Source: Cenarchaeum sp.
GTDB taxonomy: Archaea; Thermoproteota; Nitrososphaeria; Nitrososphaerales; Nitrosopumilaceae
Direction of reading: 5' to 3'
Length of the DNA: 64,000 nt
Assembly (NCBI GenBank): GCA_963692915.1
Contig: OY843584.1
Span: 640,001 to 704,000 of the forward strand
The notes under the pieces were generated by a model that was given only the letters and a program-made list of their open reading frames with translations, was not told where the DNA came from and did not search any database. The translations under genes were made by a program, and so were the position numbers. Below, piece by piece: positions 1 through 64,000 of this stretch; position 1 is the stretch's first letter; every line of letters starts with the position of its first letter.

Positions 1-3000
1 GCCAAAGTTCACGCGCGAGTGCACTTGTCTGATCGTGTGCGTGGCAGCTTCGGGGGCTATGGTAAGCGTGAAGGTATGGACCTGGCCGATTGAGCCACTC
101 GACACTATACTGGCTACGCCGTGCACAGGCTCGGTGTATATTGTCAGCTGATGCGTGTTTCCCGGTGGGCGAAACACTTGGAGGAACTCTGGAGGCACGG
201 TGTCTATGACGGCGTTGCCGCCGGACGTAATGTCCGACTGGGTCAGTTCCACGTCAGTCGCGGGGTTTGCCCCCGTTGCGCGTATGGTAAACTCGAATGG
301 GGCGTTGTCGTCGGCGGCGTCCACCACGAACGAGTGTGACCACGTCCTGTCGTCGGTGTCGCCGGCGTTGCCCATCGCCGTCGGCGCGCTTGTCCTGTGC
401 GTGCCCGGCACCGTTATCGTCGGTGCCGGCGACGTCACGATGTCCTCGCTGAACGTGACGTCGAGTGTGATCCTGTCACCGGCGTTTGCGTACTGGGAGT
501 TTGGCCCCGTCCTGTCCGTGAACGAGCCGCTAGCCTCGTCTGCGACGGTCAGCGTGAGCGGGTACGCCGAGAGCGGCGCGTCATCCGCAATGTCGTTCGT
601 TGCCGTGTTGGCCGCCAGGCCATTGGCTGCCGCAGACGTGTCAAGTATGTCCGACATCATGGAGGCAGGGACGTCATAGCCCAGCGCGGGCGGCGTGACG
701 GTCGTGTCGCCTGTGCCCCAGCCGCTTGCGATCACGGTCGACTCGGCCAGCGTGAGCGTGAGCGTGCGCCCGACAAGCTCCGCTGTTCCAAAGTCTGTGC
801 CCTCCGTGACGGCCGAGGCGAGCTCTGTTGCCGTGGGCAGTGCGGGCGGGGTCGTCGCCGTCGCATAGTGGTACCAGCGCGAGGCGTCCGGCCCGCCGGC
901 GGCGGCCGTGACGTCCTCGTCAAACGTGACCTCTATTGACCTGGGCGAGACCGTCTTGGCCGTAAAGAGCGGCGGCAGGCCGTCAATTGCCGTCGTGCGC
1001 CCCGCGATGGGCGTGCCGTCAGAGGCCAAGAGCACCGGCATTGTCTGGCCCGAGGCCGGCCTGTACGCGATGTGGGGGGTGGCATCAGAGGCCTGCGCGT
1101 CATACCCGATGTAGAACGTGAGCGGCTCGGTGTCGGTGCCGGAGCAGATGCTGGTAATGTCAAACGGCGTGGCTGACACCGCCGCCGGGGCGCCGCCGCT
1201 CGTGCACACAGCCGAGAACGCGGTGGCCTGCGTCCCGCCGGTTCCGTCACGCGCCGTGCCGACAAACCACTCGTCGAGGTGGATGTTGCCCGTGACCGTG
1301 CTGGTGAACACGATCCTGACATAGGTCGAGTCTGCCGCCCTGTGGGTCGTCGCCGTGTATGCGGCCGGCGGGATTATCTCCAAATACTCTTGCGTCACCT
1401 GCGTGCCGGCCGCAAGCGCATTGGGCGCCGTGGCCTTGTCCGTGACTTGGCCGAGGCGGATCATGTAGGTGGCTCCAAGTGTCGCATCACTCCCGAGGTT
1501 CATGCGCACAAAGTTATCCGAGCCGGGCTGCGTGAGGCTGTCCACGCCAAGGTCAGGCCTGATGCTCCACCCTGCAGTCGTGGATGGCAGCTCGACGCCT
1601 TCGGTGAACGTCACGTGCACGGTTCTGAGCGAGTGGAACGTGACAGAGACTATGGAGGGCACGAGCCTGTCCGGAACCATCACCGTTGAGCCGCTGGCCA
1701 GGGGGTTGCCGGCCCCGTCACTCAGTCCACTGCCCATATACGTCACAGTCGGCGCAAAGCTAGTGTCAACGTCCGCATCGGCGTACGCTATGGTCACGAG
1801 GTCGCGTGCCGAGTTGAGGGTCGCGCTCGTGACTGTGACTGTGGTCGTGCCCTCGGCGACTCCCCAGTCTGCTGAACCCACCGTTGCGCTTCTGGGCAGG
1901 TTCTCGGACAGCTTTACAGTCAGCGACGTGGCTGACGTCGTCCTCGTGTCAGCGTCTGTGAGCATTGTGGGAGGCGTGCGGTCTATGCTGACGCGGTATC
2001 CGGCACCTGCTATGGAGCTGCCGTCAGCATTAGTCGCGCGGGTCGTCAGGTCGGCGTGCGTGAATGTTGCCGCGCTTCCCTCAGCGTCCGTAACGGTGAT
2101 GCTGAACGTGACGTCACCTTCTGGCGAGCTGCTCGTCACGCTGTGCGAATAGATGTACCGTAGGGGGTTGGCCTGATCTGGCCTGAACACGCTCGTGCTA
2201 GTCACCGGCGAGCCCGAGTCCGTAAAGAACATCGCGGTGCCAAGAGCCGCCGTGTTACTGACTGTGGCGCTCACGGGAATGAGCGTGCTGCCGACGTAGA
2301 GCGGCTCGGTGACTGTTATGACAACCCACACATTGTCATTCAGGCGAGCAGGATTCGCGAGGTAGGGACTGTTTGAGGGGGTAGAGGCCTGCTTTCTCAT
2401 GTGCAGCGAGTCTCTGGCTGCCAGTGCGGGCGGCGCGCCGTCACCGGCCTCAGTCGAGTACGACAGCACGGCATTCACGCCATCCGTCAGGGTTCCGGCC
2501 ACATACATGACAGACGGCGTGGCCGCCGTCGAGGAGAGCGGCCCGTGCGTGATGAGGAGCTCCGTGACGGCAGGGCTCGACGGTATGGCCGGCGTGACTG
2601 CGTCACCTGCCCCTGCCGAGGTCTCCGGCGTTGCAGTCACCTTGCCGGAGGTCGCCACAGTCTCCACGCGCGATATGTCCAGCGCCACATTGCCTGCGTC
2701 ACTGGCCGCGTCGTTCTCGGTGACCGTCCAGTTCATCGTGTCAAGCGTGCCCCCAAGGCTGCCATCAAACGTGACCCTTGTTGTGGTCAGCGTCTGTGTC
2801 TCGGCCGTAAACGAGTCCGCAGTCGTGATCATGGCCGACTCTTCTGCGCCCACCGCGTTGGCAGGCTCGGCCATGTCCGCTATATCATAGTCTGGAATCA
2901 CCGTGTACTCCCTGTCAGCCATGATCGCCGAGCCGAGGCTGAGTGTGTACGTGGACAGTGTTTCGCGCATGGCGGACAGCACTTGTATCCCCACGGGGGA

Positions 3001-6000
3001 GGTGGAGGGGGAGCCGTCGTCTTCTTGCACAACCCAATTGTTGTCCGTGCCTTCGGTGCCCGCGACGTACGGGTTGGACGTGCCCTCTATGTTCTCCACA
3101 AACGTGACGGGCTCGGTGAACGTGACGTGCAGCGAGGTCGGCGTGGTTATCACGGCTGCCCTTATCTCCGGGGGCGCCGTGTCAGCGGCGGTGGCCTGGC
3201 TTGTCGTCAACACTGTAACGCCATAGGTCAGGTCGCCATCAGTGGCCGTGTATGTCACCTTTGGCGTCGAGGCCGTCGAGGCCAGGCCGTCGTGCGTTAG
3301 GATGATCGAGCGGCGGAGCAGCTCGGCAGGGCCTTCGAGAGTCCCAGTCGCCGCCGAGACTGCCGTGACGCGCCTGTCCGTGCCGGCCTCGGTCACGGCC
3401 CAGTCGTCGGCATCCAGTGTGCCGCCCGGCTGGAGCGGGAACGTCACGGCGATTGTCCTCGAGTCTATCGTCCTGGCCGTAAAGGCCGCCGGCGGGGCGT
3501 CCCCAAATGCCGCTGACACCGAGCGCTCCGTGACTGCGTTGCCCTGCGCGTCGGCCAGTCCGGTCGACGGCAGGCTGACTGTGTGCTCGACGCCAGTCGT
3601 GGCCGCAGAGGCCAGCGTGATGGTGAGCGTGTTCGTGCCTGCGTTGTACGCCGGCGATCCCGCTGCCGGCGTCACGGTGTCCGGATCGCTGCCGGCGTCG
3701 TCCCCGTCAGGCACGGTCACGGCGTACGTCAGGGTATCTATCGTCCCCGTGTTGGCCATCGCCTCGCCAAAGTTGACCGTGATCGTGTCAGCCGCGCCAA
3801 ACGAGGCCACAGGCGTCGGAGGGGCGCCGTCTGCGGCCATCCTTGCCACCAGCGCGGAGAGCGCATTGCCCACAGTGTCCACGATCCCCGGCGGGGCGTT
3901 CGAACCGGTCGGCACCGTGTAGGTGACCGGCGGCGTGGCCCCAGTCGACGCCGTGTCCGCATGATACAGCGTTAATGCGCCAGAGGGCTGGCTGCCGGCA
4001 TGCGAGGCCTGATGCACTCCAACTTGCCATCCAGCGGCGCGCTCTCCGGCGACAGGAAGCACGACGGCCTCGCTGAACGTAATGTCCGTCCCGGTGCGGC
4101 TCACAGTCTTTGCCGTGTACGTCGGCGGCATGTTGTCAACTGCCTCGGCGTCGTGATACGGCACGGAGAGTCCCTGGATGGCCGACGGGGTACCGCTCAC
4201 CCCGGGGGGCAGGCCGATTTGGGGGATGAGGTTGTGCCTCACATTTGGCGTGGATCCCGTCGATGAGAGCGGCGCGTGCGTGATTGTCATCTCGGTCGCC
4301 GTGTTCGATGGAGACAGCTTAATTGTGGGAAGGAGTTGCGATTGAGCCACAAACACGGACGCGGTGCCCAGCATGAGTGAGGATATCTGCCTCCTCTCGG
4401 ACGTCTGCGGATCACCGTCATCATCATCAGTCACTATCCAATGGCCAAGGTTGAGAAAGCCGCTAGTCAGCGGCGGGCCAAAGAACGACACAGTCGTGCT
4501 CGTCGGCGAGTTTGTCACTGCCGTGAATGGCGGCGCAGTCGCCATGACAGTCGTGGTCGTCAGGGCGTTGCCAGACGTGTCGGCCAGTCCCGTGGACGGC
4601 AGTGCCACCGCGTACACGTCGCGGTGTGTCGCCGTGCCGGCCAGCATCAGCTCCAGCGTGTGCGTGTGGGGATTGTACTCGTGTGGCCCGGACAGCGTCA
4701 CTGCTGTCGAGTCCTCGGTCACCGTGTAGGTGAGGCCCGCTATCGTCTCCGGACTGGCAAGGGCCTCGCTAAAGGCCACATTGATCACGCCGGGTGCCCC
4801 AAATGACGCGCTAGCCGTGGGCCCGATGCCGTCGGTGAGGGGCACAGACGATCCGGTGCGCAGGACGTTGCGCCCTGACGCGTCAACGACCCTGTTGGAG
4901 GCCGTGTCGGATCCCGTGTACAGCAGTGCCGTGCCGGCGGCCAGGTCGGTAAAGTCCAGTGCCTGTGTGCGCGTGAGCGTGATCCTGTCGGCGGCGACAT
5001 GGCCCGAGTCAAACGTTATGCCGCCGCCAATGGTCCACTCTGAGCCCGTGAGGACAATATTGGCGTCGACAGACTTTGAGAGCGTCGCGCTCACCTGCGT
5101 TGGCGAGTCGAGTGTCGCCGAGACCAGCGTCATCGGGGTGCCATCAACGACCGTTTTTGGCGGCGGTATCTCACGGGTGCGATCAACCAACATCAGTTCA
5201 TCCAGCGTGAACGGGTCGGTGTCCATCGGGTCGCCGCCAGAGTCGGCCAGGGCCGTCTGTCCTGCCAAAAGCGTCGCCGGCTTTGCGAACATGATGCCCG
5301 GCATTGATGTCAAATCCAAATTCGATATTGACTCGTGCCTTAGCGTAAACGCAGTCGCCGAGCTGAGCTCGACTGTCGGCGAGCGCAGCAGGTCGACTGT
5401 GCTGTGCTCGCCGGCCCTGACTGACTGGATCTCCACGGTGACCGGACCGTCAGACGTCATGCCCGCGAGGCTCCAGTCAGCGGCGCGCAGCGTCCCGCTC
5501 ACGGCCTCGTCAAGCCTGACCACCGTCGTGCGGTCGCCCGTCAAGAGCGCCACGGAGATCTCGGGGGCAGGCGAGTTAACGACCGAGATCCCGGATTTCC
5601 CAGCGGACTGGTTTGGCGGCGTGGCCCTATCCGCAAAGTTCTGCGCATCGGGAATGTATTCGCCGCTCTTGAGGCGCTGTGGCAGTGTCCCAACCACCTC
5701 GTTGGGGTTGGTCGGCGAGACCATGAGATTGGAGCCCCCAACAGAGCCTGCAACAGGTCCTGTTGTGCCGGCCGCGGTGTGCACATGTATAACGGACTCT
5801 GGAAGCACAGTGACAGGGCCACTGAATGTGACTCTCACGCTCGTGCCATCACTGCTAACAGATGGGGCAAAAGTGGTAATGCTCTCCTTGTCGACTGCGA
5901 CGATATCCCACACCCCGGCGCCCAGGTCCGTGCCGCCAAACGCTAGACCCCCAGTGGCCGGTGAGGTGTACCTGATCGTCGGCGTCTCATCAGGACCCAA

Positions 6001-7392
6001 GGCGCCAGAAAAGGCAACGCGAATGTCAAAGTCTAGCCTGTTATCTATCGTGGACGTGACACCTCTACCAGCGGATGAAAAGGGATGTCCAACTGCCGTA
6101 ACGGGTATTTCCCTCGTAGAATCAGGGAGGTTGATGATGACGAACTCGGATGCGCGAATCGTGCTGCCGTCCGCCCTGGACTTGAGAACTGCAAAATAGC
6201 TGGTATCGCCGGTCTTGTCCACACGGAACGGCGGCGTGTGCGTCAGTGTGCACGTGGCAGCGCACGTTGCGGGGTCAAATGGGGTGCCAGCGCTGTTCTC
6301 GAATGTCGGCGCGATGGTGTACACGACGCCGGGGATCGCATTGGCGCCTAGCGTGGCCGTGACGATCATGGCGGTAGTACGCGCAACACTCGACACGGTG
6401 ATCACGTCTGGCAGGGTGTCTGCGTCATGGGGAGTTAACGTGTTGTCAGGCGCCGTGACCCCAAGGTTGGACGTGGTGGCGGTGGACATGTCGATGGTGT
6501 CGTCAAACGTCATGCGAATCGTCTTTGAGCCCGTAAACTCTGCAGAGCTCAAAACCAGCGGCGGCGTGTGCGTCAGTTCGCACGTGGCGCCGCACGTTGC
6601 GGGGTCAAATGGGGTGCCGGGGCCGTTTGCGAATGTTGGCGCGATTGTGTACACGACGCCGGGGATCGCATCGGCGCTTAGCGTGGCCTCGACATTCCTG
6701 GCGGTAGAACGGGAAACACTCGACACGGTGATCACGTCTGGCATGGTGTCTGCGTCATGGGGAGTTAACGTGTTGTCAGGCGCAGTGACTGCCATGTTGG
6801 ACGTAGTGGCGGTGTCAGTGGCGATAGTGTCCACGAACTTCATGAGAATCGTCCTTGGGCCCGTAAACTCTGCTGAGGACAGAACATTCGCGCGCACGAG
6901 CACGTTGGCAGTGCTGCCTGACGTGGTGTCTTGCCAATTTATCAAGTTGGCTCCCGATGTTGGGCTCACGTTTGGGGGAGTTGCCGTGTCCCTGGCCACG
7001 ATGGTAAAGGTGAGTGTGAAACCACCGGTGTCAGCGGCATCTATAGTGAACGTGTGCCGCCAGCTCCGGTCATTGCTGTCGGCGGTGTTGACCATGTCCA
7101 CGGCCGTCGGCGTCCTGTGCGCTCCAGGGACCACTATCGTCGGCGCCGGCGATGTCGCGACGTCCTCGTCAAACGTCACGTCTATGGTAATCCTGTCACC
7201 GGCGTTAGCCCAGTGCGCAAGACCTCCAGTGCGATCCACAAAGCTGCTGCCAGTATTGTCGGCCACGGTGACCGTGAGGACGGTGACCCCCGGAGGATCC
7301 GTGTCTGCCGTTTGGGCCGTCGCACCGCTGACAGAGGCGGCAAGAAAGAGCGACATGATCGCAAACGCCAGTGTTGGCACTGCAGCCCGCAT
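1..7392 (-). CDS. Giant secreted Ig-like-repeat surface protein, paralog 1 (3' end beyond window edge, >=2464 aa)
   Basis: ATG at 7392 gives MRAAVPTLAFAIMSLFLAASVSGA, the same signal peptide as 8032..16905. It is colinear and largely near-identical to that gene down to position ~120. Absent from the ORF track, consistent with no stop codon inside the window. Confidence 0.88.
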   Translation of the reverse strand, partial: MRAAVPTLAFAIMSLFLAASVSGATAQTADTDPPGVTVLTVTVADNTGSSFVDRTGGLAHWANAGDRITIDVTFDEDVATSPAPTIVVPGAHRTPTAVDMVNTADSNDRSWRHTFTIDAADTGGFTLTFTIVARDTATPPNVSPTSGANLINWQDTTSGSTANVLVRANVLSSAEFTGPRTILMKFVDTIATDTATTSNMAVTAPDNTLTPHDADTMPDVITVSSVSRSTARNVEATLSADAIPGVVYTIAPTFANGPGTPFDPATCGATCELTHTPPLVLSSAEFTGSKTIRMTFDDTIDMSTATTSNLGVTAPDNTLTPHDADTLPDVITVSSVARTTAMIVTATLGANAIPGVVYTIAPTFENSAGTPFDPATCAATCTLTHTPPFRVDKTGDTSYFAVLKSRADGSTIRASEFVIINLPDSTREIPVTAVGHPFSSAGRGVTSTIDNRLDFDIRVAFSGALGPDETPTIRYTSPATGGLAFGGTDLGAGVWDIVAVDKESITTFAPSVSSDGTSVRVTFSGPVTVLPESVIHVHTAAGTTGPVAGSVGGSNLMVSPTNPNEVVGTLPQRLKSGEYIPDAQNFADRATPPNQSAGKSGISVVNSPAPEISVALLTGDRTTVVRLDEAVSGTLRAADWSLAGMTSDGPVTVEIQSVRAGEHSTVDLLRSPTVELSSATAFTLRHESISNLDLTSMPGIMFAKPATLLAGQTALADSGGDPMDTDPFTLDELMLVDRTREIPPPKTVVDGTPMTLVSATLDSPTQVSATLSKSVDANIVLTGSEWTIGGGITFDSGHVAADRITLTRTQALDFTDLAAGTALLYTGSDTASNRVVDASGRNVLRTGSSVPLTDGIGPTASASFGAPGVINVAFSEALASPETIAGLTYTVTEDSTAVTLSGPHEYNPHTHTLELMLAGTATHRDVYAVALPSTGLADTSGNALTTTTVMATAPPFTAVTNSPTSTTVSFFGPPLTSGFLNLGHWIVTDDDDGDPQTSERRQISSLMLGTASVFVAQSQLLPTIKLSPSNTATEMTITHAPLSSTGSTPNVRHNLIPQIGLPPGVSGTPSAIQGLSVPYHDAEAVDNMPPTYTAKTVSRTGTDITFSEAVVLPVAGERAAGWQVGVHQASHAGSQPSGALTLYHADTASTGATPPVTYTVPTGSNAPPGIVDTVGNALSALVARMAADGAPPTPVASFGAADTITVNFGEAMANTGTIDTLTYAVTVPDGDDAGSDPDTVTPAAGSPAYNAGTNTLTITLASAATTGVEHTVSLPSTGLADAQGNAVTERSVSAAFGDAPPAAFTARTIDSRTIAVTFPLQPGGTLDADDWAVTEAGTDRRVTAVSAATGTLEGPAELLRRSIILTHDGLASTASTPKVTYTATDGDLTYGVTVLTTSQATAADTAPPEIRAAVITTPTSLHVTFTEPVTFVENIEGTSNPYVAGTEGTDNNWVVQEDDGSPSTSPVGIQVLSAMRETLSTYTLSLGSAIMADREYTVIPDYDIADMAEPANAVGAEESAMITTADSFTAETQTLTTTRVTFDGSLGGTLDTMNWTVTENDAASDAGNVALDISRVETVATSGKVTATPETSAGAGDAVTPAIPSSPAVTELLITHGPLSSTAATPSVMYVAGTLTDGVNAVLSYSTEAGDGAPPALAARDSLHMRKQASTPSNSPYLANPARLNDNVWVVITVTEPLYVGSTLIPVSATVSNTAALGTAMFFTDSGSPVTSTSVFRPDQANPLRYIYSHSVTSSSPEGDVTFSITVTDAEGSAATFTHADLTTRATNADGSSIAGAGYRVSIDRTPPTMLTDADTRTTSATSLTVKLSENLPRSATVGSADWGVAEGTTTVTVTSATLNSARDLVTIAYADADVDTSFAPTVTYMGSGLSDGAGNPLASGSTVMVPDRLVPSIVSVTFHSLRTVHVTFTEGVELPSTTAGWSIRPDLGVDSLTQPGSDNFVRMNLGSDATLGATYMIRLGQVTDKATAPNALAAGTQVTQEYLEIIPPAAYTATTHRAADSTYVRIVFTSTVTGNIHLDEWFVGTARDGTGGTQATAFSAVCTSGGAPAAVSATPFDITSICSGTDTEPLTFYIGYDAQASDATPHIAYRPASGQTMPVLLASDGTPIAGRTTAIDGLPPLFTAKTVSPRSIEVTFDEDVTAAAGGPDASRWYHYATATTPPALPTATELASAVTEGTDFGTAELVGRTLTLTLAESTVIASGWGTGDTTVTPPALGYDVPASMMSDILDTSAAANGLAANTATNDIADDAPLSAYPLTLTVADEASGSFTDRTGPNSQYANAGDRITLDVTFSEDIVTSPAPTITVPGTHRTSAPTAMGNAGDTDDRTWSHSFVVDAADDNAPFEFTIRATGANPATDVELTQSDITSGGNAVIDTVPPEFLQVFRPPGNTHQLTIYTEPVHGVASIVSSGSIGQVHTFTLTIAPEAATHTIRQVHSRVNFG
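6230..6880 (-). repeat. Internal tandem duplication (~330-bp period, ~110-aa domain) in paralog 1
   Basis: GGCGGCGTGTGCGTCAGT...CACGTTGCGGGGTCAAATGGGGTGCC occurs at ~6230 and ~6560. Only one copy of this domain is present in paralog 2 (~16075-16390). Confidence 0.85.
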
Positions 7393-7415
7393 ACTGCCGC
7401 CCTTTCAACATACGA

Positions 7416-7424
7416 GTATATAAC
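7416..7424 (-). promoter_or_regulatory. Putative TATA box of paralog 1
   Basis: GTTATATAC on the minus strand, 24-32 nt upstream of the ATG; same position as in paralog 2. Confidence 0.65.
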
Positions 7425-7451
7425 ACAATTGGTGGGTTTGCGCCCAAAATG

Positions 7452-7470
7452 CCCCCCCCCCCCCCCCCCC
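7452..7470 (-). repeat. G19 homopolymer (C19 on +) upstream of paralog 1 promoter
   Basis: 19 consecutive C flanked by CGCCCAAAATG and ATTATACGGCAT. Confidence 0.9.
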
Positions 7471-8031
7471 ATTATACGGCATGCCCCGACCTAGCCGCAG
7501 AGCCTTTTGCGAACCTTGGCTTGCCAAGCAGTATCGTTCGGGTTTCAGCAATGCTCGGCGCATCAGACTCAGAGTCGCTACGCTCGTCGTTTTCCATGTG
7601 GCAGCATGACTTAATTTCAGTGTGAAGTGCTGGGCCGTGCCCTGCTTTGCCCACGAATAGACGCGGGCAGCAGCTCCTGGGAACGGCACGGCATGAAATT
7701 CCAGAGGCGGCCAACAGGCCCTGTCATGTCGCCGCGCCGGGATATCCCCGGTATACTGATGTGCGCCTTTGGCGCCCCTGCAAAAGGATCACATGCGGGA
7801 TGAGCCGTGCCGGGCTTGCGCCCTCCGGGGCGCGCTCGCCGCCGCCGGAATCGCGCGTCCTGCCCGGGATGGGCTTGCGTCGGCACGGTGTCCCGGATGC
7901 CGGGTTTGGCTGTGCCGCAGGGCCTGGCGCCAAACGGGCCTGGCGGTGCCGCCTGGGCAGAACCGCCAGTCCCGAGATCAGCAGGCTGCGATGCGCGATG
8001 GCGCGCCGTCGCACACGCGCATGCCGCGCAG

Positions 8032-11000
8032 CTATTCCGGGGGCGGCGCAGGGTACATCTCTAGGAGCGCAAGCTCGGCGAGGTTTATCTCGTGGGCGAT
8101 CTTTGCGCGGAGGCGCTCGAGGTACTCCTTTTGGTCCTCGGGCTCCGGGGAGGCGACATAGGCCGGTTCGGCAGCCGGCGCGGCCGGCACAACGCCCATG
8201 GCGCGCAGGTGCTCCTCGGCGATCGCGCGCTCGGACGCGATGAGCTCAGCAAAGCTGTCGGTGCCGCGCGCCCAGCCGTGCTGCGTCGCGCGATCCTCCT
8301 CGTACATCGACTCGTCGATCTCGTGGTGCAGCGAGGCGAGGTTGCGCAGCGGCTCGTACGTGCCGGCCGGGGTGATGCGGTAGACGCGGTACTCGCCGTC
8401 GAGCATGTACGTCACGTGGCGCGTGTCATAGTCGTACGTCCCGTCGCCGTCGGCATCGACGTTGCCGGCTATGAGCGGGTAGAGCACGAGCGCCCCGCCG
8501 TTGACCTCGATGCCGTGGCTCGGGTTTAGCGACTCGCCGGTCACGTGGACGCCGTGGTTGAAAAAGTTCTGCCACGAGTTGCGCCTCTCGTCCCAGACGA
8601 CCGTCGAGACGACGTCAAAGTTGAGGGGCTCGCGGAACGTGTGGTGTATCGTGACTATGCGGCACTCGGCCTCCGAGCCTGGCATGCACGCGCCGATCTC
8701 CGAGCTCGCGCGCAGCGTCTCGGCGTCTATCGTGTCGACTGCGCCGCCTACCGAGGCCGTCGCGTTGCCGTTGCCGTACGGCAGGCTCACCCTTATCTCG
8801 GCGCCCGACTCGCCAAAGTGCTGCCCGCGCCCCAGGCCAAAGGCCAGGCCGACGTGCCTGACGTTGAGCGGGCCCGTGTCCTCAAAGACCTTTATGATCG
8901 CGACGTTCTCGACTCCTGTCTCCACGGTTATGAGCGGCATGGGCGTGTAATAGTACTCGGCATCCACGGCCTCTCCGTTGTACGAGAACCCCTGGCTCAC
9001 GCGCCTGGTCCCCGTGGAGTCGACTCCCAGCGTCGGCGGCGTGCAGTCATCGCAGCCGTCCCCGCCGCCGCCGCTGACGCCTGGTGCAGTGGCGCCAAAG
9101 CGCGTAAAGTGGTTTGTCCATATCACGAGATCCCCGCCATCGCGCACGCGGCACTCATTGAGCTCGATGGCGCCAGAGCCAATATCTCCGGGCACTTCAG
9201 AGGCGTCACGCGATTCACACTCGGGTATGGCGTTAACGGTTAAGCCATTTGGGCCGGACAGCCAGAACGCGTGAACCGCAGCGCCGGCACCGAGCAGCCT
9301 TATTGCCACAGGCCTGTCAAATGTCATCGGAGCCGCATCGCCGCTCTTGCCTAACTCGACTAGCGTCGCCGGCGGCCTGGAGGCCAGAACCCTGGTCACT
9401 GCCTCGTTGGCCGCAGTCTCCTCCTCGTCTGCTCCTATCGCTGCGACGTACTCGGTGTCGCGCGCCGGGGGAGGGAGTCGCACGACCACTACGGACTCGT
9501 CAGTGTCAACATCTCCAAAGTCTTCGACCACCGTCGACTGGCGTAATGTGACAGTCACCCCGTCCACGTTCACCGTTATCGTTCCAGCTAGTGTGTCACT
9601 GCGTTGCTCAGTCAGGCGGATGATCGTGCTCTCGCCCAACCCGCCTCTCTCGCCCTCCGGCGCCTCGATTGTGTACGAGCCTGCAGGTGGCACGGAGAAC
9701 TCGGGCACAGCAAGAGTGCTTCCAGAGCCGGCTCTGACCGGAGTCGTTTGCTCACGGTTCACCGTGTAAACAAGCGGATTGTCGGCCCTGTCAGTCAGGC
9801 CGGTTAAAGTGAGTGAGTATGTGCCAGTGCCAGCTATGACCGCCTGGAATTGCTTGATCGTGTCCGTGGGAGCGTCGGCAGGTACGGTGAACATGTTGTT
9901 ATGGACCGGGCCAAAGGTGTGCGCCGTGTCTGGGCCCTGTGACACTGCCATGGCTGTGCCGTGCACAGGCTCGGTGAATATCAATCGCTGATCAGAATCA
10001 TGATCATTCATGGGTGGGCGAACCACGTAGAGGAGCTCTGGAGGCACGGTGTCTATGACGGCGTTGCCGCCGGACGTAATGTGCGATTGGGTCAGTTCCA
10101 CGTCAGTCGCGGGGTTTGCCCCCGTTGCGCGTATGGCAAACTCTAATGGAGCATTGTCGTCGGCGGCGTCCACCACGAACGAGTGTGACCACGTCCTGTC
10201 GTCGGTGTCGCCGTCGTTGCCCATCGCCGTCGGCGCGCTTGTCCTGTGCGTGCCCGGCACCGTTATCGTCGGTGCCGGCGACGTCACGATGTCCTCGCTG
10301 AACGTGACGTCGAGTGTGATCCTGTCACCGGCGTTGGCGTGCTGGGAGTTTGCCCCCGTCCTGTCCGTGAACGAGCCGCTAGCCTCGTCTGCGACGGTCA
10401 GCGTGAGCGGGTACGCCGAGAGCGGCGCGTCATCCGCAATGTTGTTCGTTGCCGTGTTGGCCGCCAGGCCATTGGCTGCCGCAGACGCGTCAAGTATGTC
10501 CGACATCATGGAGGCAGGGACGTCATAGCCCAGCGCGGGCGGCGTGATGGTCGTGTCGCCTGTGCCCCAGCCGCTTGTGATCACGGTCGACTCGGCCAGC
10601 GTGAGCGTGAGCGTGCGCCCTTCAAGCGTCGCGGTTCCAAAGCTTGTGCCCGCCGTGACGGCCGCGGCGAGCTCTGTTGCCGTGGGCAGTGCCGGCGGGG
10701 TCGTCGCCGTCGCATAGTGGTACCAGCGCGAGGCGTCCGGCCCGCCTGCGGCGGCAGTGACGTCCTCGTCAAACGTGACCTCTATTGACCGAGGCGAGAC
10801 CGTCTTGGCCGTAAAGAGCGGCGGCAGGCCGTCGATTGCCGTCGTGCGCCCCGCGATGGGCGTGCCGTCAGAGGCCAAGAGCACCGGCATTGTCTGGCCC
10901 GAGGCCGGCCTGTACGCGATGTGGGGGGTGGCATCAGAGGCCTGCGCGTCATAGCCGATGTAGAACGTGAGCGGCTCGGTGTCGGTGCCTTGGCATATGC

Positions 11001-14000
11001 TGGTAATGTCAAACGGCGTGGCTGACACCGCCGTCGGGGCGCCGCCGCTCGTGCACACAGCCGAGAACGCGGTGGCCTGCGTCCCGCCGGTTCCGTCACG
11101 CGCCGTGCCGACAAACCACTCGTTGAGGTGGATGTTGCCCGTGACCGTGCTGGTGAACACGATCCTGACATAGGTCGAGTCCGCCACCCTGTGGGTCGTC
11201 GCCGTGTATGCGGCCGGCGGGATTATCTCCAGATACTCTTGCGTCACCACCATGCCGGCCGCAAGCGAATTGGGCACCGTGGCCTTGTCCGTGACTTGGC
11301 CGACGCGGATCATATAGGTGTCCCCGATTGTCGCATCACTGCCGAGGTTCATGCGCACAAAGCGATCCGAGCCGGGCTGCGTGAGGCTGCTCACGCCAAG
11401 GTCAGGCGTGATGCTCCACCCTGCAGTCGTGGATGGCAGCTCGACGTCTTCGGTGAACGTCACGTGCACGGTTCTGTGCGAGGGGAACGTGACAGTGTCT
11501 ATGGAGGGCACGAGCTTGTCCGAAACGATCACCTCTGAGCCGCTGGCCAGGGGGTGGCCGGCCCCGTCACTCAGGCCAGTGCCCATATACGTCACAGTCG
11601 GCGCAAAGCTAGTGTCAACGTCCGCATCCTCGTACTCTATGTTCACTCGGTCGCGCGCCGCGTTGAGGGTCGCGCTCGTGACTGTGACTGTGGTCGTGCC
11701 CTCGGCGACTGCCCAGTCTGTTGTAAGCACCGTTGCGCTTCTGGGCAGGTTCTCGGACAGCTTTACAGTCAGCATCGTGACCGACGTCGTCCTCGTGTCA
11801 CCGTCTGTGACCATTGTGGGAGGCGTGCGGTCTATGCTGACGCGGTATCCGGCACCTGCTATGGAGCTGCCGTCAGCATTAGTCGCGCCGGTTGTCAGGT
11901 TATCATGCGTGTATGTCGCCATGTTCCCCTCAGCGTCAGTCACGGTGAGCGTGAACGTGACGTCAACCTCTGGCGAGGTGCCCGTCACGGTGTGTGAATA
12001 GTTGTACTGGTAACGGGTCGGATCAGAGGAGGCACTGCGCTTCAGACCGCCAGCTGCCGAGGCCGTCGTCGACGAGCTCTCTCCCGGAAAGAGCGTGATG
12101 GTGGCGCGGGCAGGATCATAGCTTGCAGAATCTGTCAGGATAGCCGTGCTGCCGACGTATAGCGGTTCAGTGAATATTCCTATAACCCACACATTTTCAG
12201 CTAGGAGGGCAGGTTTCGCAAAGCCCGTCGTGTTGGGCGCATTCTCTTGCGCCCTCATGTACAGCGAGTCTCCGGCTGCCAGTTCGGGCGGCGCGCCGTC
12301 ACTGGCTTCAGTCGAGTACGACAGCACGGCATTTCCGCCATCCGTCAGGGTTCCGGCCACATACGTGACAGACGGCGTGGCCGCCGTCGAGGAGAGCGGC
12401 CCGTGCGTGATGAGCAGCTCCGTGACGGCAGGACTCGACGGTATGGCAGGCGTGACTGCGTCACCGGCCCCCGTCGTGGTCTCGGGCGTTGCAGTCACCG
12501 AGCCGGAGGTCGCCACAGTCGCCACGCGCGATATGCCCAGCGCCGCGTCCGGCGAGCCGGCAATGTCGTTCTCGGTGACCGTCCAGTTCCTCGTGTCAAG
12601 CGTGCCTCCAAGGCTGCCATCAAACGTGACCTTTGTTGTGGTCAGCGTCTGCGTCTCGGCCGTAAACGAGTTCGCAGGCGTGATCATGGCCGACTCTACT
12701 GCGCCCACCGCGTTGGCAGGCTCGGCCATGTCCGCTATATCATAGTCTGGAATCACCACGTACTCCGTGCCAGCCACGATCGGCGAGCCGAGGCTGAGTG
12801 TGTACGTTAACGGTGTTGGGCGCGTGGCGGACAGCACTTGTATCTCCACAGGGGTGACGGAGATGCTGCCTTCTTGTTCCACAACCCAGTCGTTGTCCGT
12901 GCCTTCGATGGCCGCGACGTACGGGTTGGACGTGCCCTCCATGTTCTCCACAAACGTGACGGGCTCGGTGAACGTGACGTGCAGCGAGGTCGGCGTGGTT
13001 ATCACGGCTGCCCTTATCTCCGGGGGCGCCGTGTCGGCGGCGACTGCCAGACCTGTTGGCACAGGCGTACTGCCGTAGTACAGGTCACCACTCGCCGAGC
13101 TGTATGTCACTTTTGGCGTCGAGGCCGTCGAGGCCAGGCCAACGTGAGTCAGGACGTACGAGCGGGCGAGCACTTCCATATCTTCAAAGATACCAATTGC
13201 CGACGTGACTGCCATGACCATCCTGTCCGTGCCGTCCTCGCTCACTTTCCAGTCGTTGACATCGAGTGTGCCGGTCGGGCGCGACGGAAATGTCACGGCG
13301 ATGTGATCTGAGTCTAGCGTCCTTGCAGTAAAGACTGCCGGCGGGGCGTCCCCGTTTGCAGCTGACACCGAGCGCTCCGTGACTGCGTTGCCCTGCGCGT
13401 CGGCCAGTCCGGTCGACGGCAGGCTGACCGTGTGCTCTATTCCATTAACGGCGTTGGAGGCCAGCGTGATGGTAAGCGTGTTTGCGCTTGCGTCATACGC
13501 CGGCGATCCCGTTGCCTGCGGTACGGTGTCCGGAGCGTCACCATCATCGCTTCCATCAGGCATTGTGACTGTGTACGCCAGGCCGGCTATTGTCCCCGCG
13601 TTGGCCATCGACTCGCCAAAGTTGACTGTGATCATGTTATCCGCGCTAAACGAGGCAACGGGTGCTGGCGGCGTGCCGTCTGTGGCCTGAGGGGCGGGCA
13701 GCGCATTAAGCGTTTTGTCCGCAAGATCCACGATCCCCGGCGGGGCACTATCGCCAGTCGGCACCGTATAGGCAACTACCGGCATGGCAGCAGTTGAGCC
13801 CGTGTCCGGGTGTGTCAGTGTGAGTGCGCCGTTGAGCTGGCTGCCAGCAGCCGAGGCGCCAAACCCGCCAACAGTCCATCCGGCAGCGCGCGAGCCGACG
13901 GCGGGCAGGACGACGGCCTCGCTGAACGAGACGTCCGTCTCGGTTCGGCTCACAGTCTTTGCCGTGTACGTCGGCCGCACTGCGTCGACGGACTCGGCGG

Positions 14001-16905
14001 TGAAATGTGGCACGTTGAGCCCAAGTGGGTTAACCACAGAGCCAATGCTAATGTTGTGCCTGACAGCCGGTGTGGATCCCGTCGAAGAGAGCGGCGCGTG
14101 CGTGATCGTCATCTCTGTTGCCGTGTTCACAACTAGTGTAGCGATCAAAGCCTGCCCATGGAGTCGGCTCGCAGATTTGGTGCCTAGCACAATTGTCGTT
14201 ACCTGTCTATCCTCGGATGTCATCGAATCACCGTCGTCGTCGTCAGTCACCACCCACTGTCCCACGTTGAGAATATTAGACGGTGCGCCAAAGAACGACA
14301 CAGTCGTGCTCGTCGGCGAGTTCGTCACTGCCGTGAATGGCGGCGCACGAGTCACAACACTCGTGGCCGTCAGGGCGTTGCCGGACGTGTCGGCCAGTCC
14401 GGAGGACGGCAGTGTCACCGTGTACTCATCGTAGCGTAACGCCGGGTCAGTCAACATGAGCTCCAGCGTGCGTGTCGCCGGATTGTACTCGTGCGATCCT
14501 GACAGCGTCACGGTTTCTGTAGGCCCAAGCACGCCAAAGTCGTTTGTCGAAGGCTTTTTGCTCGCCGTGTAGGTGAGGCCCGCTATCGTCTCCGGACTGG
14601 CAAGCTCCTCGCTAAAGGTCACTTTGATCACGCTCGACGTCCCAAATGACGCGCTCGCCGTGGGCCCGATGCCGTCGGTGAGGGGCACAGACGATCCGGT
14701 GCGCAGGACGACGTGTCCCGACGCGTCAACGACCCTGTTGCTGGCCATATCGGATCCCGTGTACAGCAGTGCCGTGCCGGCGCCCAAGTGGGTAAAGTCC
14801 AGCGCCTGCGTGCGCGTGAGCGTGATCGTGTTGGTGATGACAACGCCCGAGTCAAACGTTATGCCGCCGCCAATGGTCCACTCTGAGCCCGTGAGGACAA
14901 TATTGGTGTCGACAGACCTTGAGAGCGTCGCGCTCACCTGCGTTGGCGAGTCGAGTGTCGCCGAGACCAGCGTCATCGGGGTGCCGTCGACGACCGTTTT
15001 TGGCGGCGGTATCATGTCGATGCGATTAACCGGCATCAGTTCATCCAGCGTGAACGGGTCGCTGTCCATCGTGTCGCCGCCCGAGTCGGCCAGGGCCGTC
15101 TGTCCTGCCGGAAGCGTCGCGGGCTCCCTGAACAGGATGCCCGGCAGTGATGTCAACTTCGCGTCCAACATTGACATGTGCCTTAGCGTAAACGCAGTCG
15201 CCGAGTCGAGCTCGACTGTTGGCGAGCGCAGCAGGTCGACTGTGCTGTGCTCGCCGGCCCTGACTGACTGGATCTCCAGTGTAACCGGACCGTCAGACGT
15301 CATGCCCGCGAGGCTCCAGTCAGCGGCGCGCAGCGTCCCGCTCACGGCCTCGTCAAGCCTGACTACTGTCGTGCGGTCGCCCGTCGAGAGCGCCACAGAG
15401 ATCTCGGGGGCAGGCGAGTCAACGAGCGAGACCCCGCCACTCCCGCTGCTGCGGTTTGGCGGCGTGGCTCCATCCCCAAACTGAGTCGCCTCGGGATAGT
15501 ATTCGGCGCTCTTGAGGCGCTGTGGCAGTGTCCCAACCACCTCGTTGGGGTTGGTCGGCGAGACCATGAGATTGGAGCCCCCAACAGAGCCTGCAACAGA
15601 TCCTAATGAGAGGCGTTCGGTGTACACTTTGATAACGGAATCTGGAAGTATAGTGACGGGGGCATTGAATCTGGCGCTCACGGTCGTGCCATCACGGCTA
15701 ACAGATGCGCTAATAGTGCCAATGCCAACCTTGTCGAGTGCGACGATCTCCCACACCCCGGCGCCCAGGTCCGTGCCGCCAAACACTAGACCCCCGGTGG
15801 CCGGTGAGGTGTACCTGATCGTCGGCGTCTCATCAGGACCCAAGACGTCACTAGAGGCAATTCTAAGGTCAAAGTCTAGCCTCCCAGTTAGCGTTTCCGT
15901 GGGGCCTCTAGGAGGTGTAAAGGGATTTCCAAGTTCCGTAACGGGTATCTCCCTTGTAGAATCAGGGAGGTTGATGATGGTGAACTCGGATGCGCGAACC
16001 GTGCTGCCGGTTGCAGCGGACCTGAGAACTACTTTGTAGAAACCTTCGCCGGTCTTTTCCACACGGTCGAACGGCGGCGTGTGCGTCAGTGTGCACACGG
16101 CGCCGCACGGTGAGGGGCCAATTGGGAGATCGGCGTTGCCGGTGAATGTCTGCGCGATGGTGTACACGACACCGGGGATCGCATTGGCGCTTAGCGTGGC
16201 TATGACGGCCCTGGCGCCTTGACGCATAACACTCGACACCTCGATCACGTCGGGCATGGTGTCCGCGTCATGTGGGGTTACCGTGTCATCAGGCGCCGTG
16301 ACCGCAAGGTTGGACGACACGACAGTATCACTGGCGACACTGCCTGAGAACCCCATGCGAATCGTCTTTGAGCCCGTAAACTCTGCAGAGGACAGATTAG
16401 GCGCGTTCAAGACCACATTGGCAGCGTTGCCAGACGAGAGGCCTTGCCATGTTATCGCCCCTGCCCCCGATGAGGGGTTTGTGTTTGGGGTAGTTGCCGT
16501 GTCCGTGGCCACGATGTTAAAGGTGAAGGTGAACGGACCGCTGTCATTGGCGGCTATGACGTGCGTGTGCGACCAGGACCGGTCATTGCCGTCGGCGGTG
16601 TTGACCATGGCCACGCCCGACGGTGACCTCTGCGCGCCAGGGGCCGTTATCGTCGGCGCCGGCGATGTCACGACGTCCTCGTCAAACGTCACGTCCACGG
16701 TAATCCTGTCACCGATGCTCGCCCAGAACGCACGACTTCCCGTGCGATCCACAAAGGTGCCTTCAACATTGTCGGCCACGGTGACTGTGAGGACAGTGAC
16801 CCCCGGAGGCGTCGTGTCTGCCGCCTGGGCCGACGCGCCGCTGACAGAGGCGGCAAGGAAGAGCGACATGATCGCAAACGCCAATGTTGGCACTGCAGCC
16901 CGCAT
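8032..16905 (-). CDS. Giant secreted Ig-like-repeat surface protein, paralog 2 (2957 aa)
   Basis: N-terminal signal peptide and Thr/Ala/Ser/Asp-rich beta-sandwich-like repeats (PP.FTA.T...VTF). The N-terminal domain recurs near aa ~2190. The C-terminal region DLVIWTNHFTRF...CDDCTPPTLGVDSTGTRRVSQGFSYNG resembles the C-terminal module of large Nitrosopumilaceae surface proteins. Confidence 0.9.
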   Translation of the reverse strand: MRAAVPTLAFAIMSLFLAASVSGASAQAADTTPPGVTVLTVTVADNVEGTFVDRTGSRAFWASIGDRITVDVTFDEDVVTSPAPTITAPGAQRSPSGVAMVNTADGNDRSWSHTHVIAANDSGPFTFTFNIVATDTATTPNTNPSSGAGAITWQGLSSGNAANVVLNAPNLSSAEFTGSKTIRMGFSGSVASDTVVSSNLAVTAPDDTVTPHDADTMPDVIEVSSVMRQGARAVIATLSANAIPGVVYTIAQTFTGNADLPIGPSPCGAVCTLTHTPPFDRVEKTGEGFYKVVLRSAATGSTVRASEFTIINLPDSTREIPVTELGNPFTPPRGPTETLTGRLDFDLRIASSDVLGPDETPTIRYTSPATGGLVFGGTDLGAGVWEIVALDKVGIGTISASVSRDGTTVSARFNAPVTILPDSVIKVYTERLSLGSVAGSVGGSNLMVSPTNPNEVVGTLPQRLKSAEYYPEATQFGDGATPPNRSSGSGGVSLVDSPAPEISVALSTGDRTTVVRLDEAVSGTLRAADWSLAGMTSDGPVTLEIQSVRAGEHSTVDLLRSPTVELDSATAFTLRHMSMLDAKLTSLPGILFREPATLPAGQTALADSGGDTMDSDPFTLDELMPVNRIDMIPPPKTVVDGTPMTLVSATLDSPTQVSATLSRSVDTNIVLTGSEWTIGGGITFDSGVVITNTITLTRTQALDFTHLGAGTALLYTGSDMASNRVVDASGHVVLRTGSSVPLTDGIGPTASASFGTSSVIKVTFSEELASPETIAGLTYTASKKPSTNDFGVLGPTETVTLSGSHEYNPATRTLELMLTDPALRYDEYTVTLPSSGLADTSGNALTATSVVTRAPPFTAVTNSPTSTTVSFFGAPSNILNVGQWVVTDDDDGDSMTSEDRQVTTIVLGTKSASRLHGQALIATLVVNTATEMTITHAPLSSTGSTPAVRHNISIGSVVNPLGLNVPHFTAESVDAVRPTYTAKTVSRTETDVSFSEAVVLPAVGSRAAGWTVGGFGASAAGSQLNGALTLTHPDTGSTAAMPVVAYTVPTGDSAPPGIVDLADKTLNALPAPQATDGTPPAPVASFSADNMITVNFGESMANAGTIAGLAYTVTMPDGSDDGDAPDTVPQATGSPAYDASANTLTITLASNAVNGIEHTVSLPSTGLADAQGNAVTERSVSAANGDAPPAVFTARTLDSDHIAVTFPSRPTGTLDVNDWKVSEDGTDRMVMAVTSAIGIFEDMEVLARSYVLTHVGLASTASTPKVTYSSASGDLYYGSTPVPTGLAVAADTAPPEIRAAVITTPTSLHVTFTEPVTFVENMEGTSNPYVAAIEGTDNDWVVEQEGSISVTPVEIQVLSATRPTPLTYTLSLGSPIVAGTEYVVIPDYDIADMAEPANAVGAVESAMITPANSFTAETQTLTTTKVTFDGSLGGTLDTRNWTVTENDIAGSPDAALGISRVATVATSGSVTATPETTTGAGDAVTPAIPSSPAVTELLITHGPLSSTAATPSVTYVAGTLTDGGNAVLSYSTEASDGAPPELAAGDSLYMRAQENAPNTTGFAKPALLAENVWVIGIFTEPLYVGSTAILTDSASYDPARATITLFPGESSSTTASAAGGLKRSASSDPTRYQYNYSHTVTGTSPEVDVTFTLTVTDAEGNMATYTHDNLTTGATNADGSSIAGAGYRVSIDRTPPTMVTDGDTRTTSVTMLTVKLSENLPRSATVLTTDWAVAEGTTTVTVTSATLNAARDRVNIEYEDADVDTSFAPTVTYMGTGLSDGAGHPLASGSEVIVSDKLVPSIDTVTFPSHRTVHVTFTEDVELPSTTAGWSITPDLGVSSLTQPGSDRFVRMNLGSDATIGDTYMIRVGQVTDKATVPNSLAAGMVVTQEYLEIIPPAAYTATTHRVADSTYVRIVFTSTVTGNIHLNEWFVGTARDGTGGTQATAFSAVCTSGGAPTAVSATPFDITSICQGTDTEPLTFYIGYDAQASDATPHIAYRPASGQTMPVLLASDGTPIAGRTTAIDGLPPLFTAKTVSPRSIEVTFDEDVTAAAGGPDASRWYHYATATTPPALPTATELAAAVTAGTSFGTATLEGRTLTLTLAESTVITSGWGTGDTTITPPALGYDVPASMMSDILDASAAANGLAANTATNNIADDAPLSAYPLTLTVADEASGSFTDRTGANSQHANAGDRITLDVTFSEDIVTSPAPTITVPGTHRTSAPTAMGNDGDTDDRTWSHSFVVDAADDNAPLEFAIRATGANPATDVELTQSHITSGGNAVIDTVPPELLYVVRPPMNDHDSDQRLIFTEPVHGTAMAVSQGPDTAHTFGPVHNNMFTVPADAPTDTIKQFQAVIAGTGTYSLTLTGLTDRADNPLVYTVNREQTTPVRAGSGSTLAVPEFSVPPAGSYTIEAPEGERGGLGESTIIRLTEQRSDTLAGTITVNVDGVTVTLRQSTVVEDFGDVDTDESVVVVRLPPPARDTEYVAAIGADEEETAANEAVTRVLASRPPATLVELGKSGDAAPMTFDRPVAIRLLGAGAAVHAFWLSGPNGLTVNAIPECESRDASEVPGDIGSGAIELNECRVRDGGDLVIWTNHFTRFGATAPGVSGGGGDGCDDCTPPTLGVDSTGTRRVSQGFSYNGEAVDAEYYYTPMPLITVETGVENVAIIKVFEDTGPLNVRHVGLAFGLGRGQHFGESGAEIRVSLPYGNGNATASVGGAVDTIDAETLRASSEIGACMPGSEAECRIVTIHHTFREPLNFDVVSTVVWDERRNSWQNFFNHGVHVTGESLNPSHGIEVNGGALVLYPLIAGNVDADGDGTYDYDTRHVTYMLDGEYRVYRITPAGTYEPLRNLASLHHEIDESMYEEDRATQHGWARGTDSFAELIASERAIAEEHLRAMGVVPAAPAAEPAYVASPEPEDQKEYLERLRAKIAHEINLAELALLEMYPAPPPE

Positions 16906-16928
16906 ACTGCCGCCTTCTCAACACGCGG

Positions 16929-16937
16929 GTATATAAC
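16929..16937 (-). promoter_or_regulatory. Putative TATA box of paralog 2
   Basis: GTTATATAC, 24-32 nt upstream of ATG 16905. Confidence 0.65.
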
Positions 16938-16964
16938 ACCATTTGTCGGTTTGCGCCCAAAATG

Positions 16965-16981
16965 CCCCCCCCCCCCCCCCC
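16965..16981 (-). repeat. G17 homopolymer (C17 on +) upstream of paralog 2 promoter
   Basis: 17 consecutive C with the same flanks as at 7452-7470. Confidence 0.9.
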
Positions 16982-17313
16982 ATTATACGGCATATCCCCG
17001 CCTAGCCGCGCAGCATTCTGCGATCAGCCGGACCTCGGAGATGTGGCAGACACGCACGTGGGCAGGGGCGCCACAAGGCCAGGCGGGAATCACCCATTCC
17101 AGCATAAACCCAGACTCCCACCGGCAGACAAAAGATCCCACGGGCCATAAACCCCCCTCCCATGCCATTGGGCCCATCATCCCCACAGCCCCGACCCCAC
17201 GCGTGGGGTGACTGCCATGAACGGCGAGCCGGCAGAACCCCCACAGGCACGCCAACGGGCCGCTGCCAGGGCGCCCCAACGGTTTTAACACCAAGGAGAG
17301 CGCGCGCGATCGC

Positions 17314-18534
17314 GTGCTAACGATAGACGATCTCGAGCTGCACGGCAGAACGGTCTTCCTGAGGGCAGACATGAACTGCCCAGTAGACGCCGCGACCGGA
17401 GAGATTGCCGGAACGGGCAGGATAGAGGAGACGGCCGAGACGGTCAGGGATTTACAGGGCGCAAAGGTAGTCATTGCGTCACACCAGGGCAGGGTGGGCA
17501 ACTCGGAGTATACCGGAATGGTAGAGCACGCAAAGGTAATGTCGCGCGTCCTGGGACGCAAGATAGAGCACGTGCAGGACGTCATCGGCGAGGCCGCAAG
17601 CAGGGCAATATCATCCATGAGTGACGGCGACGTTCTCCTGCTTGACAACCTGAGGCTGTGCGCCGAGGAGAATTACGAGTTCTCCCCGGAAGAGGCAGCG
17701 GCCACGATAATGGTAAAGAGGCTATCCGGACTATTTGACGCGTGCGTTCTGGACTCGTTTCCTAGCGCGCACAGGGCACACCCTTCGCTAGTCGGAATGC
17801 CAAGGGTACTTCCCGCGTGCGCCGGCAGGCTAGTCGAGCGCGAGGTTCGCCGGCTAGGCGAGATAATGTCTGTCGCAAAGGCGCCGCACGTGCTCGTCCT
17901 CGGCGGAGCAAAGGTTCGCGACAGGCTAGAGGCCATCAGGCTGCTCATCGAGGGCGGGAGGGCCGACCACGTGCTGCTCACCGGCATGGTAGCTAGCGTG
18001 TTCCTGCGCGCGCAGGGAAGGATCGGCCACGAGCTCGGGCTGCATGACGAGCGGGGCCTCGTCTCGACTGCCCACTCGCTCATCGGCGAGCACCCCGGCG
18101 TGTTCATGACGCCTGTTGACGTCGCCCTGGAGGGAACGTCAGGCCGGTCCGTAGTCGACGTGCGCGAGCTGCCCGGAGGCGCGCACGTGCTAGACATTGG
18201 GGAAAAGACCGTCGCGCACTATGCGAGGACGATATCGGGGGCAGGAACCGTCTTTATGTCAGGGCCGGCCGGAATGTTTGAGCGCGAGGGCTTTGAGGCC
18301 GGCACGCGGGGCCTACTGGAGGCAGTCTGCGACTCGATGGCAACGACAGTCGTGAGCGGCGGGCACCTGAGCACGGCGCTGAGGAGGTACGGCCTCTCGG
18401 GCCGCGTTGACCATGTCAGCACCGCCGGCGGCGCGCTGGTCCAGTACATGGCCGGACGGCGCCTTCCGATGATGCGCGCACTAGACGAGGCCGGCGAGCG
18501 CGAGCTGGAGAGGCGCGCCGGCAAGTCAGGCTAG
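17314..18534 (+). CDS. pgk: Phosphoglycerate kinase
   Basis: VFLRADMNCP, ASHQGR, LLDNLR, VLGGAKV, SGGH and VSTAGGA motifs; 406 aa. Confidence 0.96.
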   Translation: MLTIDDLELHGRTVFLRADMNCPVDAATGEIAGTGRIEETAETVRDLQGAKVVIASHQGRVGNSEYTGMVEHAKVMSRVLGRKIEHVQDVIGEAASRAISSMSDGDVLLLDNLRLCAEENYEFSPEEAAATIMVKRLSGLFDACVLDSFPSAHRAHPSLVGMPRVLPACAGRLVEREVRRLGEIMSVAKAPHVLVLGGAKVRDRLEAIRLLIEGGRADHVLLTGMVASVFLRAQGRIGHELGLHDERGLVSTAHSLIGEHPGVFMTPVDVALEGTSGRSVVDVRELPGGAHVLDIGEKTVAHYARTISGAGTVFMSGPAGMFEREGFEAGTRGLLEAVCDSMATTVVSGGHLSTALRRYGLSGRVDHVSTAGGALVQYMAGRRLPMMRALDEAGERELERRAGKSG

Positions 18535-18545
18535 GGCGCCCGCTC

Positions 18546-18750
18546 GGCGTTTTGGCAAAAAAAATCACACACTAGGGGACTCTGCTCTTTTGCCATACTG
18601 GCGGCCCGGCGTGTTGGCAAAAAAAAAAATCACACTAGGGAACACTCTGCTCTTTTGCCATACTGCCGGCCAGGCGTTTTGAAAAAAATCACACTAGGGG
18701 GTACTCTATGTGTTCTTGCGCCATACTGTCCGCCAGGCGTTTTGAATAAA
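18546..18750. repeat. Three imperfect ~62-bp tandem repeats between convergent genes
   Basis: Unit GGCGTTTTGGCAAAAAAAATCACACTAGGG..CTCTGCTCTTTTGCCATACTG.CGGCC occurs three times with variable A-run lengths. Internal TGGCAAAA/TTTTGCCA inverted repeat in the first two units. Confidence 0.85.
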
Positions 18751-18831
18751 ACGCGCACGGGCAGACTATGCAAAAAAAAACGCAAAGGCGGAAACACGGG
18801 GGAGATCATCTGGCGCGCGCAGAAAGGCGCA

Positions 18832-19929
18832 CTAGAGTCGGCGAACAGTCCCAAACATCGTGTCGCGCTGGATTGGCGTGCGCCCAATCTCGCGAACGAG
18901 CGCGCCGAGCTCGTCAACGGAAGAGCCAGTGGACTTGCCGGCGGCCCTGTATATCTCCTCAGAGAACGCGGTCCCGACGAGGTCGTTGCCGCCGTTGGAG
19001 AGGGCGACCTGCGCGAGCTTTTTTCCGTACGCGACCCAATAGACCGAGATGTTGTCTAGCGCGCCGGCGAGCATGAGGCGCGAGGCGGCCATGACGCGCA
19101 GGTCGTATATCGAGGAGCACTCGGCAGTCACGTCCCCGTCGCGGACCAGCTCCGTGTTCTCTAGGCTGAACTTTAGCGGGATGAACGTGATAAACCCACC
19201 AGTCCTCTTTTGGAGCTCGCGCACGCGCAAGAGGTGGTCAACGACATGCTCGGGCCGCTCGACGTGCCCGTATAGCATCGTCACGTTGCTCCTTATGCCC
19301 TGCCTGTGCGCCTCCTCGACTGTGTCAAGCCACTCCTGGCCGCTGCACTTGCCGCGCACGACCCTCTTGCGCACGTCCGGATGGAGTATCTCGGCGCCCC
19401 CGCCGGGAAGCGTGTCAAGGCCGGCGTCCTTTAGCCTCGAGAGAATCTCGCGCACGCTGACTTTTGTGAGGGCCGAGAGGTAGAATATCTCGGCTGCCGT
19501 GAACGCCTTTATATGCATGTCCGGCTGGCTCTTTTTTATCGAGCGCATCATCTCCTCATAGTACTCGAGGGGAAGCTTTGGGTGAAACCCGCCGACAATG
19601 TGGACCTCCGTTGCGCCCATGCCCCGCGCCGCCGAGACGCGCGCAGTTATCTGCTCGGCGCTAAGCGTGTACGCGTCATCATCGCCGGCCTTGCGATAGA
19701 AAGCGCACATTTGGCAGCTCGCAGCGCAGACGTTGGTATAGTTCATGTAGTAGGATGCGGCAAACGTCACGGCATCGCCCACGCTCCGGCGGCGAACCTC
19801 GTCGGCGACGGCGCCGACCATGTGCAGGTTTTCAAGCGAGAAGATCTCCATGCCGTCCTCGGCGTCAAGCTCCTCGCCCGCAAGGGCCCGCTCAAGCGCG
19901 CGTGACTTGCCCACTAGGCTCTCTAGCAC
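18832..19929 (-). CDS. mqnE: Radical SAM protein, aminofutalosine synthase MqnE / CofH-MqnC family
   Basis: NYTNVCAASCQMCAF (CxxxCxxC), EVHIVGG, LPGGGAEI, NVTMLYGH. Likely GTG start at 19929 downstream of a TTATAT box. Confidence 0.78.
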   Translation of the reverse strand: MLESLVGKSRALERALAGEELDAEDGMEIFSLENLHMVGAVADEVRRRSVGDAVTFAASYYMNYTNVCAASCQMCAFYRKAGDDDAYTLSAEQITARVSAARGMGATEVHIVGGFHPKLPLEYYEEMMRSIKKSQPDMHIKAFTAAEIFYLSALTKVSVREILSRLKDAGLDTLPGGGAEILHPDVRKRVVRGKCSGQEWLDTVEEAHRQGIRSNVTMLYGHVERPEHVVDHLLRVRELQKRTGGFITFIPLKFSLENTELVRDGDVTAECSSIYDLRVMAASRLMLAGALDNISVYWVAYGKKLAQVALSNGGNDLVGTAFSEEIYRAAGKSTGSSVDELGALVREIGRTPIQRDTMFGTVRRL

Positions 19930-20133
19930 AAGGGCGCGCAGCAGGCGGGCAAATATAACGCTTGAGCGCGCCACAGTCCTGCGCCACCTGCGCGCAAATG
20001 TCGGGGAATTCCTGGACCAGTGTGCGCCATGGCGCCGCCAGAGAGCTTAATCGCGCAGGAGACCGCATCAGGCCAGAGTCCACGGCCCATGGCAGGCTAT
20101 ATCATATATAGCCGCGCAGCGCAGAATTCGCGC

Positions 20134-20742
20134 ATGACGTCTGCCTATTGGAGAGCGCACGGGGACCCACCAATAGTCGTTGGGACTGCGGCGACGACGA
20201 TATACATGCTAGGCATCATACTGGTCATAGCAAGGGTCACCGGAATCGTCCACGACGTCGGATCGTTTGGCGCCGTCATTGGGACCATGGCGTTGGGGTT
20301 TATGGTCTACATATTTGTAAAGACCACAACGCGCGACAGCAAGGCCGAGCGAGGCAGAGAGTATGAATTGAGGGAGGCTGACAGTGAAAATATCAGTCGA
20401 TTGACACGCATAATCGAGCAGTGTGAGATATCGCTGCTAAAATTAGAGCAGCATAAAGAAACATCCAAGGAAAGATTAATCATGGAGTTACAATATGTGC
20501 GAGATCGGACAGACATTATTTTAACAAATTATGAGAAGTATTTGAGTCCAGAAGGCAGAAAACTAGTTGGAATCATTAAGGACATAATCGACGAGATGAG
20601 GTTTAATGGCCATGCAGGAAATACACGCACGGATGACGCGATTAAAAACATAGTACAATTAAAACAACACGTAATGGATGTGGATGATCAAGAGCTCAAA
20701 AGAAACAGAGAGTCGACCATGCATGGAACGCCAGATCAGTAG
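20134..20742 (+). CDS. Hypothetical membrane-anchored helical/coiled-coil protein, copy A1
   Basis: Two N-terminal hydrophobic segments followed by a charged helical region; TATA-like TATATA at ~20105; same length (202 aa) as the copy at 22626..23234. Confidence 0.75.
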   Translation: MTSAYWRAHGDPPIVVGTAATTIYMLGIILVIARVTGIVHDVGSFGAVIGTMALGFMVYIFVKTTTRDSKAERGREYELREADSENISRLTRIIEQCEISLLKLEQHKETSKERLIMELQYVRDRTDIILTNYEKYLSPEGRKLVGIIKDIIDEMRFNGHAGNTRTDDAIKNIVQLKQHVMDVDDQELKRNRESTMHGTPDQ

Positions 20743-20767
20743 AGGCAGATTTGTGCCCAACTGGACA

Positions 20768-21313
20768 TTAGCGCATATAGCCCAACTGGAGCATCTCGTC
20801 ATAAACTTGCTCTATCTGTTTTTTTGTGTAGGTTGGTTTTATGAACGCAACATATTTGGGCAATTCTGCCCCAACAATCCTATCGCGAAATTCAACATGA
20901 ATTAGCGTACTTGCAATTTCAAGCCAAGCGAGATCATGCGTATGCGCAAACTGTAAAAATTCGTCTTTGCGAACCCAGTGACCAAGGCGTTTAGAATCCG
21001 CCTCAGATATGTCAGGCAAGAGATAGTAATCACTGGCAAGTTGCGGGGAATACGGTCCATGTTCCAAAAGTCCATGGGAATAGCTAAATCCCAGTTGAAA
21101 CACATTTTTGGCAAAATAGAGATACAGTTGGATTTTGACGCGTTCGTGTTCTGACGCATCTCTGGGGTTTTTGCCACAGTCGATCAATTTATGCTCAAGA
21201 AGGAGCTTGAGGAGCGGAGCCGTGTTTGGATCGGGAATTTGTGGATCACTCAAAATACCCGGCATGTCTTCCGTGGCACGCTCGGATACTGTACCATATG
21301 CAGTGGAAGCCAT
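20768..21313 (-). CDS. Panacea/DUF4065 (SocA-like)-related protein, copy B1
   Basis: KIQLYLYFA...HGPYSPQLASDYY...WLEIASTL resembles the KLxY...GPYS and LELxAT pattern of SocA/Panacea and DarG C-terminal-like domains. Start codon uncertain. Confidence 0.55.
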   Translation of the reverse strand: MASTAYGTVSERATEDMPGILSDPQIPDPNTAPLLKLLLEHKLIDCGKNPRDASEHERVKIQLYLYFAKNVFQLGFSYSHGLLEHGPYSPQLASDYYLLPDISEADSKRLGHWVRKDEFLQFAHTHDLAWLEIASTLIHVEFRDRIVGAELPKYVAFIKPTYTKKQIEQVYDEMLQLGYMR

Positions 21314-21409
21314 GCTATGGCACCCCACAGACCCAGTCTGCTCCCCGCGTCACCATGACTCGGCATAATGGCCCAAATGATTTAACTGTTTTTGGAATTC
21401 CACGCGCGG

Positions 21410-21741
21410 GAATCGGGCATTCCTGCCCATTTTGGCCAAACGGGCGCGATCCCGCCGATCCGTTTACCGCAACGACGCCCGCCGGGGGCGCCGTGGCCAG
21501 GCTCCACTGCGCCCTGCCGCGAATGTTCGCGTTCTGCACGTCGGCGTCGAGCCCACGAACGGCACCGCCGAGGGGGCGCTGCGGCACGGGGCCGTGCGCC
21601 GCAAGGCAGGCGGCCAGCGAAAGTGGAGCGCCGCCACGGCCGAGCGCATGCCTACCACCCCGGTATGCCTCTTCACGTGGGGATCCACGGGATAGAGCAC
21701 GGCCGGGGAGGTCATGCTGGCGATCCGGGTGCTGACCTCAT
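21410..21741 (+). mobile_element. Degenerate, internally deleted IS66-family element
   Basis: Encodes a decayed TnpC C-terminus (GVEPTNGTAEGALRHGAVRRKAGGQRK, cf. EPTNNxAERALR). The right end GGGTGCTGACCTCA (21727-21740) is the reverse complement of 37280-37293. The left part matches 37296-37340. Confidence 0.75.
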
Positions 21742-21793
21742 GATGCACGTAACTCCAAATCAGTAAAAAGGCAGATTCGTGCCCAACTGCGCA

Positions 21794-22378
21794 TTAGCGC
21801 ATATAGCCCAACTGGAGTAGCTCGTCATAAACTTGCTCTACCTGTTTTTTTGTGTAGGTTGGTTTTGTGGACGCAACGTATTTGGGCAATTCTGGTCCAA
21901 CAATCCTATCGCGGAATTCAACATGAATTAGCGTACTTGCAATTTCAAGCCAAGTGAGATCATGCGTATGCGCAAACTGTAAAAATTCGTCCATGCGAGA
22001 CCAATAGGCAATATACTGGGAATCCGCCTCAGATATGTCAGGTAAAAGACGATAGTCACTGACAAGTCCCGGGGAATGTGCCCCATGTCTAAAAAGCACA
22101 TGATAATAGCTGAATGCCAGATCAAACACATTTTGGGCAAAAAAGACACACAGTTGGATTTTGATGCGGTCGTTTTCTGACGCATCTCTGGGGTTTTTGT
22201 CACAGTCGATCAATTTGTGCTCAAAAAGGAGCTTGAGGAAAGAGGCTGTGTTGGGATCGGGAATTCGTGGATCATTCAAAATACTTGGCATGTCCACCGT
22301 GGCACGCTCAGACACTGCTCGATATGCCGGAGGAACAACGTAGTACCCACAGTCCCAGTATGCCCTCCACGCCATCAT
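21794..22378 (-). CDS. Panacea/DUF4065-related protein, copy B2
   Basis: Paralog of B1 and B3 (DPNTASFLKLLFEHKLIDC...WLEIASTL). Start uncertain. Confidence 0.55.
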   Translation of the reverse strand: MMAWRAYWDCGYYVVPPAYRAVSERATVDMPSILNDPRIPDPNTASFLKLLFEHKLIDCDKNPRDASENDRIKIQLCVFFAQNVFDLAFSYYHVLFRHGAHSPGLVSDYRLLPDISEADSQYIAYWSRMDEFLQFAHTHDLTWLEIASTLIHVEFRDRIVGPELPKYVASTKPTYTKKQVEQVYDELLQLGYMR

Positions 22379-22625
22379 GTCCCAACAGAATTACCCAAAT
22401 AATTTAACCGTTTTTGGAATTCCACGCACGGGAATCTGGCATTCCTGCCCATTTTGGCCAAATGGGCGTGATCCTGCCGATCCGTTTACCGCAATGGGGG
22501 GAATTCCTGCCCATGTGCGCCATAGCGCCACCGGAGAGCTTAATCGTGCAAGGACCGCATCAGGCCAAAGTCCACGGCTCAGGGCAGGCTATATCATATA
22601 TAGCCGGGCAGCGTGGAATTCGTGC

Positions 22626-23234
22626 ATGACGTCTGCCTATTGGAAAGCGCACGGCGACCCGCCAATAGTCGTGGGGACTGCGGCGACCACGATATACATG
22701 CTAGGCATCATACTGGCCATAGCAAGGGTCACCGGAATCGTCCACGACGTCGGATCGTTTGGCGCCGTCATTGGGACCATGGCGTTGGGGTTTATGGTCT
22801 ACATATTTGTGAATAACACAACGCGCGACAACAAGGCCGAGCGGGGCAAAGAGTATGAATTGAGGGAGGCTGACAGTGAAAACATCAGTCGATTAACACA
22901 CATAATCGAGAAGTGTGCGATAACGCTGCGAAAATTAAATCAACATAAAGAAACATCCAAGGAAAGACCAGACATGGCAATACAACGCCTGCTAGGACTG
23001 ATAGACAATATTTCAACGAATTATGAGAAGTATTTGAGTCTAGACGGCCAGAAACTAGTCGGAATTATTAGGGACACAGTTGATGAGATGATGTTTAACG
23101 ATCAAGAAGGAAAGATACACATGGATGACGCGATTAAAAATATCGTACAATTAAAACAACACGTAATGGATGTAGATGATCAAGAGCTTAAAAGAAACAG
23201 AGAGTCAACCATGCATGGAGTGCCAAATCAGTGA
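22626..23234 (+). CDS. Hypothetical membrane-anchored helical protein, copy A2
   Basis: Paralog of A1 starting MTSAYWKAHGDPPIVVG. Confidence 0.75.
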   Translation: MTSAYWKAHGDPPIVVGTAATTIYMLGIILAIARVTGIVHDVGSFGAVIGTMALGFMVYIFVNNTTRDNKAERGKEYELREADSENISRLTHIIEKCAITLRKLNQHKETSKERPDMAIQRLLGLIDNISTNYEKYLSLDGQKLVGIIRDTVDEMMFNDQEGKIHMDDAIKNIVQLKQHVMDVDDQELKRNRESTMHGVPNQ

Positions 23235-23259
23235 AGGCAGATTCGTGCCCAACTGCGCA

Positions 23260-23805
23260 TTAGCGCATATGGCCCGACTGGAGCAGCTCGTCATAAACTT
23301 GCTCTACCTGTTTTTTTGTGTAGGTTGGTTTTAAGGTCGCAACATATTTGGGCAATTCTGGTCCAACAATCCTATCGCGAAATTCAATATGAATTAGCCT
23401 ACTTGCAATTTCAAGCCAAGTGAGATCATGCGTATGCGCAAACTGTAAAAATTCGTCCTTGCGAGGCCAATAGTCAATCTCCCGGGAATCCGCCTCAGAT
23501 ATGTCAGGCAAGAGATAGTAATCACGTGCAAGTTGCGGGGAATGTGGCCCATGTTCAAAAAGCCCATGGCGATAGGTAAATTCCAGACCAAACACATTTT
23601 GGGCAAAATAGACATACAGTTGGATTTTGATGCGTTCGTGTTCTGACGCATCTCTGGGGTTTTTGTCACAGTCGATCAATTTGTGCTCAAAAAGGAGCTT
23701 GAGGAGCGGAGCCGTGTTGGGATCGGCAACGAACGGATCGTTCAAAAAAGAGTCTATGTCCGCTATTGCACGCTCAGATACTGTACCATATGCCGTGGAA
23801 ACCAT
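23260..23805 (-). CDS. Panacea/DUF4065-related protein, copy B3
   Basis: Paralog of B1 containing HGPHSPQLARDYY. Confidence 0.55.
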   Translation of the reverse strand: MVSTAYGTVSERAIADIDSFLNDPFVADPNTAPLLKLLFEHKLIDCDKNPRDASEHERIKIQLYVYFAQNVFGLEFTYRHGLFEHGPHSPQLARDYYLLPDISEADSREIDYWPRKDEFLQFAHTHDLTWLEIASRLIHIEFRDRIVGPELPKYVATLKPTYTKKQVEQVYDELLQSGHMR

Positions 23806-24128
23806 GCTATGGCACCCCACAGACCCAGTCTGCTCGCCGTGTCACCATGACTCGGCAGAGTGGCCCAAATGATTTAACTGTTTTTAGAATTCCACGCGTG
23901 AGAATCGGGCATTCCTGCCCATTTTGACCAGGCAGCAGATCCTCGTGCGCCTGCCCCCTAGCCCACAGACACGCCCGCCACGCCCCCGCCAATGCGCGAC
24001 GTGGCCGCAGGCAGGATCATGGGATGCCCGAGGCGACCGCACGGCTCACCCTGGCGGCCCCACGCCATGCCAGGATCACGCGAGTCGCGCCGCAAGCAAG
24101 ATATGTGCCGGTGCGGCGCAGTCATGCG

Positions 24129-24374
24129 ATGAGCGCAAACACGATCAAAAAGGCCAAGAGGCTCGTAGAGTCTGGCGGCGTGGCCAAGATCGAGGACGAC
24201 ATCTACCAGGTCAGGTCATCAAGTGACGCCTCAAAGTCGTACATTGTTGACGGCGAGTCGTGTGACTGTCCCGGATACGCCAACTTTTACAAGTTTCACG
24301 GCGGCAAGGGGATAAAGGCAAACTGCTCGCACCTAGAGGCAGTCAGGCTGTTCCGAGGCGACGAGGAAGCTTAG
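24129..24374 (+). CDS. SWIM zinc-finger small protein
   Basis: YQVRSSS...Y.V...CDCP...CSH (CxC-x(n)-CxH). Confidence 0.8.
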   Translation: MSANTIKKAKRLVESGGVAKIEDDIYQVRSSSDASKSYIVDGESCDCPGYANFYKFHGGKGIKANCSHLEAVRLFRGDEEA

Positions 24375-25222
24375 GCGCCGGCGCGCATGCCGTCGCTGGC
24401 CATCCTGTACGCGATGTTCTTTACCATCACGTTGAGCGACTTCATGAGGTCGCTGCCCTCCTCATAGTTGCCCGTGTATGGCCCCACTGTCGTGCGTCGC
24501 GCAAGTGCCAGCGCATGGCCGGCCCGAAACGTCGGGTCGCCGGCTATGCCTATGCACTGCCCACCGTTGTTCTGCACGGCAGAAAAGCATGGCACGTCAT
24601 TCTTGCTGTCGCCAACATAGATCATGTTGCCAAACGGTATACGGCGACTTGCGTCATCCTTGAACGAGTTGACGAGGTATGGGTTTTTGCGCAGCTTTGC
24701 CCCGCCGATGCCCTTGTTTATCGCATGCAGGAACTTTGTCTTTTCGGTGAACGTGACGGCCGATTTTATGGCGTGTATCTTGCCATTCTCATCCTCGGCA
24801 AACGTGCCGCCAAACACGTCATTGAACGTGTCAGCAAACGGCGCGCCCCGTATGATCTCCTCAAATCCCGACGATATTATGTAAAACTCTACGCCTATTC
24901 CGGCATCGGCAATGTCAGGGTCAGAGTCGACCATTGCGCGAACTCGCGACACGAGATCCATGACACCTGGATTGGGCGATATCCTGCCGCCGAGCCCTCG
25001 CAGCAGGGCGTTGGTGTCCTGCGCTATGTCCCCTGTGCGAATCTTGTCGAGTATCATCGTCATCCACGCTATTGGCGGATCCCACCCGTCGGCCACGAGC
25101 GACTTGTGCGCGTCCCAGAATGCGCGCGTGTCAACGCCGTTGCTCTCGAGCAAAAAGTTAGTCGTGTCTGGCGCGAGCGTGTCATCACAGTCACACACCA
25201 CGGCTATCGTGCTCTGGGCCAT
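24371..25222 (-). CDS. HAD-superfamily hydrolase
   Basis: DCDDTL motif I, IISSG motif II, YVGDSKNDVPC motif IV. Confidence 0.85.
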   Translation of the reverse strand: MAQSTIAVVCDCDDTLAPDTTNFLLESNGVDTRAFWDAHKSLVADGWDPPIAWMTMILDKIRTGDIAQDTNALLRGLGGRISPNPGVMDLVSRVRAMVDSDPDIADAGIGVEFYIISSGFEEIIRGAPFADTFNDVFGGTFAEDENGKIHAIKSAVTFTEKTKFLHAINKGIGGAKLRKNPYLVNSFKDDASRRIPFGNMIYVGDSKNDVPCFSAVQNNGGQCIGIAGDPTFRAGHALALARRTTVGPYTGNYEEGSDLMKSLNVMVKNIAYRMASDGMRAGA

Positions 25223-25320
25223 GCGCAGCGGTCCGTGACGGCGCATATTAAAACGGATTCGGCGCGCGTGCGGCAGCGGCGCCCAAAGGTACATAATCCC
25301 AAAGCCGGCCCGCGCGTCCC

Positions 25321-25482
25321 ATGGTCATGCCGCTTGTCCACGAGAGCCGCCCAAAGTGCCACGTGTGCTGCGAGTCCTTTGAGGACATTGACGCGCTAAG
25401 GGAGCACAAAAGGGCAGCCCATGAGGACGCAGAGGGCCGCCGCGAGATGGGGCCGGCCCCAGGGGATGTCAGCGTGTTCTAG
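25321..25482 (+). CDS. Small C2H2 zinc-finger protein (53 aa, not in ORF track)
   Basis: MVMPLVHESRPKCHVCCESFEDIDALREHKRAAH...PAPGDVSVF: CxxC-x12-HxxxxH. Confidence 0.75.
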   Translation: MVMPLVHESRPKCHVCCESFEDIDALREHKRAAHEDAEGRREMGPAPGDVSVF

Positions 25483-25993
25483 GGCGCCGTGGATCGCCGC
25501 ATGCGCGGCGGCCATGGCCACACACGCGCCGGCTGCCCATGCGCAGCAGGGCACGGCAACAGTCAGCAACGAGACGCTTGCAGTCCTCGTCGCCTCGATC
25601 GTCGCAGTGGTCGCCCTGGCCCTGTACGTCTCGCGCGCCGCCATCATGCGCAAAAAGACCGACTATGACGGCGCAGACTATGCCTCAAAGTCAGACCGAA
25701 CGGGCGAAAAGTACAGCTCGGGATGGCATGATGACTATGAGCGGCCCGAGGCCGAGTCCGCAGCCAATGATGACCACTATGCGACGCTGGGCATTGGCAA
25801 AAAGGCCACGGCGCGCGACATAAAGGAGCGCTATAGGGAGCTCGCAAAGAGGCACCATCCGGACAGGGACGGCGGGAATGCCGCCGAGCTCGTGCGCATA
25901 AACAGGGCATACGGCGTGCTCTCGGATCCCGAATCGCGCCGCGAGTACGACAGGTCGCTAGGGCAGGGCACGCTCGGCTCGAATGACCCTTAG
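25466..25993 (+). CDS. Membrane-anchored DnaJ-domain protein
   Basis: Signal/TM segments followed by a J-domain (DHYATLG...YRELAKRHHPD...INRAYGVLSDP). Confidence 0.85.
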   Translation: MSACSRAPWIAACAAAMATHAPAAHAQQGTATVSNETLAVLVASIVAVVALALYVSRAAIMRKKTDYDGADYASKSDRTGEKYSSGWHDDYERPEAESAANDDHYATLGIGKKATARDIKERYRELAKRHHPDRDGGNAAELVRINRAYGVLSDPESRREYDRSLGQGTLGSNDP

Positions 25994-26299
25994 CGAGAGC
26001 ACGACGGTGCCGGACTGCTGCGAATAGCCCGTCAGGTTTGCGTGCATTCGCATCGGCTCATCGCCAAAGGAGCGAACCTCGATCTCGGCGAACTCGGTGC
26101 TCGGGCCGAGCATCGCGCCTGTCAGCATAGGGAGCATGGACGCATCGCGCATGCTCGCCCTGATCGTCGGCCATGGGCCTTCCGGACCGGCCTCTAGTGC
26201 CGCCGTGGCCACGCCGTGTGCGGTGCCGCCGAGGATCACCTCGTATCGAGAGCCCTCATGCGCGCGCTCTATCTCGCCGGGAAGCACGCCTGTGTCCAT
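25958..26299 (-). CDS. Hypothetical protein
   Basis: 113-aa ORF with a TTTAAA box upstream. Confidence 0.5.
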   Translation of the reverse strand: MDTGVLPGEIERAHEGSRYEVILGGTAHGVATAALEAGPEGPWPTIRASMRDASMLPMLTGAMLGPSTEFAEIEVRSFGDEPMRMHANLTGYSQQSGTVVLSLRVIRAERALP

Positions 26300-26356
26300 T
26301 GCAGGGCGCGTGCGCGCAAATACAGATTTAAAGAATGCGCAGGCGCGCGCACCCTG

Positions 26357-27673
26357 TTGCGGGAGTCAGGCGACACTCATGGGCTAAAGTCACGCATACT
26401 CGAGGCCGCCGAGGGCATGGGCATAGGCGAGGACGTGTATACCGAGATGCTAGACTATACGATAGAGCTCTTTGAGTCACAGGGCCTTGGAACCGACTAT
26501 TACGGGTACCACAACATCACCCACGAGCTCGAAGTCACGTACGCGACGCTCATAGCGATGCGCGGGCACGGCGGCGGGGGCGAGTTTGGCCACACGGACG
26601 CTAGGCACATGTATGCGGCCGCGCTGTTTCACGACTTTGAGCCGCAAAAGGACGCCGACAAGCCCCACGAGGAGGCCGTCCTCCGCTTTATCGACGCGGA
26701 CAGAAAGGTTAGCGACCTTGTGGACAGGGCAGGCCTTGACCTAGACTACATACGCGCGCTCATACTGCGCACGACGTACCCCTTTGAGGGCAAGAACCGC
26801 GAGCATGCCGGGCGCGAGATTGGCGCGTGCCATGACCGCATGGGCCTTGATGCCCAAGGGCGCGCGCGCAACCTGTGGAGGGGCTGGTTTCTCTCCGTCC
26901 TTGACCGCGTGTGCGGGTATGCGCTCGGCCCGTTCCCAAAGGCCATGGAGATGGCAAAGATGAACGCGCATGCACTTAGGTGGCATCCAAGCCTCATCGT
27001 GCGCCGGTCAGTGTCGTACTTTGAGCGCCTCCTCAATGACGAGACGGACATGACGCGCATCGTGCTCGGCGCGCTGCCGCGCGAGATGCGCAAGTGCTTT
27101 ATGGACAACGTTCTTGAGTTCCTCAACTTGCGCCAGCACGAGATACGCATAGAGTCTGACTATATCTACGAGAACGTGAGGCTGCACCCGTTCATAGAGA
27201 GCCACAAGGCGCGCACGGATCCAGAATTTGCGCGCAAGCTCCTGGCCATATATGACGAGCTCCCAAATCCCCTCCAGGTTGCGCGCCACACGTTTGCCGA
27301 GACGCTGTGCGATCCCGAGTTTGTGGTCAACACGCTGCGCCTGGGTGACGGGAACGGGGAGATCGTCGGCTTTGCCAAGGGTGGCCCACTTGAAAAGTAC
27401 CAGCTCCGGCCGGAGATCCGTGACGAGTTTCGCGGCAGCGGCAACACGGTCTTTTTGGAGCCGATCGCCCTAAAGATGGGATACTGGGGCATGGGGGGCG
27501 GCAGCGGCATGAGGAGCATGTTTGCGATGCAGGCCCACACGCGAAATTTCCGCTACATGACCAGCTTTGCGCTCCGCGAGGTCGTCCAGGCTCGAATAGA
27601 CAGTGGTGAGAGGATCGAGTTTGTCACAAGGTTTGACCCCGAGAGGTGGGACTATTACCGTATGGAGATATGA
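26357..27673 (+). CDS. HD-domain protein with C-terminal GNAT-like region
   Basis: YHNITHELEV and AALFHDF motifs. The C-terminal IVGFAKGGP...FLEPIALKMGYWGMGGG is acetyltransferase-like. Probable TTG start. Confidence 0.7.
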   Translation: MRESGDTHGLKSRILEAAEGMGIGEDVYTEMLDYTIELFESQGLGTDYYGYHNITHELEVTYATLIAMRGHGGGGEFGHTDARHMYAAALFHDFEPQKDADKPHEEAVLRFIDADRKVSDLVDRAGLDLDYIRALILRTTYPFEGKNREHAGREIGACHDRMGLDAQGRARNLWRGWFLSVLDRVCGYALGPFPKAMEMAKMNAHALRWHPSLIVRRSVSYFERLLNDETDMTRIVLGALPREMRKCFMDNVLEFLNLRQHEIRIESDYIYENVRLHPFIESHKARTDPEFARKLLAIYDELPNPLQVARHTFAETLCDPEFVVNTLRLGDGNGEIVGFAKGGPLEKYQLRPEIRDEFRGSGNTVFLEPIALKMGYWGMGGGSGMRSMFAMQAHTRNFRYMTSFALREVVQARIDSGERIEFVTRFDPERWDYYRMEI

Positions 27674-27753
27674 TCGCAGCGTAATGCGATTTGCCAATGT
27701 GTGAACAATTTTTAACTGTATCTTGATAATATCATGGAAGTGGTCGTATTGGC

Positions 27754-27897
27754 ATGACGACGGGGTACTGCGTAAAGTGCAGAACCAAGCGGGAGATCAA
27801 GGGCGCAAAGCCTACGGTCATGAAGAATGGCAAGCCCGCTGTCAGCGGCACGTGCTCAACGTGCAGCACCCGGATGTTCAAGATCGGCAAGCTCTGA
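27754..27897 (+). CDS. Small zinc-ribbon protein (DUF5679-like, 47 aa, not in ORF track)
   Basis: MTTGYCVKCRTKREIKGAKPTVMKNGKPAVSGTCSTCSTRMFKIGKL; followed by a T-rich terminator at ~27912. Confidence 0.8.
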   Translation: MTTGYCVKCRTKREIKGAKPTVMKNGKPAVSGTCSTCSTRMFKIGKL

Positions 27898-27977
27898 ACA
27901 TCCGAGTTCTCTTTTTTGAAATGCGCACGGTTCACTGACAGTCAAGCTAAAAAATGAACTAGTTGTGCTATTCGACC

Positions 27978-29405
27978 CTATTGAAAGGGATCTATGAATG
28001 GGCAGTTAACAATGTGGTCCGAGTCCATCGGGCGCGCGAGCGTGATGCTCACCTTGCCCTCTGACCTCATGGCCTGTATGTCACCGACATTCTCAAGAAG
28101 GCGCGCATCATGCGAATCCTCCCACGTGACTACGGATATGCGCCACATTGGCGAGTATCCGGCGTCTCCCAGAGCCGCCGTGGCTATGCCCGGCTGGAAG
28201 CCGAGAGGCCCGGGACCCTTGAGTCCGTTGGTGAACTGGAACAGGTCAACTGCGGCCGAATTTGCGATCAGGCTTGCCGACGTGGGCGTGTGTGGCACTC
28301 CCATCCCGTCTGCAGGGCCGGCCGGCGTGGCATCAGTCACGATATAGTATATCGTGCGGCCATCCGGACCCCAGCCCCTGTGAGCGACAAACGTCACAGT
28401 CATGGCATCAGTGTCGATCTCGGTGACCTGGCCGCCCCCATAGGGCAGCTTGTCATCGATCTCGGCCTCATTTACCATGAGCTGTCCGCCAGGCCACATG
28501 ACATGTGGCATGTTGATCACGACATCAAGCTCGGTGAGTATTATCTCACCAGCATCGCTTGCGGCCATGATCTCGGCCTCTGACATTAGAACCCGAGGCG
28601 TTGTGTCAGCGTTCCACGTGACATGGACGTGACTCTTCAGCGCACTGTACGTGTCTGGCATTGCCGGCGTCGATGTAAAGACTTCACCCTGGTATCCGTG
28701 CACTCCGTTTCCCTCCATGCCGTTTGTGAACATGTAGGTCTTTGAGAGAGCCGCATCTGGCGCATTGGCCAGTGTCGGGGCAAGCTCTACCTTCCAGCCC
28801 TGGCTCTCCGTGATTACGGTGGCATGGGTTGGGTCGCTAGAGTCCGTTATGACAAAGTATACACTCTGTCCGTCATGGTATCCCTCGTGTAGCGGCAGTG
28901 TTGCCGGAACGCTTGCGCGTGAAAGCAGCAGCTTGTGCGCATATGAGCCATCCTTGTCGTGCATGCGGTCCATCTTGTCGTGATCCATCATTTTGTCGTG
29001 GTCCATCATCTTGTCGTTGGACATCCTGTCGTGACCCATCATCTTGTCTTGATCCATCATCTTGTCGTGGTCCATCATCTTGTCGTGGTCCATCATCTTG
29101 TCGTGGTCCATCATCTTGTCATGTTCCATCTCGTCGTGCATGCGGTCATTCATCGCGTCGTCAGATTCCATGTGTTTGTCCATCGCGTCATCATGGTCAG
29201 ACATTGCCGATTCCATCGCCGGTTCTGATGGCGAGATCATCGACTCCATTGTCTTTGTCAGGTAGTCTGGCCCAACCTCGGAGCACAGCCTGTCCCCACA
29301 GACGACACGCGCAGCATCAGCAGCCGTAAGGCTACCGGCGGTCAGCGAAATGGCCATTGCTGGCACTATCGCAAATAGCAGCATTCGTTTCTGCAATGTG
29401 TTCAT
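27978..29405 (-). CDS. Secreted protein with Met/His/Asp-rich repeat and two homologous C-terminal domains (DUF7482-like)
   Basis: Signal peptide, VCGDRLCSE motif, (MMDHDK)n tract, duplicated YFVITDSS/YYIVTDAT...YS(A/P)...VN(M/C)P domains. Confidence 0.75.
   Translation of the reverse strand: MNTLQKRMLLFAIVPAMAISLTAGSLTAADAARVVCGDRLCSEVGPDYLTKTMESMISPSEPAMESAMSDHDDAMDKHMESDDAMNDRMHDEMEHDKMMDHDKMMDHDKMMDHDKMMDQDKMMGHDRMSNDKMMDHDKMMDHDKMDRMHDKDGSYAHKLLLSRASVPATLPLHEGYHDGQSVYFVITDSSDPTHATVITESQGWKVELAPTLANAPDAALSKTYMFTNGMEGNGVHGYQGEVFTSTPAMPDTYSALKSHVHVTWNADTTPRVLMSEAEIMAASDAGEIILTELDVVINMPHVMWPGGQLMVNEAEIDDKLPYGGGQVTEIDTDAMTVTFVAHRGWGPDGRTIYYIVTDATPAGPADGMGVPHTPTSASLIANSAAVDLFQFTNGLKGPGPLGFQPGIATAALGDAGYSPMWRISVVTWEDSHDARLLENVGDIQAMRSEGKVSITLARPMDSDHIVNCPFIDPFQ
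28953..29140 (-). repeat. 18-bp coding tandem repeat (MMDHDK)n
   Basis: CATCATCTTGTCGTGGTC repeated with variants. Confidence 0.85.
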
Positions 29406-29572
29406 TACATCGGTGGAGCCAAATGAGGGTTAAAAGCCTTTTTCCACATGCGCAGGCGTGCATGGTGCGTGCCCACAGATCACGGCCAAGATCCACCCCG
29501 CGAGTCGGCGCTGCCCGCATGGGCACCCCCAGACCCCGTCATCGTGACGTCAGGTGAGGGAACGACCTGTCC

Positions 29573-31294
29573 TTACTTTGAGCGAAGCATGTCCTGGATT
29601 TGGGCAAGTATGAGCTGCGCCTTTTCCTTGTTCTCAAATGTCTGAACCTTGTCATCGAGTATCGTGTCGATCTCGTAGCTCTTGTTGACGAGTATGTCTG
29701 CGACATGCTCATCAAGGGTCCGGTTGCCTATGAGATAGTACGCAAAGACCGTGTTCTTTTGCCCGATGCGGTGGAGGCGATCCTCGGCCTGTTGGTGGAC
29801 AGCCGGACTCCAGTCAAGCTCGGCAAAGATGACATAGCGGGCCTTGCTAAGGTTGATCCCAACATTGCCTGCGCGAAGTCCGGCGATCATGAGGTTAGAC
29901 TCGCCCCCCTGAAACGAGTCGATGTTGGCCTGACGAGCCTTGTCAGTCTGGCCTCCAATTACCGTTGTGGGCTCAAACTCGGCGAGCTTTTCGTTGAGGA
30001 GCTTGTGTATTGACTTGTGGTGGCAAAAGACCACAACGCTCTCCTCTATCTCCATGATATTTTGCACAAAATTGATGACATGTGGCATCTTTGCCAGTCC
30101 GGCCACTTGTCGCTCGCTTTGGATCGCGCGCTGGTATGACGAGTACTTGTCGAGTGTGGATTTTGAGGCGAGCTGCTCCTCCTCTAGGCGAGTCCATATT
30201 TTCCTGAGCTCTGCCCTGTAATAGTCAATGTCAGCATCAATGTACTCCTGGTATCGAACCTTGTCCTGCAGGTCCTTGAGGACATCGCCCTTTTTGCGGC
30301 GCAGCATGACGTGCTTGTGCAGCTTTTCGCGCAAGAGCCTGCGCTTGTTCTCCAGCACTAATGACTTGCCACGCTCGTTCACATAGCAAAAGTACTGGCA
30401 AAACTCCGAATAGCTTCCAAGGAGTCCGGGGCTGAGGACATCCACGATTGGCCATATCTCTGAGCCGTGGTTGAATATTGGCGTGCCGGACAGGCCAATC
30501 CTGTGCTCAAGTGACGGCATTGCGGAGATCTTTCGTATTGCCGAGTGCTTTTTGGTAGTCTTGGAGCGCATATGGTGAACCTCGTCGCACACAAGCGTCT
30601 TTAGGTTTATCTTTAAAAAGTCCGGAACACGCTTTTCAAGAAGCTCATAGTTGATAACGTAAAAGTCGCTCTTTTCAAGTATCTTGCGACGACCTCGCCT
30701 GATGAGCTTTGATGTTGGTGATGATGAGTCCACCATACGGCCATTCTTGCTCCTCTTTTTGAGAAACTTGTCAATCTCGCGCTCCCAGTTCTTGAGCGTG
30801 ACGAGCGGTGCGACTACCAGTACCGGAAACGCATTCTTTTCGGTCGCAAGGTACGCAAGTGTTTGGACCGTCTTGCCAAGACCCATCTCATCGGCAAGGA
30901 GGGCGTTGCCATTGGACTTTATCAGAAAGTCAAGACCCTCGCGCTGGAATCCCAAAAGCTTGCCGCGAAACTGCGATCCAGGATTGACCTTTGAGAGCTT
31001 TTCGATGGGTGCGCGCACCTTGGGACGAGAGACGCTGGCCTTGCCGACCCTGCGCTGCCATGCCGACTTTGAGAGCACGTCAAGCTGGCAATGGCCCATT
31101 ATCTGCTTTATGCGCTCGACATTCTCGGGCTTGTCTGGCACGATGACCTCGTCAGGTCCGTCACCATACCACGACTGTGGTATGAGCTGCGAGGCCATTC
31201 CAACGGCGCGACTGCCGGTGAGCTTCCAGCTCCATGCGTTGGAGTACTTGTCCATGACATACTCTAACTTGCCTGCGCTTGCCAACTCATGCAC
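29573..31294 (-). CDS. SNF2-related helicase/ATPase
   Basis: LLADEMGLGKT, DEVH, LSGTP, GNVGINL and QAEDRLHRIGQ motifs. Confidence 0.93.
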   Translation of the reverse strand: MHELASAGKLEYVMDKYSNAWSWKLTGSRAVGMASQLIPQSWYGDGPDEVIVPDKPENVERIKQIMGHCQLDVLSKSAWQRRVGKASVSRPKVRAPIEKLSKVNPGSQFRGKLLGFQREGLDFLIKSNGNALLADEMGLGKTVQTLAYLATEKNAFPVLVVAPLVTLKNWEREIDKFLKKRSKNGRMVDSSSPTSKLIRRGRRKILEKSDFYVINYELLEKRVPDFLKINLKTLVCDEVHHMRSKTTKKHSAIRKISAMPSLEHRIGLSGTPIFNHGSEIWPIVDVLSPGLLGSYSEFCQYFCYVNERGKSLVLENKRRLLREKLHKHVMLRRKKGDVLKDLQDKVRYQEYIDADIDYYRAELRKIWTRLEEEQLASKSTLDKYSSYQRAIQSERQVAGLAKMPHVINFVQNIMEIEESVVVFCHHKSIHKLLNEKLAEFEPTTVIGGQTDKARQANIDSFQGGESNLMIAGLRAGNVGINLSKARYVIFAELDWSPAVHQQAEDRLHRIGQKNTVFAYYLIGNRTLDEHVADILVNKSYEIDTILDDKVQTFENKEKAQLILAQIQDMLRSK

Positions 31295-31644
31295 CTGATT
31301 TGAGCCAAGATCAACTGCGTGGTTTATGAACCTTGGCGTTGGGGGCGTGATCGCAGCGGTTTCACGTGCCGAACCTAGGCGTGGCCCTCAGGGCCATGGG
31401 GGCCTGTAGAGGCGTCATGGCAATCACACGAGCAATCGTGAGTGGAGTGACTGCTGAGGCAGTCTATGCACCGATAGTGCTCACGCCTCTCGCACGCCGA
31501 GCAGATCATGGTGCCCGTGGCACGGGTGGCTTTTGTTAAGTTTTGCCCATAGGCACGCCTGCGCCGGCGAGCTCAACTATCGCTATTGTCCCATGAAATT
31601 TAATAGACAAGGGGGGTTATGACGCGAAGGCCAGAGATCCATGC

Positions 31645-32742
31645 ATGAGGGCACCCATTATGGCACTTGCCGCAGCCGTCATCCTGGCCCCCATGGCCGC
31701 CGGAGACGCCGAGGCCATCCTGTGGGATCTCCTCATCGACGCCAACGTCACAGCAGACGTGTCCTACGGCAGCAGCATGACGGTGGCAGGCACCGTGACC
31801 AACCATGCCGGCTGGCCGGTTTCAGAGGCCACCGTGACGCTCAGGGCAGGCCCACACACGGCCATGGCAATGACCGGGAGTGACGGGACGTTTGAGGCGA
31901 CAGTTGACAGGACAGACATGATACCTGGCCTGCACGCCGCACAGATGCGCGCGAGCACAGATGATGGACTTCTTGGCATGGCGAGCATACAGGTCTCTGT
32001 TGCCGGTGATGTCAGCCCATCGGCACACACTGCGCGCCTTTTGGCAGAAGAGCACGCGATGCGCTATCTGGCCGCAGACGCGTCTGACTTTGAGGATGAT
32101 CCAATTGGCGCAAAGCTGTACGAGCACTATCAAAAGCTGCAGAAACGACTGCTAACCGAGCGCGCAATCGAGGACATGGAGCAGGAGCGCAGGGAAGAGC
32201 TTGTGCGCATGCAGGCAATGGCTGACACACAGCGCGTGAAAATGCTCGAGGACGAGACGCATGGTGATGGCACGTATGAGGGGCGCGCACGCAACGTGTT
32301 TGTGGACAGCCTTGACAGGTCAGTTCGCCCCACAATCGTCTCGCAGCTCGACTATACACTAGAGGCGTACAGGGTAGGCAAGGCAGCCATGCGAACCGTG
32401 CTAGATCGTGGCGGAAGCATGGCCGAGGCCATAGAGGCGCGCAATGCGGCAGCGGCAATACCACGCCATGTCATGGAGAGGCTCTCACCAGAGGTTGGAT
32501 TTGACATAGATGACTATCCATGGGCAGCGGCCCACATGACAAACTCCACGGCCGGCCCCGTTGAGGCCGTGCCAGAGGATGACACTCCAGAGCCAGGGCC
32601 ACGCAACGCCACGAGCGCGCCTGCGGGCACGGCCGCGCAGGGAGTCGAGGTCGGGCCGGGCGTCACGACCGTGTACATGAGCGTCAACGGCGAGCTTGTC
32701 AGGCACGTCTTTAACGGCACGCACTGGACTCCCGAAGGGTAG
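31645..32742 (+). CDS. Secreted hypothetical protein with N-terminal carboxypeptidase-regulatory-like beta domain
   Basis: Signal peptide; VAGTVTNHAGWPVSEATVTL...TGSDGTF; coiled-coil middle region. Confidence 0.65.
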   Translation: MRAPIMALAAAVILAPMAAGDAEAILWDLLIDANVTADVSYGSSMTVAGTVTNHAGWPVSEATVTLRAGPHTAMAMTGSDGTFEATVDRTDMIPGLHAAQMRASTDDGLLGMASIQVSVAGDVSPSAHTARLLAEEHAMRYLAADASDFEDDPIGAKLYEHYQKLQKRLLTERAIEDMEQERREELVRMQAMADTQRVKMLEDETHGDGTYEGRARNVFVDSLDRSVRPTIVSQLDYTLEAYRVGKAAMRTVLDRGGSMAEAIEARNAAAAIPRHVMERLSPEVGFDIDDYPWAAAHMTNSTAGPVEAVPEDDTPEPGPRNATSAPAGTAAQGVEVGPGVTTVYMSVNGELVRHVFNGTHWTPEG

Positions 32743-32793
32743 GCACAGGCCATCTCAAAATCGTTATATGCCAACGTGCGGCGTGATGCGACC

Positions 32794-33843
32794 ATGCGCC
32801 TAGTGCGCTATGCGCTCATGCGGGCGCTTGCCATGGTTGGTGTCCTTGTCGTGACGCTGTTCATCACCGTCGCGCTAGTCGGCTCGGGCATGGACAGCAT
32901 ACTCGAGCGCTCCGTTGCCTTTCACATCCGCTCCGAGATTGCGGCCAATCCCGCCCTGGCCGGCTCGTTTGCCGACGCCGCCGCGCTCGAGGAGCACATA
33001 GCCGCGCGCATAGAGGAGCGTACGCGCGAGATCGGCCTGGACAGGCCATGGTGGGCACCGGATCGCATAGCGACGTCCATGTGGCGCATACTCGTGCTCG
33101 ACTTTGGTCGTGCGACCTTTTTGACCTCGGACACAGGCTCGACGGCCGTGGCAGACATACTCGGCGAGCGACTCCCAAAGACCATCCTCCTGTTCACTAG
33201 CGCAACTGCGGTCATATCGGTGATCGGCGTGGTTCATGGAGCCATGGCGAGCAGTCGCGCACGATCCGTCGCCGACCGCCTCACCTCGGCGTTTGCCGTG
33301 ATAAGCTCAAGCTTTCCGGTCTGGTGGGTGGGTCTCCTAATGATATTTGCGTTCTCGTTTATGTGGCAGGTGTTTCCCCCACGCGCAACGCCAGACGTGC
33401 CACCTGGCGATCCCGGATATGTCGCATCGCTCCTGTATCACATGGCCCTTCCCCTGGCAACGATCGTCCTGATAGGGTTTGGCGCATGGTCGTACCTTGT
33501 GCGAAACTTTATGGTGGGCATATTGCAGGAGGATCACATTGCAGCAAGGCGTGCGATCGGCGTGCGCGAGGGGAAGGTGGTCTACTCGCACGCGTTGCGC
33601 AACGCCGCGCCACCGATCCTCACGGTCATGGCACTAAGCCTGTCAGGCTCGCTTGGTGGCGCAATAATAACAGAGGCCGTCTTTGACTGGCCTGGCATGG
33701 GGCGCCTCTACTTTGAGGCCGTCACGGTAATGGACCTGCCCGTGATAATCGGCTCAACGTACGTGCTCACGGCGTTCTTTCTTGTTAGCGTGCTTGTCGC
33801 AGACCTGCTCTATATGCGCCTCGACCCGAGGACTGCGCGATGA
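32794..33843 (+). CDS. dppB: Peptide ABC transporter permease DppB/OppB
   Basis: RLPKTILL, HALRNA, GGAIITEAVFDWPGMGRL and LYMRLDPR motifs. Confidence 0.9.
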   Translation: MRLVRYALMRALAMVGVLVVTLFITVALVGSGMDSILERSVAFHIRSEIAANPALAGSFADAAALEEHIAARIEERTREIGLDRPWWAPDRIATSMWRILVLDFGRATFLTSDTGSTAVADILGERLPKTILLFTSATAVISVIGVVHGAMASSRARSVADRLTSAFAVISSSFPVWWVGLLMIFAFSFMWQVFPPRATPDVPPGDPGYVASLLYHMALPLATIVLIGFGAWSYLVRNFMVGILQEDHIAARRAIGVREGKVVYSHALRNAAPPILTVMALSLSGSLGGAIITEAVFDWPGMGRLYFEAVTVMDLPVIIGSTYVLTAFFLVSVLVADLLYMRLDPRTAR

Positions 33844-35168
33844 GCTACGGACGCATATCCATTCGCGACGAGATACTGCGCAGTCGCATGGGAGTGGCCG
33901 GAATTGCCATACTCGTCGCGCTCCTTGCGCTCTCGGTGGCCACGGTGGCCTCAGGACTCGGAGACGCGATCCGCGAGTGGAACGATCCGGCCGCCTGGCT
34001 CACGCTCCCAAAATCGGCAATGCCGGCGTGGGCAAATGTCGGGCCTGACAGACTAGCCGAGCACACAGTCGTTGAGGGCAGTGCGGCACGAGGCGGGCAG
34101 TCACATGCGACTGCGATCCACGCCTTTGAGCTCATGGCCGGCGGGCTGCCGTCTGATGTGATGTTCGAGTATGCGGCACGCTACTCGGGCTCGCCGCTCC
34201 TTGAGCTGCGCGTGCTGCGGCCCGACGGAGTCGAGCTCGGCATTGCCGCCGTCGCCCTCCCCGGCTCGGACGGCGAAGTGGTGCGCCACGGGCGCATCTT
34301 TTCGACTGACGCCTCGGTTCGCAGGATGGTGGCGATGCAGGCCGGCGGTGCAGGTGCCGAGGAGGCAATGTTTGGGGACTCGCGTGGCCAAACCCTGGCA
34401 GGCGCCTATGCCGTGGCCGCCACGATATACGGGACGGGTCACGCCCCCGAGATCGTCTCCTCGCGACTCGTCGTTAGCGGCGGCGCGTATGGCCTTATGG
34501 GAACCGACGAGATGCGCCGCGACCTCGCCGTTGGCCTCGCCTGGGGCGCCCCACTAGCGCTATTTGTTGGCGTGAGCGTCGCTGTCGCCTCGGTCATGAT
34601 CGGCCTCGCGTACGGCATGTATGCCGGATACAGGGGCGGCAGGGCCGATGAGACGATGATGAGGGCAAATGACGTCGTCTATGCGCTCCCCGCACTGCCA
34701 TTCCTAGTCATACTCGCAGTCACGCTGAGCAACAGCATATTCGTCATGGTCGCGTTTCTCGTCATGTTTGGCTGGGTTGCAGTGGCAAAGGTGTCGCGAA
34801 GCATGGCCCTGCAGGCCAGGGCGCGCGGGTACGTCGAGGCTGCCAGGATAATGGGCCAGCGCGACTCGAGGACGATACTGCGCCATGTCATGCCGCAGCT
34901 CCTGCCATACGCGCTGGCAAGCATCGCGATATCGGTTCCGGCGGCGATAACGACGGAGGCCGGACTCAGCTTTTTGGGCCTGGGGGATCCCGAGTATCCC
35001 ACATGGGGCCAGATGCTGCGCGATGCGAGCCTTCACGGTGCGGCAGCACGCGGCCTCTGGTGGTGGGTCGTGCCGCCGGGACTGATGATTGCGCTGACTG
35101 GCCTGGCGTTTGTGTTCATTGGCGGATCGCTTGATGCGGCGATAAACCCAAGGCTGCGTCGCCGCTAG
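33840..35168 (+). CDS. dppC: Peptide ABC transporter permease DppC/OppC
   Basis: MGTDEMRRD, YVEAARIMG, EAGLSFLGLG and WWWVVPPG motifs; ATGA overlap with dppB. Confidence 0.9.
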   Translation: MSYGRISIRDEILRSRMGVAGIAILVALLALSVATVASGLGDAIREWNDPAAWLTLPKSAMPAWANVGPDRLAEHTVVEGSAARGGQSHATAIHAFELMAGGLPSDVMFEYAARYSGSPLLELRVLRPDGVELGIAAVALPGSDGEVVRHGRIFSTDASVRRMVAMQAGGAGAEEAMFGDSRGQTLAGAYAVAATIYGTGHAPEIVSSRLVVSGGAYGLMGTDEMRRDLAVGLAWGAPLALFVGVSVAVASVMIGLAYGMYAGYRGGRADETMMRANDVVYALPALPFLVILAVTLSNSIFVMVAFLVMFGWVAVAKVSRSMALQARARGYVEAARIMGQRDSRTILRHVMPQLLPYALASIAISVPAAITTEAGLSFLGLGDPEYPTWGQMLRDASLHGAAARGLWWWVVPPGLMIALTGLAFVFIGGSLDAAINPRLRRR

Positions 35169-35509
35169 GATCGCTCAAAGGCGCGTATGGCCTCTAGCGT
35201 TGCGCCGCCAAGCTTTACCGTGTATGCGGCCGCAAGGTTGTTGCCGTTTTTCTCCTCGGCGTTGGCCTCGAGCTCCTCGGCAAAGGACGTCTTGTCACGT
35301 CCGCGCGAGTATTCGCCGCCGGCCTCCTTTATGCAGAGTGGAAACTTTTTGAGCGCAACATTTTGCTCGAGGAGGTGCGCGATAAACCCCTTGTACGCCG
35401 CAATGTCATACCACTCGCGCGAGCGCTCGCCGCAAAAGGCGATCCACGTGTCTATCGTGTTCTGGTATATCGCCCTGTCCCGCAACGCCTCTAGCATCAT
35501 CTGCGCCAC
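35165..35509 (-). CDS. Hypothetical protein
   Basis: 114-aa ORF with protein-like composition, co-oriented with its neighbours. Confidence 0.6.
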   Translation of the reverse strand: MAQMMLEALRDRAIYQNTIDTWIAFCGERSREWYDIAAYKGFIAHLLEQNVALKKFPLCIKEAGGEYSRGRDKTSFAEELEANAEEKNGNNLAAAYTVKLGGATLEAIRAFERS

Positions 35510-35513
35510 AGCC

Positions 35514-35837
35514 TCAAAAGTGCGCGCTAGTCGCCCGTGATCCGCAGACGGGGCACTCGCGCCCCTTGTAGACCTTGCCGCACCTCATGCAGGAGAACTG
35601 CGCAGACTCTGTCTCGCGGTTCATTCCAAAGAGGCCGCCGCCGAGGCCGGAGCGCTGCGAGCCAAGCCCCCCGCGAAGCTGGCCCATGTAGCGCCGGCGC
35701 AAAAAGAGCGGAAACGCGATGAATATGGCAAGGGCGATGCCAAGGCCGTACGGGAACGGCAGGACCATCTGCAGGCCTATCGATATTCCAAGCGACACAA
35801 AGAGGAACAGGAGGTAGTGCCTGTATGTGAATGCCAT
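35514..35837 (-). CDS. Membrane protein with C-terminal zinc ribbon
   Basis: Two TM helices; CMRC...CPVCG. Confidence 0.7.
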   Translation of the reverse strand: MAFTYRHYLLFLFVSLGISIGLQMVLPFPYGLGIALAIFIAFPLFLRRRYMGQLRGGLGSQRSGLGGGLFGMNRETESAQFSCMRCGKVYKGRECPVCGSRATSAHF

Positions 35838-35935
35838 GTCCCACGCACGAAGGGATTTTACATATAACACTTTGCCCTGCGTGCCGCATCATGGGCGAGG
35901 CATCCACCGTGGGCCCTATTGGGCTCTGGGTTCGC

Positions 35936-36118
35936 CTACCTGCGCCTGCGCCGCTGGCCGGGCTTGTTTTGACCCGGAACCCTGCTTAGCACAAAGCGCT
36001 TCTTAAAGTTGGACTTGTTTCTCACGCTGGCGTTGGTTCCGACTCGCTTTCGACCCTCAACCTTGGGGGTCTGACCGCGAACCTTGCCGGCCTTTGTGAG
36101 TGATCCGTGAGTCGCCAT
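35936..36118 (-). CDS. rps30e: 30S ribosomal protein S30e
   Basis: HGSLTKAGKVRGQTPKV signature. Confidence 0.95.
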   Translation of the reverse strand: MATHGSLTKAGKVRGQTPKVEGRKRVGTNASVRNKSNFKKRFVLSRVPGQNKPGQRRRRR

Positions 36119-36172
36119 TCTGCAGCAGCGCCAAATGGCGACAATTTAAGGATTTATGGCCCTTTCCACGTA

Positions 36173-37264
36173 TGCCTTGTACGAAAAGTAGTAGACTGGG
36201 CAGGAATGCTTGCCGGGCGCAGATCCGGGAGCCCCGGGGGCGCCCCGGGATCCGGCAGGCTGCCGAAACATACGTTTGGGGGGCTCCGCCGCCGGCGCGC
36301 CATGCCGGTCAGGAGGCTTGACGACAGGGCGCTCCGGTACGTGGCCAGGACGCTGGCGACGCGGAGCGCCGAGGAGGTGGCGCGCGAGCTGGGGATCTCC
36401 AGGGCGTGGTCGTACAGGCTTCGCGCGCACTGCCGGCGCACCGGCGCGCCGCCGGAGCCGCGGCCGATGGGAAGGCCGCGCAGGGACGTCACCGACGGCG
36501 AGGTGGCCGAGGTCCTCGGCGAGCACGCCGACCGGCCGGCCGGCGTCGTGCGCGTGGCCGAGGGGCTGCGCGGCAACAACTCAAAAATAACGTACTGGTC
36601 GGTGTACCGCATCATGCTGGCGGAGGGGCTCGTCACGAGGTCGCGGGCGAAGTCGCGCAGGCGAAAGTGGGTCAGGTTCGAGCGCGCGCACTCCGGCGCG
36701 CTGTGGCACGTGGACTGGCACATAATGAAATACGGGCCACTTGCGGGCTCGCACCTCATAGTGTTCCTCGACGACGCGTCGCGGTGCGTCACGGGCTTTG
36801 GCGTGTTCGCCGAGGCCACGTCGGAAAACTCCGTGCTTGCGCTGCGAAAGGCGATCAGGATGTTTGGCGCGCCGGCGCAGATCCTCTCGGACCACGGCAC
36901 GCAGTTCACGGCAAGCCGGCGCGGCACGCCGAGCCGCAGCTGGACGCCGACGCTCTTCGAGCGGGAGCTGCTGGACCGCGACATAGCGCACCTCATGGCG
37001 CGCGTCCGCCACCCCCAGACCAACGGCAAGGTCGAGAGGTTCTTCCAGACGCTCGAGACGGAGATCGGCCACTTTGGCGGGGTCCCCGAGTTCATCGCGT
37101 ACTACAACGAGAGGCGCCTCCACTTCGCCCTGGACATCAAGGGCGGCGAGACGCCCCTGCTGGCCTACAGGAGGCGCAGGGCCGACGGGCGGGTCCGGGC
37201 GGAGAACCCGAGGTGGATGGAGGTGGACTCGAATGAGTGAGTCTACTACTTTTCGTATAAAACA
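36173..37264 (+). mobile_element. Intact IS481-family-like insertion sequence
   Basis: 25-bp imperfect TIRs at 36173-36197 and 37240-37264 (perfect core TACGAAAAGTAGTAGACT, TG...CA ends). 15-bp direct repeat GGCCCTTTCCACGTA at 36158-36172 and 37265-37279. Confidence 0.9.
36302..37240 (+). CDS. DDE (rve integrase core) transposase, IS481 family
   Basis: N-terminal HTH (AEEVARELGISRAWSYR); LWHVD, LDDASR, ILSDHG, HPQTNGKVERFF and YNERRLH motifs. Confidence 0.92.
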   Translation: MPVRRLDDRALRYVARTLATRSAEEVARELGISRAWSYRLRAHCRRTGAPPEPRPMGRPRRDVTDGEVAEVLGEHADRPAGVVRVAEGLRGNNSKITYWSVYRIMLAEGLVTRSRAKSRRRKWVRFERAHSGALWHVDWHIMKYGPLAGSHLIVFLDDASRCVTGFGVFAEATSENSVLALRKAIRMFGAPAQILSDHGTQFTASRRGTPSRSWTPTLFERELLDRDIAHLMARVRHPQTNGKVERFFQTLETEIGHFGGVPEFIAYYNERRLHFALDIKGGETPLLAYRRRRADGRVRAENPRWMEVDSNE

Positions 37265-37279
37265 GGCCCTTTCCACGTA

Positions 37280-37623
37280 TGAGGTCAGCACCCCCGCCCC
37301 ATTTGGTCAAATAGGCGCGATCCTGATCCATTTACCGCGGTGGCGCCCGCCAGGGCATGGCTGGCCGACGGCGCGGGAACCTGGAACACGTGGTGGCGGA
37401 GCTCAGCGGCAGGCTCATGGCCGTGGAGGAGCGGGCCGGGGAGCGCGACCTGCGGATCAGGGAGATGCAGAAGAGGATTACCGGGCTGGAGGATGCCGTC
37501 GAGGCGCTGGACTGGAGGATCGCCGAGCTGGAGGCGGAGAACGACACCGTGAGGCGCACGCTGTCGTACTACCAGAACTCCAACACGCCGCCGTCGCCGG
37601 CGTCGCTGGAGCACCTCCAGTAA
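37280..37623 (+). pseudogene. IS66-family left end with truncated transposase N-terminus (37357..37623)
   Basis: Coiled coil followed by LSYYQNSNTPPS (IS66 TnpC/DUF6444-like) and then a stop. Left end TGAGGTCAGCACCC is inverted relative to 21727-21740. Confidence 0.72.
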
Positions 37624-37624
37624 G

Positions 37625-37915
37625 TACAGCAGATGCGCCAAGCCCGCCATTAATCTTTTCGTCTAGCGTTACCAGGACAGAGCTAGTCGTCGCACCGTTG
37701 CTTATCACAGCAGACAGCATCACCGGACCTGCCGTGTCCTCAGGGTGTGTTGCCCTGACCGTCGCAGCAGAGGCGGAGCGTGGCGTTCCGGTCGTGTCAG
37801 TGACAGTGTCGGGGATTGTGAGTGTCCACGTTCCTGCGCGTGCGCTAGGGCCAGGGGGAAATGTCATCACTGAGCCGGCCACCGTGGGCACGGCAGTCAC
37901 GCTAGCAGGGTCTCT
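37625..37915 (-). pseudogene. Orphan fragment of an Ig-like-repeat surface-protein gene
   Basis: Translates to AGTWTLTIPDTVTDTTGTP...DTAGPVMLSAVISNGATTSSVLVTLDEKINGGL, similar to EYTVTLPSSGLADTSGNA and DSPAPEISVALSTGDRTTVVRLDEAVSGTL in the giant genes. No signal peptide or start of its own. Confidence 0.62.
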
Positions 37916-38321
37916 CATCGACGATGCGGATCGGCGCGCCAGAGCTGCCCCAGGCGCATATGTCGCCCTCCTCGTACGGGTATGCGACGATGACTGAGAC
38001 GAGGCCAAAAAAGTTGTGCAGGTCAGGAACCGAAGGGCGCGCCGTCCCGCTAGGGTGCGAGTGGAACATGCCAACATAGCTCTTGTCAAACGGGAGAAAC
38101 GAGTGCGGAAACCCCGCAAACGTCGGGCCGCTGTGCGAGAACGGCGGCACGACGAGGCCATCGACTGCAATGCCGGCCCCCTTTGACTTTCCGCGAAGTA
38201 TGAGGATCGCCTCGTTTGGGTGCCGCATCTTGCTGTACGAGAGTATGCCGTCGCGCACGTCCCCTGATATCCAGAGCGTGCGCTCAGGCGGGGGCGACTT
38301 TGGCTTTCTAGAAAAGAACAT
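37902..38321 (-). CDS. JAMM/MPN+ (Mov34) metalloprotease
   Basis: HPNE...HSHPSGTARPSVPD (E...HxHx7SxxD). Confidence 0.9.
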   Translation of the reverse strand: MFFSRKPKSPPPERTLWISGDVRDGILSYSKMRHPNEAILILRGKSKGAGIAVDGLVVPPFSHSGPTFAGFPHSFLPFDKSYVGMFHSHPSGTARPSVPDLHNFFGLVSVIVAYPYEEGDICAWGSSGAPIRIVDERPC

Positions 38322-38481
38322 CGCCGGATCAGCGCCCTGACGCGTGCGGCACGGGCATGGCTAGCGCCACATGTCGACTTGCCATCACGAGGCGTGTGCG
38401 CGCTGACCCGTATAAGCCTGCCGAGCGGACGCGCGCTGCCCCATCAGTTGGTTTTTAAGCGCCACCACGATCCTCGCACGC

Positions 38482-39876
38482 ATGAAACTCGCGTTGGCCA
38501 TGGCCATCTGCCTCGCCGCAGTCGCCCTTCCGGCAGCATATGGGGAGAAGGGCATGGAAAAGTACGTGGGGGAGTCCTTCTCGTTCATGTATCCTGAAAA
38601 ATGGACCATATACGATGAGGGTGTGGCACAGTGGGACAGCTGGACGGTCCCTGTGTGGGCATTTGGATCCGACGCGTACGAGGTTGACTCGAGGCTCTAT
38701 GTCGCCGAGATACCCCCTGTCATACTCGATGACGAGAGATGGAGCGACTCGAAATACATTGCGCGCATTTCAACATCAGAGGCCGAGTTTTGCGCCAGCG
38801 GCGCGATTGCGTGGGGGCGCTATGCGTGCGTTGACTTTGAGGTGGTTCACGCGTCACACTATTCCACGAACCACCCATACTATCTTGTAGTGTTCGAGTG
38901 GGTTCGCGAGTATGCCGACGGGACAAGGGTCGAGGCCACGGCGGCGCGAATCGACGTGCCCGGCGAGTCTGGAACGATGGTGATGTTTGCCGAGGCACCT
39001 TCCGAAAAGTGGGATAAACTTGGGCTCCTCGACTCGATCAGGTCGTTTGCGCCATCTGGAGGGGTCGGTGGTCCATCTGAGCCCATGATGACCATGCTAG
39101 CCGAGAACGTCTACCATTATTATGACTCGTACGGAACCCTAGTCGTCATCGGTGAAGACGATGTCCTCATCACAGATACGGCAAACGTGGATAGGGCAGA
39201 GAGCCTAAAGAAGGCCATCACCAAGATCACCGACACCCCGGTGACGATGATCGCGCTCTCACATGAGCACTATGACCACGTTGGCGGGACGGGTGTCTTT
39301 GAGGACGCCAATGTCATATGCCACATAAACTGCGCGCCAGTCTTTGAGCTCTCGACGTTCATGGACGTGCCAGACAAGGTTGACATTGAGTTTGACGAGT
39401 ATCACGAGATCGACGTTGGCGGCATAACAGTGGAGCTCCACCACATTGCTCCAGCTGACGGCGATGCGACAACGGTTGTCTACCTGCCAGATCACGGCAT
39501 TGTCGTAACAGCAGACCTCTACACTCCCGGGGCCCTCACGGACGGAAGGTGGATAACTGACACAAACCTCCTCGGCACGCGAAAGGTTCTCAACGAGATG
39601 GCCTCGTGGGATATTACACACGAGATAAACAGCCACTATCCGGGCACAGACCCCACAAACCTGCGCAAGGCCGCGACGTTCTTTGACGATCTGCACGATG
39701 CCGTCACTGACGAGCTTGCAGCCGGACTCGAACGAGGCGGCATTTTCGGCGTGTACACGGCAATGGCCACTATGCCTGACACGCTAGAGCTCCCCGAGTA
39801 TGCCTCATGGGGCAACTATGAGGACCTTCCGCGCTATATCCAGAGAATGGCCGAAGCGATAACGCACGGTGACTAG
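38482..39876 (+). CDS. Secreted fusion: PsbP-like N-domain plus metallo-beta-lactamase-fold hydrolase
   Basis: Signal peptide; FSFMYPEKW; linker APSGGVGGPSEP; VLITDT, SHEHYDHVGG (HxHxDH), TADL and NSH motifs. Confidence 0.75.
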   Translation: MKLALAMAICLAAVALPAAYGEKGMEKYVGESFSFMYPEKWTIYDEGVAQWDSWTVPVWAFGSDAYEVDSRLYVAEIPPVILDDERWSDSKYIARISTSEAEFCASGAIAWGRYACVDFEVVHASHYSTNHPYYLVVFEWVREYADGTRVEATAARIDVPGESGTMVMFAEAPSEKWDKLGLLDSIRSFAPSGGVGGPSEPMMTMLAENVYHYYDSYGTLVVIGEDDVLITDTANVDRAESLKKAITKITDTPVTMIALSHEHYDHVGGTGVFEDANVICHINCAPVFELSTFMDVPDKVDIEFDEYHEIDVGGITVELHHIAPADGDATTVVYLPDHGIVVTADLYTPGALTDGRWITDTNLLGTRKVLNEMASWDITHEINSHYPGTDPTNLRKAATFFDDLHDAVTDELAAGLERGGIFGVYTAMATMPDTLELPEYASWGNYEDLPRYIQRMAEAITHGD

Positions 39877-41324
39877 TATCCGCGCGCAAAGAGCGGTGCC
39901 GAACCGGCGCATGCCTCACCGCACACGACGCACTTGCCACCGCTCTCTCCACCAAACGGGATGACCCTAATCTCGGCGCCCGTTTTGTCCTTGACCTTCT
40001 CCTCGCATGTCAGAGAGCCGCACCACGCCGCCTCGATAAACCCGCCAGACTCGACCAGGCGCGCAAGCTCGTCGTACGAGGAGGCACGATGCGTCATTGC
40101 GTCCTGCGCCTTGCGCGCGGCATCGAGCATCTCGGCGTGCATCGTGTCCATGATGCCCGTGACTGTGGCAATATCACCAAAGGCGACGCGAGACTTTGTC
40201 CTGTTGTGCCTCGTCACGACGACGGCCTCGCCGGACTCGATGTCCTTGGGACCGACCTCTATCCTGACGGGCACGCCGCGCAGCTCCCAGTCGTTGAACT
40301 TGAAGCCCGGCGTGAGGCCCTCGCGCGAGTCGACGTGTGCCCTCACGCCGGCGCCAGACAGGGCATCGCGCAGCTCGGCGGCCTTGGCCATGACGAGCGA
40401 CTCGGCGTCACTGTCATAGTATATTGGCACAATGACGGCCTGAATCGGCGCGACGCGTGGTGGCAGGACAAGGCCCTTGTCATCACCATGGATCATTATC
40501 ATCGCGCCAATAAGCCTCCACGAGACTCCCCAGGACGTCTGCCAGGCGGGCTGCTCGACATTGTTACGGTCGGCGTACTTTATCCCAAACGGGACAGAAA
40601 AGTTTTGGCCCAAAAAGTGCGACGTGCCCATCTGGAGAGCCTTGCCGTCAGGCATCATGGCCTCGACGGCGAGCGTGTGGACCGCGCCGACAAACTTTTC
40701 ACGTTCGCTCTTTGTGCCGCGCACAACCGGGATGGCAAGCTCGCGTTCCATGACGCTTGCGTACGAGTCGAGAACGTGCGCAGTCTCTGCCTCGGCCTCC
40801 TCACGCGTCTCGTGGACAGTATGGCCCTCCTGCCACAGGAACTCGGACGTGCGCAGGAACGGGCGCGTCGCCTTTATCTCGGCGCGCAGTGCCGTGTTCC
40901 AAAAATTGATGCGAAGCGGCAGGTCGCGCCAGCTCTTTATCCACCGTGAGTACATCTCATATGCAAGTGCCTCAGACGTCGGGCGCAGCGCGAGCCTGTC
41001 GCCGAGTTCGGCGTTGCCAGAGTGTGTGACCCAAAAGACCTCCGGGGTAAATCCCGCAAAGTGATCGGCCTCGCGCGACAGGAGTGACTCGGGTATGAGC
41101 GTGGGCAGGAACGCGTTGCGCACGCCGTTCTTTGCAAACTCGGCATCAAATGTGGATCGGAGGGACTCCCAGATGGAGTATCCGTCAGGGCGCAGAACCA
41201 TGAGGCCCTTGACGGGCGCATAGTCGGCAAGCTCGGCCTTTAGGACCACCTGCGTGTACCACTCGCTAAAATCCACTGACTTTGGCGTGGTTATGCCAAC
41301 GAGCGGCGCGTTTCGCTTTGCCAA
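39873..41324 (-). CDS. proS: Prolyl-tRNA synthetase
   Basis: LRPTSE, PFLRTSEFLWQEGH, QMGTSHFLGQNF and WELRGVP motifs; C-terminal FARGY. Confidence 0.97.
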   Translation of the reverse strand: MAKRNAPLVGITTPKSVDFSEWYTQVVLKAELADYAPVKGLMVLRPDGYSIWESLRSTFDAEFAKNGVRNAFLPTLIPESLLSREADHFAGFTPEVFWVTHSGNAELGDRLALRPTSEALAYEMYSRWIKSWRDLPLRINFWNTALRAEIKATRPFLRTSEFLWQEGHTVHETREEAEAETAHVLDSYASVMERELAIPVVRGTKSEREKFVGAVHTLAVEAMMPDGKALQMGTSHFLGQNFSVPFGIKYADRNNVEQPAWQTSWGVSWRLIGAMIMIHGDDKGLVLPPRVAPIQAVIVPIYYDSDAESLVMAKAAELRDALSGAGVRAHVDSREGLTPGFKFNDWELRGVPVRIEVGPKDIESGEAVVVTRHNRTKSRVAFGDIATVTGIMDTMHAEMLDAARKAQDAMTHRASSYDELARLVESGGFIEAAWCGSLTCEEKVKDKTGAEIRVIPFGGESGGKCVVCGEACAGSAPLFARGY

Positions 41325-41352
41325 TGCGGCAGACTGCGCGAGTGTGCGTTAA

Positions 41353-41814
41353 TTAGCCTTGCGAGGGCGTGCCCGTCTTTAGGGGGCGGCCCATGCACAG
41401 AACCTTGCCACGCACGCGGCTCTGAAAGTTAGAGCACACAAAGCACTTTAGGAACTGCACGTCACGGCCAAGGACAGGACAGTCCACATACTCCCGTCTC
41501 ATGCGTCGCAGCATCTTGGCGCTCACGCCCTTTATGTTGATCTTGCCGCCGGGCATCATGCCTGCCGCCATGAGCTCCTCACGCGTCTCGACGTCGATCT
41601 TTGGGGCGACCTCGTGTTCGTATATCACAACCTCGTGCTTGTGCGTCGTGGTGTTGCCCTTGCCATCAGCAGGACTAGGCGCGCCATCCTGTGCGGTCTC
41701 TGGCGCAGCTCCCTGCGCGTCAGCTACTGATTCCACCACGGCTGAAGTGTCCTGCCCCTCCGGCGCTCCTGTCACGTCAGGCTGTGGCGACACGTCACTC
41801 CGCTCCTCGCTCAA
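41353..41814 (-). CDS. Hypothetical protein with Cys-rich C-terminus
   Basis: Low-complexity N-terminus; DCPV...CFVC...LC; overlaps the ppdK stop. Confidence 0.6.
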   Translation of the reverse strand: MSEERSDVSPQPDVTGAPEGQDTSAVVESVADAQGAAPETAQDGAPSPADGKGNTTTHKHEVVIYEHEVAPKIDVETREELMAAGMMPGGKINIKGVSAKMLRRMRREYVDCPVLGRDVQFLKCFVCSNFQSRVRGKVLCMGRPLKTGTPSQG

Positions 41815-44561
41815 TCCCGCTTATCCCTCTTTTTTGGAGCCTGCGCGTTAGGGGTCGCACGTGATCGCGATGGCTTTTTGCGTGCAGAGCCAGTCGAGGC
41901 CTTGTGCGAAGACGCCTTTGCCTCTCCAAGGGCTGCTTGCGCTGCGGCCACTAGCGCTATGGGAATGCGGTGCGGCGAGGCGCTCACATAGTCGACTCCG
42001 GCAGCATGGCAGAACGCTATTGAGGCCGGATCGCCCCCGTGCTCACCGCAGATTCCGACCTCCATGCCGGCTCGTGCGGCGCGTCCTGAGGACATGCTGA
42101 TCCGCATGAGCTCGCCGACGCCGGCCTCGTCTATTGACTGGAATGGGCTAGTCGTGATGATCTCCTTTTCCATGTACTCTGGCAGAAACTTGCTCTCAGC
42201 GTCCTCGCGGCTAAAGCTGAAAGTCGCCTGCGTGAGGTCATTGGTGCCAAAGCTGAAAAACTCGGCCGTCTTTGCAAGCTCGCCAGAAGTCAGGGCTGCT
42301 CGAACCACCTCGATCATGGTGCCAAAGCTGATGCGCGGACTAACTTTGTGCTTTTTGGCAATGTCATCAGAGATGCGGTCATAGATGTCACGCACGAGGA
42401 GCAGCTCGGCGGCAGTGCCGACCTGTGGAACCATTATCTGCGCTATTGCGCGAATCTTTTTGCGCGAGAGCGATATGGCCGCCTCAAACACGGCACGTAT
42501 CTGCATCTCGTATATCTCAGGGAACGTCACGCCGACACGGACTCCCCTGTGACCCATCATCGGATTGACTTCAGAGAGGTCAACGGCGCGCTGCTGAAGG
42601 GCCTTTTCGACCTCCATCTTTCTCTTGGCCTTTATCTTGCGCAGGTGGGACATGCGCGCACCAAACTCGGCAGGGTTTGGCAAGAATTCATGGAGCGGCG
42701 GGTCGAGGAGGCGTATTGTCACGGGACGGCCGTCCATTGCACGGAGTATCTTTGCAAAGTCGTTGCGCTGCAGAACCTCGAGCTTTGCGAGGATTGCGCG
42801 GCGCTTCTCCTCGTTGTCGGCCATTATCATGTCGACAAAGAGGCCGATCCTGTCCTTTTCGTTAAACATGCGTTCGGTCCGGCACAGGCCTATTCCTTCG
42901 GCGCCGTTCTCGCGCGCTGCGCGCGCAGCCTCTGGCGTGTCGGCGTTGGCCCGCACGCCAAGCTTCTTGGAGGCGCGAGCCCAGCCGAGGATAGTCTTAA
43001 AGTCGCGCGTCACGCGCGGTGCGTTGGTCTCGACTTCCCCCGCATAGACGGTTCCGCTGTTGCCGTCGATCGTTATCGTGTCGCCCTCCCTTATCCTCGA
43101 CTCGCCTGAGACGCATATGCGCGAGTTGGTGTCGATCCTCATGGCCGAGGCTCCAACTATGCAAGGCTTGCCCATACCGCGCGCGACGACTGCCGCATGT
43201 GACGTCTTGCCGCCCTTGCTAGTGAGTATGCCGACTGACGAAAAGAACGCTGGCACGTCCTCTGGCCGCGTCTCCTCGCGGACAAGAATGACGGGCTTGC
43301 CAGACTCGGCAGCCGCCGTAGCGCGCCCCACGTCGAGGATTGCGATTCCCGTGGCAGCGCCCGGCGAGGCCGCAATGCCGGAGGTTATCTGTTGTGCGGC
43401 GCGCGCAGCAGACATGCTGATCGTCGGGTGGAGGAGCTGCTCAAGCTGCTGTGCGCCAAGGCGCATTATTGCGCGCTCGCGCCCGATGAGGCCTTCAGAG
43501 ACCATGTCAACTGACGTCTTTACCATGGCAGCGGCGTTCATCTTTGCGTTACGCGTCTGCAGGAGGTAAAAGCTGCCTGTCTCTACGGTGAACTCTATGT
43601 CCTGTGGCTCTTTAAAGTGCGTCTCGAGGAGCTTGCATGTCTCCTCGAGGCGCGCGTACATCTTTGGCATGTCCTTGCGCATCTCTGAGACTGGTTTTGG
43701 CGTCCTGCTGCCAGCAACGACATCCTCGCCCTGCGCATTGACGAGGTACTCGCCAAATATCCTCTTTTCTCCCGTGCCGGGATTTCGCGTAAAGACCACA
43801 CCAGTCGCGCTGTTTGTGCCCCTGTTGCCAAAGACCATTGTCACTATGTTTATCCCCGTCCCGTCGGCTATGTCCTTGGTGATGCCATTCTTTTCACGAT
43901 AGACGACGGCACGTTCGCCCATCCAGCTGCGAAAGACGGCCTTGATCGCAAGCTCGAGCTGCTCAGTCGCGTCTGAGGGGAACGCCCTGCCGGCATGCTT
44001 TGAGAATATCTCCTTGTAGCGCGTGACGAGGCGACGCAGCGATATGTCGTCGAGTTGAGAGTCGAGCTCCACCTTTGCTGCCCTCTTTGACTCGGCTAGT
44101 GCGGCCTCAAAGAGCGAGTCATCGATCCCAAAGACAACCTTGCCAAAGAGCTGCACGAGTCGCCTATACGAGTCCCACGCAAAACGCCGGCTCCCCGAAG
44201 ATATAGCAAGGCCCTCGACGCTAGAGTCGTTGAGGCCAACGTTGAGGATCGTGTCCATCATGCCGGGCATGGAGATTGCCGCCCCCGAGCGAACCGAGAC
44301 GAGGATGGGGTTGTTGCGCGAGCCCCATGTCTTGCCGGTTCGCTCCTCGAGCTTTGCCATACTCTTGCGAACCTGGGCCATGAGCGTAGGCGGGAGCTTG
44401 CCGCCGGCAGCATAGTAGGACTTGCACGCATCTGTCGTTATGACAAAGCCGGGCGGAACTGGCAGGCCCATGCGCGTCATCTCGCAGAGTCCGGCACCCT
44501 TGCCGCCTAGGAGCCTCCTGTTTGAGGGGTCACCCTCGTCAAAAAAGTATATTGGCTTCAT
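41811..44561 (-). CDS. ppdK: Pyruvate, phosphate dikinase
   Basis: LLGGKGAGL, VSVRSGA, GGKTSHAAVVARG, GIGLCRTE, SFGTNDLTQ and GICGEHGGDP motifs. Confidence 0.97.
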   Translation of the reverse strand: MKPIYFFDEGDPSNRRLLGGKGAGLCEMTRMGLPVPPGFVITTDACKSYYAAGGKLPPTLMAQVRKSMAKLEERTGKTWGSRNNPILVSVRSGAAISMPGMMDTILNVGLNDSSVEGLAISSGSRRFAWDSYRRLVQLFGKVVFGIDDSLFEAALAESKRAAKVELDSQLDDISLRRLVTRYKEIFSKHAGRAFPSDATEQLELAIKAVFRSWMGERAVVYREKNGITKDIADGTGINIVTMVFGNRGTNSATGVVFTRNPGTGEKRIFGEYLVNAQGEDVVAGSRTPKPVSEMRKDMPKMYARLEETCKLLETHFKEPQDIEFTVETGSFYLLQTRNAKMNAAAMVKTSVDMVSEGLIGRERAIMRLGAQQLEQLLHPTISMSAARAAQQITSGIAASPGAATGIAILDVGRATAAAESGKPVILVREETRPEDVPAFFSSVGILTSKGGKTSHAAVVARGMGKPCIVGASAMRIDTNSRICVSGESRIREGDTITIDGNSGTVYAGEVETNAPRVTRDFKTILGWARASKKLGVRANADTPEAARAARENGAEGIGLCRTERMFNEKDRIGLFVDMIMADNEEKRRAILAKLEVLQRNDFAKILRAMDGRPVTIRLLDPPLHEFLPNPAEFGARMSHLRKIKAKRKMEVEKALQQRAVDLSEVNPMMGHRGVRVGVTFPEIYEMQIRAVFEAAISLSRKKIRAIAQIMVPQVGTAAELLLVRDIYDRISDDIAKKHKVSPRISFGTMIEVVRAALTSGELAKTAEFFSFGTNDLTQATFSFSREDAESKFLPEYMEKEIITTSPFQSIDEAGVGELMRISMSSGRAARAGMEVGICGEHGGDPASIAFCHAAGVDYVSASPHRIPIALVAAAQAALGEAKASSHKASTGSARKKPSRSRATPNAQAPKKRDKRD

Positions 44562-44867
44562 TCTCGTGCGCGCGCGTGATTTAGCGGTGCTTTAAAGGAT
44601 TGCCCACTTTCATGGTTTTCCAATGTGCCGTGGCGGGATTGGCCACCGGTGGACGCGCCGGCCATGGGCTCGCGGGATGGCCACGCCGGAGAGGTGGCGC
44701 GTGGGGCCGACGGGCATGGGGGCCGCCATGGGCCTGTCGTCTCAGCGGTGCCGGCCAGGCTCGTCCCATGAACGGCGCCCCGTCATGCGGCACTAGCCTG
44801 CTCCAAGGGCGGTAGGCGCGCATACGCAGAATCAGAGATATATTCGCGCGCCGTGGCGGGGTGCTGC

Positions 44868-45224
44868 ATGGAGTTTCACCCGTCGATGGTGCCCCTGGGC
44901 CCGACGTACGATGTGGCCGACGAGCGAGGGGCCGCCGAGGCCGCCGGTGAGATCGCCTCGGCATGGTCGCCTGGATCAGGCAAGGGCTTCAAGGTCCTCA
45001 TGCCAAAGGAGAAAAAGCTCGCACAGCGGATGGGCCACACGGTCATGACGACGGTCAGCTATATGCTGCGAAAGGCCGGCATGGAGCGCGACGTCAGGTA
45101 CTGGGTGTACCACGAGGACGCCGAGCACTATGCCATAGTCCTCGTCGACTCGGCGACGCTAGCGGGGATCGAATCCAAGGCGGAGCTTGCCGGAGATGAG
45201 TCCGGCGATGAGAAGCCCAAGTAG
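44868..45224 (+). CDS. Hypothetical protein
   Basis: ORF downstream of a TATA-like ATATATT; overlaps the 3' end of the convergent PAP2 gene. Confidence 0.55.
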   Translation: MEFHPSMVPLGPTYDVADERGAAEAAGEIASAWSPGSGKGFKVLMPKEKKLAQRMGHTVMTTVSYMLRKAGMERDVRYWVYHEDAEHYAIVLVDSATLAGIESKAELAGDESGDEKPK

Positions 45225-45818
45225 CGCACCGCCAATGACATCAGACGGATAGTGCTGCAGGACATACACGCGCGAGACCGAGACCATTGCCGGATAGAGC
45301 AGCATGAGGTACGCGGCCGCGCCCAGTCTGGGGTACAGCGCAGCCCCAAGAACGAGCCCAAAGACTGCGGCGCGCGAGGCGTGGCCTGACGGGAATGACG
45401 CCGAGTATCCGCCCTCGCAAAAGAGCGAGTACGTGTCTGCGCCAATTCCGAGCGGCAGCGTTGCGCCCATGTACTCTAGGCCTGGCCTGTCACGCTCTAT
45501 GCCACACTTTGCGTATCCGGTGGCGAGTGTCGCGATGACAAGGGAGATCATTATCGCGAGGCCAATTTTCCGTGTTGGCCTGATGATAAGTATTATGACG
45601 CCAAAGATGAACATATAGTAAATGTCGCCAGTCTCGGTGATCACGTGCATGATGAGGTCTGCCGTGTCGTTCTGCCCGCTGACTGTCTGTGTGGCCTCGA
45701 TGACTGCCTCGTCGAGTGGCGTGAGGACGCCCTGCATGACTAGGAGCGTCGTGGCCACGAGGAGGACCGAGAGAAGCGCCGTGGGACGTGACCTCACCTC
45801 GAATGCCCAGCTACGCAT
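45159..45818 (-). CDS. PAP2-family membrane phosphatase
   Basis: K...RDRP, SFPSGH and SRVYVLQHYPSDV motifs. Confidence 0.9.
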   Translation of the reverse strand: MRSWAFEVRSRPTALLSVLLVATTLLVMQGVLTPLDEAVIEATQTVSGQNDTADLIMHVITETGDIYYMFIFGVIILIIRPTRKIGLAIMISLVIATLATGYAKCGIERDRPGLEYMGATLPLGIGADTYSLFCEGGYSASFPSGHASRAAVFGLVLGAALYPRLGAAAYLMLLYPAMVSVSRVYVLQHYPSDVIGGALLGLLIAGLISGKLRLGFDPR

Positions 45819-46135
45819 GATGGGCGAGAGGCAAAAGGCCGTGTTTTTAATCATTTAGGCACGGAAAAGCAATGTTGGTAAAAATGTAACGTGTGTAAGG
45901 ACACCTGATCAGGGTTTGGAGAATATGTGTAAGTTTGTATAATTAATGGACAGAGTCTCGCAACATCACCACGTCTTTATCGATTGTGATAACCCAGCTG
46001 ATTTTTCTGCAGTCATGAATAAAAGCTGCCAGTGGGGCAAAGGGCACACTAACATTTATGCTAGGAACTGGCATGGGCATCAGCACAACGTCAACAAATG
46101 TTTGATGCGTGTAATTGTTGTCACTATTGCGCACA

Positions 46136-46729
46136 CTATATCGGAAACTTCATCCCAAGAACTCGTCTTGTGGTGTCATGTGCGCCTGCCAGGCTCTTGA
46201 CTACTTCCCAGTTGTGAGGTTCGGCGATGATATCGCTCACCTTTGGAGGAACGCCGTGCCTCCAGTCGTCATTACCGCCCAGAGCCGCCACGTACATCCT
46301 CTCACGCACACCTGTCGCCGAGACGGACTTGCGCGCTCCCACAATTGGCCGCAGGCCGTAGGCCTTTAGCGCAAACCACTCGGCTCTGTCACCGGTGTAT
46401 GTGAAATAGTCATCACCAGCCTCGGCCGCTATGCTTCGCCGCAGGCTCCAGGATGCGCGTGAGAGCAGCGGCGGCAGGTATCGAGAAAAGGGAGCCGTGA
46501 ACGTGTATGCGCGCGAGACGAAGACCGAGTCTCCAAATAGCGCCCTTATCATCCGCTTGCGAGCATCATACGTGAACGGAAAGCTGCGGCTGTTGACCTC
46601 GATCCCGTCACGCATGAACGTGACGGGCATGACGATGACCGAGTCGGCCATGCCGCGCAGCTCGGAGATTATCTGCTCGTGAGCCACGGTCACAGGATTT
46701 ACGTGCGCAAGATACAGGGCAGTCTTCAA
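46136..46729 (-). CDS. HIGH-superfamily (cytidylyltransferase-like) nucleotidyltransferase
   Basis: AHVNPVTVAH, PFTYDARKRMI, VSATGVRE and W...VP motifs. Confidence 0.75.
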   Translation of the reverse strand: MKTALYLAHVNPVTVAHEQIISELRGMADSVIVMPVTFMRDGIEVNSRSFPFTYDARKRMIRALFGDSVFVSRAYTFTAPFSRYLPPLLSRASWSLRRSIAAEAGDDYFTYTGDRAEWFALKAYGLRPIVGARKSVSATGVRERMYVAALGGNDDWRHGVPPKVSDIIAEPHNWEVVKSLAGAHDTTRRVLGMKFPI

Positions 46730-46828
46730 CGCCCCACGAGCGACGCGTTGCCGTATTTCAAGGTGTGGCGTAAGTCCGGAGACCCGGCGCCCAAACGGTT
46801 TTTAGCTCGCATCATCGGCACGCACGCC

Positions 46829-46969
46829 ATGAAGGATCCCGTCTGCGGAATGGAGGTCAGCGAGGGCTCTGAGGCAGTCACGGGTCCGGATGGCAAGACA
46901 CATCGTTTTTGCTGCGCGGCGTGCCGCTGGGCCTTTGAGCGAGACCCCGAGAGGTTCTCTAGACCATGA
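46829..46969 (+). CDS. YHS-domain small protein
   Basis: MKDPVCGMEV...FCCAACRWAFERDPERF. Confidence 0.85.
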   Translation: MKDPVCGMEVSEGSEAVTGPDGKTHRFCCAACRWAFERDPERFSRP

Positions 46970-48812
46970 GCTGTGCGCGTGCCGAGAGGAGGCGCGGCAG
47001 GTTGGGCGCAGATGCCGGCATGCCTTGCGTGACTAAAGATATCGCGCCGGCGAGCTCGTCGACTGACATGTCAGACGTCTGGCCGGTCATGCGAGAGCGC
47101 ACGCTGAGCTTGCCGGATTCGGCCTCGGCGGCGCCTATCACGACAATGTGGTGAATCCACTCCTTTTCGGCCTGCCTTATGCGCTTGCCGATGCTCTCAG
47201 AGCGGTCATCAATGTCAACGCGCGCGCCAGAGGCGGCAAGCGCGTCGGCGACCTCGATGGCGCGCGCGTTGTGCTCGGCCGAGAGCGGGATTATGCGAGC
47301 CTGCGTGGGCGAGAGCCAGAGCGGAAGCGAGGGCTTTGAGCCGGTCCGAGAGTCGCGCGCGGCGTTCTCTAGGAGCGCATACATTACGCGCTCGACGGCC
47401 CCACTGGGAGAGTTGTGCAGGATTATCGGGTACTTTAGCGAGCCGTCAACGGCGGCAAAGCGTATCGCATAGCGCTCGCCGTTCTCGACGTCTATCTGGT
47501 CAGTCGAGAGCGCAGAGGCCTTGCCGGACGCATCGACATAGTTAAACTCCCACTTTAGGACAAAGTAAAAGAACCGCTCTTGCCACATCTCGACTAGCAT
47601 GGGCCGGCCGTGGCGCTCAGCAAGGCGCCTGACGGCATCGCCGTTGCCCTCGTAAAACTCGCGCGTGAGGCGAACGGACATTTCATAGTCTGATGACGCA
47701 AGGCCGATTCCCTCCATGACCGAGCGAGAGAGATCAAACCGCGTCTCTAGCTCGGATATCGCCTGGTCCATGTCCGCGCAGAACGCATGGCAGTCCGGCA
47801 TTGTGAACGCGCGCAGTCGGCGCAGGCCAACTAGCTCGCCGGACTGCTCGCGCCGAAAGCTATAGCGCGTGAGCTCGTACAGCCTGTACGGCATGTTGTG
47901 GTGCGAGAGCTGGGCCTGCGCGGCTATGAGAAACTGGCCAAAGCACGCCGCAAAGCGCAAAAAGAACCGCCTGCCCTCAGAGTCAATGTTGTACTGGCGT
48001 GCCGGAAAGCGGTCAAAATAGCTCTTCATGCTGGGGTGCGCCGAGTCGTACATTATGGGAGTCTCGACCTCTGATGCCCCGTACGCGCGCACGCGCTCAG
48101 TCACATAGCGCTCGATGAGCGACTTTACGAGGCGGCCGTTGGGCAAAAACCTCATGTTGCCCGAGTCAGATGCCGGCTCATAGTCGGCCATGCCCATCTT
48201 TTTCATCAGCGCCACGTGGGCAGGGGCGTCATCGGCGCTGCGCGTGCCAGACTCCTCGTGCGCATATAGCCTGCGCAGCGAGTCATGGGCAGCAAAGTCA
48301 AATCCGGCCGCATCGTGGAGCGTGCCGTCCGGCGTGAGGACATGCCACGTCGACTCTAGGCGCGACTCGGAGCCTAGCGCAGACGGCACGTCGGCCTCGG
48401 CAGGCTCGCCGGGCTCAAAGACGCGCAGGCTCTCGGCGAGGGGGTGCGCCTTTACGCGCACGGCGTATGACTTTGTCCAGCCAAACGGCGCGCGGCTCAC
48501 CTCGGTGGCCTTGATTGCGGATGCTACCTCGCGCAGCACCCCAAAGGCGTCCTGCGGCGGCGCAAGCGACGAGCTCAGGTGCGCGTACGGGTACACGAGG
48601 ACGCGCGCGCACCCAAGGCGCGAGGCCAGTGACGTAATGTCCTCGGCCGCACGCGCCGCAGTGCCCGAATCATCGCCGGTCTCGACTGCGATAAAGGCGA
48701 CGAGAACGTTCTCGAGGCGCACCGTGCCGCCGTCGGCCTCCTCGGCGGACTCTATCTCCTTGGCAGTGGCCGTGTACTCTATGCTGTCACAGTGCAGCTG
48801 CAGAACCCTCAT
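46959..48812 (-). CDS. thrS: Threonyl-tRNA synthetase (archaeal type)
   Basis: MRVLQLHCD editing domain; YPYAHLS, LRFAACFG and FRREQSGEL...RAFTMPDCH motifs. Confidence 0.96.
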   Translation of the reverse strand: MRVLQLHCDSIEYTATAKEIESAEEADGGTVRLENVLVAFIAVETGDDSGTAARAAEDITSLASRLGCARVLVYPYAHLSSSLAPPQDAFGVLREVASAIKATEVSRAPFGWTKSYAVRVKAHPLAESLRVFEPGEPAEADVPSALGSESRLESTWHVLTPDGTLHDAAGFDFAAHDSLRRLYAHEESGTRSADDAPAHVALMKKMGMADYEPASDSGNMRFLPNGRLVKSLIERYVTERVRAYGASEVETPIMYDSAHPSMKSYFDRFPARQYNIDSEGRRFFLRFAACFGQFLIAAQAQLSHHNMPYRLYELTRYSFRREQSGELVGLRRLRAFTMPDCHAFCADMDQAISELETRFDLSRSVMEGIGLASSDYEMSVRLTREFYEGNGDAVRRLAERHGRPMLVEMWQERFFYFVLKWEFNYVDASGKASALSTDQIDVENGERYAIRFAAVDGSLKYPIILHNSPSGAVERVMYALLENAARDSRTGSKPSLPLWLSPTQARIIPLSAEHNARAIEVADALAASGARVDIDDRSESIGKRIRQAEKEWIHHIVVIGAAEAESGKLSVRSRMTGQTSDMSVDELAGAISLVTQGMPASAPNLPRLLSARAQLMV

Positions 48813-48903
48813 GCGGCACGGCGCGCAGGCACAATTGAATTAAGTGTTGTGGGGAATGCTGGCCTGTGCGCCACAGTCATCACAGACGACAGGCACCCGA
48901 TCC

Positions 48904-51783
48904 CTACTCGACGAGGATCGCCGGCTTGAACGCGCGCGCAGTCTTGGCCTTGCCGCGCGGGTCATCCGGGCCGGCATCAGACTCGGCGAGAACGACAAGG
49001 CTGGCGCCAAGCTCGGCCTGAACGAGCGGGCCGAGGCCCGACTCGTATGTCGCTGCCTCATCAAGCGGGCCGGCCCCCGCCATGAGGTGCCTGTTACGGG
49101 GAGTCTCGGAGAGAATGTCAGCAAGCGTCTTTTTGACAAATGCCGCATCGCGGCGCACGTCTGCCGTGCCGGCATCCTCGCCGAGCGCGCGCATCATCGA
49201 GCCCAGGTCGGCGGCCCCGCCCTCGGCTGCCCCGAGCATAAGCGAGTGTGCGCGCGACTTTGCCTCGCCGGCCACGTAGAGCGTGATCCTCGAGGCCTCT
49301 ATGCCCGTAGTCTTTAGTATCTTTTGAATGTCGGCCATCGCCGAGGAGACGAGTGACTCGGCGAGGAGCATTCGCGCATCGCCCTCGTGCGGGGTCACAT
49401 CAGGCCACGGCGATGATGACACCATGCCGGCGTTTCCAAGGGCCGCCCACATCTCCTCGGCGGCATGCGGTGCAAACGGGGAGAGGAGTGCGGCGCGCGC
49501 AGACCACGCCTCGCGCAGTGCGGCCACGCCTGCGCCGCCGGTGGAGCCGGCGCGGCGCGCGTGCCATGCGAGATCAGAGTCAAGGCCGGATATAACGTGA
49601 CGGACGGCCTCGCGGAGGCGCATCTTTTCGACGAGCTCGGAGACTGTTGCCGCAGTCTCGCGCACGCGCGCGCCGAGCCACACGTCAGCTGGGGTTGCGT
49701 CGCCCTGTGCTGCCGCACCAAGGCGCGCGCACTCGGCCATCATCGACTCGAGGTGCCTCGAGGATGAGCGCACAAGATCCATCTTAAAGTCCGCATCCTG
49801 CAATAGCTCTGCAGACGACAGGATCGCCAGGCGTATGGGGTCGGCCCCGTGCTCGCGAACCGCCTGCCGGAGCGGGATTATATTGCTCATCGACTTTGAC
49901 ATCTTTTTGCCCTCCATGAGGACAGAGCCGTTCACGACTATCTGGCGCGGCCAGTGTCCCTCGGGGAAGATGAGCGCGTGGTTGAAGACAAAGAACGAGA
50001 GGTGGTTTGGCACGAGGTCACGGCCCGAGTGCCGCGAGTCGACGGGATAAAAGTACTCAAACTCTGCCCTTATCTCGGAGATCGTGCGCTCATCTGATCC
50101 ACAAGATGCTGCCACGGACGCCGCATCGCCGAGGCCAAGAAACACGTGGTCAAAGAACGCGTCATCGAGTGACTCGGTCTCGATGAGGCCCTCGTTGACA
50201 AAGCGCGAGACGACATAGTATGCCATGTATATGACCGAGTCTGACAGGCTCTCGACTATCCAGCCGTCATCCCACGGCAGGCGCGTCCCCAGGCCGCTCT
50301 GGCGCGCGCACGCGCGCTCGCGCAGCCACCCAAACACGTGGTCAAACTCTGGCCTCATGTCAGCGGGGACTATCTCGAGGCGCCCAAGGGCGCGGCGCGC
50401 AGTCTCCTTCCACTCGGGGCTCGAATAGTCAAGAAACCACTGGTTGCTCAGGACATGGACGACGCACTCGGTCCCGCAGCGGCACACTATGGGCGGATTG
50501 GAGAACTCGTACATTGCGCCCGGCGGGCCGTCCTGCACGCGCGCAAGCCACGCAGAGGCGGCCTCCTTTGCGTCCTGCGCGCCCATTCCCGCAAGGTCAC
50601 CGGTGTTCTCGAGCATCGTGCCCCCATAGTACTCGGCAGCATAGAGCTTTTTTGTGAGCTCCTCGAGCCTCGCGTCATCCTGCGAGGCCACGCCGGCGCC
50701 AGAGACGAGGGATGCTGCCGGATTGTCGCCATGGCCGTCAGTGGAAATTATGCGGATGGGCTCGATCTGCGCGGCGAACGAGGCGGCCTCGCCGGAGGCG
50801 CCGCGCAGGTCGGCGAGTGCCGCATGGTCATATGGCGCGTGGGCAGGCACGGACATTACGGCACCTGTCCCGACGTTGCCGCGCACAAAGCTCGCAGGCA
50901 GGACACGCACGTCTCGCCCGATGCCTGGAATGCGCGCGACGCGCCCAACGAGCTCCGAGCCGGCCACGGCCTCGCCGCCAAGCGCGCGCGCGCCGGCATC
51001 AAGGTGCGCAAGCTTGGAGGCGCACTCGGGACTCACAAGCCACACAGAGCCGCCTACGTCGACCTTGACGTATCCAATCTCGGGGTTTATCCACATGTTC
51101 GTCACCCCGTATATCGTCTCTGGCCTCATCGTTGCTGCCGGCAGGACCGTCCCGTCATCGAGCTCCACGCGCACGATCGAGTATTCCACAAAGTCCGGCT
51201 CGACGTCCCCGCGCGTGTCATGCTGCGAGACAGGGTTGGAGTCACGCGGGCACCACCCCACGGGGTGCGAGCCCTGCACAATGACGCCGCGCTTGCGCAG
51301 GAGGCGAACCTGCCACGCGATGAACTTTTGGTATGCGGCATCTATCGTCGTAAACTCGCGGCTCCAGTCAATAGAGTAGCCCATCTCGACCATGCCAGAG
51401 CGTATCTCGGCGTGAAAATAGCGCGCAATGTTGACCGGTTCGGTGAACTCGGCGATCCGCTCGTGCGGAACCCCATACAGGTCAACGAGGCCAGATATCA
51501 GGCCCTCATCACCGGACTCTATTCGCGCGGCCATTCCAAGTATTGGCGTGCCCGTGTAGTGGAACGCCATCGGAAAGAGGACGTTGCGGCCTCGCATGCG
51601 CTCAAAGCGCGCATGGACGTCGGCCAGCGTGTACGTCCGGCCGTGGCCTATGTGCTGCGGAGAGTTTGGGTAGGGGTACGCGACGGTGATAAAGCGCTTT
51701 TCGCGTGACGCGTCGACTCGCGCGGCCTCTGTGCCGCTCCATCGCGCGCGCCACTTTGACTCTATTGCGCCCCAGTCGGCCAT
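48904..51783 (-). CDS. leuS: Leucyl-tRNA synthetase
   Basis: AYPYPNSPQHIGH, GTGAVMSVPAHAPYD and KMSKS motifs. Confidence 0.96.
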   Translation of the reverse strand: MADWGAIESKWRARWSGTEAARVDASREKRFITVAYPYPNSPQHIGHGRTYTLADVHARFERMRGRNVLFPMAFHYTGTPILGMAARIESGDEGLISGLVDLYGVPHERIAEFTEPVNIARYFHAEIRSGMVEMGYSIDWSREFTTIDAAYQKFIAWQVRLLRKRGVIVQGSHPVGWCPRDSNPVSQHDTRGDVEPDFVEYSIVRVELDDGTVLPAATMRPETIYGVTNMWINPEIGYVKVDVGGSVWLVSPECASKLAHLDAGARALGGEAVAGSELVGRVARIPGIGRDVRVLPASFVRGNVGTGAVMSVPAHAPYDHAALADLRGASGEAASFAAQIEPIRIISTDGHGDNPAASLVSGAGVASQDDARLEELTKKLYAAEYYGGTMLENTGDLAGMGAQDAKEAASAWLARVQDGPPGAMYEFSNPPIVCRCGTECVVHVLSNQWFLDYSSPEWKETARRALGRLEIVPADMRPEFDHVFGWLRERACARQSGLGTRLPWDDGWIVESLSDSVIYMAYYVVSRFVNEGLIETESLDDAFFDHVFLGLGDAASVAASCGSDERTISEIRAEFEYFYPVDSRHSGRDLVPNHLSFFVFNHALIFPEGHWPRQIVVNGSVLMEGKKMSKSMSNIIPLRQAVREHGADPIRLAILSSAELLQDADFKMDLVRSSSRHLESMMAECARLGAAAQGDATPADVWLGARVRETAATVSELVEKMRLREAVRHVISGLDSDLAWHARRAGSTGGAGVAALREAWSARAALLSPFAPHAAEEMWAALGNAGMVSSSPWPDVTPHEGDARMLLAESLVSSAMADIQKILKTTGIEASRITLYVAGEAKSRAHSLMLGAAEGGAADLGSMMRALGEDAGTADVRRDAAFVKKTLADILSETPRNRHLMAGAGPLDEAATYESGLGPLVQAELGASLVVLAESDAGPDDPRGKAKTARAFKPAILVE

Positions 51784-51793
51784 CGTGGAGCCC

Positions 51794-54505
51794 TCACGCC
51801 CCTGCTGAGGCCATCGCCTCAGCACGCTTTACGGCCTCTTGGGCGCGCGAGACGTCAACGCCGCCGCCCTGCCCAAAGCGCGCACTGCCGCCCCCCGAGC
51901 CGCCAAGTATCGCCGATGCCTCCTTTGCCAGCTCGCCGGCCCTGACGACCTTTTCGGCCTCAGAGCCCGAGTATGCGATAATGCGCTCACGCTCACCGTC
52001 ACGAACGAGCACAAAGTAGACGAGGCGCGGCTCGGCCTTTATGGCCGCCTCGCCGACTGCAATGTGATAGTCAGCGTCAAGCTCGCCGTCGATGAGCGTA
52101 TAGAGCCTCACAGGGCCGACATCGCGCGCCGAGCCGACAGCAGCCGCGGCGGCCGCATCGCGCGACCTCCTCGTCAGGGACTTTAGGCGGCTTCGCGCAG
52201 CATCCCCCGAGGAGAGCTTGCGCTCAAGGGACTCGGGAATCTTTTGCCGGTCTGCGCCGATCTTGCCGGCGACCCACTCTAGTGTCCGGTCATGATCCTG
52301 CACGTGCGAGAGTGCGGGCTCGCCGGCCTTGAAGACGAGGCGTATCACGCCGTCCTGCACGCGCTCTGTCTGCGTTATCTTTAGGAGGCCGATCTCGCCG
52401 GTTCGCCGCACGTGCGTTCCGCCGCACGCCTCGACGTCAAAGTCGCCAACGCTCACTATGCGAACCGCGTCGACTGGGACCACGCCGCCCTGGTATATCC
52501 TAAACCCAAATCTCGACTCGGCCTCCTCTCGCGCATACTCGCGAATTCGGACCTCGAGATTTTGGCGCACTATCGAGTTTGCCATCGACTCTATCCTTGC
52601 GACATCATCGGGCGTGAGGGCCGAGTGGTGCGTGATGTCAAGGCGCGCGTGATCCTCGTCCTTGAATGCCGAGTGCTGCCAGACCCACGATCCCAGGACG
52701 CTCCGTGCCGACGAGTTTAGTATGTGCGTTGACGTGTGGTGAACCGTGACTGCCTCGCGGCGCGCCGCGTCAACGACGCACCTAACGGTCTCGCCGACGC
52801 GCGGGAGGTCGCCTTTGATCGTGTGCGCAATGACGCCATCGTGCGACGTGACGTCAGTCACCGTGGCCGCGCCTATCGTGCCATAGTCAGGCTCCTGGCC
52901 CCCGCTGCGCGCATAGAATGACGTGCGGTCCAGGACTACAGTCCCGCCGGCCGCATGGAGGACACGCGCGTCAAACTCGCCGGGGTCGTCTGCGTGAAAG
53001 AGCGCAACGGTGCGGTCCAGGCCGGCGAGTCCGGCGGGTGCTGCCTCGGCGGCCTTTGAGGCCGACTGGTGGAGCTCAGAAAGGCGCTCATAGAACTCGG
53101 GCGGTATCTCCTCAATTGCGCCGAGCTCCTTGAGATAGTCAGGCGGCACGCCGTCAGACTCGTAGAGCGTGATGAGCTCGTCGACTGTGGGCTCGGCCTT
53201 TTTTGAGCGCATCTTGGAGGCAATCGACTCCATCCTGGAGCGCATGCCCGAGTAGCGCCGCGCCTCAAGGCCGACGATCTCGCTTATCTCGCCGGCGGCC
53301 TCGGCTAGCTCGGGATATGTCCCGCGAAGGTACTCGACGTGGAGCGCGATGAGCTCGTCGAGGTCGTGGCGCGCCCCGAGGCGCCCGAGCTGCGCCATCA
53401 TGCGGCGAAGGAGCACGCGCAGGTTGTAGCCCCCGCCGACGTTGCTTGGAAGCGCGCCGTCGGCTATTGCAAAGGCGAGCGTGCGCAGGTGGTCGGCCAC
53501 TAGGTATATGCCCTCAAGCGGCGCGATGACGCCCGAGACGTACGAGTCGTCTAGTGCGCACGTCGAGATTGCGCGCCGGCGCGCGCGCGCAAGGTCTGGC
53601 TCGGATGACAGGCCGCGCGCTATCTCCCTGAAATACGCGCAGAGCGCCTCCGTGCCGGCCTCAACGCCCTCGGCGTCGGCCATGCGCGACGTTATCGGCC
53701 CAAAGCAGCAGTCATACGCAGTCGGCGTTCCCATCGTGATCCAGGCAAAGCGCTCGAGGCCTGCCCCCATGTCAATGACGCGCCGGTCGAGCCGGCGCGG
53801 CTCGCCGAGGCTGCCCTGAAACTCGGTAAAGACGGCATTGCCCAGCTCGAGGCCGCCCACAAAGTACTCTAGTGACGAGCCAAACGAGCCGCCGCCTGAC
53901 CACACATCCTCGACGAACGTGACGTCCTTTCCCGGTATGCCAAGCGTGCGCGTGAGCATCTCATAGTCGAGCTCGATGCACCTGTCCTTCCAGTACCCGC
54001 CCTCATCAGGCATGCTAAGCTGCCCGATCATGCAAAAGCTCGAAAAGTGCCTGCCCGTCACGCCGACATTGCCAATGTCATTAAAGCGAACGCACGGTTG
54101 CGGGACGACGAGCGGGTTGGCCGGAAACTCGAACTGTATGCCAGAGCCCGTCGGGCGCTGAAAGTCGACGATCGAGGCGATTGTAAAGTAGAGGTCATCG
54201 CGCCACCTGCACACGACAGGATAGCGCCCAATGGACTTGTGGCCATTCTCGACAAAGAACGACTCGACGGCCCGCCATGCGTTCGCATAGTCGAGCCTCT
54301 TGGCGGTGGGCGGGTTGCCGATAAAGGAATAGGCGTCCTCGACGTCATCATCGGGGCAGAGCGTCCTGGAGGGGTCTTGCGTCCAAAAGTGCCTAGAGCA
54401 CCTAGCGCACGCGTGCCTCTCAAAGCCCAGCTCGTCAAAGAGGGCCACGCGATAGTGCGCATCGGGGTCTGCAGACATCCTAGAGAGGAGCTCCGCCTTG
54501 TCCAT
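51794..54505 (-). CDS. alaS: Alanyl-tRNA synthetase
   Basis: FTIASI, VGVTGRH, DMGAGLER, HHTSTH, ACGGTH and GGSGGG motifs. Confidence 0.96.
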   Translation of the reverse strand: MDKAELLSRMSADPDAHYRVALFDELGFERHACARCSRHFWTQDPSRTLCPDDDVEDAYSFIGNPPTAKRLDYANAWRAVESFFVENGHKSIGRYPVVCRWRDDLYFTIASIVDFQRPTGSGIQFEFPANPLVVPQPCVRFNDIGNVGVTGRHFSSFCMIGQLSMPDEGGYWKDRCIELDYEMLTRTLGIPGKDVTFVEDVWSGGGSFGSSLEYFVGGLELGNAVFTEFQGSLGEPRRLDRRVIDMGAGLERFAWITMGTPTAYDCCFGPITSRMADAEGVEAGTEALCAYFREIARGLSSEPDLARARRRAISTCALDDSYVSGVIAPLEGIYLVADHLRTLAFAIADGALPSNVGGGYNLRVLLRRMMAQLGRLGARHDLDELIALHVEYLRGTYPELAEAAGEISEIVGLEARRYSGMRSRMESIASKMRSKKAEPTVDELITLYESDGVPPDYLKELGAIEEIPPEFYERLSELHQSASKAAEAAPAGLAGLDRTVALFHADDPGEFDARVLHAAGGTVVLDRTSFYARSGGQEPDYGTIGAATVTDVTSHDGVIAHTIKGDLPRVGETVRCVVDAARREAVTVHHTSTHILNSSARSVLGSWVWQHSAFKDEDHARLDITHHSALTPDDVARIESMANSIVRQNLEVRIREYAREEAESRFGFRIYQGGVVPVDAVRIVSVGDFDVEACGGTHVRRTGEIGLLKITQTERVQDGVIRLVFKAGEPALSHVQDHDRTLEWVAGKIGADRQKIPESLERKLSSGDAARSRLKSLTRRSRDAAAAAAVGSARDVGPVRLYTLIDGELDADYHIAVGEAAIKAEPRLVYFVLVRDGERERIIAYSGSEAEKVVRAGELAKEASAILGGSGGGSARFGQGGGVDVSRAQEAVKRAEAMASAGA

Positions 54506-54714
54506 GCGCGGCGCGTGAATCGGCCCGTATTAAGAAATTGTGCCAAGCGCAGGGCCGGCGCGCAGGAGAGGCCCTGTGCGCCCCGTGCGGTGCCGGAGGG
54601 CCTGCAGGGAATGGCGCCTAGGCGTGGTTATGAAACAACGCCCGCCCATGGTGCCCATGCGTGCAGACCGCACGCACCAGTAACTGACCGGTCAGGATCG
54701 CACCATGGGGAGAG

Positions 54715-55629
54715 TTAGGCACTGCCGCGAATCTTGCCGGCTAGCAGAACCGAGACCTCGGCAGGCCGGCGGGCGACTGGCACGTTGGCCTTGGTGAACA
54801 TGCCCACCTTTGACTCTGCGGAGCCATAGTTGCCGTACACGATCGCGCCAGCATGGCCCATGCGCTTCTCCTTTGGCGCCGCACGGCCAGCAATGTACGC
54901 CACGACTGGAAGGTCAAAGCCCGTGTCGATTATCTTTTGTGCGAGCGTCTCCTCGGCGTCCCCGCCTATCTCCCCGACAACTACAATGCCGCGCAGGCCA
55001 CTGACGCCACGAACCATCTCAAATGCGTCAACAAGGCGCATGCCGTTCACTGGATCGCCCCCAATTCCCAGCGTGATGCACTGGCCAAATCCGGCCTGCG
55101 TCAGGTTATTCGATATCTCATAGAGGAGCGTGCCGCTCTTTGAGAGGACGGCAATGTCTCCTGACGCAAATGGGCTGGCAGGCATGATGCCGACCTTTAT
55201 CGTGCCAGGAATCATCACGCCTGGCGTGTTGGGGCCGATGACGAGGGCGTCATGCTTGGCGGCAAGCTCGATAACCTCTAGCGTGTCCCTTACGGGCACA
55301 TGCTCGGGTATCGCCACTAGCAGCCGTGCGCCGGCTTCGAGTGCCTCACGGGCGGCACCAAGAAAGTGCCTTGCAGGGACAAAATTTGCGACAATCTCGG
55401 CGTGCGTGGCCGAGATCGCCTCGGCGACTGTGTTGTACAGCGGTATGCCCTCAAAGTCGCCGCCGCCCTTGCCGGGCGTGACGCCGGCGGCGATGTTTGT
55501 GCCATAGTCACGCATGAGGCGCGTGTGGCGCGAGCCAAACGTGCCGGTCATGCCCTGCACAATGACTGGCTTTTTGCCATAGTCGGCATCGCCCTCCCTG
55601 CCGCGCAATATCTCAAATATGTCAATCAT
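54715..55629 (-). CDS. sucD: Succinyl-CoA ligase alpha subunit
   Basis: VQGMTG, GVTPGKGG, IGPNTPG, GIGGD and RMGHAGA motifs. Confidence 0.96.
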   Translation of the reverse strand: MIDIFEILRGREGDADYGKKPVIVQGMTGTFGSRHTRLMRDYGTNIAAGVTPGKGGGDFEGIPLYNTVAEAISATHAEIVANFVPARHFLGAAREALEAGARLLVAIPEHVPVRDTLEVIELAAKHDALVIGPNTPGVMIPGTIKVGIMPASPFASGDIAVLSKSGTLLYEISNNLTQAGFGQCITLGIGGDPVNGMRLVDAFEMVRGVSGLRGIVVVGEIGGDAEETLAQKIIDTGFDLPVVAYIAGRAAPKEKRMGHAGAIVYGNYGSAESKVGMFTKANVPVARRPAEVSVLLAGKIRGSA

Positions 55630-56735
55630 CGCCGTTTGGCTCCCCGAACTGCCGCGTTGATCGCCTCCTCGACTGTGTCAAACATCTCTATCTGCGATCC
55701 ATCGAGCATCTCCTTGGCCTTGTCTGACTCGGCGCCCTTTAGGCGCGCAAATGTCGGCAGCGAGATGGTTCCGTCACCGTACGCCTTTAGGAACGCAGTG
55801 GCCACCGTTGTGGTCCTCACTATGCCACCATACAGGTTTACGAGGATCGCTCGCGTGCGGTGCATCTTGCTGATTAGCGTGACGGCCTCGTAGACTGACT
55901 CTACGGTCGCGCCGCCACCCACGTCAAGAAAGCACGACGGCTTGCCGCCGCTGTCAGAGAGCATGTCAAACGTCGACATGACAAGGCCTGCGCCATTCCC
56001 GACAACTGCAATGTCGCCGTCCATCTCGACAAGCGAGAATCCTCGCGCCGTGGCCCGATCCTCAAGCTCTGAGACCTCCCTGTACTTTTGGAGCTCGGGA
56101 TGCCTAAAGTTGGAGTTGTCATCCGTTATGACCTTGCCATCAAGGGCCGTCATGGTCTCGCCATCGACTATGGCAAGCGGGTTGATCTCGGCGAGCTCGG
56201 CCTCCTTTTCCATAGCGAGGCGCGAGAGCGACTCGAGCGTCTTGACAAAAGATGCCGCCATGTCTCCCTTTAGGCCGATCTCCGTGGCGATTTCAGCACA
56301 CGTCGCCGCATCGACGCCGTTGAGGCCGATCTCGCGAATCGTCTGATCCTTGACTGACTCTATCTCGACGCCGCCCTCAGAGGACGCAATGACTGTGTAT
56401 GTTCGGGTGCCCCTGTTGAGCATGAGCGCCAGATAGATCTCGGAGGATATCGTGGCGGCCTTTTCAACCAGTATTGTGCGCGTCTGCTCACCCTTTATCG
56501 TCATGTTTAGGACCTCGGGGAACTTTATCTCCAGCTCCTCGGGGCTCGAGCACTTTTGTATTCCGCCGGCCTTGCCCCTGCCACCCACTGGCACCTGTGA
56601 CTTTATGACTACGGGGTAGCCCATCTGACCGGCAGCCTCCCTGGCCTCCCCGACATCACGGCAGACTGCGCCATCTAGGAGGCGTATTCCATACTCGGCA
56701 AATAGTTCCTTTGCCTGATACTCTAGGAGACGCAC
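55626..56735 (-). CDS. sucC: Succinyl-CoA ligase beta subunit
   Basis: LLEYQAKELF, GGRGKAGG, AEINPL and GNGAGL motifs. Confidence 0.96.
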   Translation of the reverse strand: MRLLEYQAKELFAEYGIRLLDGAVCRDVGEAREAAGQMGYPVVIKSQVPVGGRGKAGGIQKCSSPEELEIKFPEVLNMTIKGEQTRTILVEKAATISSEIYLALMLNRGTRTYTVIASSEGGVEIESVKDQTIREIGLNGVDAATCAEIATEIGLKGDMAASFVKTLESLSRLAMEKEAELAEINPLAIVDGETMTALDGKVITDDNSNFRHPELQKYREVSELEDRATARGFSLVEMDGDIAVVGNGAGLVMSTFDMLSDSGGKPSCFLDVGGGATVESVYEAVTLISKMHRTRAILVNLYGGIVRTTTVATAFLKAYGDGTISLPTFARLKGAESDKAKEMLDGSQIEMFDTVEEAINAAVRGAKRR

Positions 56736-56759
56736 GCGCGCGCCTCGTCGGATGCATCC

Positions 56760-57110
56760 TTATAAGCTGTCGCCACGAAGCTCGGACTCGAGCATTGCGA
56801 GAACCTGCGCAAAGCGCTCCCGGCTCGCGCCGATTAGGCGCGCAGGATACTCGTCTAGCGTAAAGACGGACTGGCTGTGGATGCTCGGGGGAACCGGCCC
56901 GCCCGAGACGATGCGCTGCTCTATGACATGGCCACTAGTGAGCGTGCAGACTATCTCCTCGTATGATGAGCCGTCCTCCTCGAGAACAAGCCTGTAGAGC
57001 GTTATTGGCGTGCCCGTCTTTTCAACGGCGCGCGAGCCGCGCGAGAGGAGATCGCGCATCTGGCGTGCCTGGTACGAGTCTAGGCTGATCTGCCTAACCA
57101 TGGCTCGCAT
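56760..57110 (-). CDS. Hypothetical protein
   Basis: 116-aa ORF between ileS and sucC with an upstream AT-rich box. Confidence 0.6.
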   Translation of the reverse strand: MRAMVRQISLDSYQARQMRDLLSRGSRAVEKTGTPITLYRLVLEEDGSSYEEIVCTLTSGHVIEQRIVSGGPVPPSIHSQSVFTLDEYPARLIGASRERFAQVLAMLESELRGDSL

Positions 57111-57155
57111 ATGCCGGTTTTTCTATTTAATAGTGATCATTGGATATCGTGCGCG

Positions 57156-60100
57156 CTAGCCCACCGCAATGCGGATGGGCTGCCCGTCAACGTCGCCGTC
57201 AGAATATGCGGCTCCTGGCCGATCGGAGAGCGTGACTCCCCTGACCCTCACAAGAAACGCAAGCTCCTCGAGCCGGCCGGCCACCATGGACTCCTGCTCG
57301 GGCGCCAGGCCGCTGACTGCCGCATACTCGAGGATGTCAGTCGGGTTGTGCCCGCGCTCCTTGCGCAGGGCCTGCAGGCGGCGCGCGAGGTCGCGCACGA
57401 GCCCGCGGCAGACCATCTCGGCGCTCCGGTTCGAGGGCAGTATGGCGGCCAGGCCGTCCCTGTCTGAGATTTCATTCTCTCCCGTTGCGCAGACCCCAAC
57501 GCCAATGTCTTCAGGACCCAGGACGATCTCGCGATCCCCGACCACGAGGGCGCACCGGCCATCGGCCTCGAGCATGCCGGCGATCTCGGCAGGCTTGGCG
57601 CGCGCAATCTCCTCAATCAGGCGCGGCAATAGATCCCTGGCCTTGGGACCGGCAGACTTTCGGTCAAGCTCGACGACAGGCTCCACGGGGAGCCCAAGCG
57701 AGGCGAGCTCGCGCACTCGTGCTGCGCCAGACGCACCGGCGTCGGCCTCCAGTATGTCTATGCTCTCGGCGTTGAGCTGCTCGCGCAGTATGTCCATGAC
57801 GCCCTCAAGAAGGCCACCCTGCGACTTGCCGACAACAAGCGTTATGCGCTCTATTGGCCACCGGCGCTTTAGTCGTGCGCGCGTGCGGGCAGCGGCTGCA
57901 ACTGACACAAGGCGCGCCATGAGATCAAATGACTCTTCGAGGCGCGAGTCGGCCATCTTGCCGTCAACTGTGGGCCATGACGAGGATGCCAGTGCGGTGC
58001 CAAATACTGCAGAGTGCAGGTGCTCTGTCGTGTATGGGCAAAAGGGGTGCAGGAGGGCATCTACTGTGCGGAGCGCATGAGCCATCACCATGTAGACCGT
58101 GCGCCGCCGCGCGGCGGCACCGTCGGACTCGTCCCACAGGTCTGCGCGCGTCATTGGCACGTACGACTGGCTCAGGTCGCTGATCACATATTCCTCTATG
58201 GCGTGGGCCGCCTCGTGAATTCTGCACGAGTCGAGGTCGCGCGTGACGCGAGACACCGTCCCATGGAGGCGCGAGAGTATCCACCGGTCAGCCGGCGATG
58301 AGCAGTCCGGCGGTTCTGCACACGTGCTGGCGGACACGTCAACGCCGTCGTACTCGGCGTTCTGCTCAAGGTACGCGTGCAGGTTGTAGAGTGTGGCGAG
58401 AACCTGGTACGGGCGCGTTCCAAGCTCGCGCTCATCAAAGTTTACCGACTCGATGGGGCTGGACTTCCACAAAAAGTACAGTCGAACAAGGTCGACCGGA
58501 CGGCGCTCTAGGAGCTCGTGCGCGTCAATCACGTTGCCCTTGCTCTTGCTCATCTTGTTGCCCTCGTGGTCAAGGACATGGCCCTGGAACAGAAATGACG
58601 AATAGGGCGCCGTCGGGGCGCCGGCGAGTATGACGCCCTCGACGAGCAGCGTGTATGCCCACCCGCGCGTCTGGTCAATGCCCTCGGTCAGAAAGGGCAC
58701 GGGGACGAGGCGCGCGTGGGACTCGTCATCCAGTGACGAATAGGGCGCCGAGCCGCTGTTGTGCCACGTGTCAAGGACATACTTTTCGCGGCTCGTCTCC
58801 TTGCCCCCGCACGAGGAGCAGCGGATCGTGATCCGGTCTATCCACGGCATGTGGAGCTCAAAGTCCTCCCCGTCGGGAAGCGACTCGGCCGCATCGAGGA
58901 TCTCGCTGCGCGAGTGGAGCCACGTCTTTGCGCCGCACGAGGAGCACCCCCACACGGGCAGGGGCGTGCCCCAGTAGCGCTCACGCGAGATGCACCACGG
59001 ATGGCGCTCGGAGACTATGCCCAAAAAGCGGTTGCGCGTCTGCTCGTAATAGTACTCGACAGCAGTGGCCGCATCAACTGTCATGCTGTCGAGTCGGTCC
59101 AGCATGTAAAACCACCCGCGCCTCGCAAGCCACACCAGCGCGTCACCGGAACGCCAGCAGTGCGGGTACTGGTGCTTGATCTTGCGCGCCCGCACGAGCG
59201 CTCCCCTCTCGCGCAGCGAGGCGACTATCGCGTCATCCGCATCGCGCACAAACATGCCCGCATACTTGCCCGCATCGCCAGTAAAGCGCACCGCGTCATC
59301 GATTGGGCAAAAGACGGGAACCTCGCGCCTCTGCGCAACGCGCATGTCCTCCTCGCCGTTTGCCGGCGATATGTGGACGAGGCCGCTCCCCGTGGCCGTG
59401 TCAACAAAGGCCTCGGCCACGACTGTGTGGTATGGCGCATTGCCGGCAAGTCCCGCAAGGCCGGGAATCTCGTCCAGGAGGGGGTGGAGATACCTTGTGC
59501 CCTCCAGGGCAGAGCCCCGGACAGTCGAGATGACGCTATACTCCTCGAGGCGCGCCTCTTTTGCAAACTCGGCGAGGCGCGTCCTGCCGACGATCCACGT
59601 CTCATCACCTGCCCTTATGCGGCAGTACTCCTCCTCAGGATGGACCGCGACGAGCGCGTCGGTGACGAGCGTAAAGGGCATGGTGGTCCACACGACAAGG
59701 CTGGCGTCCTCGCCGTCGAGGCGAACCTTGTAGTAGAGCGACGGATCGGTGGCCTCCTTGTACCCCTGCGCGACTTCGGCATGGCTGAGCGACGTCTGGC
59801 ATCCGGGGCAGTACGCGATGACCGCATAGTCGTCGCGCAGCACGCCGAGCGCGCGCGCGCGCCGCAGAACCTGCCATTCGCGCTCAATGTACGCATCAGT
59901 GTACGTCCAGTACGCAGAGTCGTCGTCAGCAGACATGCCAAGCAGCCTGTCGACTGCGACCCAGCGGTCATGGTACTCGCGCACTATTCTCTTGCACTCG
60001 GCGACGAGGCCCTCTATGCCATGCTCCTCTATTCTTGACTTTGAGCCCTCTATTCCGAGCTCCTTTTGCGCCTGCAGCTCGACGGGGAGGCCCTGCGCGT

Positions 60101-60341
60101 CCCATCCGGCCGCGTATGTCACATTATATCCACGGAGCGTCTTGTAGCGGTACCACATGTCCTTGATGACACGGCCCCTGACGTGGCCTGCGTGCGGAAC
60201 GCCGTTCATTGTCGGCGGACCCTCGATGATCGCAATCTCGGGCGCACCGTCTCGCCCACTTGGTGACTTGCGTGCTGCCTCTAGGCGCGGGCGCGCATCG
60301 CGCTCGATTTGCTTGAGGTCCATCTTGCCTTCAAGACCCAT
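57156..60341 (-). CDS. ileS: Isoleucyl-tRNA synthetase
   Basis: EGPPTMNGVPHAGH, GWDAQGLPVE, WTTMPFTL, EGIDQTRGW and KMSKS motifs. Confidence 0.96.
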   Translation of the reverse strand: MGLEGKMDLKQIERDARPRLEAARKSPSGRDGAPEIAIIEGPPTMNGVPHAGHVRGRVIKDMWYRYKTLRGYNVTYAAGWDAQGLPVELQAQKELGIEGSKSRIEEHGIEGLVAECKRIVREYHDRWVAVDRLLGMSADDDSAYWTYTDAYIEREWQVLRRARALGVLRDDYAVIAYCPGCQTSLSHAEVAQGYKEATDPSLYYKVRLDGEDASLVVWTTMPFTLVTDALVAVHPEEEYCRIRAGDETWIVGRTRLAEFAKEARLEEYSVISTVRGSALEGTRYLHPLLDEIPGLAGLAGNAPYHTVVAEAFVDTATGSGLVHISPANGEEDMRVAQRREVPVFCPIDDAVRFTGDAGKYAGMFVRDADDAIVASLRERGALVRARKIKHQYPHCWRSGDALVWLARRGWFYMLDRLDSMTVDAATAVEYYYEQTRNRFLGIVSERHPWCISRERYWGTPLPVWGCSSCGAKTWLHSRSEILDAAESLPDGEDFELHMPWIDRITIRCSSCGGKETSREKYVLDTWHNSGSAPYSSLDDESHARLVPVPFLTEGIDQTRGWAYTLLVEGVILAGAPTAPYSSFLFQGHVLDHEGNKMSKSKGNVIDAHELLERRPVDLVRLYFLWKSSPIESVNFDERELGTRPYQVLATLYNLHAYLEQNAEYDGVDVSASTCAEPPDCSSPADRWILSRLHGTVSRVTRDLDSCRIHEAAHAIEEYVISDLSQSYVPMTRADLWDESDGAAARRRTVYMVMAHALRTVDALLHPFCPYTTEHLHSAVFGTALASSSWPTVDGKMADSRLEESFDLMARLVSVAAAARTRARLKRRWPIERITLVVGKSQGGLLEGVMDILREQLNAESIDILEADAGASGAARVRELASLGLPVEPVVELDRKSAGPKARDLLPRLIEEIARAKPAEIAGMLEADGRCALVVGDREIVLGPEDIGVGVCATGENEISDRDGLAAILPSNRSAEMVCRGLVRDLARRLQALRKERGHNPTDILEYAAVSGLAPEQESMVAGRLEELAFLVRVRGVTLSDRPGAAYSDGDVDGQPIRIAVG

Positions 60342-60437
60342 GGGAAGCCGCAGTGCGGGCGCTCGTTATAAAGTTAGACTGGTCTTGCGCACATGATCCA
60401 AATGGTTCAATTAGCGGCAGTCATTTTGGCATGCCGC

Positions 60438-60992
60438 ATGAGCGGGCACGGCAGCGTTGGGGAGATTCGCCAGAGCGTCATTGGGTGTACCAAGTGCCCC
60501 TTGTGCTCGACGCGCACAAACGCCGTGCCCGGAAAGGGGGACGAGCACGCCAGAATAATCCTTGTGGGCGAGGCGCCGGGGCGACGCGAGGACGAGCGCG
60601 GCGAGCCGTTTGTCGGAGCCGCAGGCCACATACTCGATAACGCGCTCGCCGGTGCCGGCCTCTCGCGCGAGTCAGTATACATCACAAACACGGTAAAGTG
60701 CAGGCCGCCAGACAACAGGGTTCCAACTGACGCCGAGCGTGCCGCGTGTGCAGAATACCTTGCTGCCGAGATATCGCTCATATCGCCAAAGATAGTCTGC
60801 ATAATGGGCAACACCGCGTACAAGAGCATACTTGGGGGCAGCAGCATCACGCGTGAGCGCGGCAAGACCATACACAGGGACGGCATTGACTATTTTCTCA
60901 CGGTCCATCCGGCCGCAGTCATATACAACCGCGGGCTCGAGGGTGCGCTAGGCGATGACATGAAGGCGCTAGCAAGGATTGCCGGAGGCTAG
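60438..60992 (+). CDS. udg: Family-4 uracil-DNA glycosylase
   Basis: CTKCPLC, VGEAPG, EPFVG, NTVKCRPP and HPAA motifs. Confidence 0.93.
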   Translation: MSGHGSVGEIRQSVIGCTKCPLCSTRTNAVPGKGDEHARIILVGEAPGRREDERGEPFVGAAGHILDNALAGAGLSRESVYITNTVKCRPPDNRVPTDAERAACAEYLAAEISLISPKIVCIMGNTAYKSILGGSSITRERGKTIHRDGIDYFLTVHPAAVIYNRGLEGALGDDMKALARIAGG

Positions 60993-60993
60993 A

Positions 60994-61557
60994 ATGAGGC
61001 CGCTGCCACGGGAGTTCTATGCCAGGGACACCGTCACTGTCGCTCGCGACCTTTTGGGCCGCACGCTAGTGCGCCGCGCTGCCGGAGGGAGGGCGACGAT
61101 GGCCGGAACAATAGTCGAGACTGAAGCGTACAGGGCGTCTGACGATCCCGCAAGCCATGCGAGACGCGGCATGACGCAGAGGAACAGGGCAATGTTCGGC
61201 GAGGTCGGGCGCGCGTACGTCTACTTTACCTATGGCATGCATTATTGCCTCAACGCCGTAGCGCGCAGCAGCAGGCATGACGCCGGCGCTGTCCTAATTC
61301 GCGCGATCAGGCCGACTATGGGAGAGTGCATCATGGAAAAAAACCGCCATGGGTGCGCCGCGCGCATAATAGCCGACGGGCCGGCAAAGCTCACGCAGGC
61401 CATGGGCATAACTACTGGCCTGTACGGGACAGACCTGACTAGGCGCGGAGACCTGTATGTTGCCGGTGACGTGGCATCTCGCAGGCGCATTGCCACAGGC
61501 GCGCGCATTGGTATACGAAATGGGCTAGACATGATGTGGAACTTTAGGCTAGCCTGA
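60994..61557 (+). CDS. mpg: 3-methyladenine DNA glycosylase (MPG/AAG family)
   Basis: IVETEAY, YVYFTYGMHYCLN, AVLIRA, GPAKLTQA and RIGI motifs. Confidence 0.93.
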   Translation: MRPLPREFYARDTVTVARDLLGRTLVRRAAGGRATMAGTIVETEAYRASDDPASHARRGMTQRNRAMFGEVGRAYVYFTYGMHYCLNAVARSSRHDAGAVLIRAIRPTMGECIMEKNRHGCAARIIADGPAKLTQAMGITTGLYGTDLTRRGDLYVAGDVASRRRIATGARIGIRNGLDMMWNFRLA

Positions 61558-62199
61558 GCGCGCATTGCCATTATCGTCTTCATCGAGCGTCCAGGGCGCC
61601 ACGCGTCCTAGCACACGCGACCAGTCGAGTCGCAAGAGCGCGATCACGATGACCGTAACGGCAGCCCCGAACACGATTATGCCAATCAGCGCATACAGGA
61701 CATTGCCGTCAACCTGCGACATGGCAGACTCTACTAGCGAGGCACCAAGATAGTGCGCGAGGAGAACTGTCGCATAGTTGAGGACGAGCTTGCCTGACAG
61801 CGTGTATATCAGAAAACGCACGGGGTTGTACCTTGCTATGCCAAGCGGGATGTAGACGAGGTCATCAGGTATCGGCGTGGCTGCTGCAACAAATGTCGCA
61901 ATGCCGCCGTACCGCTTTACAAGGCGCTCAAATGGCCGTATTCGCGCCCGCGTCTTTGGGGCAATCATGCGCCTCCCCCCATAGCTGACCGAGAATATTA
62001 TCTGCTTTGCCGCAGTTGCAGTCAGCGCAGATATCAGCGCCAGAGCATGCAGGTTGAACGTGTCTCCCACTGACATTGTCACAAGGAATATGAACGAGGG
62101 CACGGGCACAAACGGTATGAGTGAGCCCACAAAGCTGACCAGTCCAAGTCCAAAATAGCTCAGCTCGGAGGACAGACCGAGCAGCGTGAACAGATCCAC
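61549..62199 (-). CDS. DedA/VTT-domain membrane protein
   Basis: Multiple TM helices; AATPIPDDLVYIPLG...F...GK. Confidence 0.8.
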   Translation of the reverse strand: MDLFTLLGLSSELSYFGLGLVSFVGSLIPFVPVPSFIFLVTMSVGDTFNLHALALISALTATAAKQIIFSVSYGGRRMIAPKTRARIRPFERLVKRYGGIATFVAAATPIPDDLVYIPLGIARYNPVRFLIYTLSGKLVLNYATVLLAHYLGASLVESAMSQVDGNVLYALIGIIVFGAAVTVIVIALLRLDWSRVLGRVAPWTLDEDDNGNARSG

Positions 62200-62558
62200 C
62201 GGCAGGCCGCGTCGGCGGCAATTATTTAACTGTGAAGCGCCCATCAGCGGTCAAGGCGCATTCCAACGCACGTCAGGCATCGCTGTCCACATAACTGCCG
62301 GAAATGCCGCATTGCAGGGCATCACCCGGCCACCATTGAGAGGTTCCACGGACCCTGCATGATGCCGTGTCAAAGGTCAAGCGCCAGATATCGCCCATGA
62401 CACACAGCGTCAGGATCCCAGCCCATATTTCAAAAATAATTCTGTTTTTCTGAAAAACACGTAAAATAATCAATTTATCCAAAAGTCAGCCTATTTGAAA
62501 CAGATCATATATAAGGAAAATAAAATAGGTATATATATTAAATATGCAGTAGCGGGGC

Positions 62559-64000
62559 ATGGAACTCGTGAGCGTAGACGCAACGCCTGACAAGAGCCTG
62601 ATAATGAAACTCGGCCAAGTCGGCTACAAGGCAGAGCAGGCCATCGCCGAACTGGTGGACAATGCCATTGATGCCAGGATCGACGGCAAGACCGAGAGCA
62701 TTGAGATCGGACTGGACCGCTCCAGCGAGATTGCCATTCGCGACGACGGGAAAGGCATGGATCTAGAGAGGCTGAGGCGCGCATGGACCCTGGGAGGCGC
62801 ATCCAAAAAAGGCAAGATTGGGATGTTTGGCGTGGGGTTAAAGAGCGCGTCATCATCACTAGGCAGGCACATAGACATAAGCACCACAGTCGAGGGATCT
62901 GGATACGAGCTGACTCTGACATATGATGAAGAAGAGTGGTTGAAGGACAAAAATGCCAAATGGAACAATGTCAAGGTAAGGCGCCACAGGGCTGAAAAGG
63001 GCACACATGGCACAAATATACGCATATCACAGCTCCGATCGTCATCATTTCCGCAACCAGCCAAGCTGCGCGAAGAGTTTGGCATACGGTATGGGCCGTA
63101 TCTCAATGAGGGAATTAGAATATCGATAAATGGCAAACAATGCGCGGCAAAAGAACCCACTATTGCTGACGGAACAAGAAAAAAGGTCGCCATGACCACA
63201 TTAGACGGAATAAGCATAACAGGGTGGATCGCATTGCTAAAAAAACGATCCATAAAGGGCAATTATGGAATACACATATACACCAACGGGAGACTGATAA
63301 AACCATACGCAAAGTTTGGCATACCTAGGCATCCCACCGCAGCTCGCGTCATAGGAAGCGTCACACTTGATAATGTTCCAGTGAATGTGTTCAAGACGGG
63401 TTTTCTCACAGAGTCACAAGAATACAAAGCAGCAGCAAATAGATTCAAAAACGACAACAATGTAAAAGAGACGATGCGTATGGCTGCCAGGAATAATCAG
63501 AAGGATCACGATATTGCGTCTGTCCTAAACCCACAAGAAAATCAGCGCCAACCACGCCTTTTGCGGCTAGGCGAGACAAAATCAGAAAGGCTTTTGCAAA
63601 ACATGGGCACCAATCTCATAGAGTACGATTTTGGGCCTGGCCTAAGATTGGAAGACGGCGGCTCAGGCCTGTACCGCTTAGAAAAACATGGTGAACGGCT
63701 AGAAATTGTGGTGAATCGTCAAAGCAAGGTCTTTCAGGCGTTTAAAAATCCACTGCATCTGCTAGTTATGATACAGGCAGAGGTGGAGACGTTTTTTCGC
63801 GATCCAGACATGGGCGACTTTATTGAGGCTCGAAATATCAAGTGGGAAAATCGGATAGACAAGCTTGCCAACGGTGCTCCTCGAGGCAGGTTACAGAACA
63901 TAGATCTGTTGAGTGCTGAACTGAGACATGTCTGTAAATATATGTTAGAACACGGCGCACACAGATTTCAGTTTACTGCATTGTCCACATTAACCGAATT
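62559..64000 (+). CDS. GHKL-family (MORC/HATPase_c_3-like) ATPase, truncated by window end
   Basis: MELVSVDATPD...IAELVDNAIDA (N-box), IRDDGKGM (G1), GMFGVGLKSA (G2), HGT (G3). AT-rich promoter at 62520-62545; lower GC than the flanking genes. Confidence 0.85.
   Translation, partial: MELVSVDATPDKSLIMKLGQVGYKAEQAIAELVDNAIDARIDGKTESIEIGLDRSSEIAIRDDGKGMDLERLRRAWTLGGASKKGKIGMFGVGLKSASSSLGRHIDISTTVEGSGYELTLTYDEEEWLKDKNAKWNNVKVRRHRAEKGTHGTNIRISQLRSSSFPQPAKLREEFGIRYGPYLNEGIRISINGKQCAAKEPTIADGTRKKVAMTTLDGISITGWIALLKKRSIKGNYGIHIYTNGRLIKPYAKFGIPRHPTAARVIGSVTLDNVPVNVFKTGFLTESQEYKAAANRFKNDNNVKETMRMAARNNQKDHDIASVLNPQENQRQPRLLRLGETKSERLLQNMGTNLIEYDFGPGLRLEDGGSGLYRLEKHGERLEIVVNRQSKVFQAFKNPLHLLVMIQAEVETFFRDPDMGDFIEARNIKWENRIDKLANGAPRGRLQNIDLLSAELRHVCKYMLEHGAHRFQFTALSTLTE

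Follow-up and report, generated by a model that had tools for sequence, protein, structure and literature searches.

The two long poly-G tracts upstream of a pair of giant, putatively secreted protein paralogs in Cenarchaeum sp. appear to be hypermutable slipped-strand tracts of the contingency type and members of a genome-wide set of 15, a reading to which we assign a probability of roughly 0.55. Both lie in the window, i.e., the whole stretch of DNA that was analyzed (64 kb), in which the plus strand reads 19 C at 7452-7470 and 17 C at 16965-16981. These correspond to minus-strand poly-G, namely G19 (tract A) and G17 (tract B) on the sense strand of the downstream genes, both lengths being the values of one assembly. 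Each tract is located 59 nt upstream of the ATG of a giant ORF: paralog A (1-7392, minus strand; 3057 aa in the whole genome, the 3′ part of the gene extending past the start of the window) and, in tandem with it, paralog B (8032-16905, minus strand; 2957 aa).

The promoter regions of the two paralogs share the same architecture. On the sense strand, the G-run is followed by 27 nt, a TATA-like box (GTTATATAC), 23 nt, and the ATG (7390-7392 and 16903-16905, respectively). The first-pass annotation had placed G19 and G17 at an identical promoter position, which both the sequence and the alignment bear out, and the spacings it gave as about 28 and 24 nt agree with this count to within one base. 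The box (7416-7424 for paralog A and 16929-16937 for paralog B, minus strand) is identical across four aligned promoters from two species except for one base in the sister-species promoter of paralog B (G001_B), and archaeal promoter geometry suggests that it serves as a TATA box. The spacer between tract and box (7425-7451 for paralog A, minus strand), which starts with CATTTTGGGCGCAAACC on the sense strand, is almost unchanged among the same four promoters, and its opposite-strand motif GCCCAAAAT also adjoins the tract of a gene encoding 25,651 aa. Distal to the tracts, a block common to both paralogs and both species in the alignment (CCGTATAAT ... GCGGCTAGG, family D2; 7471-7515 and 16982-17026, minus strand) could possibly represent an upstream regulatory site. 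The upstream regions align from the ATG through the tract and for about 45 nt further (D1, 214 nt, 91% identity; D2, 59 nt, 86%), in agreement with the shared upstream block described earlier, and beyond the distal block the sequence at paralog A becomes paralog-specific. At tract B, the distal block sits in a divergent intergenic region whose other flank is a phosphoglycerate kinase gene (plus strand, GTG at 17314).

Within the 64-kb window, 18 overlapping G10 matches were detected, all inside the two focal tracts, in agreement with the earlier claim that no other run of this length is present. A mean of 0.13 matches was expected from 100 dinucleotide-preserving shuffles, and none of the shuffles reached 18. 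With regard to the proteins, paralog A has a signal-peptide-like N-terminus and is otherwise devoid of hydrophobic segments, and paralog B is 78% identical to it across residues 171-2957. No Pfam family was matched by either protein at E values up to 0.001, or by paralog B at E values up to 5. Ig-like repeats emerged from the ESM Atlas as a weak lead for the giant paralogs, with scores of 0.85-0.88 that fall below the 0.9 line.

In the 1.64-Mb genome, G/C runs of length 7 and 8 occur 44 and 3 times, respectively, and those of length 9 are absent, while 15 runs of 10-26 nt lie above this gap. The tracts therefore form a separate class rather than the tail of base composition. Nine of them are intergenic and six intragenic; eight of the nine intergenic tracts are at least 15 nt long, and the coding ones measure 10, 11, 11, 12, 15, and 26 nt. 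Wherever a tract lies no more than 132 nt from a start codon (six cases), the sense strand is the one that carries the G residues. Two properties of contingency loci are seen in the set, namely repeats of hypermutable length (roughly 8 or more for G/C runs) in promoters or the 5′ part of ORFs, and a multi-locus distribution that favors genes for surface proteins and restriction-modification. The genome-wide scan for long G-runs that had been proposed in the first-pass annotation has returned a 15-member class, beside giant-protein genes and inside DNA-modification genes.

Seven ORFs of at least 2000 aa are present in the genome, four of which have an intergenic tract upstream and three of which have none; all four tract-bearing giant ORFs have signal-peptide-like N-termini. 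In paralogs A and B and in an ORF of 5223 aa, the sense-strand G-run lies 27-49 nt upstream of a TATA-like box that is itself 23 nt before the start codon, and a comparable layout was found at the 25,651-aa ORF and at one locus (L025) of the sister genome.

All six intragenic tracts sit in DNA-modification or restriction genes. Four are in N6_N4_Mtase genes (genome positions 151307, 203807, 280081, and 319221, i.e., four of the ten loci of this family in the genome), one in dndB (1309677; DndB, E = 1e-110), and one in a gene for a PLD-SNF2 nuclease-helicase (1523591). Three of the coding tracts are within the first 16 codons. As assembled, the tracts at 151307 (C11), 280081 (C26), and 319221 (G12) disrupt the reading frame, which a +1/-2 or -1/+2 change repairs in silico to give ORFs of 857, 854, and 274 aa, respectively; the other three are in frame. 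In silico, a one-base change in length flips the frame at all six tracts, and at the four methyltransferase genes, which lie outside the window, the length of a repeat within the ORF sets the frame as in phasevarions. The gene at 203807 contains a second frameshift away from any long repeat, and this methyltransferase may therefore be simply decaying. Judged from gene content, the repertoire (giant secreted proteins, methyltransferases, dndB, and a nuclease-helicase) is classic for contingency loci.

It had also been proposed that the tracts act as G-quadruplex (G4) recombination initiators. In Neisseria, a G4 upstream of pilE starts gene conversion from silent pilS copies, and the present case resembles it in that G-rich DNA precedes a gene for a variable surface protein. 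If such a structure triggered conversion between paralogs A and B, a mosaic of similarity would result, and their nucleotide identity is indeed mosaic (43-100% by 150-nt window), with blocks of 95-100% alternating with blocks of 43-73%; a tract is also present at both paralogs. However, similar tracts occur at single-copy giant genes and in methyltransferase, dndB, and helicase genes, and a plain homopolymer differs from the G3-loop motif of the pilE type. Furthermore, paralogs A and B are each complete and have a promoter of their own, no match to the promoter block was found in the genome beyond these two loci, and no promoterless or silent donor cassettes were found there. Antigenic variation of the pilE type is very improbable here, and this part of the earlier proposal is not supported.

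A sister genome (G001) also has 15 tracts of at least 10 nt, seven of which are orthologous to those described above. Five of the seven, including both focal tracts, differ in length between the two species (17/21, 19/16, 17/18, 19/18, and 16/13, with the sister second), and two are equal (11/11 and 15/15). The ortholog of tract A is G16 followed by AGG, and that of tract B is G18. The flanks of the orthologous tracts are 87-100% identical, and at the four least diverged 3-kb loci two of the five gaps between the genomes touch a tract or its edge. In a run from another study (X5), one contig bridges 7255-7737, a span that includes tract A, with no differing letters and four gaps within this interval. 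The tract at 151307 has the same length in both genomes and is out of frame in both. Tracts found only in the sister genome are in or beside genes for an N6_N4_Mtase, a C-5 DNA methylase, a GmrSD_N restriction enzyme, a DUF4344 peptidase, and an Ig-like secreted protein.

Could sequencing or assembly have produced the tracts, for instance through dark-cycle poly-G or spurious joins? Homopolymer lengths are prone to error whatever the platform, and assembly errors of 1-2 bases could explain the 1-nt differences and single out-of-frame states. In addition, assembled contigs from four public runs are fragmented and break or mis-join at the tracts. A second genome, assembled independently, nevertheless has tracts at orthologous positions, the paralogs are homologous on either side of the run, and coding sequence continues across the intragenic tracts. 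An artefact is hardly credible and was rejected as regards the existence of the tracts, and it could apply to exact lengths at most.

The long-tract trait is restricted by lineage: runs of G12 or longer were detected in all four other genomes of the genus and in two of 26 other relatives searched. None of the 16 tracts in genomes G002-G005 is orthologous to a tract of the genome studied here, and what they share with it is a similar layout. In G005, tracts are located between the TATA-like box and the ATG of signal-peptide ORFs. When metagenome contigs were scanned with an 18-base anchor from the conserved spacer, none of 55 loci had an adjoining G-run, and these are thus taken as chance matches.

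The mutational background of the tracts allows a neutral explanation, in which unrepaired, strand-specific slippage expands short G-runs and the tracts persist only where they do little harm, namely between genes, in defence genes that the cell can do without, and at accessory giant genes. Regulation by the focal tracts would then be absent, and drift would account for their differences in length. In the single-contig genome (99.86% complete), no match to MutS_V or NucS_C was found, while the controls were matched in 11 and 6 of 14 genomes, respectively. In one relative (G251), all 42 tracts of G14 or longer obey a strand partition with two switches about half a genome apart (16 minus, 19 plus, and 7 minus), and several of them lie between direct repeats in very GC-rich intergenic DNA. 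In the genome studied here, 12 of the 15 tracts fit a similar partition, roughly at the turning points of the cumulative GC skew. Such a replichore-like orientation rule points to a mutational or replication constraint that needs no regulation. The second, unrelated frameshift in methyltransferase 203807 and the position of the focal tracts outside the core promoter are also in keeping with neutrality, and purifying selection by itself would likewise leave tracts in dispensable genes.

On the other hand, the placement of the tract relative to the TATA-like box is preserved between the paralogs and between the species, unlike the distal sequence, which diverges, and the layout of G-run, spacer, box, 23 nt, and start codon recurs at unrelated genes. 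Neutral slippage also does not readily account for tracts at four of the seven largest ORFs and four of the ten N6_N4_Mtase loci, or for the three coding tracts within the first 16 codons. Even if the tracts had arisen neutrally, those in coding regions would cause frequent on/off frameshifts. We regard the neutral explanation as rather unlikely, though it is the strongest of the rivals.

Another alternative is that poly(dG:dC) is a constitutive element that keeps the promoters of very long genes open, length being of importance only above a threshold. It might act through its structure or as a protein site, e.g., if archaeal histones or other chromatin proteins were kept off the DNA or if the non-template strand folded into a G-quadruplex. 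Eight of the nine intergenic tracts, at 15 nt or more, are long enough to fold into an intramolecular G4 with three tetrads, most coding tracts being shorter, and the sense-strand orientation of the six tracts near start codons is in line with such a role. However, this explanation leaves the tracts inside defence genes unaccounted for, the promoter tracts of the sister genome include lengths of 12-14, and three of the seven giant ORFs manage without a tract; it is therefore considered improbable.

Under the contingency reading, replication slippage would add or remove G residues in the run, and such changes would escape MutS/NucS-type correction, for which no domain was found. In the six coding tracts, a one-base change would shift the reading frame, so that the gene goes on or off at random; the targets would be the four N6/N4 DNA methyltransferases, dndB, and the PLD-SNF2 nuclease-helicase. 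In the promoter tracts, length would alter the distance and helical phase between the conserved distal block and the BRE/TATA core or, alternatively, the local DNA structure, and the transcription of each giant secreted protein would be set independently by its own tract. Graded (volume) control appears more likely at these promoters than strict on/off switching. A high switching rate, heterogeneity within the population, an effect on transcription, and adaptive value are what we infer from this arrangement. The possible length errors, the possible decay of gene 203807, the orientation rule, and the selective argument given above all count against the contingency reading, as do the location of the focal tracts ahead of the TATA box, which leaves the spacing of the archaeal core promoter untouched, and the unchanged length of two of the seven orthologous tracts.

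Several bacterial systems provide points of comparison. In porA and opc of Neisseria, the homopolymer lies inside a spacing-critical core promoter; the tracts described here are 27 nt upstream of the TATA-like box and hence outside the TATA-to-start interval, and the parallel drawn earlier with these genes fails. What stands of the proposed phase-variation switch is the conserved position, the changed lengths, and the multi-locus set, whereas neither core spacing of the porA/opc type nor G4 recombination of the pilE type could be upheld. In Bordetella fim2/fim3, fimbrial expression is set by a C-stretch that separates an activator site from the core promoter. The tracts described here are similar in being non-coding homopolymers with a conserved distal block on one side and the core promoter of a surface-protein gene on the other, and in differing in length between paralogs, but the transcription machinery here is archaeal and the distal block is a candidate site.

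The host-adapted species Campylobacter jejuni and Helicobacter pylori possess a phasome of multiple poly-G/C contingency loci and are devoid of functional mismatch repair; such systems are outlined in general terms in a review (PMC11868660). The archaeal set is similar in having many G/C homopolymers in a small genome in which MutS was not found, with tracts near the 5′ end of restriction-modification coding sequences and within or ahead of genes for surface proteins; the positions of the tracts are kept and their lengths vary among relatives. It differs in its archaeal TATA/BRE promoters with tracts upstream of the TATA box, in longer tracts (up to 26 nt), and in its targets, giant secreted proteins that reach 25,651 aa and whose switching is a prediction from sequence. 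Phase-variable DNA methyltransferases (mod genes) form the phasevarions of Haemophilus, Neisseria, and Helicobacter. They appear among the references of PMC11033074 and in the text of PMC13076061. The four N6_N4_Mtase genes, three of which are out of frame in the assembly, likewise contain a frame-setting repeat inside the ORF; unlike the mod genes, they encode archaeal beta-class N6/N4 methyltransferases with homopolymers, and one of the four has a second frameshift.

Phase variation by repeat slippage is textbook knowledge for bacterial pathogens and commensals. Among the titles and abstract openings covered by a literature search that included few subscription journals, no description of repeat-mediated phase variation in archaea was found, in agreement with the first-pass annotation, which was not aware of such a contingency locus in ammonia-oxidising archaea. 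Short poly-A/T tracts were reported in 18 archaeal genomes (PMC2831843), with neither Cenarchaeum nor long poly-G in the accessible part of that article. The 2025 review PMC11868660 asks whether it is really only pathogens that have multi-locus phase-variable genomes, and it lists archaeal phylogenies among the work still to come.

The genome studied here and its sister provide a concrete archaeal candidate set for this question, with 15 tracts each in the expected gene classes. For annotation, methyltransferase and defence genes of archaeal metagenome-assembled genomes whose reading frame breaks at a homopolymer may be in an off state rather than dead, and the strict strand rule of the tracts is a clue to how archaeal replication handles G-runs. 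As a more tentative proposal, which we consider possible but hold with less confidence than the contingency reading itself, a subset of the Nitrosopumilaceae including this Cenarchaeum-like genus may possess a true multi-locus archaeal phasome, in which replication-oriented poly-G tracts have been selected, set the expression of giant proteins, and switch DNA methylation, phosphorothioation, and restriction. If this is true, the promoter-upstream tracts would act stochastically on a TATA promoter, independently for each giant protein, by a promoter mechanism with no bacterial counterpart. Such a phasome would be without precedent in Archaea, and it would make the populations of these organisms bet-hedging.

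The two poly-G runs upstream of the giant paralogs belong to a set of 15 G-runs in their genome (G000), which we read, with a probability of about 0.55, as slippage-prone contingency loci, i.e., repeats that switch a gene by changing length. The window is positions 640001-704000 of a single contig of 1,644,826 bp (59.4% G+C), and the first-pass identification of the organism as an ammonia-oxidising archaeon is confirmed by a full-length archaeal SSU rRNA and an archaeal AmoA.

The paralogs lie in tandem on the minus strand: A (ORF 1..7392, 3057 aa in the full genome) and B (ORF 8032..16905, 2957 aa). Since neither has a Pfam family match, the N-terminal segment is the sole strongly hydrophobic one in both, and the Atlas search returned Ig-like leads only, all below threshold, the proteins are described as presumably secreted, with a surface location as a candidate. 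Their composition is high in Thr, Ala, Ser, Val and Gly. A and B share 78% identity across most of their length, and nucleotide identity in 150-nt windows forms a mosaic (43-100%), in which blocks of 95-100% (e.g., the last ~900 nt and gene nt ~6100-7290) are interspersed with blocks of 43-73%. This pattern (window 1-16905) suggests repeated gene conversion. A role of the G-runs as G4 recombination initiators, as at pilE, is considered very unlikely.

Tract A is C19 on the plus strand (G19 on the sense strand; 7452-7470) and tract B is C17 (G17; 16965-16981). On the sense strand, both loci consist of a common distal block, the G-run, a 27-nt spacer starting with CATTTTGGGCGCAAACC, then GTTATATAC, 23 nt, and the ATG. 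The upstream regions of A and B can be aligned from the ATG to ~45 nt past the tract and diverge further out, which bears out the equal promoter position noted at first pass. A G10 search of the window gives 18 overlapping matches, every one within the two runs (shuffles expect 0.13, and 0/100 reach 18), so that no further run of this length is indeed present there. The 9-mer GCCCAAAAT abuts three tracts directly (window 7442-7450 and 16955-16963; genome 1122870): at both focal loci it is on the antisense strand and faces the TATA box, and at the gene for a 25,651-aa protein it is on the sense strand, distal to the tract. These are 3 of its 21 copies in the genome. CGCGATCAT comes after two G000 tracts (genome 1122850 and 1126657) and after two in the sister genome (G001; loci L027 and L032). 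An A11 run (18619-18629) was also observed between two copies of the 22-nt direct repeat ACTCTGCTCTTTTGCCATACTG (window 18579-18667), just downstream of the phosphoglycerate kinase gene.

The proposed genome scan for long G-runs recovered a separate length class that recurs at giant ORFs: there are 44 G/C runs of length 7, three of 8, none of 9, and then 15 of 10-26. By our own sorting, nine are intergenic and six intragenic. Four intergenic tracts lie upstream of ORFs of 25,651, 5223, 3057 and 2957 aa (4/7 of the ORFs of at least 2000 aa), all four with a signal-peptide-like N-terminus. At the 5223-aa gene, G17 is followed by 49 nt, ATTAAATAC, 23 nt and the ATG; the TATA-to-start distance (23 nt) is identical to that of the focal genes. 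The ORF of ~25,600 codons (77 kb; G000:C1:1045958-1122913, outside the window), which begins with a signal-peptide-like segment and is preceded by a G19 tract, is among the longest prokaryotic ORFs known to us. Further simple repeats outside the window, (CTCCGAG)17 (123 nt upstream of a 1556-aa ORF), (AG)12 and (ACTCGCGC)5 (G000:C1:895444-895562, 844111-844134 and 87668-87707), are possible contingency loci of another repeat type.

With regard to the intragenic tracts, all six are within DNA-modification or restriction genes, comprising 4 of the 10 N6_N4_Mtase loci in the genome, dndB (E 1e-110), and the gene for a 1123-aa PLD+SNF2 helicase. In silico, the assembled length puts three methyltransferases out of frame (C11, C26 and G12), and with a +1/-2 or -1/+2 change the ORFs become 857, 854 and 274 aa long. 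Two of the three have an ATG ahead of the tract, by 36 or 16 nt, followed by a stop-free extension. The remaining three coding tracts are in frame. Length changes in coding tracts would act as simple frame switches by in silico frame arithmetic, presumably at a high rate.

G001 likewise has 15 tracts of at least 10, seven of them orthologous to tracts in G000, with flanks 87-100% identical. Five of the seven are unequal in length (G000 and G001, by G000 position): 151307 (11 and 11), 419733 (17 and 21), 647452, focal A (19 and 16, then AGG), 656965, focal B (17 and 18), 1122850 (19 and 18), 1126657 (16 and 13, as C13-T-C4), and 1631617 (15 and 15). Within the four least diverged 3-kb loci, 2 of 5 gaps are at a tract or its edge. 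The G001 tracts that lack an ortholog in G000 occur in or beside another N6_N4_Mtase, a C-5 DNA methylase, a GmrSD_N enzyme, a DUF4344 peptidase, and an Ig-like signal-peptide protein (G14, 28 nt, ATTATATAC, 23 nt, ATG); therefore, the tract-gene classes recur independently in this second genome. Within the genus, all four other genomes contain runs of G12 or longer, as do 2/26 other relatives searched. The left flank of a G13 tract in G001 (L030) has three similar matching copies in window 21086-23926 (genome 661086, 662113 and 663578), none with a tract of at least 10, so that tract presence differs between the species. In a sister genus (G005, L106-L108), ORFs with signal-peptide-like starts have three G12-G13 tracts placed downstream of a TATA-like box and before the ATG, in contrast to G000.

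Searches for MutS_V and NucS_C found no match in the 99.86%-complete G000, while matching 11/14 and 6/14 control genomes. Loss of mismatch repair raises the slippage rate at homopolymers, and slippage is presumably raised in G000 through the missing repair. Four public runs over the region gave many short, strain-mixed assembled contigs. One contig, from run X5, spans 7255-7737, with no differing letter and with 4 gaps somewhere along this interval; contig joints at 7470/7471 are poly-C ends alignable to either tract and uninformative on length. That the tracts are an artefact is hardly credible.

At least one tract of G14 or longer was detected in 37/301 genomes sampled from the class (including one match in an unpublished genome, G296), with 8 to 42 in a handful of same-family genomes. 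In one of the latter (G251, L109-L138), 42/42 such tracts fit a two-switch strand partition (the first 16 on the minus, the next 19 on the plus and the last 7 on the minus strand; switches about half a genome apart), C precedes 39/42, and several are flanked by direct repeats. In G000, 12/15 tracts are compatible with a similar partition, whose borders are near turning points of cumulative GC skew. The partition looks like a replication-direction rule. It shows the placement or orientation of tracts to be under the influence of a replication-linked process; this could be a bias in mutation, or G-runs could be selected against on one template. This strand rule favors the main rival, in which strand-specific expansion leaves tracts as a neutral by-product that is tolerated in dispensable genes. 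So does one of the tract-bearing methyltransferases (203807), which may be decaying because it has a second frameshift distant from any long repeat (between the PTQKPLELL and LVLDPFCG motifs; G000:C1:202600-202900, outside the window); an assembly error is the alternative explanation of that frameshift. However, tracts recur at giant genes and promoter geometry is conserved, the promoters of both paralogs in each of the two species (four in all) being near-invariant from tract to ATG and divergent distal of the tract; the rival is considered rather unlikely, but is the leading alternative.

In tract type, location and gene repertoire, the set agrees with contingency loci, and it resembles the poly-G phasomes (multi-locus sets) of Campylobacter and Helicobacter as well as phase-variable methyltransferases. 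In the portion of the open-access literature and bioRxiv consulted, phase variation through repeats is not described for any archaeon, consistent with the first-pass remark that no such locus was known to be described in ammonia-oxidising archaea. The porA/opc-type spacing model, named as a precedent at first pass, does not apply to the focal tracts, because they are upstream of the TATA box. Under the contingency-locus reading, their length might instead determine how far the conserved distal block lies from the BRE/TATA core and in which phase, or alternatively alter local DNA structure; a constitutive structural element is an unlikely explanation. Through focal tract length, each giant gene may be tuned separately.
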